Shown here: positions 1 through 64,000 of the stretch, piece by piece
Layout: each line of letters starts with the position of its first letter
Position numbering within the stretch: position 1 is the stretch's first letter
Source of the DNA: Myxococcota bacterium
Lineage (GTDB): Bacteria > Myxococcota_A > SURF-8
Direction: 5' to 3'
Length of the DNA stretch: 64,000 bases
NCBI GenBank assembly: GCA_965140415.1
Contig: OZ223209.1
Span: 5,312,001-5,376,000 of the forward strand
The notes under the pieces: generated by a model
The model's database searches: none
What the model saw: the letters and a program-made list of their open reading frames with translations, nothing else
Told to the model about the DNA's origin: nothing
Translations under genes and position numbers: made by a program

Positions 1-697
1 TCATCTGGGTGATGGCGTTTTTGCCGTCGATCAGTTCCACTTTCTCGGTCATCATCACTTTCTGGAACTTGTCTTTCAGATCGAACAGTTTGATACGCAT
101 GGAAACGAAGGTCGTTTTGTTCACCCAGGTAATGTACTTGCTGTAATTGTTGTCTTTGGGATTGGTCGGAATCGACTCGATCACGTAACAATCGACTTGG
201 CCCAGTTTTTCATCGGGCAACCTTTTGTGAGTAGCCTTGTTAACGTCCTTGCTTTCCATATCACCGTAGGTGAACTGCGTACCCATGAACGCTTCGCCCT
301 TGCCGGTCTTACCGCCTTTACGCAACACTTTTTTCAAGGCCGGTAGATACAGGAACTGGTCGTCGTCCTGTTCGCCGGGCAGTTCGATATTCAAAAAGGC
401 GGTACCGGAAATGTCGGCGGGTTCGGTAAAGGTCATTAAAATGCGATTGAGCGTTTCCTTTGATTCCTTGGTTTTTTCTTTCAGGGCCTTTACGCGCACT
501 TTGCGAACTTCCACCACTTCCTGGCCTTCGATCATATCCATGCGCATATCCGCCGTAGCGGCATCGAAATCCATCACGTTGTGCTGATAGGACTTGTCGA
601 TAATCTGATTGGCCGTCAATTCCGCCGCCTGCGCCTGCGCGCAAAACAACAAGCCCGTAACCAGGGCTAAAGCCAGGTACATTCCTAAGGATTTCAT
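1..697 (-). CDS. Outer-membrane lipoprotein-sorting (LolA-like) protein, runs off the left edge
   Basis: Not in the ORF track. Hand translation from ATG 697: MKSLGMYLALALVTGLLFCAQAQAAELTANQIIDKS...FTEPADISGTAFLNIE...DDQFLYLPALKKVLRK...FMGTQFTYGDME. Signal peptide present; GAGGAGG RBS upstream. Confidence 0.8.
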   Translation of the reverse strand, partial: MKSLGMYLALALVTGLLFCAQAQAAELTANQIIDKSYQHNVMDFDAATADMRMDMIEGQEVVEVRKVRVKALKEKTKESKETLNRILMTFTEPADISGTAFLNIELPGEQDDDQFLYLPALKKVLRKGGKTGKGEAFMGTQFTYGDMESKDVNKATHKRLPDEKLGQVDCYVIESIPTNPKDNNYSKYITWVNKTTFVSMRIKLFDLKDKFQKVMMTEKVELIDGKNAITQM

Positions 698-923
698 AAA
701 AAACCTCCTCGTTCGGATATGGGGCGTTCATCGCTTTTCGATGATGTGCAGTGACCTCGTTCGCTTCATAACACAAAGCCGTGGGTTTGTAAACGAGCGA
801 GGTAAACTAGCAATAAACTTCTTGCTCCATTTCTCTTGCCATCCTTGACTTTGCTGGCTATCCTACGCCCGACGATTGTACCGGGTCCGACAATCGGCCC
901 GCTGGAAATGGAGGAGGTAACCG

Positions 924-2159
924 ATGGCAATCATCAAGGCTTTCAAGGGATTTCGTCCACCGCAAACCATAGTAGCTCAGGTCGCCGCGCCCCCCTACGA
1001 CGTGCTCAATTCCGCCGAGGCGCGCGTGATGGCCGAAGGAAATCCCAACAGTTTCCTGCATGTCAACAAACCCGAAATCGATCTGGACCCCTCGGTGAAT
1101 CTGTACGCCGATGAAGTCTATGCCAAAGCGGCTGAAAATCTTAAGGATTTCATCGCCCGCGGCGTGCTGGTCGAAGACAAGGCGGATTGCCTGTACGCCT
1201 ATCGCCAGGAAATGGGACCGCACAGCCAACTGGGCTTGATGGCGGCGGCGGCGGTAGATGATTACGACAACGACAACATCAAAAAACACGAAAAGACGCG
1301 CAAAGATAAAGAAGACGACCGCGCCCGGCACGTGGATGAAACCAACTGCAACGCCGGTCCCGTATTTTTGACTTATCGTCAGGATGATTCCGTGGATGCG
1401 TTGATGGCGCAGGCAAGCGCCGGAGAACCCACCTACGATTTCACCGCCACAGACGGCATCCGGCACACCCTGTGGGTTATCGACGATGCCGAGCTGATCG
1501 AAAAGCTGACGGCGTCTTTCTCCGACATTCCGCGCACCTACGTTGCCGACGGACACCATCGTGCCAAATGCGGCAGCCGGGTTCGAGAACTCAGGAAGCA
1601 AAACAACCCGAATCACACCGGGCAGGAAGAATACAACTTTTTCCTGGCGGTCTTTTTCCCGCACGATCAGTTGAAGATTCTGGACTACAACCGCGTGGTG
1701 ATGGATCTGAACGGTTTGAGCAACGAGGAATTCCTCGGTAAAGTAAAAGAAGCCTTCGAATTGTCCGAAAGCAGTTTGCCATACCCGGAAAAAGTTCATG
1801 ATTTCGGTATGTACCTGGATGGTCGCTGGTATCGCCTGACAGCCAAAGAAGGCAGCTTCGATCCCAACGATCCGGTCGGCTGCCTGGACGTGTCGATTCT
1901 GCAAGAGAACCTGCTCTCCCCGATGCTGGGGATCGGCGATCCGCGCACGGACAAGCGCATCGATTTCGTCGGCGGCATTCGCGGCACGATGGAACTGGAA
2001 AAGCGCGTTAAAGAAGGTTGCGCGGTGGCGTTTTCCATGTATGCCACGACGATGGAGCAACTGATGGACATCGCCGACGCCGGGGCGATCATGCCACCTA
2101 AATCCACCTGGTTCGAGCCGAAACTGCGCTCCGGGCTGGTGGTGCACCTGCTAAGCTAA
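924..2159 (+). CDS. DUF1015 family protein
   Basis: APPYDV, IKKHEKT, YVADGHHR and MPPKSTWFEPKLRSGL motifs; GGAGG RBS. Confidence 0.9.
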   Translation: MAIIKAFKGFRPPQTIVAQVAAPPYDVLNSAEARVMAEGNPNSFLHVNKPEIDLDPSVNLYADEVYAKAAENLKDFIARGVLVEDKADCLYAYRQEMGPHSQLGLMAAAAVDDYDNDNIKKHEKTRKDKEDDRARHVDETNCNAGPVFLTYRQDDSVDALMAQASAGEPTYDFTATDGIRHTLWVIDDAELIEKLTASFSDIPRTYVADGHHRAKCGSRVRELRKQNNPNHTGQEEYNFFLAVFFPHDQLKILDYNRVVMDLNGLSNEEFLGKVKEAFELSESSLPYPEKVHDFGMYLDGRWYRLTAKEGSFDPNDPVGCLDVSILQENLLSPMLGIGDPRTDKRIDFVGGIRGTMELEKRVKEGCAVAFSMYATTMEQLMDIADAGAIMPPKSTWFEPKLRSGLVVHLLS

Positions 2160-2180
2160 TTGATTACGCTAGTCGATTCG

Positions 2181-2253
2181 GAGCCGGGTGAGCAATCACC
2201 CGGTTTCAGACTGCCGATAAAGTCCTCGCCGAAAGGCGGGGAATTTTTGTTTT
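2181..2253 (+). terminator. Two hairpins; the second is a Rho-independent terminator
   Basis: GAGCCGGGTGA-GCAA-TCACCCGGTTT, then TCCTCGCC-GAAA-GGCGGGGA followed by a T-rich tail. Confidence 0.7.
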
Positions 2254-2368
2254 ATGTCCGATTTCAACGCTTTTAATCTATTTACTTCTTCCGGGCCAAC
2301 TCCACCTAAATGATTAATGCAACTTCATGATGTACATTTCTACCAATTGAATCAGGTGCATTTCCAGG

Positions 2369-2398
2369 TTGACAATTGTATTCGGGTATCGCTATTGT
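2369..2398 (+). promoter_or_regulatory. Putative sigma70 promoter of the ELWxxDGT gene
   Basis: TTGACA-N18-TATTGT. Confidence 0.45.
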
Positions 2399-2430
2399 AT
2401 TCATGCTGATATATCATTGATACAATCAAA

Positions 2431-5400
2431 ATGGAGATCACAATGATTCGTATGGGTTGTCTACTGGCGTTCTTGCTTTGTTCCATCTATTTAATAGGTT
2501 GCGGTTCGGACAACTGCGAGGATTGTTTGGACGGAGATGCTGAATCCAATGCGGATTTAGATCTGATCGCAGATGGCGACCCGGAAGGGGAAATCGATCG
2601 GGATCGGAATATCGACGGCGACACGGACGGCGACACGGATGGTGATTTCGATAAAGACTCTGATTTCGTCGAACAAGCGGATTCCGACTTCATGGGGGAT
2701 GGCGATCCCATGGAAGACGGTGATGGGTTCATCGATGGCGACAACGACCTCGCTGAGGATGTCGAGTCGGATTCCGATTTCATTGAAGCGGATGCGGCGG
2801 AATTCGACGAAGGCGGCGAAGTGTTTCTGCCTGATCCAAGTCAGTGCGTTTCATACGGAGACAAGGAAGTCTGCACTTACCGTGTTACGGATATCAATAC
2901 ACAGCGTATCACTTCCCACTCTACTCCCGAAAACTACACGCAGGTCGGGGACATGATTTTCTTCACCGCCTTCGATCCTCAATTAGGAGTAGAATTGTGG
3001 CGCTTCGATCCTGTCTCGAAATCCGCATGGATCGTCAAAGACATCAACCCCGGCTCTTTCGGCTCGTTTCCACGGGATCTGATTGCATTCGACGGCAAGC
3101 TGTTCTTCATCGCCCAAAACAGCGAATATGGACGCGAGATCTGGCGTTCGGATGGCAGTGAAGAGGGAACGGAACTGTTTGCGGATCTCTATCCTGGCAT
3201 GGGATCGTCCTGTTTCTATGAATCCGGCAGCGGTGGAGGCCAGTTCGTCGAATTCAAGCAGCGCCTGTATATCGCGTTACGCACCGAGGAATACGGCTCG
3301 GAAATCTGGAGCACTTCGGGAGATGCCAACGATATCACCCTGTTGAAAGACATCCGGGACATCGACTGTCCGAATGCTTCTCACAATGAATCCTACGGTC
3401 CCTTCGATCTTGCCGCCACTTCCGAGCATCTCTTTTTCTGGGAATACGAAAACCTGGTTTCCAGCTTATGGGTTACGGACGGAACGGAAGCGGGAACGGA
3501 GCAGATTGTAACCGGCGGTCGCTGCTGGTCCGGTGAATGCGCGTTGACTCCCTTAGGCGATTCGGTTTTCTTCGAGTACGGCGATGCCACGAATGGATTT
3601 GAATTATGGACCAGCGACGGCAGCGCCGCAGGCACGCATCTGGTTTCCGATATCAATGAAGGACCGGAATCTTCCGACGCTGGAACGATGATCGTTTTTC
3701 AGGGAAAGTTGTATTTCAGTGCAACAAATGGCGCCACTTCCAATTACTACAGGGATTGCGATTGGGACTATGACCAATTCAGTCTGTATCGAACCGACGG
3801 AACGGAGCAGGGAACGGAACGCATATCCAATATAGTCCATCCCTATACGTTTTCATGGAGAGAAGGAAAGAGCATCCTGTCCCACAACGGCTCGCTGTAT
3901 TTCGTTCATGGAAACTACATGCAAACACGATTTGAGTTATGGAGATTAGATGGCCAGGACGACAGCTTAATACAACTTGCCAGTTTTGAACCGCGATATG
4001 TACCGGAACGAAGTAGCAGTCGTAATTTGGAAACACGACGGGAAGAATTTGACGGCAGAGGCAAACCAACCTGTTTGCATGTGGTAAACGACACAGTCAT
4101 CTTCACTGTTACGGAAACGGGTATGATCCCGGAACTGTGGCGCACTGACGGCACAGCGGCGGGAACGCAGTTCGTCACGTATCTTGGAGAACGAGACTAC
4201 TGGGATGACGACGTTCCGCAACAGCTGGGAGCCTTTAGCGGCTTCGCCTTGTTCAATGCCAACGACGGCATGAATGGCCAGGAACTATGGATCACGGATC
4301 TGACCGACACCGGCACCTACATGCTCAAAGACATCAATCCTATTACGGGCGATTCCAAAATCAATGACATGGCGATCATGGGCGGAAATGCCTACTTCTC
4401 CGCCTTCACCGGTTCGGGCCGATCGGAGTTATGGAGAAGCGATGGTACCGAGCAGGGAACCTATATGATTAAAAACCCTCCGAGTGATGAAATCTTCTGG
4501 GATTCGCCTTCTAATTTCGCGGCACTGCAAAACAAGGTCTTTTTCCAGGCGCGTTGCAAACTGGGTTCGAGTTATCTTCACGTTTCCGATGGCACGGTAG
4601 AAGGAACCAAGCAGTTGCACAACGCAGCATCCGAGCATAATCCCCGTCTTTTTGAAGAAGGAATCGAGTACGATGGAAAGATGTATTTCATTGCTTCTCA
4701 TTTCTTGAAAGGGAAACGGATTTTTAAAAGCGATGGAACTCCCGCTGGCACCCAGTTGGCGGCAGTGGAGAACACCTATCAACAGCCGGAAAAGCTGACA
4801 CTTGCCGACGGTGCGTTTTATTTTCAGTCGAGATTTTCTTCCAATACTGGTGCTGAACTCTGTTTTCTCGATCTTGAAACCCGGCAGGTTCGCATGGCCA
4901 AGGACATCAATACAGGATCGGCCTCTTCGTATCTTCAAGATATGACCGCTCTGGATCATCGCATCCTGTTCTCTGTAGACGACGGCGAGCACGGACAAGA
5001 ATTATGGGTGAGCGACGGCACGGAAAACGGCACGAAGATGGTCAAGGATATCCTGGAAGGCGAGGAATCCGGTTACCCGCACAATCTGGCAAAATGGCAT
5101 GACAGAATCGTCTTTGCCGCTAACGTACAACCCGGAACTCTGGGACTGTGGACCTCGGACGGCAGCGCAGCGGGCACCTCGTTACTTCTGGATTTCAGCC
5201 AGTCAACGGAGCGAAGCTTCAGAGGAAGTCTACAGGTTGCAGGCGATCGTCTTTACTACATCACCTACCAAAGCGATGGAGATATGGAACTATGGGTATT
5301 GAACCAGCCGGGCGACGACCCCGTGCTGCTCAAGGAATCCGACTCACTACAGGGTTGCTCTGACATTTCCGAGATCAAGGATTTCGGCGGTCATGCCCTG

Positions 5401-5655
5401 ATCATGGCATATGGCTCCGATAACAATATAAATTTCAGCTATATTCTCGAATCTCAGAAAGGTTGCTTGTGGTTGACGGACGGCAGCCCGGAAGGCACAC
5501 AGGAACTCAATGCCGGTTCCGGCGAGCGACTCGAACGTTTTAGCATGAATCGTCACTTTTACATCAATGGCAACAAGGCGTTTTTCGTAGCCTGGGACGC
5601 CGCTCACGGCTATGAACTATGGAGCACCCGGATACTGAATGCTCGGCAAGAGTGA
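2431..5655 (+). CDS. ELWxxDGT-repeat surface lipoprotein with an Asp/Gly-rich linker
   Basis: Lipobox-like LIGC; DGD-rich N-terminus; many ELWxSDGT/LWxTDGT repeats. Confidence 0.85.
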   Translation: MEITMIRMGCLLAFLLCSIYLIGCGSDNCEDCLDGDAESNADLDLIADGDPEGEIDRDRNIDGDTDGDTDGDFDKDSDFVEQADSDFMGDGDPMEDGDGFIDGDNDLAEDVESDSDFIEADAAEFDEGGEVFLPDPSQCVSYGDKEVCTYRVTDINTQRITSHSTPENYTQVGDMIFFTAFDPQLGVELWRFDPVSKSAWIVKDINPGSFGSFPRDLIAFDGKLFFIAQNSEYGREIWRSDGSEEGTELFADLYPGMGSSCFYESGSGGGQFVEFKQRLYIALRTEEYGSEIWSTSGDANDITLLKDIRDIDCPNASHNESYGPFDLAATSEHLFFWEYENLVSSLWVTDGTEAGTEQIVTGGRCWSGECALTPLGDSVFFEYGDATNGFELWTSDGSAAGTHLVSDINEGPESSDAGTMIVFQGKLYFSATNGATSNYYRDCDWDYDQFSLYRTDGTEQGTERISNIVHPYTFSWREGKSILSHNGSLYFVHGNYMQTRFELWRLDGQDDSLIQLASFEPRYVPERSSSRNLETRREEFDGRGKPTCLHVVNDTVIFTVTETGMIPELWRTDGTAAGTQFVTYLGERDYWDDDVPQQLGAFSGFALFNANDGMNGQELWITDLTDTGTYMLKDINPITGDSKINDMAIMGGNAYFSAFTGSGRSELWRSDGTEQGTYMIKNPPSDEIFWDSPSNFAALQNKVFFQARCKLGSSYLHVSDGTVEGTKQLHNAASEHNPRLFEEGIEYDGKMYFIASHFLKGKRIFKSDGTPAGTQLAAVENTYQQPEKLTLADGAFYFQSRFSSNTGAELCFLDLETRQVRMAKDINTGSASSYLQDMTALDHRILFSVDDGEHGQELWVSDGTENGTKMVKDILEGEESGYPHNLAKWHDRIVFAANVQPGTLGLWTSDGSAAGTSLLLDFSQSTERSFRGSLQVAGDRLYYITYQSDGDMELWVLNQPGDDPVLLKESDSLQGCSDISEIKDFGGHALIMAYGSDNNINFSYILESQKGCLWLTDGSPEGTQELNAGSGERLERFSMNRHFYINGNKAFFVAWDAAHGYELWSTRILNARQE

Positions 5656-5682
5656 AGCAGGCGAAGGACGTCGGTCGAACCT

Positions 5683-7242
5683 TCACCCGGCTTGGGTTGA
5701 TTGCATGCTTTCCCATGCGCCACGGTCGTTGGCCTGCACCTGCTTGCGCACTTCCGGCAGGAAATGATCGGCGCGGGTCAGATAGTCGTGAAAAGCCTGC
5801 ATCGAAAGCAGAAATACCACAACCTGATCCATCGAGGTGATGCCCTCCCGTCCCATTTGAATGGCGCGTTGGAACAACTCCCGCTTGTGGCGGTTGCGGC
5901 TGAATGCATAGCGGCGCGTCAAGGTCGCCATCACGCGCAATTTCTCTCTTGCGGAAACGGGCTGTTTGCCGGAATGCGTGAATGCGCCGTTTTGTAACAG
6001 CGCCAGTCCGCGCCTTTTCACGCCTTCCCAGTCGAACAAGCGCCGCAAAGCATCGAAGTAGCCGTCCAGCAATTCGGTTTGAGACATTTTCATGTAATGA
6101 ATGCAGGGGAATGCCCCGTTGATGAAGCGCCGGTCCACATCGAACAGGCGGCCTTCTTTTTCCATGCGCTCATGCAGATCCGTGCCGGGAGCCACAGCCA
6201 TGACGGAAAGCATGGTGTAGATCAGGTTGTTACGCTCCACGAATTCCAGGATACGGTCGAAGGCGCATAACTCGTCGGCATCGAAACCAACGATAAACGA
6301 CGCCAGCACGTTGACGCCTGCGCCGTGAATGGCGGCGATGGCCTCTTCGTAGTCTGCGCGCAGGTTATGGCGCTTACCGGTTTCCTTCAAACTGTCCGGG
6401 TTGATCGACTCGAAACCGATCAGCACGCTTAAACAGCCGCTCTCCTTCATCAACTGCAACAATTCCGCATCCTGCGCGATTTCGATACTCGACTGGCAGA
6501 CCCAGGAGCAGTCCAGAGGTTTCATTTGCCGGCACAACTCTTTGGCGTATTCCTTGTTTTTGGCGAAGTTGTCCGCCACGAAAAAGAGCCTGCGAATGGG
6601 TAGAGCTTCGATTTCGGCGATGACATCGGAAATTTCGCGGTAGCGCATTTTGCGCCCGAACAGCTTGTTGACCAAACAGAATTCGCAGGAAAAAGGACAG
6701 CCTCGCGAGGTTTCCAGCGGCAGGCTGTTGATTTGCGAAGTGTTCACCAGATCCCAGCGCGGCAGCGCACTCTGCTTGAATTCGCAGATTCCTTCCGCCT
6801 GATAACGTGCTTTCAACGCTCCCCGTTCGAAATCCTCCAATAACGAGGCCCACACGTTTTCCGCCTCACCCAGCACCACCGCATCGGCATGTTGCAGGGC
6901 TTCGTCTGCACATACGGTCGCATACGAACCGCCCATGACGACGGGCACACCGCGCCGCCGGAAGTCATCTGCAATTTTGTAAGCCCGGTCTATCGTAGAA
7001 ACCAAGGTGGTGATCCCGACCAGATCCGGTAAGTTACCGGTCGGGATGCGGTCGGTTTCGTCGTCGATCAAGCGGATGTCGTAATGATCGGGAGTCAATG
7101 CGGCGATCAAAGGCAGCGCCAGCGGCATGGTCATCTTCCGCTTGCCGAGTAAAAGCGACAATTCTTCCTGCGCGCCATAGTGCTTGTAATCCAAGCGCGG
7201 ATTGATCAGCCACAATCGTTTTTTCTTGTTGGATCGATTCAC
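5683..7242 (-). CDS. B12-binding radical SAM protein
   Basis: SRGCPFSCEFC; N-terminal PLALPLIAALTP...VPVVMGG cobalamin-binding domain. Start moved to GTG 7242, which overlaps the upstream stop (GTGA) and has a GGAG RBS. Confidence 0.85.
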   Translation of the reverse strand: MNRSNKKKRLWLINPRLDYKHYGAQEELSLLLGKRKMTMPLALPLIAALTPDHYDIRLIDDETDRIPTGNLPDLVGITTLVSTIDRAYKIADDFRRRGVPVVMGGSYATVCADEALQHADAVVLGEAENVWASLLEDFERGALKARYQAEGICEFKQSALPRWDLVNTSQINSLPLETSRGCPFSCEFCLVNKLFGRKMRYREISDVIAEIEALPIRRLFFVADNFAKNKEYAKELCRQMKPLDCSWVCQSSIEIAQDAELLQLMKESGCLSVLIGFESINPDSLKETGKRHNLRADYEEAIAAIHGAGVNVLASFIVGFDADELCAFDRILEFVERNNLIYTMLSVMAVAPGTDLHERMEKEGRLFDVDRRFINGAFPCIHYMKMSQTELLDGYFDALRRLFDWEGVKRRGLALLQNGAFTHSGKQPVSAREKLRVMATLTRRYAFSRNRHKRELFQRAIQMGREGITSMDQVVVFLLSMQAFHDYLTRADHFLPEVRKQVQANDRGAWESMQSTQAG

Positions 7243-8669
7243 GAGGGATTCTCCAGATTTGCAGCTTGCATACGTTGTCTGCGAATGCGCAGCAGGCTGC
7301 GGAACATCGGTTCGTCCAGTTTCAATTGCGCCCGTTGCTGCATGGCCTGCTGGATCATCTCCGGGTCCGGGCTGGATTCCAGCGCCGGAATGCAATTTGG
7401 ACGGATAGCGGCGGCCTGTTCGATTCGTTGTGCCAAACGCTGCCTGCCGATACTCGATGATACGTAAAACACCGGACGCAACAGGGAATCCGCAGCCTTT
7501 ATCACACCTTCCTCGCTGGCGATGCGGTGCAGAGCCGTATTCGGATAAATACGAATTCCCTGAGTGATATGAACCATGTCCACCGGATCAATGAAACGGT
7601 CGATGAAATCCAGGCTTTCATCTATGGTCTTGTCCGTTTCGCCGGGCGCGCCGAAAATGAAAAACCACATGGTCGGCATGTCGAGTTTTTTCAAGATGTT
7701 GGCGCACTGCTCCAGCTTTTTGCGGGTGAAGGTTTTCTGAAATGCTTTCAACATGGCCGGGCTGGCGCTGTCGGGAGTGCAATCGATCTGAGCGAAACCG
7801 GCCTGCCGCATCAACTCGATCAACTCTTCCGTTACTCCACCCGGATTGACTCCCATGGTGCGCAGTCGCACCCGCAGACCACGACGAATGATTTCCCGGC
7901 AGATATCCAGGGCATGCGACAAGGGATGGTTGAAGGTGGAATCCACGAACTCGAAGGTCACGTCTCCAAGCCGCTGCTGGGCATCCTCGATTTCGTCTAC
8001 AACCTGATTCACAGGTCGCAGGCGATACTGGCGGCCTTCAATCGTAGGATAGACGCAATACAGGCAATTCAGCTTGCAACCACGCTTGGTTTGAATCGAA
8101 TAGCTTCCCCTGCGGCTGTAAGGGGACCAGTCGAGCCAGCGGTCCAGATGCGCCGGAGGCAGGTCCAATTCGCCATCCTGGATATCAAGCGGCTTGGCCG
8201 CTATGGCGTCGGGCGTTAGTACACCGGGGATTTCCGAAGGATCGCCACCCTTGTCAAGACACTGTAATAACAAGGGAAACACGCGCTCGCCTTCGCCGAT
8301 CACACCGTAATCCGCGCCGAAATCCCATAAAATCGCCTGACCGAAGACGCTGAATCCGGCTCCTCCCAGAATCACGGGAGCCGCGCTTTCTTCGCGGATC
8401 AACGGCATAAATGAGTCTCGGATACCATCCAAATAATAGACGTCGCTGCCCATGACGACATCATCGATGTTGCGAATACCCAAGCCGATGTAATCCGGTT
8501 GAAAATCGCGCAGCAGTTCGCGAAGACCGTCGGTTTTGCGGAAGGTGGCATCGAACAGGCGCACTTCGTAAGCGTTGGCGATGGCACCCGCTACCAGCCC
8601 CAGACCCAACGGCAGAACCGGATAGGGAGCTTTTTCGGAATTGGTATTGATTAAAAGGACTTTCTTCAT
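7239..8669 (-). CDS. B12-binding radical SAM protein, resembling the lipid-biosynthesis type
   Basis: MKKVLLINTNSEKAPYPVLPLGL N-terminus; KRGCKLNCLYC; FVDSTFN. Confidence 0.85.
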   Translation of the reverse strand: MKKVLLINTNSEKAPYPVLPLGLGLVAGAIANAYEVRLFDATFRKTDGLRELLRDFQPDYIGLGIRNIDDVVMGSDVYYLDGIRDSFMPLIREESAAPVILGGAGFSVFGQAILWDFGADYGVIGEGERVFPLLLQCLDKGGDPSEIPGVLTPDAIAAKPLDIQDGELDLPPAHLDRWLDWSPYSRRGSYSIQTKRGCKLNCLYCVYPTIEGRQYRLRPVNQVVDEIEDAQQRLGDVTFEFVDSTFNHPLSHALDICREIIRRGLRVRLRTMGVNPGGVTEELIELMRQAGFAQIDCTPDSASPAMLKAFQKTFTRKKLEQCANILKKLDMPTMWFFIFGAPGETDKTIDESLDFIDRFIDPVDMVHITQGIRIYPNTALHRIASEEGVIKAADSLLRPVFYVSSSIGRQRLAQRIEQAAAIRPNCIPALESSPDPEMIQQAMQQRAQLKLDEPMFRSLLRIRRQRMQAANLENPS

Positions 8670-8858
8670 ACACGTCGCTCGCAAGATTGCAGAATTTATT
8701 CGAACATTTATCAGGTTACGAAAAATACGGGCTTTTCGTATGAGAGTCAAGCTTGACGCGCACGCCAATATTGACTTTTTGTCAGATTCATTTTACGTTT
8801 CCACGGTCGAACGGCTATAATCCGCAACAGTAGTAATAGTAAAAGCGGTCCTTAGTCA

Positions 8859-9284
8859 ATGAAAACGAGGCGATGGATGACCAAACAGCTGCGTGATGAG
8901 TTCACCTTCCCGGTGACAGTCGAATTCGAGGATGTCGATTCCTACCAGATCGCGCATCATTCCAAGTACGTGTTATACCTGGAACGGGCGCGGCTGCGAT
9001 ATTTCAAAAGCTTGAATTTCAAGCTGGATGCCGGTTCGACCAACGCGGTGCTGTATCACCTGGATATGCAGTTCAAGAAAGTCGCCCGGCTGCTGGATGA
9101 ACTGACAGTCTCCGTTTTCGTGGAAAGCGTGGATGCCTACCGCCTGACGTTGGGATATCGCATCCGCAAAGGGGACGAGCTGATGGTGCGAGCGAAAACC
9201 GTGCTGGCGTTCATCGACTCCGCAAACAAAGAACTGGTTCCCATCCCCCCGGAGTATCTGGAACGCGGAGGATGGACGATTTAA
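8859..9284 (+). CDS. Acyl-CoA thioesterase (YbgC/4HBT hot-dog fold)
   Basis: VEFEDVDSYQIAHHSKYVLYLERAR motif. Confidence 0.85.
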   Translation: MKTRRWMTKQLRDEFTFPVTVEFEDVDSYQIAHHSKYVLYLERARLRYFKSLNFKLDAGSTNAVLYHLDMQFKKVARLLDELTVSVFVESVDAYRLTLGYRIRKGDELMVRAKTVLAFIDSANKELVPIPPEYLERGGWTI

Positions 9285-9342
9285 CAGCTTGAATGAACAA
9301 GACCGAATCAATCGAGACCGAATCAATACGGAATAGTAAGAA

Positions 9343-10791
9343 ATGAAAATTTGCCTGATCATGTCCGCCTCGCCTACCGATGCACTGCGAGGCTTCGAAC
9401 CCTTCATGCCGCTATCATTGCCTCTGCTGGCAGCGACGGCTCCCGATCACGACTATACGTTGATCGATCAACTGGCCAGCAATGATTCCGTCGATTTCGA
9501 GCGTCATTACGACCTGGTCGGTATCAGCATGCGTATGACGGCGGAAGCGGAAGCGTATCGAATTGCAGATGAATTCAGAAAACGCGGCGTGCCGGTGGTG
9601 ATCGGTGGACCACAGGCAACTGCCCTGCCGCAACGAGCCAAACGACACGCAGATGCCGTTGCCGTCGGTGAGGGCGAGGCGCTATGGCCGATCATCGTTT
9701 CCGATGCCGAACGTGAAGACCTGCACGATTTCTACGTCTGTTCCCCCAAACCTTTCGAAGCCGGGGATGCGCGCGTGTTCCAGTTTCAAGGTTACCCGGA
9801 ACTGGCCGGTCTGGCGCAGCCCTTGCGCAAGCTGTACCCCAAACGCTATCGTTTCGACACGGTCTTCGCCTCGCGTGGCTGTCCGATCAACTGCGACTTC
9901 TGTGCTGTAAGCGGCATGTATGGCTACCGGGCGCGACTGCGACCGGTGGAAGAAGTTGTAGACGAGATCCGAAAATTCAAGAGTTTCTACTACCTGCTGG
10001 ACGATTCGGTTTTCGGGCGGCCTTCTACCTATGATTACTACCTGGAACTGTACGATGCCTTGGCGAAATTGCCGAAAAAGCAGTTCTGGGTCGGACAGGC
10101 AAACCTGGGCGCAATCGCCGATGAAAAAGGGCGCGAAGTCATTCGCCGCGCGGTGGACGCCGGATTCCTGTATGCCATGGTCGGCATGGAATCGATCAAT
10201 CCGCAAGTGTTGGAAAAAACCGGTGTCTTGCGCAAAGCCGGATTGCAAAAGGCTTCACAGGCCGTAGAGGAAATGAAGGAGCAGATCGCATTCCTGCAAG
10301 ACTTGGGTATTGTGGTCAGCGGCTGGTTCACCATGGGCTACGACGATGACAGCCTGCAAACCTACTACGACACGCTGCGTTTCTGCCTGGAAACGAAAGT
10401 CCTGCCGGTGCTCTCGCCGGTCAACGCTCTGCCTGCCACTCCGCTATACGAGCGACTGGCAAAGGAAGGTCGCCTGGATAACGCAGACAGCCTGACCAAC
10501 TATCCGCAACCCAAGATCCCCAAAGAGGACATCATTCAGGCACTGCGCCACAGTGTGGACGAGGGTTACAGTCTGTCCGTCAACTGGAAGAGGCTGGTTT
10601 TTTACCGCAAACGATTCCGCAACGTCAACGGCTCCAGCCCGGAGGACCGCATCAAGAAAACGATTTTCACGGCGATTCTGCAACGCAACATGCCCAAGAT
10701 TCTGCGGCGTGAAATCGACAATCTCGCGAACGAGCAGTCGCAGAATTATTACGAAACAGAGGAGGAACGCAGGGGAGGCAACCTTGGGTAG
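9343..10791 (+). CDS. B12-binding radical SAM protein
   Basis: SRGCPINCDFC; PLSLPLLAA...VPVVIGGPQAT. Confidence 0.85.
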   Translation: MKICLIMSASPTDALRGFEPFMPLSLPLLAATAPDHDYTLIDQLASNDSVDFERHYDLVGISMRMTAEAEAYRIADEFRKRGVPVVIGGPQATALPQRAKRHADAVAVGEGEALWPIIVSDAEREDLHDFYVCSPKPFEAGDARVFQFQGYPELAGLAQPLRKLYPKRYRFDTVFASRGCPINCDFCAVSGMYGYRARLRPVEEVVDEIRKFKSFYYLLDDSVFGRPSTYDYYLELYDALAKLPKKQFWVGQANLGAIADEKGREVIRRAVDAGFLYAMVGMESINPQVLEKTGVLRKAGLQKASQAVEEMKEQIAFLQDLGIVVSGWFTMGYDDDSLQTYYDTLRFCLETKVLPVLSPVNALPATPLYERLAKEGRLDNADSLTNYPQPKIPKEDIIQALRHSVDEGYSLSVNWKRLVFYRKRFRNVNGSSPEDRIKKTIFTAILQRNMPKILRREIDNLANEQSQNYYETEEERRGGNLG

Positions 10792-11194
10792 ACCCTTTAA
10801 ACCGAGAAAACCGGCGGCGAGCAGTGGCTCAGCGGCGGATATCGTGCAGCGCATCAAGCAACAACGGGAGGAAGAACGCACGGAGTTCGACTACCGCTCC
10901 TTAAGTCTGCGTATCCACGGTCACATCTGCGCCCGCTGCGGGCGCGAATTTTCCGGCAAGGATCTGCGCCTGCTCACCGTACACCACAAGGATGGCAACC
11001 ATCACAACAACCCTCGCGACGGCAGCAACTGGGAAAACCTCTGCGTTTATTGCCATGAGGATATTCACTCGCGCGAGATTCTGGCCGGTCAGATCGACAC
11101 CGACGGCGACACCCTGACCCGCTCCGACTCCGGCGATTCTGAAGGCATGGTCAGCCTGGCCGACAAACTAAAGGCAGCACTGGAGAAGAAGTAA
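10784..11194 (+). CDS. YajD-like HNH nuclease
   Basis: CARCGREF...LTVHHKDGNHHNNPRDGSNWENLCVYCHEDIH. TTG start after GGAGG, overlapping the upstream stop. Confidence 0.8.
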   Translation: MGRPFKPRKPAASSGSAADIVQRIKQQREEERTEFDYRSLSLRIHGHICARCGREFSGKDLRLLTVHHKDGNHHNNPRDGSNWENLCVYCHEDIHSREILAGQIDTDGDTLTRSDSGDSEGMVSLADKLKAALEKK

Positions 11195-11438
11195 GAGGAG
11201 AATTTACCTTACTCCCTAAAGGAAATAAGGGAGTCCACAAGGAGAGTTCACGAGGGGAGTTAATGACACAAGAACTTCATCCCACCGTTCTTCAAACTGA
11301 GCGACACAGAACGGCTTCTTCTCCGAAACTCCAACAATCGACTCAGGGGATCCAAGCCCCTTTAAGAGTTCCACTATTTTCCATCAAGAATCTTGACAAG
11401 CCTGAAAGATGCTGCTAAGAATATCGCTCGATTTGAGC

Positions 11439-11514
11439 GCCAACGTAGCTCAGCTGGTAGAGCAGCTGATTCGTAATCAGCAGGTCAGCGGTTCGAGTCC
11501 GCTCGTTGGCTCCA
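11439..11514 (+). tRNA. tRNA-Thr (anticodon CGT)
   Basis: GCCAACG/CGTTGGC acceptor stem, D arm GCTCAGCTGGTAGAGC, anticodon arm GCTGA-TTCGTAA-TCAGC, GGTTCGAGTCC T arm, encoded CCA; 76 nt. Confidence 0.97.
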
Positions 11515-11521
11515 TGATTTC

Positions 11522-11555
11522 AAGCACTTACGGTTCTAGCTGTAAGTGCTTTTTT
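11522..11555 (+). terminator. Hairpin with T-tract directly after the tRNA
   Basis: AAGCACTTACGG-TTCTAG-CTGTAAGTGCTT-TTTT. Confidence 0.7.
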
Positions 11556-11558
11556 CTT

Positions 11559-11580
11559 TCCGTCGTGCATCCGTCGTACA
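11559..11580. repeat. Tandem 11-bp direct repeat (possible integrase arm-type sites)
   Basis: TCCGTCGTGCA TCCGTCGTACA, one mismatch, 45 bp from the tRNA 3' end. Confidence 0.5.
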
Positions 11581-11797
11581 GAGGCGGAAAATTAGGGCAA
11601 AAAACTTACAGCACGATATATGGTAGGCGTTCACGCTCATTCGTACGTTCTTGTACGTTCATTCCCCCAAACCCGCCCCGATTGGGAGCAACCCCCGTCT
11701 TCCGCATTAGGATCCCTATCGATATTCGATAAGCCTCGCCAAATACGAAGACCCCGAAATCGCCTTGCCTCGCCTGGATCCGCAAAGTTCCATCCCT

Positions 11798-12658
11798 TCA
11801 CATCGCCTTCCAGGTTGCGATGTACTCCGCCACACCAGCATGGATGTCCGCTGGGCTGTCCATCGTCCAGGCTCCCGACAAGCCCAATGCCTTCGCCGCA
11901 GCTTCCAGGTGCTGCATGGCGATGCCCATGTCGATCATCTGCAGGTCCGTGGAGGGCACCAGCCGTCGGTAACGTGGCGTGCGGGCCAGGTAGAGGTGTA
12001 GGTTCTCTCCGTCCATCACGATCCGCCATGGCTGCTTGTTCGAGGCGGAAGGGCCGATGCGCACCATCTCAAGCACCTCGGCGTACTCCCCGGCTCTCTC
12101 ATGGCTCAGCGGGTACGTGAAGTCGCTGTCGAAGAATAGCTCGCCAAAGGGCTTGCGGTTATTCGCCTTGGCGCCCCAGCGGATGAGCCGCTTCACTGTC
12201 CCTTTCCGCTTGGCGGGAACCCCGAGCGCCAGGATGGCGGGCACCCAGCTCCGATCATCCAGCCGCAACACCTGCGCGTATTCCTTGCGGCTGAAGGTGC
12301 CGCCCAGCCAGCACGTGCCCAGGCCCAGGCACGTCATCTCAAGGACGATCTGCTCCATGACATAGCCGAAGTCCACCTCGGCCATTTTGCCATGTTTCAG
12401 CGCCCCGGCCACGAAGTACGGCGCGCCCGAAATAAAGCCGTAGGTGCCGAGCCGGACCTTTTCGTCTTGTTGCGCCTTGCTGCGCTCGATCAGGGCGAAG
12501 CGGACCTGGTGGCCGAAGGGGCCGGATCCCGGATCGACAAGGATCGCCTCGACCTTATGGCGGACACCCGGATTCAAGGGCTGATCGGCGTAGGTGCGGA
12601 CGGATCGGCGGTTGCGGATGGTGTCGAGCGTGGAAATGGTATCAGTTCCTTCTTGCAT
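11798..12658 (-). CDS. Nitroreductase family protein (two-domain)
   Basis: RRSVRTY, GLGTCWLGG, GPSASNKQPWR, IDMGIAMQH; AAGGAG RBS. Confidence 0.85.
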   Translation of the reverse strand: MQEGTDTISTLDTIRNRRSVRTYADQPLNPGVRHKVEAILVDPGSGPFGHQVRFALIERSKAQQDEKVRLGTYGFISGAPYFVAGALKHGKMAEVDFGYVMEQIVLEMTCLGLGTCWLGGTFSRKEYAQVLRLDDRSWVPAILALGVPAKRKGTVKRLIRWGAKANNRKPFGELFFDSDFTYPLSHERAGEYAEVLEMVRIGPSASNKQPWRIVMDGENLHLYLARTPRYRRLVPSTDLQMIDMGIAMQHLEAAAKALGLSGAWTMDSPADIHAGVAEYIATWKAM

Positions 12659-12670
12659 GAATTGTCTCCT

Positions 12671-13444
12671 TCACATCACCCCCAGCACCCAGCCTTCCAT
12701 CGTTTCCGCGATATCGAGTTCCGCTTCCGTCAACTGCGGATGAAAGTACGCCTCTAGGCGACCGGTAAGGTCCATTTCGGATAACCAGCGCGCCACCGCG
12801 TAGGCGTCGTGTTCGTGCGGATTGCGATCCGTTTTGGAATATCGGCGGCTGAACATAGATGGATAGATTTCCGCGATGACCGATTTGTCCTCCGGCGGCG
12901 TCCAACCATCAAAGGGCCAGAAATGGACCCGGTCGCCGATTTCCTTTCGGATGTGTGCCAACCAGGGGATGCCCGCCCAGCTCGATTTCCCCACCATGCC
13001 GGGACCGTCAAAGCGAAACACGCTCTTAGCGCTCGGTGTCCAGGTTTCAGTGATTCGTAGCTCGTCGGGAAAACCACCTGGTGGCGGTGAATCATAGACT
13101 TCCCAAAGCATATCGACGTAAACGGCTTCATGCGCGGGCCACAGGCGGGGAAAGACTTCCAGCAACTGGTTCCAATCGCGCACGCCCTGGCGTTTGAACC
13201 AGGCAAGAGGCAAAGAAAAGCAATGGTCGATACCAACAATGATCCGTTCGGAGGACAGGCGCTCGACCAGCCACTCAGCTATGATCCGTCGGGACCATTT
13301 CTGGGGGCCGTGTGGACGAGCGTCCGGAGTAGAGACGCGCCGGGGTGCCTCGCCTTTGTCGGATTGGTAGACAGCCAGTCCTTTCAGGCGGCTTTCAGCC
13401 GTTTCCGCCCCGGAGTAGTCAATGCCGATGTATGAGTCGTACAT
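12671..13444 (-). CDS. DUF429-like predicted nuclease
   Basis: YIGIDYSGA, VGIDHCFSLP, HFWPFDGW, AEIYP, HEHDAY. Start placed at MYDSY. Confidence 0.55.
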   Translation of the reverse strand: MYDSYIGIDYSGAETAESRLKGLAVYQSDKGEAPRRVSTPDARPHGPQKWSRRIIAEWLVERLSSERIIVGIDHCFSLPLAWFKRQGVRDWNQLLEVFPRLWPAHEAVYVDMLWEVYDSPPPGGFPDELRITETWTPSAKSVFRFDGPGMVGKSSWAGIPWLAHIRKEIGDRVHFWPFDGWTPPEDKSVIAEIYPSMFSRRYSKTDRNPHEHDAYAVARWLSEMDLTGRLEAYFHPQLTEAELDIAETMEGWVLGVM

Positions 13445-13448
13445 GGTT

Positions 13449-15497
13449 TCACCCAAATTCGTGGCGTCCGTTTGACCGGTTTCGAGCAAAAAGCGTCTTC
13501 GCAAATGCGGCAATCGAACCACCAGACAATGCGGTTTTATCCATCAACTGATAGGTTGTTCCATCCTCCAGCCAAATCATACCTGTTGCCGTCTCCAGGC
13601 ACATGCTTGGCGTGCTCTCACCAGATAGAAACCAGAAGCGATAAGCCGGGATGCCGAGCAGGTCGTCTGGCAGGTGATGTTCCAAGCGACGCCCTGCGTC
13701 CGGGAAGGATTGGAAATCTCTCCGTACCCCGCAGCCCTCATCGCCGGAGCTGTCGAAATAGCCGTTGTGGCAATCAACTCGAGAGGCAGTGGTAAGCGCC
13801 CGTATGAGGTAGGCGGCAATGAATTCGTAGACGTAAACAGCCGGTGTTGGCATTGGCGTCGGTCCATCCGGCTTGTGGCCGATCCAGCGCAAACATGCCT
13901 CCGGTAGATTCTCCCTGTTTGCGACAAGCTCCATCCAGTCCCGACGTCGGTTTAGCGTCCGGTTACCGTTCAGTGCGGAAAAGACATGGAAGCCGCCCTT
14001 GAGATTGAGATCGGCAATGTGTTGGTTGTTCCGATCATGAAGGGATAGGCAATGATACTGCCCGCCACCGGGATAGGTTTCGATCAGCTTTAGATCAGGC
14101 CGCATTCGGAGAATCACCGCCATGGCCGAAAAGGCATGGGCCATTAGAAAGGTTGGATTACTGAAGTTGCGCCGCTGTTGCTCTTGACTCATGGCCAGAA
14201 GGTTGCGCAATGACGCACGAAGCGCTTCTCGCGCTTCTATATCTCCCAGAGGATGGCTGATGTTGACTTCTCGCACCAGGATACGGCGCGCCGAATCTTC
14301 CTCTTCACGTCTCTGATGGCGGTAGGTGGTCGCATGTGTTGTGTTGTCAGACAGCTTCGGACTTAGCGGATAAAGCAGTGTGACGCGTCCGACATCGTAC
14401 TCCCGTCCATAGGCGTACATCTGGTAGATGTCGCTCTGGGATACGCCCCCATGTGGCTGACTGGAATCGAGTTCCTTCCACTTCGTGTCGATCAGTTCCG
14501 AGATCGTTCTTTCGCGGAAAACACCGATGTCGGGACACAAGCGGAATTCACCTCTGCCGTTCCGGCGAAGTAGATGCTTCGACGCCAGCTGCGGTTCGAT
14601 GGTGATGTTCGGATCATCGACGGCTGCCTTCAATTCCTCGGCAATGAAGCGTTCGAAGACGACATTCATGTCGAACATAAGCGAATAGACTTCGCGCCCG
14701 CCGGTGTCCCGCTCGCCGGACGTTGCGCCGATGATCAGCGTCGCCAGATTGAGCAGCGGCTCGAAGCGCTTCAGGTTTCGGTCGAGGGGAAGATGCTCCC
14801 CGTTCATCAATTCAACAGGCTCGTCCGCCACATCGTCGAAAAGTGCGACTAATTGAGTTGCACGGCGCGAGACGTCGTTGCTGAAGACCTGCCGCTCACA
14901 GATGCGTAAGGCTGATTTAAGGCGTCGCGAGAAACGATTGTCGGACTCAAATTCGTCTGCCGCCGTGAAGAAACGTTCCTTGTGAACCAGGTTGTGGCGG
15001 ATTTGCTCCTGGAAAAGCAGCTTGCCGCGCAGGTACGGGCGATTCTCTTCCTCCCTTACATATCGTCGAATCGGTCCTCGCGTCCATTCGCGGAACAATT
15101 CCCGCACGTAAAGATCCATGAAAGCTACGATCAGCGGGTTATCCGAATGCGCCAGTGCCGCGATGTGAGCAGGATGAACCGGCACCAGTCCGGCTGTGGC
15201 GATCATGTGCAGCAAATTTTCCATTGAGCCGCACAGGCCGTCTGGATCATTCGGACGGTCGATTTTCGGAACGACATCGACACAAGTCGATCCCACACCT
15301 AACGAGCCGACCCATTGGGTCGCCTTCAAGCTGTCCAAACCGAGCTTGAAATAATCGATACCTATACGTTTCTGGTAGCGATCGATAGCATAGGCCTGTT
15401 GTCGGCTTAGCGAGCGTTCATTCACATGGAATCCGTCCGAGACAATGATTGTCTCGTGCTCGCGGATCAAGATGCGTTGGCCTCGTCCCATCACCAT
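13449..15497 (-). CDS. mcrC: McrC-family nuclease subunit fused to a ~247-aa C-terminal domain
   Basis: WVG...PKI, LRGKL, FDMNVVFERFI, PDI...IDTKWK, SQSDIYQMYAYG, LLYP. The extra domain starts near M436 (IETYPGGGQYHCL). Confidence 0.8.
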   Translation of the reverse strand: MVMGRGQRILIREHETIIVSDGFHVNERSLSRQQAYAIDRYQKRIGIDYFKLGLDSLKATQWVGSLGVGSTCVDVVPKIDRPNDPDGLCGSMENLLHMIATAGLVPVHPAHIAALAHSDNPLIVAFMDLYVRELFREWTRGPIRRYVREEENRPYLRGKLLFQEQIRHNLVHKERFFTAADEFESDNRFSRRLKSALRICERQVFSNDVSRRATQLVALFDDVADEPVELMNGEHLPLDRNLKRFEPLLNLATLIIGATSGERDTGGREVYSLMFDMNVVFERFIAEELKAAVDDPNITIEPQLASKHLLRRNGRGEFRLCPDIGVFRERTISELIDTKWKELDSSQPHGGVSQSDIYQMYAYGREYDVGRVTLLYPLSPKLSDNTTHATTYRHQRREEEDSARRILVREVNISHPLGDIEAREALRASLRNLLAMSQEQQRRNFSNPTFLMAHAFSAMAVILRMRPDLKLIETYPGGGQYHCLSLHDRNNQHIADLNLKGGFHVFSALNGNRTLNRRRDWMELVANRENLPEACLRWIGHKPDGPTPMPTPAVYVYEFIAAYLIRALTTASRVDCHNGYFDSSGDEGCGVRRDFQSFPDAGRRLEHHLPDDLLGIPAYRFWFLSGESTPSMCLETATGMIWLEDGTTYQLMDKTALSGGSIAAFAKTLFARNRSNGRHEFG

Positions 15498-15503
15498 GGC
15501 TGA

Positions 15504-17786
15504 TTACTCATAGATCTTGCGCAGGCTCTGGGCCGTCAAGTCGTCGGTTACTTTGTACGTGCGCTGCAGCGATACTTGGTTATTGGGGAAACGCAACGCT
15601 GCGGCATCCGGGACCGTGTGGGCGATGATGGCGTTCGCCGGGTCACGCAGAGCGGGAAGGTGATCCCGATCCTTCTGATCGCCGAGATCGTTGAAGATCA
15701 GCTGCAACTTCTCCCAATCCTCGTAGAAGTATTCCTGCAAAAGCGGGATGATGCGGTCGAGGAACGTTTGCTTTAATTGCTCGAAGCTTTCGATACCGAT
15801 AAAGTAGGAATGCCCGATCTGGTGATCCCGATCCATCAGAACCTCGATGCGGGCATTCATCGCGTCCAGCAATTTCTTGAGATCGATGGATTCACCACCA
15901 TCGGGCGCGTCGATTAAGCGCTTTCCTTTGACGTCATCGATATCGAAAAGATCAGAATCTGGCATCAGTTCGACGAAGGTGAAGCGCCTCCGGAGCGCCG
16001 TATCCATCAGGGCGATGGATCGATCAGCGGTGTTCATGGTGCCGATGACGTACAGATTGTCGGGAACGCCGAAAAGCGGCGCGCCGGGGTTTTGGCTGTG
16101 TGAGTATGGCAGTTTCACGCGCAGGCCATCGGTCCACTCGCCCTTATCTGCGTTCCAGGTCATGCGTTTGTCCGGCTCCAGGAGCGTAATCAATTCGCCC
16201 AGCACTTTGGAGATGTTGGCCCGGTTGATTTCATCGATAAAGAGAGAGTAGTTGTTGTTCGGATCTCGAACGGCGTCCTTGACGATCTGCTTGAAGATGC
16301 CGTCCATGACGCGGTAGCTGATGCCGCCTCCAAGCTCATCATCTTCCTCTGCAACTGGTTTGATGCCTTCCACGAAATCCTCGTAACTGTAAGACTGATG
16401 GAAGGTGATCATTTCAAAGCGGTTGTCCGTTTCCTCCGTCGGCTCGTATTCCTCCAATTCTTGCTGAATTTCCAACAATTCCGGTGCTTCCTGCTCGATC
16501 TTCTCATCGATTACACGCCAGGAACCATCGGCTTCCTTGAAGAAAATCTGGGGCTGGTTGCGGCGATTGTACTTTACATTCTTGCAATCATCAACCGTGT
16601 GAAGCATTAGTTGAGCCCATAGAGTGTTGGGAATATTGCTCGAATTCGCCTGTTTCACCCGTGCTTGGGTGTAGGGATGCTCATGGATGTCTTTCACCTT
16701 GCAGGTTCCCATATCCAATACGGCCAAGGCAATGGCCTGCCACCAGGTGAGCGTGGAGATACGCTGTTCGGCGTATTTCTCCTTAGTGATGGCCGTACCA
16801 ACGCTACGGAACTTCGGCATGTACTCCGTCTGTAGCCTGTACGTCTTCCCCGTTCCCGGCGGGCCGTAAAGGATGAGATTGAGCGGAAGATCGATGTTTT
16901 CCGGTTCTACGATTGGACCATCGCCCAAGTAAGCCAGCAAGGAGTCTTCTGAATGGTATGGCGGCTTTCCTTCCGCCGCTTCGTAAGAGATAACCGGGAA
17001 ATCGGAGCCTATCTTTTTCCGCACGGTTTCCAACAGGTTTCGGTAATCCTCGATCGTCTTAATGGTGGGATCGATACCACGTTTGCGAAGGTAGGACGCT
17101 ACCGGCCCATCCACCGGCAGGAAATGCTCCGGATCGAGCCAGAAAAAGCCCATGGTAAGCTTGCCAACACCAACTGAAAGGATCCCCAAACATTGCTGAA
17201 AGAGTTCGTTGGAGATATTTCCCGGATCGCCGGTGATACATGCTTCGGCAATGTCCCACAGGTTGTCGATATCATTGGGACCGCGATGCTCCGCCTGGCC
17301 GAAAAAACGACTGCCGATCTGATTGACGCTCGGAATACCATACAAATCCGTGGGCAGGTCTTCCTCGATTCCGAGCCGCTCCTTGAAAATCGTCAGCATG
17401 GCCAATCGCTTGTTGAAGTCCGAACCAGACCCGCGATTGAATGCTCCGATGAAAGTGAACGGGTCGATGATGTCGAGTGTCTGAATGCTTCCGTCTAATT
17501 GACGGTCGTCCATTTTCGTGACCTTGTGGCCCGCCTCGCGCATCTCCGAGAGGATGCCGATCAGTTCCGGCTGCCGATCCCGGTACGCCATCACCTTGCG
17601 CGCCTGCTCCTGATAGAACGGCACCCAGGAGAAATAGGTTTTACCCTCGGCAGAGCCGCGTGGATTTTTTTTACGCCACGTCTCGCCCTCCGGACCTTTC
17701 CAGAGCCTACTGATTTCTCTAAACGGGAGTCCTTGGAGACGCTTTTCCCGTGCGAATAAATTCCAACTGCTCAGAGGTTTGCTCAT
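15504..17786 (-). CDS. mcrB: McrB-family AAA+ GTPase
   Basis: [63 protein letters not shown]. Confidence 0.9.
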
Positions 17787-17813
17787 GTTTTCCTCACCTG
17801 CTATCGGTTTATC

Positions 17814-18542
17814 CTAAAATACGATCCCTCCCGGCCCATACGCCAGCACCGTTTCTTTGTGTTTGAAAGCGTACTTTCCGGCCTTGTATCGGTCTACATG
17901 TCGCACGATGCGCATTGGCATCACATCCGTGAAGCTGCAAAAAGTCACCGTGATCGTACCACCCTTACGCGACACGTTCGGTCGCCAATCGTCCGGTTTC
18001 TCTTTTTCCCAGTGCCACGCTTCAATCATTTCCGGATCGTAGCCGAAAAAGAAGTTTTTCTTGTCCATTTGAAAGGGATCCGCGTCGAAGACGATGTGTT
18101 CGCCCCAGGAAATGCCATGCCAGATCGCACCGAATTCGGCCAGCTCACGCGCCAGGATGGACGCTTCGAGGTAAGAGCGCAATGAGCCGTCACCGTCAAT
18201 GGCCTGCATATAGTCGTCCAGCGCGCCTGGAACGATGGGCGGTTCGAGAAAAACATCCTCCCGTCGCTCGCATGTGTCGGGATCGGGCAGTAGTATAGAC
18301 TCCGGCAAAGCGTAAACGATGGCGTTGCCGTTGTATCCAGATCGGAATTGACAGGCTCGCAGGGCGTAGCCCTCGCGTACATGCAGCTTCGGAAACGCAT
18401 CGACAAGCATCATTGGGCTGGTGGTGCTCTCAGACCAACCCTGCGGACCGTCCATGTCGATCTCGGCCAGATGGTTGACCTTATTCCGCCAGCGCTTGAT
18501 CATCGTGGCGGTGAAGGTTTCTATGTTTGTTCCAGACTTCAT
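17814..18542 (-). CDS. Hypothetical protein
   Basis: 242-aa ORF in operon orientation with short gaps; no family recognised. Confidence 0.7.
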   Translation of the reverse strand: MKSGTNIETFTATMIKRWRNKVNHLAEIDMDGPQGWSESTTSPMMLVDAFPKLHVREGYALRACQFRSGYNGNAIVYALPESILLPDPDTCERREDVFLEPPIVPGALDDYMQAIDGDGSLRSYLEASILARELAEFGAIWHGISWGEHIVFDADPFQMDKKNFFFGYDPEMIEAWHWEKEKPDDWRPNVSRKGGTITVTFCSFTDVMPMRIVRHVDRYKAGKYAFKHKETVLAYGPGGIVF

Positions 18543-18573
18543 AACTGTATTTTATCTCTGTTTTTCTCCATCA

Positions 18574-19062
18574 TCATGCTTTACCGGTCGTACTGTCATT
18601 CACTTCCCGCAGGATCTCCAGAACCAGTCGATTGGGTCTGGCATATGGATGATCCTTCTTGAAATGCTCACTATCCAGTCCGTATTTCTCTACGATAAAG
18701 AGGCAAATAGCCGTTGAGCGGGATACGCCTGCATTGCAATTTACAACAACGGTTTCAACCCTGCTTTCGACTTCCTCAAGGAACGAAATGACTCGCCTGG
18801 CCATCTTTGCATCAAAATACACAAAGTTATCGTCAGTGTTTCCAAACAGCGGCGAAACATCGTCGAATGAAAGGAATAAAGAATCGACAAGATTCTCCGG
18901 TGGATGCAAAGCATCTACCTCGTCTAGTAAATGAGGTTCCGAGCTTCCCTTCACCGAAATCAGCGCCCAAGGCGTATCGAGTCGAAATCGTATTGCTCCC
19001 GTTTCGCCTTGTAACACAGCGAGCGCCTGATCCAGCGAAATGGCAAATGTTCGATTGATCAT
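18574..19062 (-). CDS. Cys-dependent (tyrosine/dual-specificity) phosphatase-like protein
   Basis: LSFDD loop, VNCNAGVSRS (CX5R), C-terminal PNRLV. Confidence 0.75.
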   Translation of the reverse strand: MINRTFAISLDQALAVLQGETGAIRFRLDTPWALISVKGSSEPHLLDEVDALHPPENLVDSLFLSFDDVSPLFGNTDDNFVYFDAKMARRVISFLEEVESRVETVVVNCNAGVSRSTAICLFIVEKYGLDSEHFKKDHPYARPNRLVLEILREVNDSTTGKA

Positions 19063-19086
19063 TGAATCCTTAGGAAAATTTAGCTA

Positions 19087-19575
19087 TCAGTTCTCACTCG
19101 TAAATTCTTTGTCCAAATTCCAACGCTTACCGGAACATTCCGGCAAAAGCCTTCTATAATCACCCAAATTAAAAACCCTTACATTTTGACAGTCCTCGGG
19201 CAATTCATTCACTGAAGCAGAGTTGTAGGCAGGACCGTGGCTGAAAATGAGAAGTCCTTCAACTCGTTTAAGTAAAGCAGGGTCTTCTCCCTTGTTAGGA
19301 TTGATTGGCGTGATTTCGCCAAAATATACTTGAAGATTGCGTGTATCCGATGTCCACTCATGTGGTTTTTTCAAAATTCCATGCTCTTTAAGTCGATCTT
19401 TGAGATCACGCTTGGTTTTTCCGATGTAAAGAAGGACATTGTCTCCATAAACAGGATGGCAGCCATATATTTGATATATTCCGTTTGTATTTGTTTTTTC
19501 GTCGTTCTCTGGAACATCCCTGAACTGAGCGGGCTCCCAACTAATTGTAACTTCGATCTCGTTTTCGTTTGTCAT
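19087..19575 (-). CDS. GIY-YIG nuclease-like protein
   Basis: GIYQIY...LLYIGKT...RLKEH...VEGLLI...PAYN. Confidence 0.65.
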   Translation of the reverse strand: MTNENEIEVTISWEPAQFRDVPENDEKTNTNGIYQIYGCHPVYGDNVLLYIGKTKRDLKDRLKEHGILKKPHEWTSDTRNLQVYFGEITPINPNKGEDPALLKRVEGLLIFSHGPAYNSASVNELPEDCQNVRVFNLGDYRRLLPECSGKRWNLDKEFTSEN

Positions 19576-19578
19576 CTT

Positions 19579-22500
19579 TCATTCTCCTTTCAATTGTTCC
19601 CTCCCCACCGGCATCCGCTGCGGGGCCGTCTTCCACATCAGGTCGATTTCCTCGGGGGTGAGGCCGTAGGCCTGGTTGACGAGGTCGGCTAGGCGGCGCT
19701 CGTGCTGCTGGGCTTCAGCGGTGCGGCGCTGCATGGCGGGGACGGTATCCTCGTAGGCCTCGCGCAGTTCCTTCACCCCGCTAACACTCAGCTTACCCGC
19801 CGCTTTGGGGTGGCGTTTCTTCACTTCGGCCATGAAGGCGTCGAAGTACAGGGCGGCGGCGTCTTGCAGCTTCAGGCCCGGTTGGTCGATGGACTGGATC
19901 TGCTTCAGCCAGTCGAGCAGGTCGCGCTGGGCGCTCTGGTTGGCGCGGGTCAGTTCGATCAGGGCCGCCACGTGCTCCTCGGCCTCGGCGCGGATGACTT
20001 CGGTGGGTGGGGCGATGGGGAGTTTTTCCATCAGGTAGCCTTGCGTGCCCAAGGCTTCATCCTTGCCATGCGGCAGATAGCGCCAAGTGAACCACCACAT
20101 CAAGGGGGAGTTGAGAACTGCGAGCAGGTAGAAATCGCTTGTCGGGATAATGAAGGTCTTGTTGTTGCCAATCAATCCGCTTTCATCAAATCCATAAGCT
20201 GAATGAAACTGGATCTCCTGGTAGAATATTTTCGGTGCATCGTAAATTGCGTATGTGTCAGCGCTTTTTTGAAGTTGCCACCATTCTTGTGATCCTGCTC
20301 TCTTTTCCAATCGTTCCCGATGCGAGAGCAGATGTTCTTTGATGGCTGGATAAGCATCGATATCTAGCGAATTGTGAGCAGCGATTAGCCAGACATCAGC
20401 AAATTCCAATGTCCATCGCTTCACATCCTTGCCACGAACAAACGGCTTGATAACTTCCGCAGATTTGGGATCTCTCGCTATCAGCTCTTTTCTCTGTTCT
20501 GGAGTAATTACAAATGCTGCGTTGTAGCCGGTTTTTATTCCCCAATGTGGAACATCCCCGCAATACTCTTTTAGCAATTGTCCCGATTTTACAATCTTCT
20601 GGAATAGGGTTTCAACTTCCACCGGATCCAGACTCCACGCCTGTTCAGTAAACCGCGACCAAGGCACTTCGTAGCCGTGTTGGCGAACGAACTGCTTGAG
20701 GTTGATGTCGGCCAACTTCTCACGCGGCACGGGGCAGATGATCACCGGCGCGGCAGGTTCAGGCTTAGGCTTCACTTCCGCGATGGGTGCATCCGGCTTG
20801 CGCACCGACACGATGCAGGGGAAGACGTCGGCATCCTCGAAAATGGGCGCGTGACCGAAGTCGAGGATCTGCTCGAAGACCGTATGCTCGGCGAAAAAAC
20901 GCCGCAGCGCTTCGCCATAGCCGGACTTCAGCCACTTGTTCGTCACGATGAACGACAGCACGCCACCCGGCTTCAGGGCCTGCACGCCGCGCTCGTAGAA
21001 GTAGGTGTACAGATCCGCCACGCCGTCGAAGGAATGGTAATGCTCTTTCAGATACGGTTTGATGGGCGAAAGCAGCTCCTGGCGAACGTAGGGCGGGTTT
21101 CCAATCACCACGTCGAAACCGCTTGAGACATTGTCTCCATCGGCGAATACAGCCGCGAAGCGCGCCCGCCAGTCGTAGGGCGTTTCCGAATAGGCCGGAT
21201 CGTCCACGATGGAGTCGCCTTGCTGGATGTTGTCGTCCAGGAAGGTCAACGGCTTGCCGCGCTCGGCGGTCTTCAGCCACAGGCTGAGCTTGGTGATCTC
21301 CACCGACTCCTTCGAGAGATCCACGCCGTAAAGATTGTGATTGAGGATGGTCTTGTTAAGACCAAAAATATCCTGCTGCCCGCCCTCGAAAGCCGCCAGG
21401 GCATCGTTGACGCGCTCGTACTGCGCCAGCAAGTAATCGTATGCCGCAATCAGAAACGCGCCGGAGCCGCAAGCCGGGTCCAGTACGCGGGTACGCTTCA
21501 GCACCTCGTCACGGTAGGTCTCCCAGAACTCGCGCTCGGCCGTGGCTAGCTTGCGCCCGTGCGCTTCAGGAATGGCGTCCAGCCCGATGCGTTGGCGAAG
21601 TTCCTCTTCCTTGCGCCGCAGATAACCACCCAGCGCCACGTCCACGATGTACTGCGTCACCATCGCGGGCGTGTAATAAACGCCTTGGGTTTTGCGGCGG
21701 CCCTTCTTCTTATCGAAGTCCTCGCCGGACGCAGCGGCTTTCAACTCCTCCAGGTCGGTGACCGACTGCTCGAAGATGTGACCCAGCACCTCGACCGACA
21801 CGTCCGTATCGAAATCATAGCGCGTGATGGCGTTCAGTTCGTCGCACAACTCGTCCGGCAGACTGATCTGTTCGTCTATGACCGGATCCGGCTTGAACAG
21901 CCCGCCGTTGTAGCCTTTGATATCCAGGTTGTTGTTGCCTGTATCTACCCAACGAAACACGGCCTTATAGCGCGTCCAGATGGCGGTCGGATTGTACGGA
22001 TCCTTATGCTTATAAGCCTTGTTGATTGTGTTGGGGGGTAAAAGTCCACGATCCTCACAAAACGCGATGAACAGCACGCGGTCGAGGATCTTCTGCGCCG
22101 TCTCGATCATAGCGGCCTTGTCGCCGTCCGCTTGCTCCGTCAGGTATTGCACGAGCTTAAGGCGCGTGTCCTTGTACTCGGCGTAAAGCGCCTTGGTGAT
22201 CGCCTCCTCGGCGTTGTCGGATTCTCGCAGCAGCGCATCCACGCGGGAATCGCCATCCGGTCTGGATTCCAACGGCAGGAAGTTCTCGGCGCAGAGCAGG
22301 AAGTAGAAGCGTCGGAAAACGGTTTCGTCGGCCAGGTCGGACAGCTTGAAACGCTCGTAGAAGGCAGGTGTCTTGCTGGTGCGGTAGAGGCGGATCTCGC
22401 GATAGTTGCTGACCAGCACCCACTTGCAGCCCTCGGTGTAGTTGGCGTAGCGCCAACCTTGCTCGACGGCGGATTCCGTGCGCCCGGAGGCGGGACGGTC

Positions 22501-22896
22501 GAGATTGTTGACCGCGCCCTTCAGCTCGATCGGCGCGACAATGCGACCTTTCAGGCGCGTGGCCTTGCTGGCGGATTCGGTGGCGGTGAAGAAGCCCAGC
22601 GCGCCATCGGCGGAGCCACCGCCATCGGAGATATGCGCCTCGGCGTGCAGCGTCCAGGCTTCACCTTCTCCCTGGATGACGGAACGATAGCCCAGCACCT
22701 CGCCGAAGATGTCGCGCAGAAACTCGCCGTGCAGCGAAACTTCCTTGATGACATCCAGTGTGCCGCGCTCCAGAGAGGTGATCCAGCGCGCCACCACGGC
22801 CCGGCGGGTGTCCATATCGGACGGAAAGGCAAAGCCCGCCATCGCTTTGGAGAGCGTCTTTTCATGAAACAAGGGTTTGACGTGACCTGTGGGCAT
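19579..22896 (-). CDS. Type IIG restriction-modification enzyme (REase, N6-adenine MTase and TRD in one chain)
   Basis: N-terminal ADG...IELKG nuclease motif; YNGGLF; GVYYTP; LDPACGSGAF; FDVVIGNPPYVRQE; TaqI-C-like tail. Confidence 0.9.
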   Translation of the reverse strand: MPTGHVKPLFHEKTLSKAMAGFAFPSDMDTRRAVVARWITSLERGTLDVIKEVSLHGEFLRDIFGEVLGYRSVIQGEGEAWTLHAEAHISDGGGSADGALGFFTATESASKATRLKGRIVAPIELKGAVNNLDRPASGRTESAVEQGWRYANYTEGCKWVLVSNYREIRLYRTSKTPAFYERFKLSDLADETVFRRFYFLLCAENFLPLESRPDGDSRVDALLRESDNAEEAITKALYAEYKDTRLKLVQYLTEQADGDKAAMIETAQKILDRVLFIAFCEDRGLLPPNTINKAYKHKDPYNPTAIWTRYKAVFRWVDTGNNNLDIKGYNGGLFKPDPVIDEQISLPDELCDELNAITRYDFDTDVSVEVLGHIFEQSVTDLEELKAAASGEDFDKKKGRRKTQGVYYTPAMVTQYIVDVALGGYLRRKEEELRQRIGLDAIPEAHGRKLATAEREFWETYRDEVLKRTRVLDPACGSGAFLIAAYDYLLAQYERVNDALAAFEGGQQDIFGLNKTILNHNLYGVDLSKESVEITKLSLWLKTAERGKPLTFLDDNIQQGDSIVDDPAYSETPYDWRARFAAVFADGDNVSSGFDVVIGNPPYVRQELLSPIKPYLKEHYHSFDGVADLYTYFYERGVQALKPGGVLSFIVTNKWLKSGYGEALRRFFAEHTVFEQILDFGHAPIFEDADVFPCIVSVRKPDAPIAEVKPKPEPAAPVIICPVPREKLADINLKQFVRQHGYEVPWSRFTEQAWSLDPVEVETLFQKIVKSGQLLKEYCGDVPHWGIKTGYNAAFVITPEQRKELIARDPKSAEVIKPFVRGKDVKRWTLEFADVWLIAAHNSLDIDAYPAIKEHLLSHRERLEKRAGSQEWWQLQKSADTYAIYDAPKIFYQEIQFHSAYGFDESGLIGNNKTFIIPTSDFYLLAVLNSPLMWWFTWRYLPHGKDEALGTQGYLMEKLPIAPPTEVIRAEAEEHVAALIELTRANQSAQRDLLDWLKQIQSIDQPGLKLQDAAALYFDAFMAEVKKRHPKAAGKLSVSGVKELREAYEDTVPAMQRRTAEAQQHERRLADLVNQAYGLTPEEIDLMWKTAPQRMPVGREQLKGE

Positions 22897-23061
22897 CCGC
22901 TACCTGCTTGAAAGAAATTATCCCAATCAAAACCAACGCTTGCAAAATCGTCCGCGGTGAATCGTCCCTGGTTGCTGCTTCCGAATCGGTAGGCAAGTTT
23001 ATAGCATTTATGGGGCAAAGGCGGAAAGGAATTTATGTGGAGTTATCGAGGGGATAGGTGA

Positions 23062-23331
23062 TCAAGGGGAGGCTATGACGTATTCTGGCACAACCCCTAC
23101 GATGTCTTGGACTCTGATCTGGCTTGAGGGCGTCCGGTCGCTGGCCCATGCCTGATTCGGTTGCGCGACGACGACGTTTCTCAGTAGATACGGATAGATC
23201 CGATATGCCTGATTCGGGCTGGTCATGTTCGGTTTCGGATAGATCGCCTCAAGACCGATCAGACGCATCAAACGTTGTACGCGCTTGCGGTTGATTCGAA
23301 TGCCATACCTTTTAAGGAACTCTTTCTTCAA
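23062..23331 (-). pseudogene. IS3-family transposase OrfB fragment
   Basis: INRKRVQRLMRLIGLEAIYPKP...YPYLLRNV...PNQAWASD, then homology stops before the DDE core is complete. Confidence 0.8.
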
Positions 23332-23351
23332 AGTACAACAGATTACAAAAA

Positions 23352-24182
23352 TTACAATATGTCCTTTAGCCCGTATATTTGTGGGTGGTATTTCAATGTC
23401 ACTATTCCCGTTGGCCCGTGAAGATTTCTAGGCACAATGATATTTGCATAGTCTCGGTCTTCCTGATTTGAGTTATAAACGAAACTCCTGTATATGAACA
23501 ACACCAACTTCGCTACCATCCCGAGTCCTCCATCAAAGGGCAGATCAGCTAGGGTCGGATAATGATCATCTCGTTTCTCAATCGCGTCCGATATTGGCGC
23601 TGTAATCAAAATAGGAATATTGATATCCTGAACTAGCGATAGGAACCAGTTCGGACCAAAGGTCAATCCACATTCCCAGCCGCCGATGTTTTCCAATCCA
23701 TCGATCGCCAAAAAATCCAGATGGTGCTTGTACTTCATCGCCTCAATTTGTCGGACAAGTATATCAGGATCGATGTTGGGTTGATCTTCCACTGTGATCT
23801 GCGCATCCATTAAACGTAAGTATGCTTGTTCCAGATGATTGTGCATATCATGCACATTTTTTTCTTTTTCAGAAGGTCTTACAGAAACGTCAGCCAATCG
23901 ATGAAGAAAACGGGTCGTCCATTGCGTGGCACCAAGTGCAAAGGAAAACACGCCTACTGAAATGTTTTTTTTCAACGCCTGATGAAGAATAATCTCCGAG
24001 ACTAGAATCGATTTTCCCATGCCGGGTCGTCCGGCTACAATCGTTAGGGCATTAATTGGAAGTCCACGGGTCAACCTATCGAGAGATGATAGGCCGGTAG
24101 ATAGACCCGATAAGGTATCATTGTTTTCTAGTGTGATTAGCTTCAGCGCGTCCGGCAGAATCTCTCTAAGTCTTTTAGCCAT
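23352..24182 (-). CDS. DnaB-like helicase C-terminal domain only, with degenerate catalytic motifs
   Basis: GLSTGLSSLDRLTRGL, AGRPGMGKS, LFIYR, HGPTG; no N-terminal domain. Confidence 0.75.
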   Translation of the reverse strand: MAKRLREILPDALKLITLENNDTLSGLSTGLSSLDRLTRGLPINALTIVAGRPGMGKSILVSEIILHQALKKNISVGVFSFALGATQWTTRFLHRLADVSVRPSEKEKNVHDMHNHLEQAYLRLMDAQITVEDQPNIDPDILVRQIEAMKYKHHLDFLAIDGLENIGGWECGLTFGPNWFLSLVQDINIPILITAPISDAIEKRDDHYPTLADLPFDGGLGMVAKLVLFIYRSFVYNSNQEDRDYANIIVPRNLHGPTGIVTLKYHPQIYGLKDIL

Positions 24183-24313
24183 TTTATTCCTCTATTTGCC
24201 TTCAACAATTTAAAATGGTAGAGCAAACCATTCTTGTTGTATGTGTGTCGCAAAATCTGAAATCCGGAAAATATGCACTTTTAGTTACGGCATAATATTT
24301 CCCCCTTCTTGAT

Positions 24314-24391
24314 TTAGCAGGAGCGCGTTCCACCCGATTCGATCATTTCAGGCATAGTGCGTAAGTCGTCAAGCCACAAGGAAATCCTCAT
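24314..24391 (-). pseudogene. 25-codon ORF resembling the start of a cyclic-phosphate-processing receiver-domain protein
   Basis: MRISLWLDDLRTMPE... with a purine-rich RBS; first ORF after the WYL-type promoter. Confidence 0.35.
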
Positions 24392-24438
24392 TGCAAATTC
24401 TTCCCTAAAGAATGCGAAAACGTCCGGATCTAACGATA

Positions 24439-24473
24439 AGCATAGACGTGGCAGGTGACAGAATCTGTCGTAT
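24439..24473 (-). promoter_or_regulatory. WYL-activator-type promoter, box 1
   Basis: Minus strand reads ATACGAC-AGATTCT-GTCAC-CTGCCACGTC-TATGCT. Confidence 0.65.
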
Positions 24474-24495
24474 AGATGGGTTAATTCAGGGGGTG

Positions 24496-25521
24496 CTAGG
24501 AGTATCTTTCCAGCGTAGCGGTGAGTTTTTCTTTGACTTGATCCACCAGCGACTGCGGCTCGACCACCTTGGCCAGCGGACCGAAGCCGATGATCCAGTT
24601 GACGATCTCGTCGTTGACGTGGATGTGGGACTTGAATTCCAGAGTGCTTTTATTTTTTGGTGTGATTTTGGTTTTGCGAGGCCAAAGTAGATGTTTCAAA
24701 TAGGCTTCCACAGTGGGGTCGAAATGAATGACGACGTCTTCTTCCTTGCCGGGCAGCAGACCGCCAAGGCTTGGGAAGTTCTTTTTCGGGTCCCAATCGC
24801 CTGGCAGATCGAACTTCTCCTTCTGTCGCAGGGCTTTCTGGATTCGCTCTAGAGCAAAGGTCGTCGGTTTGGCGTTCTCCGGAGCATCGTCGATCTTTGC
24901 AATCAAATACAGACCGGTTTTGTAGCTCATCAGCGTGTATGGGCGTACGATATGCCAATGGGGGTTACTGCCGATCGAGTGGTAATGGATTTTGAGTTTG
25001 TCCTGATAAAGAATCGCGGCCAGGATCTCCTCGAACTGATCGGTGCTACGGCGATAATTGCGGGTGAATGTATGATGCGAATAAAGTTTCTTGTCAAGGT
25101 TCCGAACTCGTTCGGCCAATGCATGATTGAGCCGATCGTTGACCCGCTGGGCCAGTGTCTGAATATAAACCACCAGTCCAGTCCCTTTAAACTGCTGCAT
25201 CATCTGCAGAGCCATTTTGGCTACGATGATATCGGAAAGTCCGAATGTCACCGGAAAGCGGGTGGCGCTGTTCATCAGCATGTATTCTTTTCGGCCGTCT
25301 ACTCGTTCGGATACGACCGGAAGGTGCTCCATTTCAGAAAGATCCGCCATATCGCGTTGAAGCGTGCGAAGATCGACCTTGAATTCGTCCGCGACATCCG
25401 GGAGATACACCCGACGCCCGCTCATCAGGCGATCGTAAAGCCGAATGATGCGCATGACCTTCTTTTCATGGCCCACCGCCATCTTGTTTGCAGCCTCGGC
25501 TTTCTTGCCATTTTTCACCAC
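24496..25521 (-). CDS. HTH-WYL-WCX transcriptional regulator (DriD/PafBC-like)
   Basis: wHTH VDLRTLQRDMADL; VRPYTL...LYLIA; FALERI; WIIGFGPLAKVVEPQSL; GTG start after GGAGG. Confidence 0.9.
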   Translation of the reverse strand: MVKNGKKAEAANKMAVGHEKKVMRIIRLYDRLMSGRRVYLPDVADEFKVDLRTLQRDMADLSEMEHLPVVSERVDGRKEYMLMNSATRFPVTFGLSDIIVAKMALQMMQQFKGTGLVVYIQTLAQRVNDRLNHALAERVRNLDKKLYSHHTFTRNYRRSTDQFEEILAAILYQDKLKIHYHSIGSNPHWHIVRPYTLMSYKTGLYLIAKIDDAPENAKPTTFALERIQKALRQKEKFDLPGDWDPKKNFPSLGGLLPGKEEDVVIHFDPTVEAYLKHLLWPRKTKITPKNKSTLEFKSHIHVNDEIVNWIIGFGPLAKVVEPQSLVDQVKEKLTATLERYS

Positions 25522-25636
25522 GGACGCCTCCGTTCCGGCATTGAATCAGGAATGAATTGACCTTTTTCGTAAGTCGCAGCTATTATACGTGAGATTACCT
25601 ACGCTTAGCAAAACATTTGGCGATCAGGCGAGGACG

Positions 25637-26122
25637 ATGATTCAAAATACTGTTACTCGACATAATTCATTCATGTCTCAATTGGCTTGTTCGCTTGCGT
25701 TCCTCATTCTTGTCGGTTCATCCGTGGCGTGGTCCGCCGATGGTTCGATATCCATTCGCGACAGCAGTGGTCGACTGACGGGGAAACTGGAGGCTGATGG
25801 CGACGTCCGGGATAGTAGTGGAGCCAAGATTGGTGTAATCGAGCTTTCCGGGCAAATTCGCGATCGTAGCGGTCAAAGTGAGGGAACATTCAACTCGAAA
25901 GGTGAAATTCGGGATTCGTCAGGCCGCAAGCTCGGATCCGTCGATGAAGACGGTCGCTTACGTGATGCATCCGGGCGCTTAAAGGGACGTATCGATGGTT
26001 CCGGTCGATTCCGAGACGCTTCAGGCAGATCGCGCATGTCGTTTAAGCCCTATGTCCCGGATGCTCGGCTGAGAGTCGCCGCTTACCTCTGGTTTTTCAC
26101 GGATGAATTGACAAGAAAGTAG
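25637..26122 (+). CDS. Secreted protein with RD(S/A)SG repeats (beta-flower-like)
   Basis: Signal-peptide-like N-terminus and six xRD(S/A/R)SG units at about 18-aa period. Start codon uncertain. Confidence 0.6.
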   Translation: MIQNTVTRHNSFMSQLACSLAFLILVGSSVAWSADGSISIRDSSGRLTGKLEADGDVRDSSGAKIGVIELSGQIRDRSGQSEGTFNSKGEIRDSSGRKLGSVDEDGRLRDASGRLKGRIDGSGRFRDASGRSRMSFKPYVPDARLRVAAYLWFFTDELTRK

Positions 26123-26147
26123 CAGGAGAAGAAAGGAAAAGCTGTTC

Positions 26148-27845
26148 ATGGCGCACATGATACCGGACACACCACCGACACTTGGGCCTGGTTCTCAGGC
26201 CGAACGGGAACTTTATCTTGCGCTCAAGGAGCATCTTTCGGATGAGTTCTTCGTCTACCACGGATTGCAATACCTCCGGGACGACCGTCCCATCGAGGGC
26301 GAAGCGGACTTTATGATTGTCCACCGCGAACATGGCCTGCTGGTGATCGAGTGCAAGGGGCACGGCGTGTGTGTCACCGGCAATGGCAAATGGGTTCGGG
26401 TTCTATCGGACACCTATCAGCAGGAATTAAAATGCTCTCCCTTCGAGCAGGCGCGACGCCATATTCACGACCTGGTTCACGAACTCGGCGAGCGGTCGCG
26501 GCGTCTGTTCCCGGAATTTAGTGGAGAACTACCCTTTTTCTATGGCTCATCCGTGGCTTTTCCCTTGGCAAAACTCGATGAGATCGGCCTGCCGCTTGAA
26601 ACCACCCGGAAGGTGATTTTCGACATCACAGATCTTCCCGTCATCCGGGATCGTGTAATGGAAGCTCTGGAGTATTGGCGCGATGGACGAAGTGTCCGCC
26701 GCTTTTTCGAGCCGCACGAGTTCAAGCGCTTCCGCAAACAGATCCTTCATCCGCGCTTCTGTATCGTGGAAAAGCTGGGGGCCAGGGTCGAGTACAACCG
26801 CCAGCGCTTTGCCCGCTTGAGTGAGCAGCAGATCGGCGTGGTTCGCAAGCTGGCGGATAACCGACGACTGCGCGTCCGAGGCGGCGCGGGAACCGGTAAG
26901 ACCGTCTTGGCTATCGAGGCTTTGCGCTACCATGCTTTGCAGGGGCGAAGAGCGCTGTTCGTCTGCTTCAATCGAAACCTGGCTCAGTATGTGCGAACTT
27001 TCGTTGCAGACAGTTTCGATGATCCTGAAAACCCAACCGTTAAGACTTTTCACCAGCTTTCTACGATGGCCATGGATGAACTCGGCCAGGAGATTACCGT
27101 TGCCGATGATGATAAAAAAGGTCAGGAGCGTCTGTGGAATGAGGAAGCTCCTTTGGCACTCCTTGAAGCATTCGAGAACGATGCATTGCCTCATTTCGAC
27201 GCCATCGTTGTGGATGAGGGACAGGATTTCGCTACGGACTGGTGGGATATCCTAGAAAGCGGACTATCCGATTCGGAAAGCAGCTATCTATGGGCTTTTT
27301 ACGATCCCTTCCAGAACATCTTTGGCCGAGACTTCCAAATACCGGAAAACTGGCCGAGCTATCTGCTTGATGAGAACTTCCGCAACACAAAATCGATTAC
27401 ACGCACCTTGAAACTGCTGCGCGACGTTCAAATGGAGCCACACATCGACTGTCCTGAAGGCGTGGAGCCGATTTTCCATAAGCAGGACGGGCCAAGCAAA
27501 ACATGCCGCCAGATTGAAGAGCTAGTTGCAGGTCTCCTCGACCACCAGGATGTGAACCCAGAGGACATCACCATCCTGACACCGCATTCGAGGCCGAACA
27601 GCATTCTGGCGGAAATGACGGAACTCGCGGGGCGTCCGCTGGCAGATCATCCCCTGGATCGGCAAGATTCACTTCTGCATACGACTATCGGAAAATTTAA
27701 GGGATTGGAATCTGAAATCGTGATTATGGCTGACGTTGATTTGGATGATCCTCGATGCGATCATAACGCCTGTTACGTAGCGGCTTCGAGGGCCAGGCAG
27801 CTCTTGCACGTATTTTATAAAAAGCAGAATCCAATGGAATCCTGA
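26148..27845 (+). CDS. NERD nuclease fused to an SF1 helicase
   Basis: EADF...LLVIECKG; GGAGTGKT; IVVDEGQD; NFRNT; KFKGLE; YVAASRA. Confidence 0.85.
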   Translation: MAHMIPDTPPTLGPGSQAERELYLALKEHLSDEFFVYHGLQYLRDDRPIEGEADFMIVHREHGLLVIECKGHGVCVTGNGKWVRVLSDTYQQELKCSPFEQARRHIHDLVHELGERSRRLFPEFSGELPFFYGSSVAFPLAKLDEIGLPLETTRKVIFDITDLPVIRDRVMEALEYWRDGRSVRRFFEPHEFKRFRKQILHPRFCIVEKLGARVEYNRQRFARLSEQQIGVVRKLADNRRLRVRGGAGTGKTVLAIEALRYHALQGRRALFVCFNRNLAQYVRTFVADSFDDPENPTVKTFHQLSTMAMDELGQEITVADDDKKGQERLWNEEAPLALLEAFENDALPHFDAIVVDEGQDFATDWWDILESGLSDSESSYLWAFYDPFQNIFGRDFQIPENWPSYLLDENFRNTKSITRTLKLLRDVQMEPHIDCPEGVEPIFHKQDGPSKTCRQIEELVAGLLDHQDVNPEDITILTPHSRPNSILAEMTELAGRPLADHPLDRQDSLLHTTIGKFKGLESEIVIMADVDLDDPRCDHNACYVAASRARQLLHVFYKKQNPMES

Positions 27846-27864
27846 AAGAAGAAATGCTTGCCGA

Positions 27865-27898
27865 AACGACAGAATCTGTCATCCACCTCAGCTAGTTT
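27865..27898 (+). promoter_or_regulatory. WYL-activator-type promoter, box 2
   Basis: AACGAC-AGAATCT-GTCAT-CCACCTCAGC-TAGTTT. Confidence 0.65.
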
Positions 27899-27954
27899 CA
27901 AAGAAGGGATGCTTGACTCGATTGAACGGCATTTTTGATGAGAGGGAGGATGGC

Positions 27955-28629
27955 ATGAAGCCGGCTGAAACCTGTTTGCTATGTGGAAAGCCATTTGAGA
28001 AAAATGCAAAACCGTTTGTAAACGTAAGTGGTTTACGTATTGTGGCTACAACGGTTCGTGGGGCTGTTTGGGTAACGGAAACGAAAGAGATAAAAAGACC
28101 CGGTCTCCGGATGGGGGATCGAGAAGAATTGATTTGGAAAGAGGTGGAAACGGATAGAGGAATGCAATACCTGCAGATTTCCGGGCGGTTTGCTAGAGAA
28201 GAAGCGATCTCCCGCGCCATCGAGATGGTGAAGCAAGATAGTCACCCCTGGGCATGCATGGAATGCGCCGGCTACCGGTGCAACGTCTGCGGTGGAAGAC
28301 TGAACTATGCTCCTGGAGCAGAGTCCATTGCTGATAATGGCGCAATCCTTCACAACGCCATCCTGCCATTTCAGCCCACATGCGTTATGAAAGGTTGCCC
28401 AGCCAGTCGAACGAATGGACAGGCCGAAGCGGATCTGGAGAAGGATGATAACTCCAGGTGGCACGTCTTAACCGGGGTAAGCGCGAAGGATATGGCGACG
28501 GTGCAGGAGGTGTTGGCCTATATCGAGCAGCAAACTGGACTGCGACTGATCGCCTACGATCAGAAGGAAGATTCCATTGTCTATGGTGGTGAATTGATTG
28601 ATGAACTGGTTGTGGTGAACGAGGAATAA
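27955..28629 (+). CDS. Hypothetical Cys-rich (probable Zn-binding) protein
   Basis: CLLC, CMEC, CNVC and C-x4-C motifs; ATG after GGAGG. Confidence 0.6.
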   Translation: MKPAETCLLCGKPFEKNAKPFVNVSGLRIVATTVRGAVWVTETKEIKRPGLRMGDREELIWKEVETDRGMQYLQISGRFAREEAISRAIEMVKQDSHPWACMECAGYRCNVCGGRLNYAPGAESIADNGAILHNAILPFQPTCVMKGCPASRTNGQAEADLEKDDNSRWHVLTGVSAKDMATVQEVLAYIEQQTGLRLIAYDQKEDSIVYGGELIDELVVVNEE

Positions 28630-28634
28630 TTTCA

Positions 28635-28838
28635 ATGCGAATGCTTCACCTGAATGGGCAGCATGTGGTATTCTTCTGCGATCGTTGCGGCAAACGATTG
28701 AACGACGATGACCCCGGCACACCCCACTGGGAGGACTACGACCGCTTCCTGGAGACGGTTGGGATAGAAGATGAGGTGGAGACGGAGTTGTTGTGTGGAG
28801 AGTGTGTGGTGAAGAAATGGAGCAGAATAAATGAATAG
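28635..28838 (+). CDS. Small Zn-ribbon protein
   Basis: CDRCG...LCGEC; GAGGA RBS; overlaps the next start. Confidence 0.55.
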   Translation: MRMLHLNGQHVVFFCDRCGKRLNDDDPGTPHWEDYDRFLETVGIEDEVETELLCGECVVKKWSRINE

Positions 28839-30543
28839 CGAATTGATTAAAAAATACTTCCTTTCCATCTTCGATGGGAAATCCATGAGCAGTAAAAGCT
28901 ATCATGCATCAGAGAGGGAATGGAAAATTGATTGGTCTAGGTATGCAAATATAATGTTGGGAAAGGATGAATTGGCACAACATATTTCAACAGCGGATTG
29001 GGACACCGTTCTGAAACGAATGAAAATGGTGATGGAGCCCAGCAGCAAAGACGTTAAAGGGACTGCGCAATTATTAAATAATATGCATTATCCCTGGTTT
29101 TCAGACTTTATGACCGATGGCGACGTCGATAGTAAGCAAGCATTTGTAAAATCATTTTATAACTACCTGTATGGCTCGAGTACACTTAGGGATAGATTTA
29201 CCAACTTTTTCGATGTGGCATACTCCACAGCAAAAAAGCATTATCGAACAAATGTTTCGCCTAATTCGGTCATTTCTTGGCCTTTCATGCTTTTCTTTCC
29301 CTACATATTATCACCGGAAAGCAATGAATTTCCCTATTTTCGACCCAAAGATATTAATAAACTTAGAAGCAGTTACGGGAGTACCTACAAGCATTCAACA
29401 AAACCAAATTTTGACTCTTACCTTGATGCCAAGTCCTTGTTTTCGGACTTAATGTCTATTATCAAAGAACTTGATGGCAAGGATTGGCTTGATGTGCAAA
29501 CCCTGATCTTCGTCTTATCTTCATATCAAAAGGATGAAGCATCAAAAAATCTAACTTCTAAAAACAAGGAACCTAACTTGACAAGAATACCATCCTCATC
29601 AAGAATCGAAATAGAATCCACACCCAACCTCATCCTCTACGGCCCTCCGGGAACCGGGAAGACACGCATGGCCAAGCAAATCGCTGTTTCGTATTTGACA
29701 GGCGAAGACATTCAGGATGATTACAGATTGGAAATTGAAGTGGCCAAGCACCAAGGCACTGAAAAGACCCCTGGCTCGCTTGGCATTGTCGTATTCCATC
29801 CGTCTTATGAATACGAGCAGTTCATTGGCGGCATTACCGTCAAAACCGTGGATGAGGAGCAGGCCAAAACGGAGAACAATCCCGGAACCAATACCTTACG
29901 CTACAAGGCGCAGGACGGCATTTTCCTCAAAATGTGCGATCAGGCGGATAAAGATGAACATCCGGAGAATGAAGGGAAAGCCGTACTCATCATCGACGAG
30001 ATCAATCGCGGCAACCTGCCCAAGCTATTAGGCGAACTGATCTATGCCTTGGAGTATAGAGGCAAGGAAGTCACCCTGTCCTATCAACAAAAAAAGATCA
30101 AAGTTCCCGAAGGGTTGATTGTTATTGGGACGATGAATACCGCTGACCGCTCCATCGGCCTTATTGATGTGGCTGTACGAAGACGCTTTGCGCATGTGGA
30201 TGTCGAGCCGAATTCAAGCATTGTAAAAGATCTTTGGGAGAAAAACGACGCCGGGCTTAAAGACTTCGGAGATAAGCTGGCAAACTTGATGAACAAACTC
30301 AATATCAAACTCAAAAACCACCAGGAATTCGGCGATTTTCGCATCGGGCATTCTTATTTCCTGCCAGTGGGATTAAAGGAAAATGAAGATAAAGATAAGT
30401 ACGCGCAGAGAGCAAAAATAGCGATGGATTGGAAGTGGAAAACCTCCATCGTGCCTCTTTTAAAGGAATATGCGAGCATGGGCGCAGAAGATCTTGACAT
30501 CTACATCGAAGCCGGTTCACTTGACGATGCATTCGGAATTTAA
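28831..30543 (+). CDS. mcrB: McrB-family AAA+ GTPase (second copy) with an AT-rich N-terminal domain
   Basis: [56 protein letters not shown]. Confidence 0.9.
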   Translation: MNSELIKKYFLSIFDGKSMSSKSYHASEREWKIDWSRYANIMLGKDELAQHISTADWDTVLKRMKMVMEPSSKDVKGTAQLLNNMHYPWFSDFMTDGDVDSKQAFVKSFYNYLYGSSTLRDRFTNFFDVAYSTAKKHYRTNVSPNSVISWPFMLFFPYILSPESNEFPYFRPKDINKLRSSYGSTYKHSTKPNFDSYLDAKSLFSDLMSIIKELDGKDWLDVQTLIFVLSSYQKDEASKNLTSKNKEPNLTRIPSSSRIEIESTPNLILYGPPGTGKTRMAKQIAVSYLTGEDIQDDYRLEIEVAKHQGTEKTPGSLGIVVFHPSYEYEQFIGGITVKTVDEEQAKTENNPGTNTLRYKAQDGIFLKMCDQADKDEHPENEGKAVLIIDEINRGNLPKLLGELIYALEYRGKEVTLSYQQKKIKVPEGLIVIGTMNTADRSIGLIDVAVRRRFAHVDVEPNSSIVKDLWEKNDAGLKDFGDKLANLMNKLNIKLKNHQEFGDFRIGHSYFLPVGLKENEDKDKYAQRAKIAMDWKWKTSIVPLLKEYASMGAEDLDIYIEAGSLDDAFGI

Positions 30544-32037
30544 GTGATGCAAGATTCCGAAAAGAATACGAATACCGAAAACGACAACTATCGGGATGCG
30601 TCGGAATCTGACGCACAACCGACGACGGTGCTTCACCGCGAATATGATAAGGAGACGTCACTTTACGCGGATAACACCGAAGGACTTGCAGGGAAAAAAG
30701 AATTAACGCTCGTCAACGCCGAGCGTCCCTACTATCAGCCCACCTATTATGTCGGTTTCATGCCTTTTTCGTGGAATGAGCGAATACATGATGGTGAGGA
30801 AGCATCAAAGGAAGGGAACAAGGAAAAAGCTCTATTATTGCTTCTGCCAAAGGGCGCTCCGAAATCGGAGGAGAGCGAAAATGCGGGAGAATTGCAGTTT
30901 CAAAGCCTCGTGCGGTTTCTGGATATGTGGGCGATTGGAACCGGTCTGGATGAAAAAGAAAAGGCCGAAAAGGAAAACGAAACTTACACGTTCGCCCGCG
31001 ATCTCCCGCTTGCTTATCGCTTCTTCTTCCTCATCGCATGGCGCTATGAAAAGGCCTTGCGCACCCTTTGCCATCACGACTTCCGCCGCTTCTACACCAA
31101 GCACGAAGAAACCCTCAACGGAAGAATCAAGGGGCGCATGCATTTTCCCTCGATGATGAGAAATGCGCTTCACGGCAAGGCGCACCGCATCCCCTGTAGA
31201 TGGGAAGAGTTCGATTTCGACAATCATGACAACCGCGTGCTGAAAGCCGCCATGACGGCCCTGATGCACCATGCGCCCGATCCCGCTTTGCGAAGAAAGC
31301 TCTTCGGGCTTTTCGCTCATGTTTTACCTTATTTCAGCGAGGTGCAAGATGTTTCTATTTCACCAGCAGATTTATTGAAAACGAAGCTCAACCGCATCTC
31401 GAAGCAATACAAGGCCGCGCATGAATGGGCGTCATTTATCATAAGAGGCATGAACGCTTTTGAGCAGGGCACGATGCCGCAATTGACCTTTAACGCGAAT
31501 GATGCCTTCGAACGCTTTGCTTTTCGCATCACCCAAAAAGCAGCAGAAGCGGCTGGGAATGCAAAGGCGGTCAAACAACCCACGCACGGGCTTGTAACTA
31601 ATCAAGAGAAACCCCAAATCGATCCCGATATTCGGATTCTTCCGTTTGGTGCCGGTCTCGATGATACTCACATAGCGGTGGGCGATGCGAAATATAAACA
31701 AGTTTTGGAGTTGAAGGATGTAGATACGAGTAAAGACAAAGATGTCATCGTATTCAACGAACAATCGTGGAAGATGAAACTTCGCTCGGCCGATCTTTAC
31801 CAACTCTACGCATATATAATGCTAACAGGCGCAAAACGTGGTTTTTTTGTAGTTCCGTTTTGGGGTGAAAACATGGACGCAGAAGCCACGATTCTTCATA
31901 ACCAAAATGGAGAACTTAAAATTGGTATAAAAGATATGAATTATCCAATCGCCGTTCTCATGCTCAATCTTATGAAACCGCCCCGTGATGTGCTACATGA
32001 AGCCGCGCGTAAATTGAGAATATGGCTCCAAGAATAA
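30544..32037 (+). CDS. mcrC: McrC-family subunit (second copy)
   Basis: YYVG, IKGRM, DNHDNRVLKAA, FERF, PDI...GDAKYK, ADLYQLYAY. Confidence 0.8.
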   Translation: MMQDSEKNTNTENDNYRDASESDAQPTTVLHREYDKETSLYADNTEGLAGKKELTLVNAERPYYQPTYYVGFMPFSWNERIHDGEEASKEGNKEKALLLLLPKGAPKSEESENAGELQFQSLVRFLDMWAIGTGLDEKEKAEKENETYTFARDLPLAYRFFFLIAWRYEKALRTLCHHDFRRFYTKHEETLNGRIKGRMHFPSMMRNALHGKAHRIPCRWEEFDFDNHDNRVLKAAMTALMHHAPDPALRRKLFGLFAHVLPYFSEVQDVSISPADLLKTKLNRISKQYKAAHEWASFIIRGMNAFEQGTMPQLTFNANDAFERFAFRITQKAAEAAGNAKAVKQPTHGLVTNQEKPQIDPDIRILPFGAGLDDTHIAVGDAKYKQVLELKDVDTSKDKDVIVFNEQSWKMKLRSADLYQLYAYIMLTGAKRGFFVVPFWGENMDAEATILHNQNGELKIGIKDMNYPIAVLMLNLMKPPRDVLHEAARKLRIWLQE

Positions 32038-32072
32038 TTGAGTTTTCCTCGCAAATTGTAGGATAAATTGCA

Positions 32073-34703
32073 ATGCAACTAACCTTCGACCCCAGCTTCG
32101 ACACCGGCCACTTTCCCGGGCCTTTACATGAAAAAGACGCCGTCTGTGGCGAGGCTTGGGTCGGTCCTATGGGCCTGATCGGCCTGCTGGAAATCGCCCT
32201 CGGTCTGGGCGGCCTGTATGAAAGCGACGATGTCCGCGCCGCTTCCATCGTTCCTGCGATCTCAGGGATGGACGGGGTGTTCTTCACAAAATCGGCGGAA
32301 CGCAATGTCTTTCAGACCGCTCGTACCCTATTGCGCTGGCGGGATATGCTCTGGTTATGCGGATGGCGAGGGGAAGGTAAACATCCCACGCTTTCCGCTC
32401 TTTCCAAAGCATGCGCCGCCGTGCCTCCCGGCATGCCAGATCGTTTGGTTGCCATTCTGGGCGCTCTCGATAAACAGCAAATCGATATCGAAACGGTGCG
32501 GGTGATCGTGGATGAACCGGGGGATTGGCGAAGCGCCCTATCACATCTCCCGCTCATGTGGTTGCGTCTGTTCGAGTCGATGTCTGCAGTTGGCATGACC
32601 ATTGAGGCGCTACCGATTGAAAACTTGAAGGCCACCGGTGATCTTGGCCTTGCGCAAGAAACCGCTTCAGGAACTATTGGAAATCGTCCTGCCACTGGTG
32701 ACGAGACGCTGCTCTTGCTTCGGCCTTCTGGCCCCATGCAGGCAGCAGAAGAAGTAGCGGCATACTTCTCTGCGCTGAAGGATGCAGGACGAACGGTTAT
32801 TATTCAACCCTCACCCTTGCTCGATCTTGCATTCCGGCGATTCGGATTGCCGACCACCGGAGCTTCAAAGGCGTCGGATAACCCCTTGCTCGATGTTCTT
32901 CCGCTTGTGTTCGACATGATGTGGGATCCTCCCGATCCGTCACGGGCAATGGCGCTTCTGTCCATTCCGGGAGGTCCGGTTCCAACAACAATGGCATGGT
33001 GGCTACGCCGTGCTCTACAGGATTGGCCCGCTGTCGCTTCGTCAACATGGGATGAAAACCTGGAGCGCGGGTTGAATAAAATCGATGACGAAAAGCGGCG
33101 TGAGCGATTGGCTGATCGCTTGTCCACCGTATTCTCCATGACGATGAATCGGCAGAAGCTTCAAACGACGGAGACGCCTTATCCCGTTTCCGATTTGACT
33201 TCACTTGCCAGTGCGATAGAAAACTGGGCGCTTGCTCGTGCAAGTCTCACGGATGATGAGCATTCGGAATCGTATTTCACCGTGGTTTCTCAGTGTCGGA
33301 TCGTGCGGAATGTTCTGGAAACCTGCGGACGGGAGTATTTGTCCGAAGTTGAACTCCAGGACATCTGTGCTTCGGCAACGGCAAGCGCAGTAGGATCGAA
33401 AGGTGAGAAACAGGAAGTTGGTTGGCATGTCGTTCAATCGCCGGCTGCCGTTACCGCGCCGGTGGAGCGGGTGATCTGGTGGAATTTCAACCAGGATACT
33501 ATTTCCACGCCACCGGTGATACCCTTTGAAAACGAAATCATAGACGAATTGGCGTCCTTTGGTGTTCACCTTCCGCAGCCGCAAGCAATCGCACTGGCGC
33601 AGGCCCGGCGATGGAAACGCCCCTTGCTGGCTGCACAAAAACAACTGATTCTCGTCTGTCCGCGTGCAGGGGAAGATGGCGAAGAAAATCATCCGCATCC
33701 GCTATGGGACGAACTATCTAACATGAAAGAGCACCATAAACTCATCCGAGCAAACCTGCCAGCCAACGCCAAAACAACTCTTCCCGAACATCTGCCGACA
33801 CCCCAGGCTTGTAGATATTGGGAGACGGCGAAAGGATACATCTCTGCGCCTGAAACCTGGTCGCCTTCGAGTCTCGGCACACTGGTTTCCTGTCCCTTCA
33901 AATGGGTTCTTTCCAAGACTGCCGGGATTGAGAATGGTTCATTGTCCACTCTGCCTAACGATTCCGCCACGAAAGGCAGCTTGACCCATGAAGTATTGGA
34001 GCGGGTTCTGGAGGCCGGGCCTTTGGAGCCGAAGGCGGCAGCTCGCCTCGCGGCAAAGGTCTTCAACGAGATCGGGCCACGCCGAATGGCGCGCTTGTGG
34101 CTGGATGGCAATGAACAGGAAAAAGCGCGGACCGAGCGCGATCTGTCGAAGGCAGTTGAATTCCTGCTCAAGCTGCTTTCCCGGAACAAGCTGAAAGTCG
34201 TTGCGACGGAAAAAGAGCTGACCGGCACGGCAGGCGATTTCCCTCTTCGTGGTTATGCGGATTTGATCGTCGGTGATCCGCTGACGATCATTGATCACAA
34301 ATGGCAAAGCGGATCCTATTATCAGCGCATGCTGGATGGAGGAAGCGCCTACCAGCTCGCGACGTACAGCTACATGCAAAAAGAAGGCGACCGAATGCCC
34401 GGTGTCGCTTATTTCATCGTCAGCGAGCGAAGACTTCTGGTTCCGCAGAGTGTTGACTTGGAAGGAGCGGAAGTTCAAGCCAGTTCTCCGCCGCAGGAAT
34501 CCGTGTGGCAGGCTTTTCGCGAGACGTATGAGCGGGTCTGGCAAAGCGTCAGGGACGGTGAAATCGTCGCAACTGGAGTTCCTGGCGAAGACGGTGAAAC
34601 GTCGCCATCCAGCAACCGTTTTACAGGTGAATCTCTGACTTTGGCTCCATCCTGCAGATTCTGTGATTACGGCTGGCTCTGCGGCCTGGAATATGGGGAG
34701 TAG
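32073..34703 (+). CDS. AddB-like PD-(D/E)XK nuclease with an Fe-S motif
   Basis: SPSSLGTLVSCPFKW, GYADL...IIDHK, YQLATY, CRFCDYGWLC. Confidence 0.8.
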   Translation: MQLTFDPSFDTGHFPGPLHEKDAVCGEAWVGPMGLIGLLEIALGLGGLYESDDVRAASIVPAISGMDGVFFTKSAERNVFQTARTLLRWRDMLWLCGWRGEGKHPTLSALSKACAAVPPGMPDRLVAILGALDKQQIDIETVRVIVDEPGDWRSALSHLPLMWLRLFESMSAVGMTIEALPIENLKATGDLGLAQETASGTIGNRPATGDETLLLLRPSGPMQAAEEVAAYFSALKDAGRTVIIQPSPLLDLAFRRFGLPTTGASKASDNPLLDVLPLVFDMMWDPPDPSRAMALLSIPGGPVPTTMAWWLRRALQDWPAVASSTWDENLERGLNKIDDEKRRERLADRLSTVFSMTMNRQKLQTTETPYPVSDLTSLASAIENWALARASLTDDEHSESYFTVVSQCRIVRNVLETCGREYLSEVELQDICASATASAVGSKGEKQEVGWHVVQSPAAVTAPVERVIWWNFNQDTISTPPVIPFENEIIDELASFGVHLPQPQAIALAQARRWKRPLLAAQKQLILVCPRAGEDGEENHPHPLWDELSNMKEHHKLIRANLPANAKTTLPEHLPTPQACRYWETAKGYISAPETWSPSSLGTLVSCPFKWVLSKTAGIENGSLSTLPNDSATKGSLTHEVLERVLEAGPLEPKAAARLAAKVFNEIGPRRMARLWLDGNEQEKARTERDLSKAVEFLLKLLSRNKLKVVATEKELTGTAGDFPLRGYADLIVGDPLTIIDHKWQSGSYYQRMLDGGSAYQLATYSYMQKEGDRMPGVAYFIVSERRLLVPQSVDLEGAEVQASSPPQESVWQAFRETYERVWQSVRDGEIVATGVPGEDGETSPSSNRFTGESLTLAPSCRFCDYGWLCGLEYGE

Positions 34704-34706
34704 CCG

Positions 34707-37700
34707 ATGGGGACGATTGATATCATTTCCGCCAGCGCCGGTAGCGGTAAAACCTATACCCTGAGTCAGCGCCTTGCCTTAGCCCTGTCCTCCGGTGAAA
34801 CCAGCCCCGAATCAGTGATCGCGGTCACATTTACCAAAAAGGCCGCCGCCGAGTTGCGCGAGCGGGTGCGAAGCTATTTGATCGCCGAGGGCAAACACGA
34901 CGACGCTCATCGCCTTCTGTCCAGCTATATCGGCACGGTGGATGCCATCTGTAATCGCCTGGTGGCGACCTTTGCTTTCGATCTGGGCATTCCGCCGGAG
35001 CCCGTATTGGTAGAAAAAGAACAACAAAAAGCCACGCTCAGCAGGATTTTGAGCCAGCAAGTGTCCCCGGACCAGGAAAGCGACATGTTGTCGTTATCCA
35101 GTCGCCTCGACTTGGCCAGTTGGACCGATACGGTTCACGACATGATCGAATTCATCCGTCTCAATCGGCTTGATGGGGAGGCTTTGCACCAAAGTGAGGC
35201 GAAAAGTGTGGAAGGGATCCAAGCGCTCTTCAAAGCCGGAAAGAACAATCCTGATGACCTGGAATCAAGATTGCTGGAGGCTGCTTATGAATGGCTTTCA
35301 GAAATCAGCAACCTGCCGAAAGTAACCAAGGGTACGCAAACCAAAGCAACTGCGCTTCGCCGGATCCTTGGAGACTTCAGAAACAGTCAGAATCCCAAAT
35401 GGAATCTCTGGCCGCAGATCGCGTATATGGCTCATCCCAGTCAGAAAATGCCCAAGGATGGATTGAATATCTTCGATCCCGTGAAAGCCGCAGCAGAGGC
35501 CATAGACGGACATCCCGGACTGCTTGCGGATATGCTTCTGATGGTGCAACGACTTTTCGCCTTCGCCGAGCAGACGTCGGTTCATTTCGCCAATCGAAAA
35601 CGGAGAAACGGCTGGCTGGACTACACGGATATGGAGGCTCTGGCGCTTGATCTGCTGGAGTTGCCTCGCGTGCGGAAATACCTGGAAGAACATATCAGCC
35701 TTGTGTTGGTTGATGAATTTCAGGACACGAATCCGTTGCAGTTGGCGATTTTCCTGAAACTCGCCTCGATTGCCAAGCACAGCATTTGGGTCGGCGATCA
35801 GAAGCAATCCATTTTCGGATTTCGGGACACCGATCCAAAGTTGATGGATGCCGTTATCGAACAGGTTGGTAAAGGCCGCGCACTCGACGTCCTGCCGCAT
35901 TCATGGCGCAGTGATAAGCGTCTGATCGACCTTACCTCCGAAGTGTTCGCCGAAGTCTTCGAGCCATACGGCATTCCACCGGAAAGGGTTCGTTTGAGTC
36001 TGCCGGACGAGCGTTCACAGGAAGCAGAGATCGATGCTCCTGTGCTCGAAATGTGGGATCTGATCGAGACGACAAATAAGAGCAATACCATTTTGGCTTT
36101 GGCCGCAGGCATACGCAATCTGTTCGATCGTGAGACTTTGGACATCCACGACCCTCGAAGCAAGGAAATCCGCCGGGCAGGGTTCGGTGATGTCGCGGTG
36201 CTGTGTCGCACGAACGATACCTGCGCCGAGGTGGCTGCGGTTCTGAAAGCCTGGAACATTCCGGTGGCGACGCCGCAAGGTGGACTCGTATCCACCTTGG
36301 AGGCAAGGGTTCTTATCAATGGGATGAGATTGGTCGGCGACCCACGCGATTCGCTGGCGTTAGCAGAATTGCATCGTTTGCTGAATCACCCGACGGATGA
36401 AGATGCCTGGTTTTCAAGTATCCTGTCCGACATGGAGGCAATCAAACAACACGATCCGATACACGATCTTATCGAACAGAGCAAACAACACGGACGTTCC
36501 GGTGCGCTAGAAGCCTTTGACCATGTCTGCCATACGCTCGATATCCGCAGCCTGTGTGCTCGCTGGGGAGATTCATCCAAGCGACTGGCGAACGTGGAGA
36601 AGCTTAGAGCACTGGTAGTTCAGTACATCCAGACTGGAAATAATGTAAAAACCGCTTCCTCGCTTGCGGATTATTTGTCGGAACTGGCGGGCCATGAAGG
36701 AGACGAACAGGGCATCCCGGCCGGCGGCGATATGGTGACGGTATTGACGATTCACAAAGCCAAGGGTTTGGAGTGGCCCATCACGATCCTCTTTGAACTG
36801 GCGAAGACGTATTCCGCCGATCCCTGGAAGCTTTCCGTCGTAGATGATCGGGAATCCATCAATATCAACGATCCGCTCGGTTTCCGTTGGATTCGCTGCT
36901 GGCCGAATCCTTTCGCGAATCTGCGGAGCAACGCCTTCTCCGTGACTACGATTGCGCAGCGAGTCGATGATTCCGATGTGGCGAAAGAAGCCGCAAAACG
37001 TCAAACATACGAGGAACTACGGCTCCTTTATGTTGCCTGGACTCGCGCTCGCGATCGCCTGATTCTAGCCGAAAACGAGCGAAGCTTCTTCACAGGCTTA
37101 CTCGCACCAGTAGCAAGCACTCTCGAAGATTGGAAGAAACAACCCGAAGATGAACAAAAACCACTGTCTGAAACGATTTCGATCCGGCAGTTTGCACCCA
37201 CTGCACCCACGGAGAAGGAACCTGCGCCTGACCCCATGTTCAAAGCTACCCGCCCGCAGGAACATGCACCAGCATACCTGCAACCATCAGCGCTGATGCA
37301 ATCCGGCTTGGTGGGTGACGTCGTCTCAATCGGAGAACGCATCACCCTTAGGAGCCATGATGTTCATATGGATCACGTGGGCGAAGCCATCCATGGCTTC
37401 TTCGCGGCTGATCGCAAGGGATATTCATTGAAACAACGCCTGGATATGGCGAATGGTTTGCTGGAAAGATGGCGGGTCGGCAATGCTTTGTCGGCAGAAA
37501 GCGTCGTGGCCGGTTCCGATAATCTTTACACCTGGATAGATGCGAATTGGAAAGATGCCAAGTATCGACGTGAATGGCCGTTGACCTATCGCAACGAGCA
37601 GGGCACCATTCTTCGGGGAAACGCCGATCTTGTATTGCAGACAAATGAAGGCTTCATCATTATCGACCACAAGAGTTTTCCGGGGAACCGAGAGCAAGCC

Positions 37701-37835
37701 TTGGAGAGATGCCGACAATACAGTGGCCAAATCAAGGCCTATGCCGAAGCCGTCATCAAAGGCACGGGGCAACCCGTGCGGGCATCATACATACATCTTC
37801 CGGTTTCAGGAATGATGGTGGAGATGGATATTTGA
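34707..37835 (+). CDS. AddA-like UvrD helicase-nuclease
   Basis: ASAGSGKT, LVDEFQDT, VGDQKQSIFGFR, TIHKAKGLE, LLYVAWTRAR, C-terminal GNADL...IIDHKS. Confidence 0.85.
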   Translation: MGTIDIISASAGSGKTYTLSQRLALALSSGETSPESVIAVTFTKKAAAELRERVRSYLIAEGKHDDAHRLLSSYIGTVDAICNRLVATFAFDLGIPPEPVLVEKEQQKATLSRILSQQVSPDQESDMLSLSSRLDLASWTDTVHDMIEFIRLNRLDGEALHQSEAKSVEGIQALFKAGKNNPDDLESRLLEAAYEWLSEISNLPKVTKGTQTKATALRRILGDFRNSQNPKWNLWPQIAYMAHPSQKMPKDGLNIFDPVKAAAEAIDGHPGLLADMLLMVQRLFAFAEQTSVHFANRKRRNGWLDYTDMEALALDLLELPRVRKYLEEHISLVLVDEFQDTNPLQLAIFLKLASIAKHSIWVGDQKQSIFGFRDTDPKLMDAVIEQVGKGRALDVLPHSWRSDKRLIDLTSEVFAEVFEPYGIPPERVRLSLPDERSQEAEIDAPVLEMWDLIETTNKSNTILALAAGIRNLFDRETLDIHDPRSKEIRRAGFGDVAVLCRTNDTCAEVAAVLKAWNIPVATPQGGLVSTLEARVLINGMRLVGDPRDSLALAELHRLLNHPTDEDAWFSSILSDMEAIKQHDPIHDLIEQSKQHGRSGALEAFDHVCHTLDIRSLCARWGDSSKRLANVEKLRALVVQYIQTGNNVKTASSLADYLSELAGHEGDEQGIPAGGDMVTVLTIHKAKGLEWPITILFELAKTYSADPWKLSVVDDRESININDPLGFRWIRCWPNPFANLRSNAFSVTTIAQRVDDSDVAKEAAKRQTYEELRLLYVAWTRARDRLILAENERSFFTGLLAPVASTLEDWKKQPEDEQKPLSETISIRQFAPTAPTEKEPAPDPMFKATRPQEHAPAYLQPSALMQSGLVGDVVSIGERITLRSHDVHMDHVGEAIHGFFAADRKGYSLKQRLDMANGLLERWRVGNALSAESVVAGSDNLYTWIDANWKDAKYRREWPLTYRNEQGTILRGNADLVLQTNEGFIIIDHKSFPGNREQALERCRQYSGQIKAYAEAVIKGTGQPVRASYIHLPVSGMMVEMDI

Positions 37836-37924
37836 CTATTTGTTCAGCTCAAGGTCCGCACCAATGAGATATAAGTCCTGTGTATGCCATTTTTGATGGG
37901 AAGATCATGCTTTCAATGTTGAAG

Positions 37925-39358
37925 TCAGGCTAACTTTTTCATCCAGCTTTCGATATCTTTCCAACCTTCAACTATTATTACATTTGTGGGTAGATCACTC
38001 CTCTTCTTGTTTTCTTCGTCGCTAAGATGGTCTTGAGGCTGGTTATAGGGGTGCGAAATTAGGAAAACTATATCACAGATAAATGATAGCTTGATCGCTT
38101 TCTGTAGATCATCCTCAACAAAGTATTTAATTTTTCGTCTCTTTGATAAAGTGAAGCGATTCATAATCTTGGTTCCTGTATGAGTTGTATAATCATTCCC
38201 GAATTCAATCTGCAATTTTCCGTAAGGGATACCATTCTTGTCGAGCCATCGTTTTGTGATACGATGTATTGGTTTTCGCTTTAAGTTTTGCAGAAACTCG
38301 ACTCTTCCTGGATTTCTAAAAAAGAAGCTAAGAATATTATACAAGAATAAAACAACTGGCGTACCAGCCCTTTTCGAGAAGGATGCGAGACACTGCTTAA
38401 GCTCATCTTTTGTTTCGCAATCTGGCCATGATCGATAGGTAAATATCTGTATGTCAATATGAAATACATTCTTGAACATGGAAAGAACACTTGCAGCACT
38501 TTCTATCTGTGGCATATCGACCCAATAATTCGGATCGTTGAATACACTTCTCTCCTCCGGTTTGGAAATATTAACTTGACTAGAATAGTTTACGGGCATT
38601 GTATCGAGTTTGTCTGGATTGATTTCTCTTTTGTACTTTTTCTCAAATATATTGCAGAAATGCTCCCTATGCTTGTTTAAAACGCCGTCAATGTCGACAC
38701 CTATAATATTTGACTTCGTATATTCATATTCCTTTCGCCAAGAACACCCAATGTAAAGTGCGAGGTGAAACAATAAGATAATTGGTATTAAGCATAATAT
38801 ATCAAAGGGATATGACTTAGCGTACATGTCTATTGTATTCTGAGACCAAACAGATTGGCAGGATAAGAACATTCGTATGAAAATGACAATAGCAATTGTA
38901 TTAAAGATTGAAAACAACAGAACTACTGAGAAAAAGAACCGCCATTCGAAGTAGTGAGGTTGAGAGGTGGTAACAGGTAGTTGACGTATACGATTCTTGT
39001 AATTTAAACCAAGTTCAGATTGGTCAAAAAAGTATTTCCTAACCCCATTGATCGCACGAGCATAGAGTAAGGCATCATACCTCATATAAATAACATATAT
39101 GAGCAGAGAGAGGCCAACCAAGAATAACGCCAAGAAAAGCAAAGCAATTGGGAACTGGTGTTTTATAAATATACTGGTTATTTCTTTTTTATTGAATAGT
39201 AGTGCTGCAGCTGGAAATGGTATAGACATTACCAGTATAAGATATCTGATAAACTGGCTTATCGAGTCTATGGATTTAAAATGAGCGTTGGCAAGATTCT
39301 GGTATTCAGCAAGAAGAAACTCGGGAAATTGATCTTTGCATTTTTGAACATCCATCAT
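37925..39358 (-). CDS. Membrane (about 4 TM) domain fused to a HAD 5'(3')-nucleotidase-like domain
   Basis: Hydrophobic helices in the first ~210 aa; IGVDIDGVL (HAD motif I), IFTYR, FVEDD, HPYN. Confidence 0.7.
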   Translation of the reverse strand: MMDVQKCKDQFPEFLLAEYQNLANAHFKSIDSISQFIRYLILVMSIPFPAAALLFNKKEITSIFIKHQFPIALLFLALFLVGLSLLIYVIYMRYDALLYARAINGVRKYFFDQSELGLNYKNRIRQLPVTTSQPHYFEWRFFFSVVLLFSIFNTIAIVIFIRMFLSCQSVWSQNTIDMYAKSYPFDILCLIPIILLFHLALYIGCSWRKEYEYTKSNIIGVDIDGVLNKHREHFCNIFEKKYKREINPDKLDTMPVNYSSQVNISKPEERSVFNDPNYWVDMPQIESAASVLSMFKNVFHIDIQIFTYRSWPDCETKDELKQCLASFSKRAGTPVVLFLYNILSFFFRNPGRVEFLQNLKRKPIHRITKRWLDKNGIPYGKLQIEFGNDYTTHTGTKIMNRFTLSKRRKIKYFVEDDLQKAIKLSFICDIVFLISHPYNQPQDHLSDEENKKRSDLPTNVIIVEGWKDIESWMKKLA

Positions 39359-39523
39359 TGCCGAATCACCTCACAATTCTGGTAGCAGTATCAATGTAAC
39401 TTCAAAAACCGATTTTTCCCTATGTTCGTGTACATGTTCTCCCTTGTTCCATCTTCGATGCTGCCATAGTAAGTAGTAATTCTAGCCTCCGATACTATTG
39501 ACTGGGTTAGAGAATCAAGCTTT

Positions 39524-39532
39524 ATTATACCA
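39524..39532 (-). promoter_or_regulatory. Extended -10 element upstream of the TM-HAD gene
   Basis: TGGTATAAT on the minus strand within the 210-bp gap. Confidence 0.4.
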
Positions 39533-39568
39533 TTCGTTTAAAAGGGAAAACTACGCAGTTCTATTGTT

Positions 39569-40960
39569 CTATTTTCCGTTTAGAATCCTTCGTTCCTTCT
39601 CGATACGCTCCGCTTCGATATAGTGCTCCAGCAATTTCTTGAATTTTGCTGAAGAGGTACGTTTGAAGTCGGATTCAGTGACCTTTCCTTCTTTATGGAT
39701 TTCAAAAAGGATATCCTTCTGAGGTGTTGATAACGAATAGTAAATCTTCAGCCAATCTGCGGCACCATTGTTTTCATGCAATCGCCTATTGATGATGTAT
39801 TCATCTGGCATATTCGCAATAGCAAGGAATTCTTTCTCGTTGCGGCCAAAAGCAGCTTCAAAGAATTCCAGCCTTGGAGAGACCATCCCTCTGGTTGCCA
39901 GTAGAATGCACTGAACACCACGAATAAGTTTACGATTCCAATTCTTCCCGACATAGCTTCTGTTTTTATGAGTAAGCGGGATATATTTCATCGGAAAAGA
40001 GTAAATTTTAGTTCCCAATTCTTCATTCAGTTCACAATTGATTCTAAGCCGCTCATAAAAGTCTTCAGGCTTGTCATTGTAATTATAAAGTATATAGTTT
40101 GAAAGATTCAGGATACCATATTGTGCCGCCATTCTGATTTTTGAAATGTAAAGCTCTTCCATTGAAATATGATCGAAAGCGATTCTCATGGGTTTGATGG
40201 CAATCTCAGCCAGCAAAGCCATTTTCTTTTCATCCAATAGGCGAGCATCAAGCCCTTGGTTGAAATCAACTTTCCTTAAACGGTTATTAAGGCGTGCGCC
40301 CTTCTCAAAGCCTAATGTTTTGATATCGTCGATGATTCTTGGAAAGAAGCGTGAAGCTAGAACGTTGTTGTCCAACAGAACCAAATCCTGTTTTTGACCA
40401 TAAACCTCCTCAATTCCTTTTACCTGTTTAAAAAGTGGGGAGTAATGGCGAAATATAGGCTCAATTTTATGAACCGCACAAAACTTGCAGCGATTAGGGC
40501 AGCCTCTCGTTGAATACGCAATGTAGCAGTCCTTCGTTGCATACTGATATTCAATAGAATCCAATATCTTGTAATCTGGAATCAGCCGATCTATGTTATT
40601 GGTATCTCCTTTGTCAAGCGCACCTTTCTTGTCGAGTAGACCACGAATGACCGTCACCCCGGTTTCTGATCTGATTTCTTCCGAAAGCAAGGTGGCCATT
40701 ACGCCACCGACGATCACGTTGCTTGGCGAAGATGTAGCCCTTTTATAATATTCAATGGTCCGGATTGTTTCTGACCAGAAGAATGTAAACAGAGTGCTTA
40801 TATAAATCCTATCCCAGATCTCTTCACGATAAGCAGCTTTACACCCCTTAACAAAGTGAACCTCGTCACCTCGCAATTTATGATAAGAGGATATTTTCAT
40901 CAGGCCAAGGGGAGGGTATTTATTCCGATAGCCGGGTTCAACAAGGAGGATTTTGGACAT
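39569..40960 (-). CDS. Radical SAM protein with a B12-binding-like N-terminus
   Basis: EPGYRNKYPPLGLMKIS, VGGVMATL, TRGCPNRCKFC (CX3CX2C), LLDNN, DFNQGLDAR, RIAFDH. Confidence 0.85.
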   Translation of the reverse strand: MSKILLVEPGYRNKYPPLGLMKISSYHKLRGDEVHFVKGCKAAYREEIWDRIYISTLFTFFWSETIRTIEYYKRATSSPSNVIVGGVMATLLSEEIRSETGVTVIRGLLDKKGALDKGDTNNIDRLIPDYKILDSIEYQYATKDCYIAYSTRGCPNRCKFCAVHKIEPIFRHYSPLFKQVKGIEEVYGQKQDLVLLDNNVLASRFFPRIIDDIKTLGFEKGARLNNRLRKVDFNQGLDARLLDEKKMALLAEIAIKPMRIAFDHISMEELYISKIRMAAQYGILNLSNYILYNYNDKPEDFYERLRINCELNEELGTKIYSFPMKYIPLTHKNRSYVGKNWNRKLIRGVQCILLATRGMVSPRLEFFEAAFGRNEKEFLAIANMPDEYIINRRLHENNGAADWLKIYYSLSTPQKDILFEIHKEGKVTESDFKRTSSAKFKKLLEHYIEAERIEKERRILNGK

Positions 40961-40975
40961 AATTTAGAGTACCTA

Positions 40976-41419
40976 CTATTCTCCGGCTGTGTTGAAGAGA
41001 TAAGCGAGCAGAACCTTCGGGAGCTCATCTGAACAACTTCTATCAAGTCTCAGCTCGTTTCCGCTTTCAATGGTATAGTCAGCTAATATTTCTTCAAGGA
41101 GAATTCCCATGCCAGCGTTGGCGTATTCTTCAACTTTTGAAATGACCTCCTTATCATCGAGCACGGATGAATAGTTCATTTCTTCAGATTCGATAATGAT
41201 TGAATAATAGCTTGCGTATTCCTCTGGGGTGATGGTGCTTGACCAAAACCGGTCTTCACCTTGCTTTTGCAACGGTTTACGTTTTCCATGTCGAAAACCC
41301 AAACAGGCGCAAATGTAAAACAACTCATGAGCTTCCCTCACTGCAAAGTTTGACATCTCCTTGTACAGCGTCTTGTATTTTCGATCTGTGCGGACTCTGA
41401 TATCACCTGACATATTCAT
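40976..41419 (-). CDS. Dnd-system-associated protein 4 / DndE-like small protein
   Basis: ACLGF...KRKPL...EEYANAGMGIL pattern and position right after the ATPase; GGAGG RBS. Confidence 0.6.
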   Translation of the reverse strand: MNMSGDIRVRTDRKYKTLYKEMSNFAVREAHELFYICACLGFRHGKRKPLQKQGEDRFWSSTITPEEYASYYSIIIESEEMNYSSVLDDKEVISKVEEYANAGMGILLEEILADYTIESGNELRLDRSCSDELPKVLLAYLFNTAGE

Positions 41420-41420
41420 C

Positions 41421-43466
41421 TCACAACACCTCCGCTTCTTCGCGCAGCATACCTGTTGCCTGCGATGTCTCCAATTTTTCGATTTTCGTACTTCCGGGGC
41501 CACTGCCCTTTAATAAGTAGAACTTACCCCATTGACCAGTCCCCTTCAGAATGCCGGATTCATATTGACCGAACTCCGAATCTGTTGCCAGCAAAATCCA
41601 CTGGGTACACCATTCAGGAACTCTCTCAATCAAATTCTGTCTGTGATTCCTGGATAAGCGACCAAAAGGAGTATCCATGAACAAAGGCATTTCAAATATT
41701 TCTTTTCCTGCTGCGGCTTTAGCTAACGCAGCAATGAAAGCAATCGACATAATCTGTCTTTGTCCTGCTGAGATATTTGCCAAGAACGGTTTGTCCCAAC
41801 GATCATAGACCTGTATGCTATAATCAGAATCAACCCCGATCTTTTTCAGAGTTTGTCTGCCCTCATCATCAAGCAACTCGGAGAAATATTTTGTGGCATC
41901 CATCCCAATTCGGTCACGAGTCTCGCCAGTGAATTCTTCAAATATGGCCTCTAGTGCAGTGGTCGTATCATCTGCAAGTTTTGATCTTTTAACAAGGTCG
42001 TCTCGTATCCCTTCTTCCTTTTCCAACTCTTTTCGTTCTAATAAAAACTGTTCCCGAAGCTCTTTCAGTACGGATAATTCAGCCTTGAGAGTGTTCTGCT
42101 CATTTTCTAAATGCCCAATCCTCTTATCAATCCCCTGACGAGTAGCTTCCAGTTTTTCTGCATCTCGTCTTGCTGAATCACCAATTTTGCCCTGAAGGTC
42201 TTCAAGTTTCCGATAAGCAACCTGCAGGTCGTTTTTCTTCACTGCATATTTCTGCAGAAGCGACTGGGTCGTTCCTGCAATATCCGTGTAATGGCTTTTC
42301 ACAGTACTCAAGTATCGCCATAGGTTCAGCATGGAGTCCTCTACAACAACATCCGTAACCTTGTCACGCCATTGGAGGATTTTCTTGTGACCCGATGTTC
42401 CAGGCGAAATGTCCTGACCGCAAATACAGGTGCCATCATTTATTAGCCTGTCGATGAGGTCTTTCCTTATTTCGGATGGAATTTCATGCTTTTTTTTGCG
42501 CTTATCAATATCTCTGAAAACCTTTTCAACAGGCTTTCTCAATAGAAGAAGTGATGCTTTTCCTGACTGTACTTTCATTTCCGACAGGAGTTCTTTCAAC
42601 TCGCTATCGAGAATCTTGATCTCTTTTTCTTTGCTCTTTCTCTCCTTGAGTAGATCTTCAATGCCACGAATTTTTTCAAGCTCAGCATCTACTTTTTTCT
42701 TCTCTGCAGCGGCTAGCTGCAACTCTTCATCAATCTGATTAACCCTTTCATCAAGCTCAGTGCTACGATCCTCATTCTCCCTTATTTTCTTAATGATCTT
42801 GGCCATTTCACCAGTTGCCCTGGTCTCAATATCTTTATCTAAATCCCTTCTAAGGCGTTTCGTTGAGCGTTTAGCTGCTTCTAAGGTGTCTATATTGAGC
42901 AGTTTTCTGACACCCATTGAAATCTCTTTTTTCTGCTCTCGAGATGCCCTGGTTAGCCGTTCAATTTTTTCACCATCAAATAAAAAGTATTCTCGCAAGC
43001 CCCTATCAAGAATTGAGGATATATGATCAGAAACCTCATTAGGATTTCTTACTGTTGTAGAATTTCCATCATTGTCTTGGATGATAAGTTGAACACCATT
43101 ATCTTCTTCAGCAACAGTTCCTTCTTTATTCAACAAACCGAGTAAGGATCGTTCTATTTTATATGATCTTCCTTCATGCTGAAACGAAAGCTGCACACCT
43201 GCAATGACTGGTTTGCTATCAGCGGATTTTTCTTCCATTTCCGGATAATTCACCAGATACAGTTCTTTATCGTTGACCTGGTCATCCTGGCTTAGCTTCT
43301 TTTCACCGTACAAGCAAAATAATAGTGCTCGATAAAGACCGGTTTTCCCTCGTCCATTTTCTCCGAAAACAACGGTGACGTTACCTTCTTTTCCTGAAGA
43401 AAAATCTATTTCTTGAGTGCCGCGAAATTGCCGGAAATTTTTAAGTACCATATTCTGGAGGATCAT
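41421..43466 (-). CDS. DndD-like coiled-coil ABC ATPase with a CxC zinc hook
   Basis: NFRQF, GENGRGKT, FLFDGE, CICG in the coiled coil, ISAGQRQ, FMDTPFGRL, LLATDSE. Confidence 0.85.
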   Translation of the reverse strand: MILQNMVLKNFRQFRGTQEIDFSSGKEGNVTVVFGENGRGKTGLYRALLFCLYGEKKLSQDDQVNDKELYLVNYPEMEEKSADSKPVIAGVQLSFQHEGRSYKIERSLLGLLNKEGTVAEEDNGVQLIIQDNDGNSTTVRNPNEVSDHISSILDRGLREYFLFDGEKIERLTRASREQKKEISMGVRKLLNIDTLEAAKRSTKRLRRDLDKDIETRATGEMAKIIKKIRENEDRSTELDERVNQIDEELQLAAAEKKKVDAELEKIRGIEDLLKERKSKEKEIKILDSELKELLSEMKVQSGKASLLLLRKPVEKVFRDIDKRKKKHEIPSEIRKDLIDRLINDGTCICGQDISPGTSGHKKILQWRDKVTDVVVEDSMLNLWRYLSTVKSHYTDIAGTTQSLLQKYAVKKNDLQVAYRKLEDLQGKIGDSARRDAEKLEATRQGIDKRIGHLENEQNTLKAELSVLKELREQFLLERKELEKEEGIRDDLVKRSKLADDTTTALEAIFEEFTGETRDRIGMDATKYFSELLDDEGRQTLKKIGVDSDYSIQVYDRWDKPFLANISAGQRQIMSIAFIAALAKAAAGKEIFEMPLFMDTPFGRLSRNHRQNLIERVPEWCTQWILLATDSEFGQYESGILKGTGQWGKFYLLKGSGPGSTKIEKLETSQATGMLREEAEVL

Positions 43467-43636
43467 TGGGTTTCCTCCTTTTCCTTAACGATCTGTTTCA
43501 CTGCACCTTTTAATTGCTCAACAACAAATGTTTCTGGATTTGTCTCTGACAATTCAAGGGCACGCATGGCCAAAGCCCTGACATCTTCCGGGTATTCCAG
43601 AAGTTTCTCGAGAATCAATTTGTGAGTCTGTGACAT
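43463..43636 (-). CDS. 57-aa helical protein coupled to the ATPase
   Basis: Not in the ORF track. MSQTHKLILEKLLEYPEDVRALAMRALELSETNPETFVVEQLKGAVKQIVKEKEETQ; AGGAG RBS; ATGA overlap with the ATPase start. Confidence 0.75.
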   Translation of the reverse strand: MSQTHKLILEKLLEYPEDVRALAMRALELSETNPETFVVEQLKGAVKQIVKEKEETQ

Positions 43637-43645
43637 GAAAAACTC

Positions 43646-45796
43646 CTATTTACTGTATTCCTCAGTTTCCATCGCTTCTTTTTCTATCTTTTCCATTACC
43701 TCGTGATAGATATCCCAAGGCTTCATATGCAGCAAGTGAATCATCTCATAATCATTGACAATATCCCAAACAACATTTCTTGCCTGAAATTCATTGACCG
43801 AGGCCGATGCAAACTCTGCAAATCTTGGCATCTCACGCTTAAGCAGCCCAATGTCCGTTTCAGATTTATACTTTGCATTCTCTCGATCAGGCAAAACAAG
43901 AAAATCATACACTTCGGCCTGCAATTTCCCTTCATCTTTCCTGAGGATCCTTCCCCTGCGTTGAACGAATTCCTTAGGATTTGAGGTGCTTGCGAGGAAA
44001 TAAGCATAACGAGTTGACGGTATATCAACACCTTCATCTAGGCAATGTATGGCAACTAATACCTGAATATCGCCTTTTTCAAACTGCTTTAAAACCACCT
44101 CGCGCTGGTTCATCGTCACAGAATAAACAAATTCATGGCAACGCAAGCCTAGCAGAGCAATATTTGCCAAAACCTCTTTATGAGTACCTGGAGCGCAGTA
44201 AACAAGCGTATTATTCAGCTCTTCACCAGCGTCCTCAACTTCCGCCTTTTTTTGCTTGAGGTGGTCTATCAAAAGAGGGATTTTATTTTGAGCTTTAGAG
44301 ATAATATTTGCACGTTTGAGCAATTGCTTCTTGAGACGTTCCTTTTCTTCTGGTTCATTGTCGAGGTCGCGGTTCGCCAGATAAGCAATTTTCTGAGATA
44401 ATTCCTCGTACTCTTCTCTTTCGTCAGTGGTAAGGGAGGTGAGTATTGGGGTATATTTGTACGGGGTCAGATATGTTCCGATAGCTTGTTCTAATGAGAA
44501 CTCAAAGCAGACATCTGAAAAGTAATCCCAAAGAACATCAGTCCCTTCTTCGTCATACCAACGATGAGGAGTGGCGGATAAGCCAATTCGCATGTCGGCG
44601 TTGGGAGAAAGTCCTCGCTTTAGATGTCTGGATCCTAGACGATGAACTTCATCGACGATTAGCAAAAATTTATCCGATGGCAGTTCATCTAAGATAGACT
44701 GAAATTTATCTCCTGCCGCAGTGTGCTGTACGGCAAGAATGCAGATATTGGGGAGTACACCTGTTTTGAAATCTTGAATTCTTGATCTTGCCTCTACATA
44801 CCACTTGTTGTGGTTGCCACTGCATAGGATGGGATACATGCCAAAGCGTTCACAATTGTCTCTCCATTGATTTAATAAATGGAGATAAGGCACAAGGATT
44901 ACGACAGCAATTCTTTCTAACTTGCTTTGCCGATCCATCGCTGCAGATAGAGCAGTGAACGTCTTTCCCGTTCCCGTCGCCATCTCAAAAATGCCGCTAT
45001 AGTTGCTTTCCTCCCATTTGGAGATTGCCTCTTCTTGATAAGGTCGAAGTTCAATTTTCGCGCCACCTGTAATAGAAAGGGATTTTGAAGGCTTCTTGGT
45101 TTTATCGTAGTCTTTGTATGGTCGTTCAGTGCTTCGTAAATTTACAATCTCTTTTTCAATGGCATCAGGAATAGGAAGCACTTCAAACTGGCTATTGCCC
45201 TCTTTCCAAAGTTTCTGAAGGCGTTTTAGGTGTTGTTCTACATATGGTAATTGACCTTGATCCCACGATCTAAATACAGAGAAGGCTTCTCCATTAAGAG
45301 ACCCCTTTGTTGAGTCATTGAAGGAGCCATGGATTGCAACAACATCGTTCTGTTTGTCAATAAATACGCCAACTTTGTCATGATAGTCGCCCGATTGACC
45401 GGCTTTTCTTGGGATGGCGAATTTGAACTCCAGTACCCCATCGGCAACCATCCACGCAAGGGCATTCAAGGTATCTTTTGAAAGCGAATAACTTAGTTCT
45501 TTTACTTGCTGACGCAAAATTGCTTTAAGCGTATCATCTTGCTTTGCCGCATCACCTGTCTGTAATGCTTCCCAATCCTGTTGCTGCAATATCGGCGAGG
45601 TTACGATCCGTGCAGAACCTCCATTCTCAACAAGAGCTTGGATACCTTGACAAGCAGTGCGAAGCCACCCGGAAGTAAAATAGCCGACTCCTCGCCAGTA
45701 TTCTATTGACTCGCAAAGTAGGGGTGCCATTAGGTCCTTAACAAGGTCATAATCAGCACTGTCATAAACGGGATGGAGTTGCAGATCAGTCAGCAT
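43646..45796 (-). CDS. PLD(HKD)-nuclease fused to an SF2 helicase, of the Dnd-associated restriction-enzyme type
   Basis: VGYFTS, YHDKVG...HGSFNDS; MATGTGKT, VDEVH, LSATP, LDEGVDIP, QRRGRILR. Confidence 0.85.
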   Translation of the reverse strand: MLTDLQLHPVYDSADYDLVKDLMAPLLCESIEYWRGVGYFTSGWLRTACQGIQALVENGGSARIVTSPILQQQDWEALQTGDAAKQDDTLKAILRQQVKELSYSLSKDTLNALAWMVADGVLEFKFAIPRKAGQSGDYHDKVGVFIDKQNDVVAIHGSFNDSTKGSLNGEAFSVFRSWDQGQLPYVEQHLKRLQKLWKEGNSQFEVLPIPDAIEKEIVNLRSTERPYKDYDKTKKPSKSLSITGGAKIELRPYQEEAISKWEESNYSGIFEMATGTGKTFTALSAAMDRQSKLERIAVVILVPYLHLLNQWRDNCERFGMYPILCSGNHNKWYVEARSRIQDFKTGVLPNICILAVQHTAAGDKFQSILDELPSDKFLLIVDEVHRLGSRHLKRGLSPNADMRIGLSATPHRWYDEEGTDVLWDYFSDVCFEFSLEQAIGTYLTPYKYTPILTSLTTDEREEYEELSQKIAYLANRDLDNEPEEKERLKKQLLKRANIISKAQNKIPLLIDHLKQKKAEVEDAGEELNNTLVYCAPGTHKEVLANIALLGLRCHEFVYSVTMNQREVVLKQFEKGDIQVLVAIHCLDEGVDIPSTRYAYFLASTSNPKEFVQRRGRILRKDEGKLQAEVYDFLVLPDRENAKYKSETDIGLLKREMPRFAEFASASVNEFQARNVVWDIVNDYEMIHLLHMKPWDIYHEVMEKIEKEAMETEEYSK

Positions 45797-48779
45797 AATT
45801 CAGCAACTCCTTCAAGATAATTTCGCGACCTCGGATTACCACTTTACTGTTATCTCCTAGCATACTCGGGGTTAAGTGCCTTTTAATAATCCTCTCATTA
45901 GCAAGCATTTCTTGGAATTCGGCTAGATTTGCCGCTCCGTCCCATTCTTTTTCAAGTATCATATGGACAAGGTCTTCTAGGCAAGAAAGAAACCCATTCT
46001 CTGAAGCAGGGACAAAAGCCTCACGGGTATTGCCGAGGAGCTTAAATTTTCCGTTCTTTTTGAGTAAATCCGAAATCATAAAAGGGGACCAATACAAGCC
46101 AGATGGAAGCTTTGGCAGCTTGGGAGATTCTGCGAGGAGAGATATTCGTCCGAAATGCCTTCCTGCCATTTTAGCTGTTTCATAATGCAGATAAGCCAAA
46201 TCTTCTAGTTCACTTTGCTTAAGGTCACTCCATTCAAGCGTATCCTTATGGATAAAACATCCTGCGTGATAGAAGAAAACATTTTCGTGATTTGCTACAT
46301 AATAGACTTGTTGTTCTTGATATTTTAGATTTCTTACAAAATAATCTTCAAGCTTCTCATAAGGACATGGCGAATTGGCCTTTCTTATATATTCGACAAT
46401 CAATTCCTGAATACCATGTCGAGTTTCACTCTCGGAAGCACCGGGCCTTTCGATTCTTGGGTAACGTTCAAGCTCAAGTGAACCATCATTGTAATATTGC
46501 AGCAATGAATATAGCATGTCTGAACAATTGATGCCGTAGGCCAAGCAAGTAACTTGTTTTTCTTTAAAGAGCTTTTCAACAGAGAAATGCTCCTCAGTCA
46601 GTAATAGATTCACGGCGTATCTAAGAATATTTTCAATGGCATCCTGATTTACCGAAATATTATCAATATGAGCTATTTTGTTGCGAGTAACGTAAATTGC
46701 ATTCGGAATTCTGTATATCGCTTGATCAAACTGGAACGGTTTTAAAAGCATTTTGTCAAGTGCGAATCGTCTTAGCTCCTTTACTGTTTTCGGCTCACCT
46801 GTTTCCAGTAGAACATTTTCCAAAGCAACCGAAGTAGGCATATATTCTATAAAGGTTTCTCTTAAGTAAATGTAAGGGGTTTTAGGAAAAACGAGCTTGG
46901 GGTTTTTGTTTTGCTTTAAACAGGTATAAAGCGCCAATTCCGCAAACATGCCTGCTTGATTGCAACGCTTTTCAAAATGACGATATGCACCGTATGCAGA
47001 CACAAATGGGATATCATCCTGAAGTATTTTGATAAGCCATTCTTCAACATCATGAATCAGAGAGATCGGAACAATTGCGTTTTCTTTGTGAATGAACGTT
47101 CCCCTCTCCCAAAGCAAAGAATTTTCGCTACGGTCAAGCATGGCATGAACATTTCGCTCTTCAACATCGGGACGCCATTTCCTTAAATGCTCCGTGATCT
47201 CAGAGAAATGAGCATGTTTCCCTATAGATAACAATACTTCTTCTACCGCATCGATAGACCTGCCATGTTTAAGTTTCCACAACCCCCTTGAATACAGCCG
47301 ATATTTATGGATTTTCATCGAAAAGTTGCATTTTCCGATAGCATGAAATAGCAAAGCATCTGAAACGTTTACAATTCCAAGCTCTTGATCTTTCTGTATG
47401 TATTGGATAAATGCTTCCTTAAAAGCCTTCAGGCTTACACTCCACAATTCATTATTGTACCACTCATCTGCAATGGTTGGAGCTAGCTCTTCAATCTTTC
47501 TAGAGAAGGCTTTCAGATCAGGCATCAAAGTATTTTTAACTACGCTCCTCTTAGAGACTCTAAGATCTCTTTTTTTACTGATGTTCAATTCTAAGAAAAA
47601 CTCCAACAAACGTGTTGCTTTTGCCAGATAGTCTCCATCTTGACCAACACAAAAAAGCCTCTCAGTAAGCTCCTCAACGCTAATCATTCCACCTAACTGC
47701 TCTACGATGGATTCTGCTTTTTCAATCAGAGGAATCAATCTGGCTTGCTGAGTTTGCAATGAGGCTTTTTTTTCTATTGAAACTTCAATTTGACGAACTC
47801 GTTCTCTGGTAAGTTCACATTCCATCCCCGCTTGTTCCAACGTAACAGGTTCAGCCCCTAGCATTCCTTTACGAAGCATGAAAACTTTTGCCTGCTTATC
47901 TGAACGAGTCAAACTTCGTATCCATTTGGATAGCCAAGGGAAAGGATTTTCCACGTCAATCAATAACTCTTCAGACACATCAGCACTGGAACCCCGTTCA
48001 CTCAAACCTAAAAAACAGGGAGCTAGCAGTATTTTTCCCGTGGTCAATGGCTCTGATTTTGATAAAAGCAGATTTATTTGTGAAACCAGCCCGTTTTGAA
48101 TGGCATGAATCTCGTCAACTGTTTTTCTTCCACAATTCTTTGTCTCAAATAGGCGATTCCTTTCCAGTCTCATAAATTCAGAAAGTGAATCAACGCCAGA
48201 ATTGGTCACCACATATTTTGCTCGTTTACTTAACGAAGCCACTACAGCTTTGAAAAGTCGGCCTCCTGAATCGGGAATTTGCTCCATTACTATTCCAAAA
48301 TCACATGGAGAAGTGCTGGCAACATTGGGGCTCTTGCTGTTCTCCTCCCCGCCTGCTAAATGAGAAGCCAACTCTTTTTGCAATCTTTCAATTTCAAAAA
48401 CAGTCGTGCGACCGCAGTTCCTGCATCGAAACAATTCACCCGAAGATAAGGCTAAAAAACAATCTAAACTGGACACGCCAAGATCATCTAGCACACGGTT
48501 GGCGCGTACGCTTAGCAATTCTCTAAGGTTCTGAGTTCTAATATTAAACTTATTGGCTTGAGTACCTAATTCTGTTTTAAAGCCCTGTTTTAGCAGTGAA
48601 GCTTGAAATTCTTCAATTTCTCTGACAGTTTTAACACCACAGTTTCTCACTTGAAGAAGGTCATCTCTGGACAATTTAATAAATGATTCAATATCGGTCA
48701 CACCAATAGCGTCAAGAACACCTTTGGCTCTAACTGAAAGCGGAATATTTAGGATTTTAGAATTTTCATTCATCATCAT
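45786..48779 (-). CDS. Protein with three RNAP alpha-CTD-like repeats, a sigma70 region-4 HTH and winged-helix-like regions
   Basis: Three LS(V/K)RA...(R/K)NCG(V/R)(K/T)TVxEI units; TLEQAG...LTRERVRQIE. Confidence 0.75.
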   Translation of the reverse strand: MMMNENSKILNIPLSVRAKGVLDAIGVTDIESFIKLSRDDLLQVRNCGVKTVREIEEFQASLLKQGFKTELGTQANKFNIRTQNLRELLSVRANRVLDDLGVSSLDCFLALSSGELFRCRNCGRTTVFEIERLQKELASHLAGGEENSKSPNVASTSPCDFGIVMEQIPDSGGRLFKAVVASLSKRAKYVVTNSGVDSLSEFMRLERNRLFETKNCGRKTVDEIHAIQNGLVSQINLLLSKSEPLTTGKILLAPCFLGLSERGSSADVSEELLIDVENPFPWLSKWIRSLTRSDKQAKVFMLRKGMLGAEPVTLEQAGMECELTRERVRQIEVSIEKKASLQTQQARLIPLIEKAESIVEQLGGMISVEELTERLFCVGQDGDYLAKATRLLEFFLELNISKKRDLRVSKRSVVKNTLMPDLKAFSRKIEELAPTIADEWYNNELWSVSLKAFKEAFIQYIQKDQELGIVNVSDALLFHAIGKCNFSMKIHKYRLYSRGLWKLKHGRSIDAVEEVLLSIGKHAHFSEITEHLRKWRPDVEERNVHAMLDRSENSLLWERGTFIHKENAIVPISLIHDVEEWLIKILQDDIPFVSAYGAYRHFEKRCNQAGMFAELALYTCLKQNKNPKLVFPKTPYIYLRETFIEYMPTSVALENVLLETGEPKTVKELRRFALDKMLLKPFQFDQAIYRIPNAIYVTRNKIAHIDNISVNQDAIENILRYAVNLLLTEEHFSVEKLFKEKQVTCLAYGINCSDMLYSLLQYYNDGSLELERYPRIERPGASESETRHGIQELIVEYIRKANSPCPYEKLEDYFVRNLKYQEQQVYYVANHENVFFYHAGCFIHKDTLEWSDLKQSELEDLAYLHYETAKMAGRHFGRISLLAESPKLPKLPSGLYWSPFMISDLLKKNGKFKLLGNTREAFVPASENGFLSCLEDLVHMILEKEWDGAANLAEFQEMLANERIIKRHLTPSMLGDNSKVVIRGREIILKELLNYAD

Positions 48780-48817
48780 TAGTTTATTTTTTGGTCTGGT
48801 GACTAGTAATAGGCTGG

Positions 48818-49051
48818 CTAATTAAAAAAAATAGCCTCACTGGGTTTAATATTCCCAACGGAAACTTGATGTTCGATAAAGGAGTTTAGTTGCCGCTTTG
48901 CAAGTTTTGATGGATTGACCTTTCCATTTTCCCAACGATTTACAGTTCCGAAGCTCACCCCCAATTCTCTTGCGAGATCTTCTTGGCTTATACCAAGTGC
49001 TTTTCTAATACGCTGTATGGCAATTTTGTAATTAAAACCCTTAGATACCAT
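48818..49051 (-). CDS. XRE-family HTH regulator
   Basis: IRKALGISQEDLARELGVSFGTVNRWENGKVNPS. Confidence 0.85.
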   Translation of the reverse strand: MVSKGFNYKIAIQRIRKALGISQEDLARELGVSFGTVNRWENGKVNPSKLAKRQLNSFIEHQVSVGNIKPSEAIFFN

Positions 49052-49091
49052 TTCCCGCTCTCCGTTTTCAATTACAGTCCTACTCGGCATC

Positions 49092-49120
49092 TGTTATACT
49101 AGGTGGTATAATGCAGTCAA
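49092..49120 (-). promoter_or_regulatory. Promoter and palindromic operator of the XRE-led module
   Basis: Minus strand TTGACT-N16-TATAAC, overlapped by the inverted repeat TTATAC-N6-GTATAA. Confidence 0.5.
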
Positions 49121-49296
49121 TAAAAAAGTAAAGATTACGATATTTTCGAGCTTGCATACTGAAGAAAATACCATGTTGAGGCCGCCAACCAAACTCTTTT
49201 CTCTTCCGAGACTGAAAATACTTAACAATTACATGCTAGTGCGGCATTTCCCAGATATCCCGTTTTGCCCAAAATTGCAAGATGCTCGATCCAAAT

Positions 49297-51345
49297 CTAT
49301 TTACTGCTCTCCAGATCCAGATACCTCAACCGGAAAGCCATTAGCCATTCCTTTTCAGCCTTGGTCAACTCGGCGGTTTCAAATTTCTTAATCAGCCAGT
49401 CGAGAGGCACATCATTGAAGCTGGCCATGGGCTGCAATAGTTCTCGGTATCCAGCGACCACACTTGCGCAAGCATCATCTTCTGGGTGACGCACCAGCAT
49501 GAACATCCCAGTCTCGTAGGGTGATCCCGGATGGACCTGTAGGGCGATAACCAGCAAATGGTCGCGCCATAGCTGGTTGTGGATGATGGCATCCACCTTG
49601 TCGTCGGTATCCGGCAAAAATATCGATGGCTCCGTCTGCATCCAGCGCCGGTAGGCCGGGCCGTCATAATGCTTTTGCGAAAACGGCTCGGTCAGTTTCG
49701 TTTCAATTCCAATGAAGGCCAGCTTTCCGTTTGTACGTTCGTAGTCGATGAAAGCGTCGAAGGCGGTGCGGTCATTGAGCATTTCATCCCTCGGTTCCGG
49801 CGCAAATTCGATCGTCACCCCTCGTACCTTTTTAACTTCACCCGGCAGGGTCGTCTGCAATAGCTTGGTGGCCAGCTTCGTATCAATCACCATTGGCCCG
49901 AAGAGATTAAAACACATCGGCTGGCTGGACAGCATGTTGTGAAGCAGACGGTAACGCTCCACAACTCCGATATTCATTGCCAGACGTGCCAGCGCTACTC
50001 GGAAAATCTCCGGTGTGAGGAAGTTCGCACCGGCTTCCGACGCTTCTGGCGCCAGCATATTTCCGTAATAGTTAAGACTGTTGGCCTTCGGTCCCTTGCC
50101 GTAGGGCGCATTGAGGATCTCGGACCTGTACCAGCTCTGATGATGACGCATGCGCGCAGTGAAGGCGTTATCGCCACTGTACTGAGGACCTAGACCCATG
50201 TGATCGGATGAATCCGATTGTTTCGGTTTCGGTTTATTAAGTCGTTTTCGGTCTGTTTGGCAGACGGGCTTGTGCGCCGCAACGCTCGGAGCTTGCTTAA
50301 GTCGCTTTAGATCTGCCAATCCTTCCACTTTTAAACCGAACCAACCGGGCCAGGCCGCCAAAGCCACCTTGGCGGTCTCTACTCGTCCGATAGCAGCCAT
50401 CTCCGGACAGTCATAAAGCTCACCCATCAATCTCGCGAGCTGACTGAAAAACGGGTTTAGTTCGTCTGTATGCTTGCGAAAGTAGTCCAGGTAGTCCTGC
50501 ACTTGGGTGAGGGCGCTGTAGTCCTTTTCACGTTTCAACTCAATCAGCACCAGAGTCCGGCTGACCAAGTCTACAGCAAGCAAATCGGTGAACAGCTGAC
50601 CTCGTTTCCTAGGATTATCGATGCGCCACTGACTATGAAGAAAGCGCAGACGCTCGGGAAATCCGGGCATGGTAAGATGATTGGCCTGCGCTTCACTGAT
50701 TATCTTGGCTTCAAGCTGATTCTCCCTGGAGTTGCCTTTCTGCCTCGATCGAACACCGTCAAGATAGGCGATACGCGAGGGAATACTCGCTTCGACAGCC
50801 AGCCAGGTCGTCCCGCGTCGCAGCAACGACTGGTCTCCTTCGCCAATACCAATTCTTGGTTTAGGTGAGCGGGCATGCAAATCCACCATACGAACCCCGC
50901 TGTCCAATGGCCGAAAGTACACGCCACCGAATGCAGGAATCGCGTCCATACGCTGCTTGATATCCCGGAATTCTTCGGTGGCCATATAGGCCAGGGTGTC
51001 GTAATGACCGGATCTCACAACGTTTCCGGCAGTTGCAACTGGGACGGGCTTCGATTTTATTGGCTTTGATTTTGGGGCTTTCGGTTGGGGGGCAGAACCG
51101 GCAAGCTCCCAGATTGAACCGCGTTTCGTTCTCGATTGCAACTCGGTTAGCAGAGGTTGACCGCTATCATCGATCAGATTTTTAAGAGCTTTGCCGACAA
51201 ATGCGTGGTAATGCGAGTGTGTTTTCAAATGCTCGTGGGCCTCCCGCATAACCTGATGTTCAGAAATATCTTTTGTTGCGAAAGTGCCGGACATACATGC
51301 AATGGCTGCCAGCATGGCCTTGCGATTGACGTCTTTATAACCCAT
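49297..51345 (-). CDS. Multidomain protein with two PD-(D/E)XK-type nuclease domains (C-terminal PGN_0703-like)
   Basis: TDLLAVD...LIELKR...QVQDY; then NMLSSQPMCFNLFGP, DRTAFDAF, GIETKLTE, QLWRDHL. Confidence 0.7.
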   Translation of the reverse strand: MGYKDVNRKAMLAAIACMSGTFATKDISEHQVMREAHEHLKTHSHYHAFVGKALKNLIDDSGQPLLTELQSRTKRGSIWELAGSAPQPKAPKSKPIKSKPVPVATAGNVVRSGHYDTLAYMATEEFRDIKQRMDAIPAFGGVYFRPLDSGVRMVDLHARSPKPRIGIGEGDQSLLRRGTTWLAVEASIPSRIAYLDGVRSRQKGNSRENQLEAKIISEAQANHLTMPGFPERLRFLHSQWRIDNPRKRGQLFTDLLAVDLVSRTLVLIELKREKDYSALTQVQDYLDYFRKHTDELNPFFSQLARLMGELYDCPEMAAIGRVETAKVALAAWPGWFGLKVEGLADLKRLKQAPSVAAHKPVCQTDRKRLNKPKPKQSDSSDHMGLGPQYSGDNAFTARMRHHQSWYRSEILNAPYGKGPKANSLNYYGNMLAPEASEAGANFLTPEIFRVALARLAMNIGVVERYRLLHNMLSSQPMCFNLFGPMVIDTKLATKLLQTTLPGEVKKVRGVTIEFAPEPRDEMLNDRTAFDAFIDYERTNGKLAFIGIETKLTEPFSQKHYDGPAYRRWMQTEPSIFLPDTDDKVDAIIHNQLWRDHLLVIALQVHPGSPYETGMFMLVRHPEDDACASVVAGYRELLQPMASFNDVPLDWLIKKFETAELTKAEKEWLMAFRLRYLDLESSK

Positions 51346-51383
51346 AATTATCTCCCAAATCCGCTCTGTTCAACATGTCTGAG

Positions 51384-51416
51384 AGCATATATCACGCTGC
51401 GACAGAATACGTCGCC
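51384..51416 (-). promoter_or_regulatory. WYL-activator-type promoter, box 3
   Basis: Minus strand GGCGAC-GTATTCT-GTCGC-AGCGTGATA-TATGCT. Confidence 0.6.
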
Positions 51417-51444
51417 ACGTGAACAGTCAGAGCAGGAATTGTTC

Positions 51445-52491
51445 TCAGACTTTCTCATACTTTGCCAGTGCATTTCGCATACGACCTGCTACATATTTGC
51501 GGAAGGCTTTCGGAGTGATAGCTTCGGCATGTTCACCCATCGAAAGCACCCACTCACCGATTTCCTGAAACCCTCTCACCCGCAGGCTGATCAACATACT
51601 GCCGTCTCGCTTATATGAGAGGGACTGGCTGTGATGCCAGAAACGTTCGCGGGCATAGGGGGCGAAGACTGGATCGATGCGGACTTTGACCGTACGAAGC
51701 TTTCCGTCTGGCCAGATGGCAAAGGCATCAGAAAAATAATCCTCAGCGGAAAAGCCCGTCGGATAATCGAACATCTCAAGATCCTGACAACAGCGCGCAT
51801 CTTGAATTCTGTCTAACGCTAATAGGATACGCCGCTCCGTCTTCTTCCAGTCGCCTTCGACGACATCCGCGATAAAGTACATTCCATTTCGATGCAGCGC
51901 TGCGCCAAGCAGATTTACTCGAAGATAGCGGGCGGGCTTGTTCAAAGCCTTCTGGGCGTGCGACAAATACGTAAGGTCGACCGGCTTTTCCGTAAGCAGA
52001 CCTTCCAGCATTTGAGCGAGCCGCTTCTGAAGCTCTTCGTTACGGCGATAATCTTTGATTCCGGCTGACACGACGTGAATCTTTTTCTCCAGACGTTTCA
52101 ACCGTAGCTTTTCCCCTGGATTGAGAGATTCCCGGAACTGGTCGAGGATCGGCTCCACTTCGGTAGCGAAATGGTGACCGGAAAGAAAACCCGTAACACG
52201 AGCGCCGACCGATACCGCCAGTATCTGCCAGGGGCTTATCTTCCATCGCTTGGAAGATCGATTCAGGAAATAGGACACGCCAAAGCTATCGTCTTCCTCA
52301 GCTATCAGCCGTTCTTGTAGTACATCTTTCAAGATTGCCAGATCGCGTTCCAATGTGCGGCGGCTGATATTAAAGGTTTTCGCTTCTTCTTTTGAGCAGA
52401 GTTTCCGCCCAAGAAGCAGCATATCGTACAGCATCAGAAGGCGTTGACCTTGGGGATATTTGCCTTTGGGTTTCTTGCGCGGATTTGACAT
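51445..52491 (-). CDS. HTH-WYL-WCX transcriptional regulator (second copy)
   Basis: ISRRTLERDLAIL; MYFIA; LALDRI; WHHSQ; WVLSMGEHAEAITP. Confidence 0.9.
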   Translation of the reverse strand: MSNPRKKPKGKYPQGQRLLMLYDMLLLGRKLCSKEEAKTFNISRRTLERDLAILKDVLQERLIAEEDDSFGVSYFLNRSSKRWKISPWQILAVSVGARVTGFLSGHHFATEVEPILDQFRESLNPGEKLRLKRLEKKIHVVSAGIKDYRRNEELQKRLAQMLEGLLTEKPVDLTYLSHAQKALNKPARYLRVNLLGAALHRNGMYFIADVVEGDWKKTERRILLALDRIQDARCCQDLEMFDYPTGFSAEDYFSDAFAIWPDGKLRTVKVRIDPVFAPYARERFWHHSQSLSYKRDGSMLISLRVRGFQEIGEWVLSMGEHAEAITPKAFRKYVAGRMRNALAKYEKV

Positions 52492-52771
52492 TCAGAATAT
52501 CTCCCTAAAGATAAAGATTGCTCTTTATTATCACATCTTAGGGAGTTTGATGAGAAGTGAAATTGTTTCTTAGATCTCCTCCAACACCCGCTTCACCACC
52601 TCCACCGCCATCTTCTGGCGGGCTTTCTTGACAGAGCTCATTAGGGGCCATGTGGTGGTTAATCTATTACCTGAAGTCCCCAATCCAACAGGGATAATAC
52701 TGTTAAATTAAGCACTTAAGGTTTTAGAAAGTTTGTTTGAACGTGGTTTTGGAAAAATCTACACATAAAAC

Positions 52772-52807
52772 TTGACAGGTAGTGTGGGTATATATAGTCT
52801 ATACCCA
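52772..52807 (+). promoter_or_regulatory. Sigma70 promoter with an overlapping inverted repeat
   Basis: TTGACA-N17-TAGTCT; TGGGTATA-N7-TATACCCA spans the -10. Confidence 0.6.
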
Positions 52808-52830
52808 ATAGTCAATGAAGGAGGATCAAC

Positions 52831-53322
52831 ATGAAACTTGCGATCTATATACCGAAAGACTTGGAGAAAGAACTTAAAGAGTACGGTGATCGAATCAAGG
52901 AGCGGAAAGGCTATTCACGTCTTTTCACTGAAGCCATACGGAAGGAAATTGCAAAAATGAGGCAGGTTGAAATGAGCACGCAAAATGAAACGAATATGGA
53001 CGAGATAATTGAACGCCTACGTCGACAGAAGGAGGAAGCCATGGATACGAGCTATCAGGCCGGATACGCAGAAGGAGAGTCTCGCGCATCTGGAATGGAC
53101 TATGATGAGTTGAAACGTATCGGGGACTACGTCCAACATCGTGTATACGAACAGACCGGCAAGATCGCCGATGGTATTTACGAAACCTTGGATGGAGTTG
53201 GCTTTGAGGTTCATCGTGATCGATTGGCCCAAGAACACGGAATCGAGGATCCCGATGAGTACGTCAACGGTCTGACGAAGGGCATTGCGGCCTTTTGGAA
53301 AAGAATTGAGAAGCGGCTATAA
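52831..53322 (+). CDS. Hypothetical protein with a ribbon-helix-helix-like N-terminus
   Basis: MKLAIYIPKDLEKEL...YSRLFTEAIRKEI; AAGGAGG RBS. Confidence 0.65.
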   Translation: MKLAIYIPKDLEKELKEYGDRIKERKGYSRLFTEAIRKEIAKMRQVEMSTQNETNMDEIIERLRRQKEEAMDTSYQAGYAEGESRASGMDYDELKRIGDYVQHRVYEQTGKIADGIYETLDGVGFEVHRDRLAQEHGIEDPDEYVNGLTKGIAAFWKRIEKRL

Positions 53323-53378
53323 TTGACAAAAACGGTTTTGGGGAACTGATGGGGTGATCTCTTGTGAAAAGAATCACC

Positions 53379-53741
53379 TCATTTTTTTGTTTTCTTTACT
53401 CCGTCCGGATACTCCTCAAACACCCGCGCCATGACATCCAGCACCATCTCGCCTTCGGTGGCAGTGCGGTCACGCATGAGGGCCCGGAAGCGCTGGGTCA
53501 GGATATCGAGGTCGGACTCTTTCTTGTCGAGGCTGATCTGGAAAAATTCAGAGAACGGCACACCCAGAGCTTGGGCAAGCCGGTGGAAGGTTTCAATACC
53601 GGGCAGCTGCACACCGCGCTCCAGGCGACTGATGCTCTCCACGGACAGATCGGCCAGTTCAGATAACCGATTCTGGCTCACTCCCGCCTGCTTTCGCAGT
53701 TTCTTCAATTGTTTGCCGATTTCGGCTTTCAGTTCCTTCAT
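53379..53741 (-). CDS. XRE-family HTH regulator
   Basis: IGKQLKKLRKQAGVSQNRLSELADLSVESISRLERG; GGAG RBS. Confidence 0.85.
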   Translation of the reverse strand: MKELKAEIGKQLKKLRKQAGVSQNRLSELADLSVESISRLERGVQLPGIETFHRLAQALGVPFSEFFQISLDKKESDLDILTQRFRALMRDRTATEGEMVLDVMARVFEEYPDGVKKTKK

Positions 53742-53820
53742 GGGCATCTCCAAGGATTGATGAATAATCTCAAATCCTTGTCCATGCTGGAAGGAACCGG
53801 TAAGACCAATAAGTTTATTA

Positions 53821-53849
53821 TTGACTAGGATATATACGACTATTATGCT
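53821..53849 (+). promoter_or_regulatory. Sigma70 promoter of the PQQ/LamG lipoprotein gene
   Basis: TTGACT-N17-TATGCT. Confidence 0.55.
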
Positions 53850-53967
53850 GAATTCAGCCAGAACCAATCGGATGAACACACAGGGGAAACCGGCCGAAAA
53901 ATCGCCGTCGTCTTTGCCATAAGAATCGATGAAGGCGATTTATCAACGTTACGAGAAGGAGACCGAC

Positions 53968-56547
53968 ATGAGAATTTGGATTTTGCTTTGGATCGGACTT
54001 GTTGCGTGGGGTTGTACGGATTCGTCGCTCACCACGGGCGGTTCCCCAGAAGGCGATTCGGACCTGGATGAGACGGCTCAGGACGGCGATATCGACACGC
54101 CGGATTCGGATGGGGACACGGAGCCGGTGGATGGGGATGGCACGGACGGCGACACGGAGGTGGAGGACGGAGACATGGATGGTATCGTTGATGGCGATGA
54201 GGACGTGCGGCCGGATGGGGATGAAGAAATCGATCCGGAGGGTATTTGCGCTTGCGGTCCTGCCGTAACAGACTGCTGCGATGGCTGTAATCTGCTGGCC
54301 GGTTTCTGCCTGATCAACGATTCCTGCGTTTCGGACGGAGAAGCCGACCCGAACGAACCCTGCCTGTTTTGCGATGCAGATGCCGATCCGCTTGCCTGGA
54401 CACCGAAAGACAACGGCGCGGTCTGCGATGACGATGACGCCTGCTCTACGCGCAGCAACTGCCGGGAGGGTGTCTGTACGGCGGTCGAATGGATCGCAAA
54501 TGACTGCACCGAGTACATGGCGTGCGGCTGGTCGCCCTCCGGCTGCTTCGAGTGTGGAAGCTGCAATGCCGACACCCAGGTCTGCTGGGAGTGCGACTCG
54601 TCCGTCCAATCCTGTTGGCCGGGGGATGGGATCGACACGAAGGTCTGCGCGCCGGATGAAGGCGGTTCCTGCGGCGATATGAGCGGGCTTCAGGCGGGAA
54701 GTCCCTGGCCGATGTATGCAGGATGTCCTTCTCTACAGGGACGCTCTGGCAACCATGGTCCAGCCGTGCCATCTCTCCGATGGGCGTTCAAAACGGAAGG
54801 GATCGCAGGCTCTCCCGTTCTGGGAAACGATGGGACAGTCTATTTCGCGTCTTACGACAAAAATCTGTATGCCATACGTCCCGATGGACAAGAAAAGTGG
54901 CGGTTTTCAGCCGGAGGGACGATATACGGTTGGCCGGCCCTTCGCAATGACGGCAGCCTTGTATTCGGCAGTGCCGATGTAGCGCTTCATGCTGTCGATG
55001 AGGATGGAGAGGAACTCTGGACGTTGCCGATCGACGGTCGGCTGGATTCCCGGATTTCCATCGGGGGAGACGGGACGATCTATCTGGGCGGAGGTACCTC
55101 CAGCGATACTTTGTATGCCGTTACACCGGGTGGCTCGGAGAAATGGCGGTTCACTGTCGGCGCGGCGGCCTACGTAACCGGCACGGTTTCGCCGTCCGGG
55201 ACCGTTTATGTCGGATCGACCCAGGGTCTTCACGCCATCGATTCCGAAGGGAATGAGATCTGGAGCCAACCGATAAACGGTTATCCGTTTGTGCCGGCGA
55301 TCGGCGCCGATGGAACCCTGTACTTTGGAACGCTCAACGACGAGTATTACTATGCTGTCTCTCCAGAAGACGGCATCCGCTGGCGGCTTTCTTTAGGGTC
55401 GCGAGCGGGAGGCGGACCGACGATCGGCGCGGACGGCACGATTTACTTTCCGCGGTACAACCCGGGAATGGTCGCCGCCGTCAATCCAGACGGCAGCATC
55501 CGCTGGAAGTATGAAACGGAAGGGGATGTTTGGTCGACACCTTCACTTGACGCTGATGGAGTATTATATTTTGGAACAATGGACGGCTACGTCAACGCCC
55601 TAGACTCTTCGACAGGCACGCTCCTATGGCAGTATGCAACCGGGGATGGCGATCGGTCAAACGTCACCATCGGTCTGAATCGCGATCTCTATTTCGGCTC
55701 CTACGACGGCTATCTCTACGCCCTGGGCGATTGCCGGGAAGGCGATCCCTGCATGGAGGATCGGGCCCTGGAGTTTGATGGTCAACCTGGATATGGCGTA
55801 ATCACCGATCGTATTCTCTTCAGGAAAGCTGAAACCGGAACTTTGGAGGCGTGGATTAGACCGAACCCTGGAGGAATCATTTACAGCGAAGCGGTCAGCG
55901 TCATGCTGAGTTTGCGCGCCACAGTGGATGAGAAGATTTGCTTCAATCAGTGGGGATCTGCGACCCACTGGGATGTTAAATGCATATCCGAGGATGGTCG
56001 TTTGCGTAAAGAGCAATGGAATCATGTCGCCGTCACGAAAGACGGAGAATACGTGACGATATTTCTCAATGGAATCAATATTTTGCACAGCGCCATCGAC
56101 CTTCCGCCGTTCACAGTAGAAGAAGAATTCTCAAGCTATGTCGGATTCGGTCAGGCAGGTGCATCACAAACCTTTTTCAATGGTATCATCGATGAACTTC
56201 GCATCTCCGACACAGTCCGCTACACCGAAGATTTCGAGCCCGCCTTCCGACATGAACCCGACGAGCATACGCTAGGCCTGTGGCATTTCGACATCGGACG
56301 TGATGAGGCGGTTTTCGCAGCACATGGTCAATTGCCTCCTGGCTCTCTGGAGGGAACAGCCGCGAGAACGGCCAATGGCGACGGTGTGGTACGCAATTGG
56401 ACCTGCGCACCGGGCTGGAAGCGCTGTGCGGACCAGGTGACCGTGGATATCTGCAATGAATCCGGTCGCTGGGTGGAATGGCGAAGTTGTGAGGGAGCGG
56501 AAACCTGCCAGGAAACCGGTGCGCGGCAGGCGGCTTGCGCGGAATAG
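53968..56547 (+). CDS. Lipoprotein: DGD linker, Cys-rich region, PQQ-like beta-propeller and LamG-like domain
   Basis: VAWGC lipobox; repeated SP.IG.DGTIY.GS...LYA...DG..KW units; TLEAWIRP...WNHVAV...FNGIIDELRIS; AAGGAG RBS. Confidence 0.8.
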   Translation: MRIWILLWIGLVAWGCTDSSLTTGGSPEGDSDLDETAQDGDIDTPDSDGDTEPVDGDGTDGDTEVEDGDMDGIVDGDEDVRPDGDEEIDPEGICACGPAVTDCCDGCNLLAGFCLINDSCVSDGEADPNEPCLFCDADADPLAWTPKDNGAVCDDDDACSTRSNCREGVCTAVEWIANDCTEYMACGWSPSGCFECGSCNADTQVCWECDSSVQSCWPGDGIDTKVCAPDEGGSCGDMSGLQAGSPWPMYAGCPSLQGRSGNHGPAVPSLRWAFKTEGIAGSPVLGNDGTVYFASYDKNLYAIRPDGQEKWRFSAGGTIYGWPALRNDGSLVFGSADVALHAVDEDGEELWTLPIDGRLDSRISIGGDGTIYLGGGTSSDTLYAVTPGGSEKWRFTVGAAAYVTGTVSPSGTVYVGSTQGLHAIDSEGNEIWSQPINGYPFVPAIGADGTLYFGTLNDEYYYAVSPEDGIRWRLSLGSRAGGGPTIGADGTIYFPRYNPGMVAAVNPDGSIRWKYETEGDVWSTPSLDADGVLYFGTMDGYVNALDSSTGTLLWQYATGDGDRSNVTIGLNRDLYFGSYDGYLYALGDCREGDPCMEDRALEFDGQPGYGVITDRILFRKAETGTLEAWIRPNPGGIIYSEAVSVMLSLRATVDEKICFNQWGSATHWDVKCISEDGRLRKEQWNHVAVTKDGEYVTIFLNGINILHSAIDLPPFTVEEEFSSYVGFGQAGASQTFFNGIIDELRISDTVRYTEDFEPAFRHEPDEHTLGLWHFDIGRDEAVFAAHGQLPPGSLEGTAARTANGDGVVRNWTCAPGWKRCADQVTVDICNESGRWVEWRSCEGAETCQETGARQAACAE

Positions 56548-56918
56548 GCTGCAGGGCCATAGGAACGCCAGCAGACACTGGGTAAATGAAAATATCTGTG
56601 CGGGTGAAAAGAGCTGCGAGACGAAAAGCGCAGCCGAAGCGCACTGTGAGTAAAGCTGGAAATCACCCCCAAAAAATCTGAGACGGCCGGTCACGGGAGC
56701 ATTTTCAATCTCGTCCGGCCGTTTCTTTTACCTGCCGACCGACAAGTTGACCGTCGGATTGGCGCAACTTCCCGGAAATCGACCTGATTGGTAGTAGAGG
56801 GAGGGGCCGTTTCCCGGGCGAAAGCGAAAAATCCATAGGCCTCGGGCTATACGAGCGTCGGCGCATACATAGGAAATTTGGAAGACGTTTTCCGAATCGT
56901 ATCGGCGCTCCAGGTAAA

Positions 56919-56956
56919 GAAGAAGGCTGGAACCTTCTTCCGCCGCAAGGGGGCGG
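56919..56956. terminator. Two adjacent hairpins at the end of the ThiF operon
   Basis: GAAGAAGG-CTGGAA-CCTTCTTC and CCGCC-GCAAGG-GGCGG. Confidence 0.4.
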
Positions 56957-56994
56957 CCGGTGGGAATGGATGGTGGGATTGTTGGGGGATATGC

Positions 56995-57105
56995 TCACTT
57001 CACTTTCTTCTTCAATCGCTTCGCCGCCTTGTCGAACAGCTTGCCGGTCAGAATGGCCATGGCCTGCACGACAGCGGCCTTCAGGATGCGCGTGGTCTCC
57101 TTCAT
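56995..57105 (-). CDS. 36-aa cationic peptide
   Basis: Not in the ORF track. MKETTRILKAAVVQAMAILTGKLFDKAAKRLKKKVK; ATGA overlap with the upstream stop; GC3-rich codons like its neighbours. Confidence 0.55.
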   Translation of the reverse strand: MKETTRILKAAVVQAMAILTGKLFDKAAKRLKKKVK

Positions 57106-57392
57106 GCGTCGCGCTCGCTGTCCGCATCCCAGGTTTCAGTATCGGCGGTGTCCGTGAAGTCATCGTTCAGGCTGTCAATATCCTCGTTGGGCACGATCAA
57201 GCGATCGAGGGCATAGCCGACCAGGCCGCCGATGGCTCCGCCGGCCGCCGATCCGGCTGGACCGGCCACAGCAGCACCGACCGAGGCCAGCACCCCGGCG
57301 CCAATGGCGGCATGGCGATTCTTGCGGATGATGGCGAAGAGTCCCTTCCGGGTTTCCTCCAGGTCCGTGTTCAGATTATCCAGGTCGTTCAT
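57102..57392 (-). CDS. 96-aa glycine-zipper membrane protein
   Basis: AAIGAGVLASVGAAVAGPAGSAAGGAIGGLVG with an acidic tail; AAAGGA RBS. Confidence 0.65.
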   Translation of the reverse strand: MNDLDNLNTDLEETRKGLFAIIRKNRHAAIGAGVLASVGAAVAGPAGSAAGGAIGGLVGYALDRLIVPNEDIDSLNDDFTDTADTETWDADSERDA

Positions 57393-57412
57393 TCGGGTTC
57401 CTTTCGTTTCGG

Positions 57413-58105
57413 TTACTCGACCGCCAGCCCGAAGGCCGAGCAGTCCACGACGATCTTGCGCGGGAGCGGCTGTCCCAGCGCGTGTTTCTTCACCAGGATG
57501 GCCGCCAGCGCGCCCGTGAGCATGGAGTTGTAGATCACCGCCCGCGCCGTACAGGGCAGTTGCATCGACTCCGCTGCAGGATGCAGGGTTTCCTTGTAAG
57601 CCTGCGCACCCATCAGGTCGCCGTGGGACTTGGCGGTGTAGATCACGATGAACTCGCCGCCCTGACGCGGATCGATGATCGTGATGGGCCGAGCGCGGCT
57701 GCCCTGGGCCTTGGCCTGTTCCCAGATCGTCCGGCGCGCGTCCATGTTGTCGACACAACTGATGACCAGGCGCTTGGGCTCGTCACGTCCAAGGGGCTGG
57801 TTGGTGTACCGCTGACGGAACTGACCGGGCAAGAGGCCGGTGACGCGATAGACCTCGACGCCCAGCGCCACGGCCTTGGACTGGCCCAGGTATTCAGCGC
57901 CGAAAAGTTGGTTGGGCTGGTTGTGCGGCTCTACCGTGTCGTCGTCGTAGATGTTGAGATCGGTGCAGCCCATCTTGGCCAGCGCCAGAGCGGTGTAACT
58001 CCCGGAAGCACCCGCGCCGATGATGGTGATGGGGAAGTTCAGCTTGTCGGGATGGATGATATCAAGCTGGCGATGGAACTGGGTATCAATCGTCGTGCGG
58101 TCCAT
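57413..58105 (-). CDS. ThiF/E1-like adenylyltransferase
   Basis: RQLDII, IIGAGASGS, DDDTVEPHNQPNQ, SCVDNMDAR, LPCTARA; AAAGGA RBS. Confidence 0.8.
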   Translation of the reverse strand: MDRTTIDTQFHRQLDIIHPDKLNFPITIIGAGASGSYTALALAKMGCTDLNIYDDDTVEPHNQPNQLFGAEYLGQSKAVALGVEVYRVTGLLPGQFRQRYTNQPLGRDEPKRLVISCVDNMDARRTIWEQAKAQGSRARPITIIDPRQGGEFIVIYTAKSHGDLMGAQAYKETLHPAAESMQLPCTARAVIYNSMLTGALAAILVKKHALGQPLPRKIVVDCSAFGLAVE

Positions 58106-58116
58106 GGCAAATCCTT

Positions 58117-58464
58117 TCAGTTGTTGCGCGTAATCTCCGGAATCTGGGAAAGCGGCGTGGGGGTGAAGTGGATATCGCGTTCGATGGCCTGCAGGCCGGG
58201 GATGCGCTGGCCGTTGATGCGGGCTTCCAGGGATTCGAGTTCGGAGAGGGAGAAGTAGCCGAGTTCGCCGCAGCCGGGCAGCACCTCGGCCCAACCGAAG
58301 CAGGTGTCACCGCCGTCGTGGTCGAATTCGGTCAAGTACCAGACCGCCCCACCATAGGCATGAAACCAACGGATGTGGGCGACGGCCTCCATGCCTTTTC
58401 CGTCCTGGGCGTACAAGGGTGGGATCGTCTTGCGGATGGATTGGGGGAGCAGTTTCTTCTTCAT
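58117..58464 (-). CDS. DUF2958-family protein
   Basis: IPPLYAQD...WYLTEFD...CFGW...ELGYFSLSELE...IERDIHF. Confidence 0.8.
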   Translation of the reverse strand: MKKKLLPQSIRKTIPPLYAQDGKGMEAVAHIRWFHAYGGAVWYLTEFDHDGGDTCFGWAEVLPGCGELGYFSLSELESLEARINGQRIPGLQAIERDIHFTPTPLSQIPEITRNN

Positions 58465-58677
58465 CGGATTACCTTCTTGTTTGGGGAAAACAGGCACACC
58501 CCTCCGCCCCATCCAGAGCGGATGGTCGGAAAGGTGGCTGAAATGGTTGGGAAATTCAGGCTAGAAGTGCTTGTCTGTTACTTCTCTTATAACACAATCA
58601 AGGAGGCTTTTCCGATCAGTTCTCCCTTCGGGTTCTAAGCAAATAGCGAATCACCTATTTCAAGAGTTTAAGAGAGG

Positions 58678-59127
58678 CTACCTCACACAGCGGACTTTGA
58701 GGCCGGTGCCGCCCGTCTTACCATTCACGTTGACGTTGACGCTACCGTGGTAGAAGTTCACATACCACGCAGTACTTGGATCCTGGGCACTCGTAGACGA
58801 CGACCAGTACGCAGAACCTGATGATACGAAGTAGTCCGTATCTATTGCTGGACTAGTTCGACTATGATCCACTAATGTTTGCAATTCCTTAACGTTTGGC
58901 AAATACCAATCTGAATGGCCAGCTAAATCCAAACCTTCACAATAGGCCAAGGCTGGTTGCCAAAGCATTATTATAGGAGCACCATCTTTCATCCACATCA
59001 GCCCCGTATCATTGTCGGTCACCGTACCGTCGCCATTATCGGTGTAATTTCCTACCGACCAAGCCACCAGCGGCACCAGTAAAATAGCCACCGCGCACAC
59101 ACCAATCAAAGCTTTCTTCATACTCAT
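58678..59127 (-). CDS. Secreted single-domain DUF1566 (Lcl C-terminal, C-type-lectin-fold) protein
   Basis: DNGDGTVTDNDTGLMW, YCEGL...DWYLPNVKEL, YWSSS, VRCVR; AGGAGG RBS. Confidence 0.85.
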   Translation of the reverse strand: MSMKKALIGVCAVAILLVPLVAWSVGNYTDNGDGTVTDNDTGLMWMKDGAPIIMLWQPALAYCEGLDLAGHSDWYLPNVKELQTLVDHSRTSPAIDTDYFVSSGSAYWSSSTSAQDPSTAWYVNFYHGSVNVNVNGKTGGTGLKVRCVR

Positions 59128-59171
59128 GGTTCTTCCTCCTGTTTGCTTTCACTCTCAAGATTTTCAATTCT

Positions 59172-61600
59172 TTATCGAACACATCGTACCTTGTACATGG
59201 TTGTTTTTGCGACGTAATTGACCGAGCCTTCATCGAATTGCACGCACCACGCTTGATCGCTATCACCCGCGTATTCGGTTCCGGTCCAGAAGTTTCCGCC
59301 TCGGGTCTCCGGGAAAACCCTGTCGTCGATGGCGGACTGGTACAGGCCGTAATCTACAAGACCTACCAACTCCATGCGCGACGGTAAGCGCCAGGCCGTG
59401 CTGCCGCCCAAAGACAATTCCTCGCAATACTGGACCGCATCCCCCCAGCTATGGCTTTCCTCCCAGAATCGCTGCCAGATCAGGCCGGTGACGTTGTCCA
59501 CCACCGTTCCATCCGCCGTAGGCGAATAACTGGGTTCGTTGCCCTGCACCTGGGCATCCTGGCCATAGAAGTCTTCGCCGGAAGACGGGCAGTCGATCTC
59601 GGCGGAGTTGTCATAACAGGTATGCTGCCCGGTATCCGGCAGAGTCCCGTCAGAACTCGTCAGGTGGCACTGGTAATCCTCACAGATGCGTGGAGGCGAG
59701 CAATAGCCGCATTCTCCTCCGCAGCCATCGTTCCCACAGTTCTTTCCCGTGCAGTCCGGGATGCATTCCATCGCGCCACGCACGCAGCGCACGGACATGT
59801 CGGTCGTCATGTCCGCATAACTGACCGAACCTTCGTTGAACTCGACGTACCAGGCCTTTGTTTCATCGCCCGCATAGTCGGTCGAGGTCCAGAACTGCCG
59901 CATACCCGTATCCGGGAAGGCGTAGTCGTCGATGGCGGGCTGGTAGCGACCGTAATCGACGATGGTAATCAATTCGTGACGGGTGGGCAGACGCATTCGC
60001 AAACCCCCGTCGCTCATTCCAGCGCAGTGCCTCACGGCATCTTCGCGGGTCATCAAGTCGTCGCTGACTCTCCGTTTCCAGGTCAGACCCGTAGCGACGT
60101 CGTAGACGGAATGCTCGCCCACGGTCAGATTCATGTCGATGCCGTGATATTGGGCGTCCTGGCCGAAGAAGTCCTCACCCTCGAACGGACAGAGCATCTG
60201 TTCGCTGTTGTCGTAGCACATATACTGCCCGGTATCCGGCCAGGGCCAGTGGCCGTATTCACCTTCCACGCAGTCGAAATCCGTCGTGCAGGTATCACCC
60301 TCCGAACAATACCCGCAATCACCGCCGCAACCGTCCGGACCGCAATCCATGCCGCTGCACTCCGGCAGGCAAGAGAAGAAGTCGTCCTTCACACATCGTA
60401 CGGCGTAACCGGAGGTGGCCGCCGCATAGCTGACCGCGCCTTCTGTGAAATCGACGGCCCAGTATTGGGTTTCATTTCCGGCGTACTGGGTCGACGTCCA
60501 AAAGTTGCGCGAACCGGTCTGCGGGAAGGCATAGTCGTTGATGGCGGGCATGTACCAGGAATAGTCGATGATCGTGATCAGCTCGATCCGGCTGGGCAAA
60601 CGCCACTGGCTGGAGCCGCCCAGAGACAGGCTGGCGCAGTACGCCTCGGCGCTGGTTTGATCCGCCGGATAAGCCCCGACCCGGCGCTGCCAGGTCAAAC
60701 CGGTGGCGTTGTCGTGAACCACGTCCTGCTGAATGGCGTAGTTCATGGGCACGCCGTGGTACTGGGCGTCCTGGCCGAAGAACTCCGTGTCTTCGTATGG
60801 GCACAGGATCTGGGCGCTATTGTCGTAGCACAGATATTGGCCCGTATCGACCCAGCCCCAGCGTCCGCGCTCGCCCGACACACACCAGCTGTAGGGACCG
60901 CAGGTCAGGCCGTCCGAGCAGTATCCACAGTCACCACCACAACCATCCGGACCGCAGGCGCGTCCCTGGCAGCTGGGTGTACAGGTACGGTCTCCACGCA
61001 CGCAACGGACAAAGTAGCCGGTAGTTTTGGTAACATAGCTTGCCGCGCCCTCGGTGAAATCAACGGCCCAAGCCTTGGTGTCGTCCCCGGCGTATTCCTC
61101 GCTAGCCCAGTAATAATCGGAATGGGCTTCGGGGAAGCGGCTGTCGTCAATGGCCGGTTCATACGTCCCGTAGTCCACGATCATCATCAGTTCTTTGCGG
61201 CTCGGCAAGCGCCAGTCGGAATAACCGCCGAGGGACAGACCGTCGCAGTAGCTGATAGCGCTGGCCCAGCCAGTAGCCGAGTTTTCGCCCTGCTGCCACA
61301 TCAGGCCGGTATCTTCGTGCGCGACCACGCCGCTTCCGCTGGAGGTGAAGGACATATAATTCTCGCCGTACTGGCTGTCCTGGCCGTAGAAGTCGTCTCC
61401 TTCGGAAGGGCAGGTCATCTCCGCTGAGTTGTCGTAGCAAAGCACCTGACCGGTATCCGGGAAACTCCAGTTGCCGCTACTGACTTCCACACAGTGGAAG
61501 GTTTCCAGATCGCAAACCAGCCCACCGCTGCACCCAGGCGAACAGGAGCCGCCGCAACCATCCGGGCCGCAGTCTTTGTTTGCGCAGTCAGGAACACAGA
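59172..61600 (-). repeat. Four intragenic repeats with a period of about 600-620 bp
   Basis: DTGQ codons recur near 61455, 60845, 60235 and 59635. Confidence 0.8.
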
Positions 61601-63752
61601 CATCGGAGTCGCCGTCCATATCCCCATCAGGGTCGATGTCTCCGTCGGGATCTATGTCACCATCCGGTGGGTCATCGGCGCAGTAGTACTGGATGGTGAG
61701 CGAGTAATCATTTCGAACGGCATGTACCGTACCTTCAACCTTCAGAATCGCTTTGGTCAACGTATTGAAGGTGTACTCAACCTGAGCAGCTTCGCTTTCC
61801 TCCGTGCCCTGATCCGAATCCAGTTCCGCGAGATTCTGACTATACAGGGTAAGTTTCAGGTTGCCATGCAGGCCCTCAAGCGAGAAGCCATAGTTGACAG
61901 TCGCCTGAAAATGGCATTCCGTTTCATACTGATCGCCCACTTGCAAGGAAAACCAGTCTTCATCACCCTGGCAGATCTCTAGGCTATTGAAATACGTCGT
62001 TGGGTCACTGATATATGAGTCTAAAACCGTAGCAGTGGAGGATTCATCATTGGGTTCCAACCGATCAGTACGACAAGGATCTACCATGTACTCGTCGGAG
62101 GATTCGAAGCCTCGAACAACGTCAACCATGTACGCAAATGTATAAAGGCTACCAGCAAACTCCAGTCCTAGGTCCATCCATTTTAGCGGTCCAATAACTT
62201 CCCTGAAAAGTTCCTGTGTCTGTTCTGCCGCGCGGTTCATAATAGTTTCAGGGCTTATGCGTAAACACCAACGGAGAGAATCCCAAAACGACTGGCTAGT
62301 TGCAATTCGCTCAGCTATATCCGCCAATTCGGAAAATACCAATTCGAGGTTCATATCAGAATTTGCGATGGCCGTAGCTAAATCTTCAAAAGATGTTGCA
62401 AAGAGATCCAATACAACATTCAATTGTGCTGCTTGATCCACGCTCATTCGTGACAACGCTTGCACGTTCAGCGCATCCGACACATCCAGAAAACTCTCTA
62501 CCACCGGCATTATCGCAACAGTGAGAACCGTCAGGGCTGTTGGAATGATATTGTCTGATTCCAGGTCCGTATTTCCCAGAGAAAATGAATTCAGGGTGGC
62601 GGCATTTTCAAATATGAAGGAGCGATCATCCAGCTCTTGATGTGTGCAGTCGAAATGATCGTAGTAAGACTCATCAAGGGATTCTCCCAGGCTATCCCAA
62701 AATGCCTGATCGTTTTCCCCGACAATGCTTTCCCAGCCCGATGAGCCGATACTGCCAATCAAATCGAGGAACATATCTCCAACGCCTGGTATCTCAATAT
62801 TTCGAGGACGAATTAGACCAACCCATTCTTCATTATTTTGACCAGCGTTGTGTTTGAACGTTACCCAGCGGGGTGCTGGATTCGTTACTCGATACGTTAC
62901 CTTATCTTTGACACTGTTGAAGTTGGATTCAACGAATACTGCATCCTCATTCTGCTTATCAATGTCATAGAATTCACTGTTGATCTGGTCGATTACCGGC
63001 CAATCGGCAGTGAAGCATGAATCCAGAGGAGCGCTTTTCATGTTTTTTCGGGAAGTCCTCTGAAGAGACGTAAAAACGGCAGAAACGCCGGAAAGCACAT
63101 CGGCATCGAGGTTATTCATTAGGGCTTGGTCATTGGTCAGTTTTGTTTCGATCAGCCTCGATAGTTCATCTACTTTCTCGTTTGATTTCATGGCTTCCAT
63201 GAAGGCAGCATCGAGGATGGTGTTCCCGGTAAGTACTCCCGGCATCATGAAAACCAACGCCAGAGCCGTGGTTTTAGGTGAGATCTCCGGGTTTTTCTGT
63301 ATCAGATCCGGGTGTTTGGGGAACATGCTGTACATGAACGGTTTGCTGTCCAGTTGGGCAGTAATCATACCCGTTGCATGGGTATTCATTCGGAGTTCAA
63401 AGGTGCCATCTGCGGCGGGAGTGGTTTCGTCGAGAGCGGTAACAACCTTAATGTCGGCCCAATTCACCTGAACGTTCTGCGGGAGTTGGATTCTGCCTTT
63501 GAAAATGGCCGAGTCGACAGTCATCCCGCCATGATCGACTTGCTTTTCATCCCGTGGCTCATCATTAGGGAGCCAGGAGCCATTGTCTTCGTCTCCATCG
63601 ACAGAATCATTGTCACCATCGACGACATGGTCTCCATCGATGACCGGCTGATCGCCGTCAGCGGGCTGTGACTCATTCTTTTCGCTGCTACAGGCGAGCA
63701 AGGTTAGAAGCACTGCTAAAATGAGGGTGATTCGGATGGGGTAAGGTTGCAT
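59172..63752 (-). CDS. Large lipoprotein with a PPC-like domain and four DUF1566 repeats separated by Cys-rich linkers
   Basis: LLAC lipobox; DGD linkers; four DTGQxxCYDNS...GQD(A/S)Q...TGLxW...RLP..EL...VRCV units; four C.P.C....CG.DGCGG.C units. Confidence 0.85.
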   Translation of the reverse strand: MQPYPIRITLILAVLLTLLACSSEKNESQPADGDQPVIDGDHVVDGDNDSVDGDEDNGSWLPNDEPRDEKQVDHGGMTVDSAIFKGRIQLPQNVQVNWADIKVVTALDETTPAADGTFELRMNTHATGMITAQLDSKPFMYSMFPKHPDLIQKNPEISPKTTALALVFMMPGVLTGNTILDAAFMEAMKSNEKVDELSRLIETKLTNDQALMNNLDADVLSGVSAVFTSLQRTSRKNMKSAPLDSCFTADWPVIDQINSEFYDIDKQNEDAVFVESNFNSVKDKVTYRVTNPAPRWVTFKHNAGQNNEEWVGLIRPRNIEIPGVGDMFLDLIGSIGSSGWESIVGENDQAFWDSLGESLDESYYDHFDCTHQELDDRSFIFENAATLNSFSLGNTDLESDNIIPTALTVLTVAIMPVVESFLDVSDALNVQALSRMSVDQAAQLNVVLDLFATSFEDLATAIANSDMNLELVFSELADIAERIATSQSFWDSLRWCLRISPETIMNRAAEQTQELFREVIGPLKWMDLGLEFAGSLYTFAYMVDVVRGFESSDEYMVDPCRTDRLEPNDESSTATVLDSYISDPTTYFNSLEICQGDEDWFSLQVGDQYETECHFQATVNYGFSLEGLHGNLKLTLYSQNLAELDSDQGTEESEAAQVEYTFNTLTKAILKVEGTVHAVRNDYSLTIQYYCADDPPDGDIDPDGDIDPDGDMDGDSDVCVPDCANKDCGPDGCGGSCSPGCSGGLVCDLETFHCVEVSSGNWSFPDTGQVLCYDNSAEMTCPSEGDDFYGQDSQYGENYMSFTSSGSGVVAHEDTGLMWQQGENSATGWASAISYCDGLSLGGYSDWRLPSRKELMMIVDYGTYEPAIDDSRFPEAHSDYYWASEEYAGDDTKAWAVDFTEGAASYVTKTTGYFVRCVRGDRTCTPSCQGRACGPDGCGGDCGYCSDGLTCGPYSWCVSGERGRWGWVDTGQYLCYDNSAQILCPYEDTEFFGQDAQYHGVPMNYAIQQDVVHDNATGLTWQRRVGAYPADQTSAEAYCASLSLGGSSQWRLPSRIELITIIDYSWYMPAINDYAFPQTGSRNFWTSTQYAGNETQYWAVDFTEGAVSYAAATSGYAVRCVKDDFFSCLPECSGMDCGPDGCGGDCGYCSEGDTCTTDFDCVEGEYGHWPWPDTGQYMCYDNSEQMLCPFEGEDFFGQDAQYHGIDMNLTVGEHSVYDVATGLTWKRRVSDDLMTREDAVRHCAGMSDGGLRMRLPTRHELITIVDYGRYQPAIDDYAFPDTGMRQFWTSTDYAGDETKAWYVEFNEGSVSYADMTTDMSVRCVRGAMECIPDCTGKNCGNDGCGGECGYCSPPRICEDYQCHLTSSDGTLPDTGQHTCYDNSAEIDCPSSGEDFYGQDAQVQGNEPSYSPTADGTVVDNVTGLIWQRFWEESHSWGDAVQYCEELSLGGSTAWRLPSRMELVGLVDYGLYQSAIDDRVFPETRGGNFWTGTEYAGDSDQAWCVQFDEGSVNYVAKTTMYKVRCVR

Positions 63753-63821
63753 CGCGTTTCCTTGTTTTTCGGAACTTCCGAAAGTCGTAAATACTGATAT
63801 TCAGCCGCTATGGACCGGGAT

Positions 63822-64000
63822 TCATGGCCCGCCCCGGACACATCGATACAATTGAAGATCATTTTTGGGATGAATGCTGACATATCCCCAAAGGAAAAAG
63901 ACAGCCCAAGCTTGGGATTTATCATTCACATACGATGTTGAAGTCCACAAGATGCCTACAAGACCAGGCATGTCGGTTGAAGGATCGTATTCCTGGTAAT
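63822..64000 (-). CDS. 3' end of another DUF1566 protein (partial)
   Basis: Not in the ORF track. ...LWTSTSYVNDKSQAWAVFFLWGYVSIHPKNDLQLYRCVRGGP-stop. Confidence 0.75.
   Translation of the reverse strand, partial: YQEYDPSTDMPGLVGILWTSTSYVNDKSQAWAVFFLWGYVSIHPKNDLQLYRCVRGGP

Follow-up and report, generated by a model that had tools for sequence, protein, structure and literature searches.

Prokaryotic defense systems are known to label self DNA by N- or C5-methylation, phosphorothioate, or 7-deazaguanine. In DISARM, PD-lambda-5, BREX, and Dpd, a helicase/nuclease system is combined with a dedicated writer, which is either a methylase or the DpdA-DpdB pair. A further group, the CxC systems, was reportedly first described by Krishnan et al. 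in 2020. Two reports (PMC6459918 and PMC10853773) describe PbeABCD/CxC systems as having four core genes, which in the first-described form (DndCDEA-PbeABCD) are linked to phosphorothioation genes. According to the latter report, the CxC-DndE core obtains its modification component by recruiting either phosphorothioation or cytosine methylation, and some CxC systems have no modification gene at all (PMC10853773).

In the window analyzed here, a 64,000-nucleotide stretch of a Myxococcota genome, the four core genes occur in the same order as in these systems, but in a cassette that carries neither dndCDEA nor a cytosine methylase. The cassette also differs from PbeABCD in having an extra radical SAM enzyme (rSAM) after PbeD and an extra gene, encoding a 997-aa alphaCTD/winged-helix protein, before PbeA. 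With DndABCDE and SspABCD it has in common a DndD-like ATPase, a putatively DndE-like partner, and a restriction module for self/non-self discrimination, but its PbeC scores below the DndD cut-off. The genes of the cassette and the gene that follows it are as follows.

48818..49090, minus strand: XRE-family HTH protein, 90 aa, at the operon head (HTH_3, 9.1e-14)
45786..48779, minus strand: alphaCTD/sigma-r4/winged-helix protein, 997 aa (RNA_pol_A_CTD, 7e-19; Sigma70_r4, 4.4e-5)
43646..45796, minus strand: PbeA, HKD nuclease-SF2 helicase (PADLOC PbeA, 6.3e-225)
43463..43636, minus strand: PbeB, 57 aa, in the slot between PbeA and PbeC (no family model)
41421..43466, minus strand: PbeC, CxC ABC ATPase (PADLOC PbeC, 1e-172)
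40976..41419, minus strand: PbeD, putatively DndE-like, 147 aa (PADLOC PbeD, 2.9e-6)
39569..40960, minus strand: radical SAM enzyme (rSAM), 463 aa, with the motif CPNRCKFC
37925..39358, minus strand: NT5C-like-domain protein, 477 aa, a possible accessory (NT5C, 6.1e-4, below cut-off)

The seven genes from XRE to rSAM form an intact, tightly packed, AT-rich operon on the minus strand (39569 to 49090), as an earlier note on this DNA had proposed, and its description of gaps of 38 bp or less with two overlaps agrees with the coordinates (gaps of 38, 9, 1, and 15 bp; overlaps of 11 and 4 bp). The right end of the extent given in that note (39569 to 49051) lies 39 bases inside the longest XRE open reading frame. 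GC content is 0.38 to 0.44 across 38 to 50 kb, compared with 0.52 to 0.59 on either flank; this AT-rich stretch is a foreign gene island, and the window is a crowded defense island that also harbors NERD helicase, McrBC-like, PDDEXK_13/REase-ARP, and WYL/WCX genes. A promoter and terminator scan of 37.5 to 49.6 kb gave counts equal to those of shuffled controls and was uninformative.

The earlier note had also seen in these genes a “Dnd-like” module of CxC ATPase and PLD helicase and a candidate new modification-restriction system. The module is present, and a PADLOC scan, which the note had proposed as a check, matched PbeA, PbeC, and PbeD and left rSAM without a model (0 families of PADLOC-DB 2.0 at E ≤ 0.01). 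Because the module is already named, as the PbeABCD or CxC ABC-ATPase system, the system is new as a variant and the scaffold is not; the new element is the rSAM partner.

The PbeABCD scaffold is intact and full length relative to its homologues. PbeA, the presumed restriction nuclease-translocase, matches its PADLOC model over the full length, as well as ResIII (9e-23), Helicase_C (1e-12), NF042964 (2.2e-12), and TIGR04095 dnd_restrict_1 (2.6e-140; 468 bits, below the 600-bit cut-off), and one HKD-type motif can be read from the translation (YHDKVGVFID...HGSFNDS). PbeB has no match in Pfam, PADLOC, or NCBIfam, and tblastn places a homologue in the corresponding position in 14 of the 80 genome loci, which were chosen by rSAM similarity, and in 49 of the 80 metagenome loci, which were chosen by PbeC similarity; Rakesh 2024 (PMC10853773) characterizes PbeB as a rapidly evolving small protein. 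The sequence of PbeC, an ABC ATPase of the type with a coiled-coil insert and a CxC hook, suggests a DNA-scanning ATPase, with its PADLOC match extending over positions 1 to 649, a Walker A motif (GENGRGKT), and a CICG hook whose two cysteines (C347-I-C349) are invariant among 17 sequences; against the DndD equivalog model TIGR03185 it reaches 4.8e-46 and 157.5 bits, below the cut-off of 245.85. PbeD begins 1 nt after PbeC at an ATG at 41419, a start set by 17 aligned homologues that begin M-x-M/L-x-G-D-I-R-V. It is conserved and matches its models weakly (for TIGR04062, 6.1e-6 and 26.4 bits, below the cut-off of 74.25), and it may be a DndE-like DNA-binding partner of PbeC. A predicted complex of rSAM with PbeD scored 0.00, which is evidence in neither direction. 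Searching the same phylum with PbeC gave matches in 5 of 401 genomes, that of the window included, so the cassette is sporadic in the phylum, and since the other four matches are only 24 to 26% identical, no useful relatives are found there.

Upstream of PbeABCD, the XRE protein is likely a controller-type regulator. Its sequence is not conserved in related loci: tblastn matched it in none of the 80 genome loci and none of the 80 metagenome loci. The 997-aa protein appears to be a DNA-binding scaffold built of alphaCTD-like helix-hairpin-helix repeats, a sigma-70 region-4 HTH, and a predicted C-terminal winged-helix array, and no catalytic domain was found in it. Pfam places RNA_pol_A_CTD in two stretches, and a third repeat can be recognized by eye. 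The predicted fold of residues 340 to 997 (pLDDT 89) consists of repeated H-H-H-E-E units, with Foldseek matches to winged-helix arrays (UFL1 and the SelB C terminus); in the ESM Atlas, the C-terminal part matches HARE-HTH/sigma-r4 clusters at 0.82 to 0.86, under the 0.9 mark, and these are treated as a lead only. The protein also matches PADLOC PglW (4.2e-12, model positions 809 to 985), and an alphaCTD plus winged-helix segment is shared with PglW as described in PMC12839542. Of the 80 genome loci, 15 have a homologue upstream of PbeA, as do 56 of the 80 metagenome loci.

The CX3CX2C motif of rSAM and a modeled barrel matching known radical SAM structures indicate that it is a member of the radical SAM superfamily. 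In the predicted fold (pLDDT 94.3), a Rossmann-like, B12-binding-like domain at the N terminus precedes the radical SAM barrel, and a helical domain forms the C-terminal part. The three cysteines of the cluster motif (C154-x3-C158-x2-C161) are the only ones invariant among 40 sequences, and two further motifs, NKYPPLGLMK and VDFNQGxDAR, are strongly conserved in the family. Pfam matches are below cut-off for both Radical_SAM (1.7e-4; 22.3 bits against 29.5) and B12-binding (6e-3; 16.8 bits against 32.1). The best Foldseek matches are MgmA (5.6e-12), TsrM, MiaB, AprD4, and OxsB, at TM scores of about 0.5, whereas a sequence search of the PDB with the family profile found no chain at E ≤ 1. A fold search of BFVD returned only generic phage rSAM/B12-like proteins (TM < 0.5) and gave no functional lead. 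The order of a Rossmann-like N terminus followed by a CX3CX2C barrel is that of class B radical SAM enzymes (MgmA, TsrM, OxsB, TokK, and CysS; Foldseek E values of 5.6e-12 to 1e-5), but rSAM has motifs and a C-terminal helical domain of its own, and its use of cobalamin is putative. Identity as a MiaB/RimO-type methylthiotransferase was rejected: the fold is alike (MiaB, TM 0.53), but no auxiliary cysteine triad, which in those enzymes holds a second [4Fe-4S] cluster in the N-terminal domain, is invariant in the 40 sequences.

The earlier note had named linkage of rSAM to the CxC ATPase and PLD helicase in other genomes as a check on its proposal, and such linkage was found whether loci were collected by PbeC or by rSAM. 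Among the informative metagenome loci (PbeC at least 40% identical and at least 800 nt of sequence after it; 72 of the 80), rSAM directly follows PbeD in 71, at a distance of 15 to 40 nt. Conversely, PbeA-PbeC lie directly upstream of rSAM in the same order in 19 of the 80 genome loci; the Pbe-rSAM genome loci span Desulfobacteraceae, Victivallales, Bacteroides, Planctomycetota, Actinomycetota, Cryosericum, an archaeon, and Methanomethylovorans. The linkage of rSAM to PbeABCD is near-obligate. No other family recurs in at least 3 of the 20 type-A loci besides alphaCTD, PbeA, PbeC, PbeD, and rSAM. In a single close Pbe locus (L248), PbeD is not followed by rSAM, and another Pbe cassette (L174), with a PbeC 63% identical to that of the window, carries a DndB-like–long rSAM–GHKL triad in the rSAM position, which is a module swap at the slot after PbeD. 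Given how crowded the window is with defense genes, rSAM might be a mere island neighbor with no functional tie to PbeABCD, but we consider this exceedingly improbable: it is contradicted by the retention of that close spacing in 71 of 72 loci across many phyla, by the rSAM tree, in which the Pbe-linked enzymes form one clade (20 rows, SH-aLRT 98) within a very large family, and by the 15-bp same-strand gap in the window itself.

If a different gene supplied the DNA mark, it might lie elsewhere in the genome, which is available as one contig of 5.98 Mb with 93.7% marker completeness. The earlier note had recognized that a remote dndC could explain a standard phosphorothioate mark; neither DndC nor DndB had a match in this one-contig genome, and no SspD-type gene was matched. 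The sole PAPS_reduct-like/PP-loop match is TilS, and apart from PbeC no DndD-like gene was found. On these absences, we rejected a standard Dnd or Ssp system with remote marking genes. We likewise rejected a Dpd-type system, as the genome has a single TGT, which is high scoring (571 bits) and distant from the island.

The rSAM family is large, comprising at least 7983 proteins in databases and occurring in at least 529 species genomes and on at least 539 viral contigs, and it is found in several other kinds of cassette. Family members occur at the 3′ end of cassettes of SNF2, DndB/DpdB-like, and GHKL ATPase genes, at the 3′ end of UvrD-like–DrmA (2.1e-178)–DrmB-like–NERD helicase cassettes (L037 and L095; L058 is cut), and paired with a PD-Lambda-5_A-like gene (3.9e-60), the known partner model of which, PD-Lambda-5_B, matches a Dam-type methylase. 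The known composition of DISARM includes a DNA methylase slot, and with this and the gene context in mind, these cassette-end positions appear to be places that a DNA methylase or another writer would normally occupy. The logic resembles that of DISARM, PD-lambda-5, BREX, and Dpd in pairing one conserved writer with exchangeable helicase/nuclease modules, but the proposed writer is a radical SAM enzyme rather than a SAM-dependent methylase or a transglycosylase. The report on PD-lambda-5 describes a compacted RM+Abi system, for the cloning of which a host deleted for mrr was used (PMC9519451). Nothing supports the suggestion of the earlier note that the ATPase complex delivers the rSAM mark; family members also stand beside SNF2/DndB-like, DrmA/DrmB, and PD-Lambda-5_A genes in cassettes lacking the CxC ATPase.

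Phages carry short solo homologues of rSAM that share the family motifs, are 25 to 34% identical, and lack the C-terminal domain; their role may differ from that of the Pbe-linked enzyme. Matches were found in 16 of 50,697 phage records. In LoVEphage, the short rSAM gene has PAPS-reductase/C5-methylase genes on one side and Dam genes on the other, and in phiCT453B it lies within the replication module.

From this gene context, we infer that rSAM may be the self-marking DNA writer of the cassette, a reading for and against which we judge the evidence to be about evenly balanced. The cassette would be a modification-restriction defense in which PbeABCD, extended by the 997-aa DNA-binding protein, would form the restriction and DNA-tracking half, and the B12-like rSAM, in place of DndACDE or a cytosine methylase, would form the self-marking half. 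A 5′-deoxyadenosyl radical, possibly with cobalamin, would install a carbon-centered mark on host DNA, our first guess being C-methylation of a base or sugar. The PbeCD pair would scan DNA, PbeA would cut or block DNA without the mark, and XRE would set the order of expression. This reading is favored by the intact scaffold, the absence of rival marking genes, the two-way linkage, the methylase-type slots, the L174 swap, the phage copies, and the published view that the CxC-DndE core takes on marking partners (PMC10853773). Against it, the enzymes of most similar fold have other substrates: protein for MgmA, an amino acid for TsrM, tRNA for MiaB, a sugar for AprD4, and a free deoxynucleotide for OxsB. 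In addition, TM scores are only about 0.5, the Pfam scores are below cut-off, L248 lacks rSAM, and the phage copies are only 25 to 34% identical and lack the C-terminal domain. Moreover, because CxC systems without a modification gene exist, a marking partner is not logically required.

The most serious competitor, although we think it unlikely, is that rSAM is a viperin- or OxsB-like effector on free nucleotides, which, once PbeABCD senses foreign DNA, makes a toxic or chain-terminating analogue or destroys the nucleotide pool, perhaps helped by the NT5C-like membrane protein. Viperins make or alter small nucleotides and are radical SAM enzymes within anti-phage loci, as here. OpnA of Ophion is another such enzyme, and the preprint proposes that this defense acts via nucleic-acid interference (bioRxiv 2025.09.30.679545). 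The radical SAM enzymes so far connected with defense make or alter small nucleotides and are not known to mark DNA, which counts against rSAM as a DNA writer. The fold matches include OxsB (8.7e-8), a B12-dependent radical SAM enzyme whose substrates are deoxyadenosine phosphates. The 477-aa protein, encoded 210 bp downstream of rSAM inside the AT-rich island, is hydrophobic in its N-terminal half and resembles NT5C (a deoxyribonucleotidase of the HAD type) in its C-terminal domain. In L007, L039, L180, L234, and L243, a homologue is encoded immediately after rSAM; the homologues of L039 and L234 are full length, and those of L007, L180, and L243 cover just the N-terminal part. The presence of an NT5C-like gene after rSAM here, in L039, and in L234 would suit nucleotide chemistry. 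However, among the 160 genome and metagenome loci, a full-length nucleotidase partner is restricted to these three. Viperin and Ophion enzymes, unlike rSAM, sit beside nucleotide-metabolism genes (PHP and PRTase) and are not known to have a DNA-tracking ATPase or helicase-nuclease. The rSAM family is paired elsewhere with DndB/DpdB-like DNA-modification partners and takes the apparent methylase slot of three other cassettes. Solo copies among a phage's own DNA methylase genes are not what one would expect of a toxic-nucleotide synthase, and no PADLOC model matched rSAM (viperin models included, if in the library).

Two further roles seem remote. It is very unlikely that the target of rSAM is a protein or peptide encoded by the system, such as PbeB or PbeA, whose modification would arm or restrain the nuclease. 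The top fold match of rSAM, MgmA, is a B12-dependent radical SAM enzyme that methylates protein glutamine, and the operon encodes a small protein (57 aa) without a known function, but relatives 43 to 57% identical sit in cassettes without PbeB or PbeA, the family occurs alone in phages, and PbeB is also found in CxC systems without rSAM (PMC10853773). It is highly improbable that rSAM instead reverses or repairs DNA chemistry, either stripping a protective phage modification for PbeA or repairing radical or UV-type lesions like spore photoproduct lyase. That lyase is among the weaker fold matches (9.3e-4), and the McrBC-like, modification-dependent system in the window implies that modified invaders are a live issue for the host; yet the similarity to the lyase is weak, and phage copies among methylases fit a writer better. 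We know of no precedent for such a role.

No published description of an rSAM-PbeABCD partnership was found in a search covering literature other than Krishnan et al. 2020 and supplements, and in the accessible text of PMC10853773, “radical SAM” appears only in relation to DndC. Extending the DNA-writer reading from the cassette to the family, we tentatively propose, with the balance falling just short of even, that the family is an unrecognized class of DNA writers whose radical-derived, carbon-centered mark (such as a C-methylated base or sugar) is made by no known methylase, is used by bacteria and archaea to label self in no fewer than four kinds of restriction architecture (PbeABCD, SNF2/DndB-like/GHKL, DISARM-like, and PD-lambda-5-like), and is counterfeited by phages that carry stripped-down copies of the enzyme. 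As the family is abundant and well conserved and has a high-confidence fold, this idea is directly testable. If rSAM were instead a nucleotide-directed effector, it would represent a third type of radical SAM antiviral enzyme. If a widespread radical SAM writer is real, it would add a new chemistry to the known self-marks, explain how “orphan” PbeABCD systems without Dnd genes discriminate self from nonself, account for unassigned signals in long-read methylomes of anaerobes, and identify a new phage counter-defense gene.

The minus-strand operon at 39569-49090 comprises seven genes separated by gaps of 38, 9, 1, and 15 bp or overlapping by 11 and 4 bp, and the GC content of this stretch is 38 to 44%, versus 52 to 59% on either side. 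The earlier note had described the operon from the sequence alone, and every point of that description that could be checked was right. Every gene is full length in comparison with its homologues:

48818-49090, minus strand, XRE-type HTH protein (HTH match)
45786-48779, minus strand, 997-aa protein (RNA_pol_A_CTD, 7e-19, two stretches; Sigma70_r4, 4.4e-5)
43646-45796, minus strand, PbeA (PADLOC, 6.3e-225)
43463-43636, minus strand, 57-aa ORF in the PbeB slot, by position
41421-43466, minus strand, PbeC (PADLOC, 1e-172), with Walker A and a CIC hook
40976-41419, minus strand, PbeD (PADLOC, 2.9e-6; TIGR04062 below cut-off), start set from homologue alignment
39569-40960, minus strand, 463-aa B12-like radical SAM protein (rSAM), with CPNRCKFC

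The PbeABCD scaffold of this operon is a system already named in the literature. In the accessible parts of the sources, PbeABCD was found alongside archaeal dndCDEA (Xiong 2019, PMC6459918) and corresponds to the CxC ABC-ATPase systems of Rakesh, Aravind and Krishnan (PMC10853773). The latter authors assign the HKD-SF2 fusion to PbeA, the small protein to PbeB, the CxC ATPase to PbeC, and the DndE cognate to PbeD; in their account, either phosphorothioation or cytosine methylation serves as the modification component, and some systems stand alone. PbeC/DndD-like matches occurred in 5 of the 401 sampled genomes of the window's phylum, the window's own genome included, and the other four were only 24 to 26% identical. 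Both this rarity and the dip in GC content indicate that the Pbe-rSAM cassette was acquired horizontally.

The rSAM family includes at least 7983 proteins (7983 of 8000 scored candidates at E ≤ 0.001), and the best 120 relatives are 57 to 77% identical. Scanning a single genome for each species returned at least 529 relatives among the 599 pattern matches listed, from which the best 80 loci were kept. By tblastn, these 80 loci contained PbeA (20), PbeC (20), PbeD (18), the 997-aa protein (15), and PbeB (14). PbeA and PbeC lie directly upstream of rSAM, in the window's order, at 19 of them (L003-L008, L010-L021, and L032), in hosts spanning Desulfobacteraceae, Victivallales, Bacteroides, Planctomycetota, Actinomycetota, Cryosericum, an archaeon, and Methanomethylovorans. 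Elsewhere, the Pbe set of L039 is downstream of a different cassette, the PbeA match of L079 is partial helicase similarity only, and L009 is cut off. In an rSAM tree of 79 rows (the window and 78 loci; two further loci, L044 and L078, with ORFs of <380 aa, were left out), the window falls inside a 20-row clade (SH-aLRT, 98) in which 18 rows bear a Pbe-linked label; the remaining pair consists of L013, which has PbeA to PbeD by tblastn, and L009, whose sequence is truncated. The rSAM of L021, whose Pbe set is much more distant, falls outside this clade.

Scanning metagenomes with a PbeC alignment gave 260 relatives among 386 pattern matches, and the best 80 (40 to 64% identical) were kept. Among these best 80 of 260, rSAM follows PbeD in 71 of the 72 loci with at least 800 nt past PbeC, a value that describes this PbeC clade and not CxC systems in general, since the query alignment was made from rSAM-linked loci. 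The lone exception (L248) has a convergent gene after PbeD. This PbeC clade is thus nearly always accompanied by rSAM.

The predicted rSAM structure (pLDDT, 94.3; pTM, 0.89) combines a radical SAM barrel with an N-terminal domain of Rossmann-like fold and a C-terminal domain made of helices. Its best solved Foldseek matches were MgmA (5.6e-12), TsrM, MiaB, AprD4, and OxsB, at a TM score of ~0.5 and 14 to 16% identity. A profile search of PDB sequences with the family gave no match at E ≤ 1, no PADLOC model matched, and NCBIfam yielded a weak BchE match and nothing else. Given these weak or absent matches and fold likeness only at a TM score of ~0.5, the rSAM forms a strongly conserved branch of its own within the B12-like radical SAM group. 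A MiaB-type second cluster was ruled out because the three cluster cysteines are the only ones invariant in 40 family sequences.

The window's genome, assembled as one 5.98-Mb contig (marker completeness, 93.7%), was searched for a standard DNA mark, and none was found to be encoded. Neither DndC nor DndB had a match anywhere on this contig, and PbeC is its sole DndD-like gene. TilS was the only PAPS-reductase-family match in the genome at E ≤ 0.001, and therefore no assimilatory CysH-type gene is present either. TGT occurs once (571 bits), 3.9 Mb from the operon, and the Pbe-linked rSAM is also single copy. Across the 20 Pbe-linked rSAM loci compared, no gene family beyond the operon's own occurred in three or more; no hidden methylase is conserved in them.

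When all ORFs from the 80 genome loci were clustered and the representatives scanned against domain and defence models, three further recurrent cassettes with rSAM at the end emerged. The first contains, in order, ORF clusters c1 and c3, an SNF2 helicase (c2; ZorD/DpdE-like, 3e-64), c1 again, often a DndB/DpdB-like gene (PF14072, 2.2e-13; PADLOC DpdB, 1.8e-35) with another gene that is of metallo-beta-lactamase fold or without an assigned family, and then rSAM. A ~500-aa gene often lies past rSAM; its placement in Atlas HATPase_c_3 clusters at 0.99, with which a weak Pfam HATPase_c match agrees, provides a lead that it is a GHKL ATPase. The c2 helicase is near rSAM in 31 of 79 tree rows, and DndB-like or GHKL genes alone are found in 11 more. 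At L023 (4257-9993) and similar loci, the two c1 genes are ~340-aa paralogues, the N terminus weakly resembling PD-Lambda-5_A and the second copy weakly matching PADLOC PDC-M38A, and a 135-aa gene without a family is also present.

The second cassette, found at L037 (1000-11437) and L095 (2-11470), encodes a UvrD-like helicase, DrmA (2.1e-178), a DrmB-like MZB protein, a NERD helicase, and rSAM; all four partners are 34 to 44% identical between the two loci, in identical order, and at L058 the sequence ends past the NERD helicase. A methylase is normally part of DISARM. None was seen in the cassettes of L037 and L095, which look like a DISARM-like system with rSAM at the methylase position. 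In the third arrangement, a PD-Lambda-5_A-like protein (3.9e-60) adjoins rSAM in 6 of 79 tree rows. The library model of its partner, PD-Lambda-5_B, matches a Dam-type methylase (3.8e-15), and the accessible text of Vassallo 2022 (PMC9519451) presents PD-lambda-5 as a compacted RM+Abi system with "methyltransferase" as top domain hit, cloned in an mrr-deleted host. Our comparison places rSAM in what would usually be the DNA-writer slot in all three non-Pbe cassettes. At L174 (10573-14692), a triad of DndB-like protein, long rSAM, and GHKL ATPase follows PbeD in place of the short rSAM; the PbeC of this locus is 63% identical to the window's, and its long-form rSAM is from another clade. Therefore, the candidate writer module is exchangeable as a unit.

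The 997-aa protein has a third RNA_pol_A_CTD repeat, found by eye. Its C-terminal 658 residues were modelled (pLDDT, 89) as a string of helix-helix-helix-strand-strand units resembling the winged-helix arrays of UFL1 and the SelB C terminus. Because this array is combined with alphaCTD repeats and a sigma-r4 HTH, the protein looks like a predicted nucleic-acid-binding scaffold that would be catalytically silent. It matches PADLOC PglW (4.2e-12; model positions 809-985), and an alphaCTD-plus-winged-helix segment, described for PglW of type-2 BREX in the accessible text of PMC12839542, is common to both. A homologue lies upstream of PbeA in 15/80 genome and 56/80 metagenome loci, many of the remaining loci being cut.

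Past rSAM, still inside the AT-rich island, 37925-39358 (minus strand) encodes a 477-aa protein whose N-terminal half is hydrophobic and which also contains an NT5C-like deoxyribonucleotidase domain. Relatives are found immediately downstream of rSAM, at full length in L039 and L234 and as the N-terminal part only in L007, L180, and L243. The gene seems tied to rSAM rather than to Pbe, since the rSAM of L039 belongs to a different clade. Just past the XRE gene, 49297-52491 (minus strand) encodes a PDDEXK_13/REase-ARP nuclease of 682 aa (2.4e-75) and a WCX-domain protein of 348 aa; these may belong to a separate regulated nuclease system. A defence-type block of upstream neighbours also occupies 26148-37835 (plus strand):

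26148-27845, plus strand, NERD-UvrD-like helicase
28831-32037, plus strand, AAA_5 McrB-like gene and McrC gene
32073-37835, plus strand, AddB/AddA-like PD-(D/E)XK and UvrD helicase-nuclease pair

The best-supported explanation, to which we give about even credence, is a modification-restriction cassette with rSAM as the candidate supplier of the self mark. The likeness of the rSAM fold to OxsB and the NT5C-like gene past rSAM in the window, L039, and L234 would suit a nucleotide-directed effector, which we consider possible but rather unlikely. We find it improbable that rSAM modifies a protein or peptide, and slightly more so that it is an eraser or repair enzyme. Least probable is that it merely neighbors the Pbe genes, an idea contradicted by both the Pbe-linked clade and the near-constant metagenome linkage. 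What credence remains is reserved for explanations outside this list.

The partnership of rSAM with these defence cassettes was not found described in the main texts of the openly accessible literature searched, whether with CxC/Pbe, DISARM-like, PD-lambda-5-like, or SNF2/DndB-like systems. The accessible text of PMC10853773 mentions "radical SAM" twice, both times on DndC and never as a CxC partner, and term look-ups in PMC12707154 and PMC12839542 returned it as a partner of none of these cassettes.

The family also extends to phages, with tblastn matches in 16 of 50,697 phage records; a pattern scan of viral contigs added at least 539 relatives. Among the best 79 distinct viral loci of these, 18 have a GHKL gene, 10 have an SNF2 helicase, none has Pbe genes, and most carry short solo copies. 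Cultured-phage copies (290 to 360 aa; 25 to 34% identity) are without the C-terminal domain and keep the family's private motifs. In Bacteroides phage LoVEphage (L167, 5974-6891), the gene is flanked by a C5-methylase/PAPS-reductase block on one side and Dam genes on the other; in phiCT453B (L169, 4965-5840) it is part of the replication module, and in Marinitoga camini virus 1 (L168, 6001-7083) it is next to HerA/NurA-like genes. As a lead, and at distant homology, solo phage rSAMs among methylases would fit what is expected of a protective DNA-marking enzyme.
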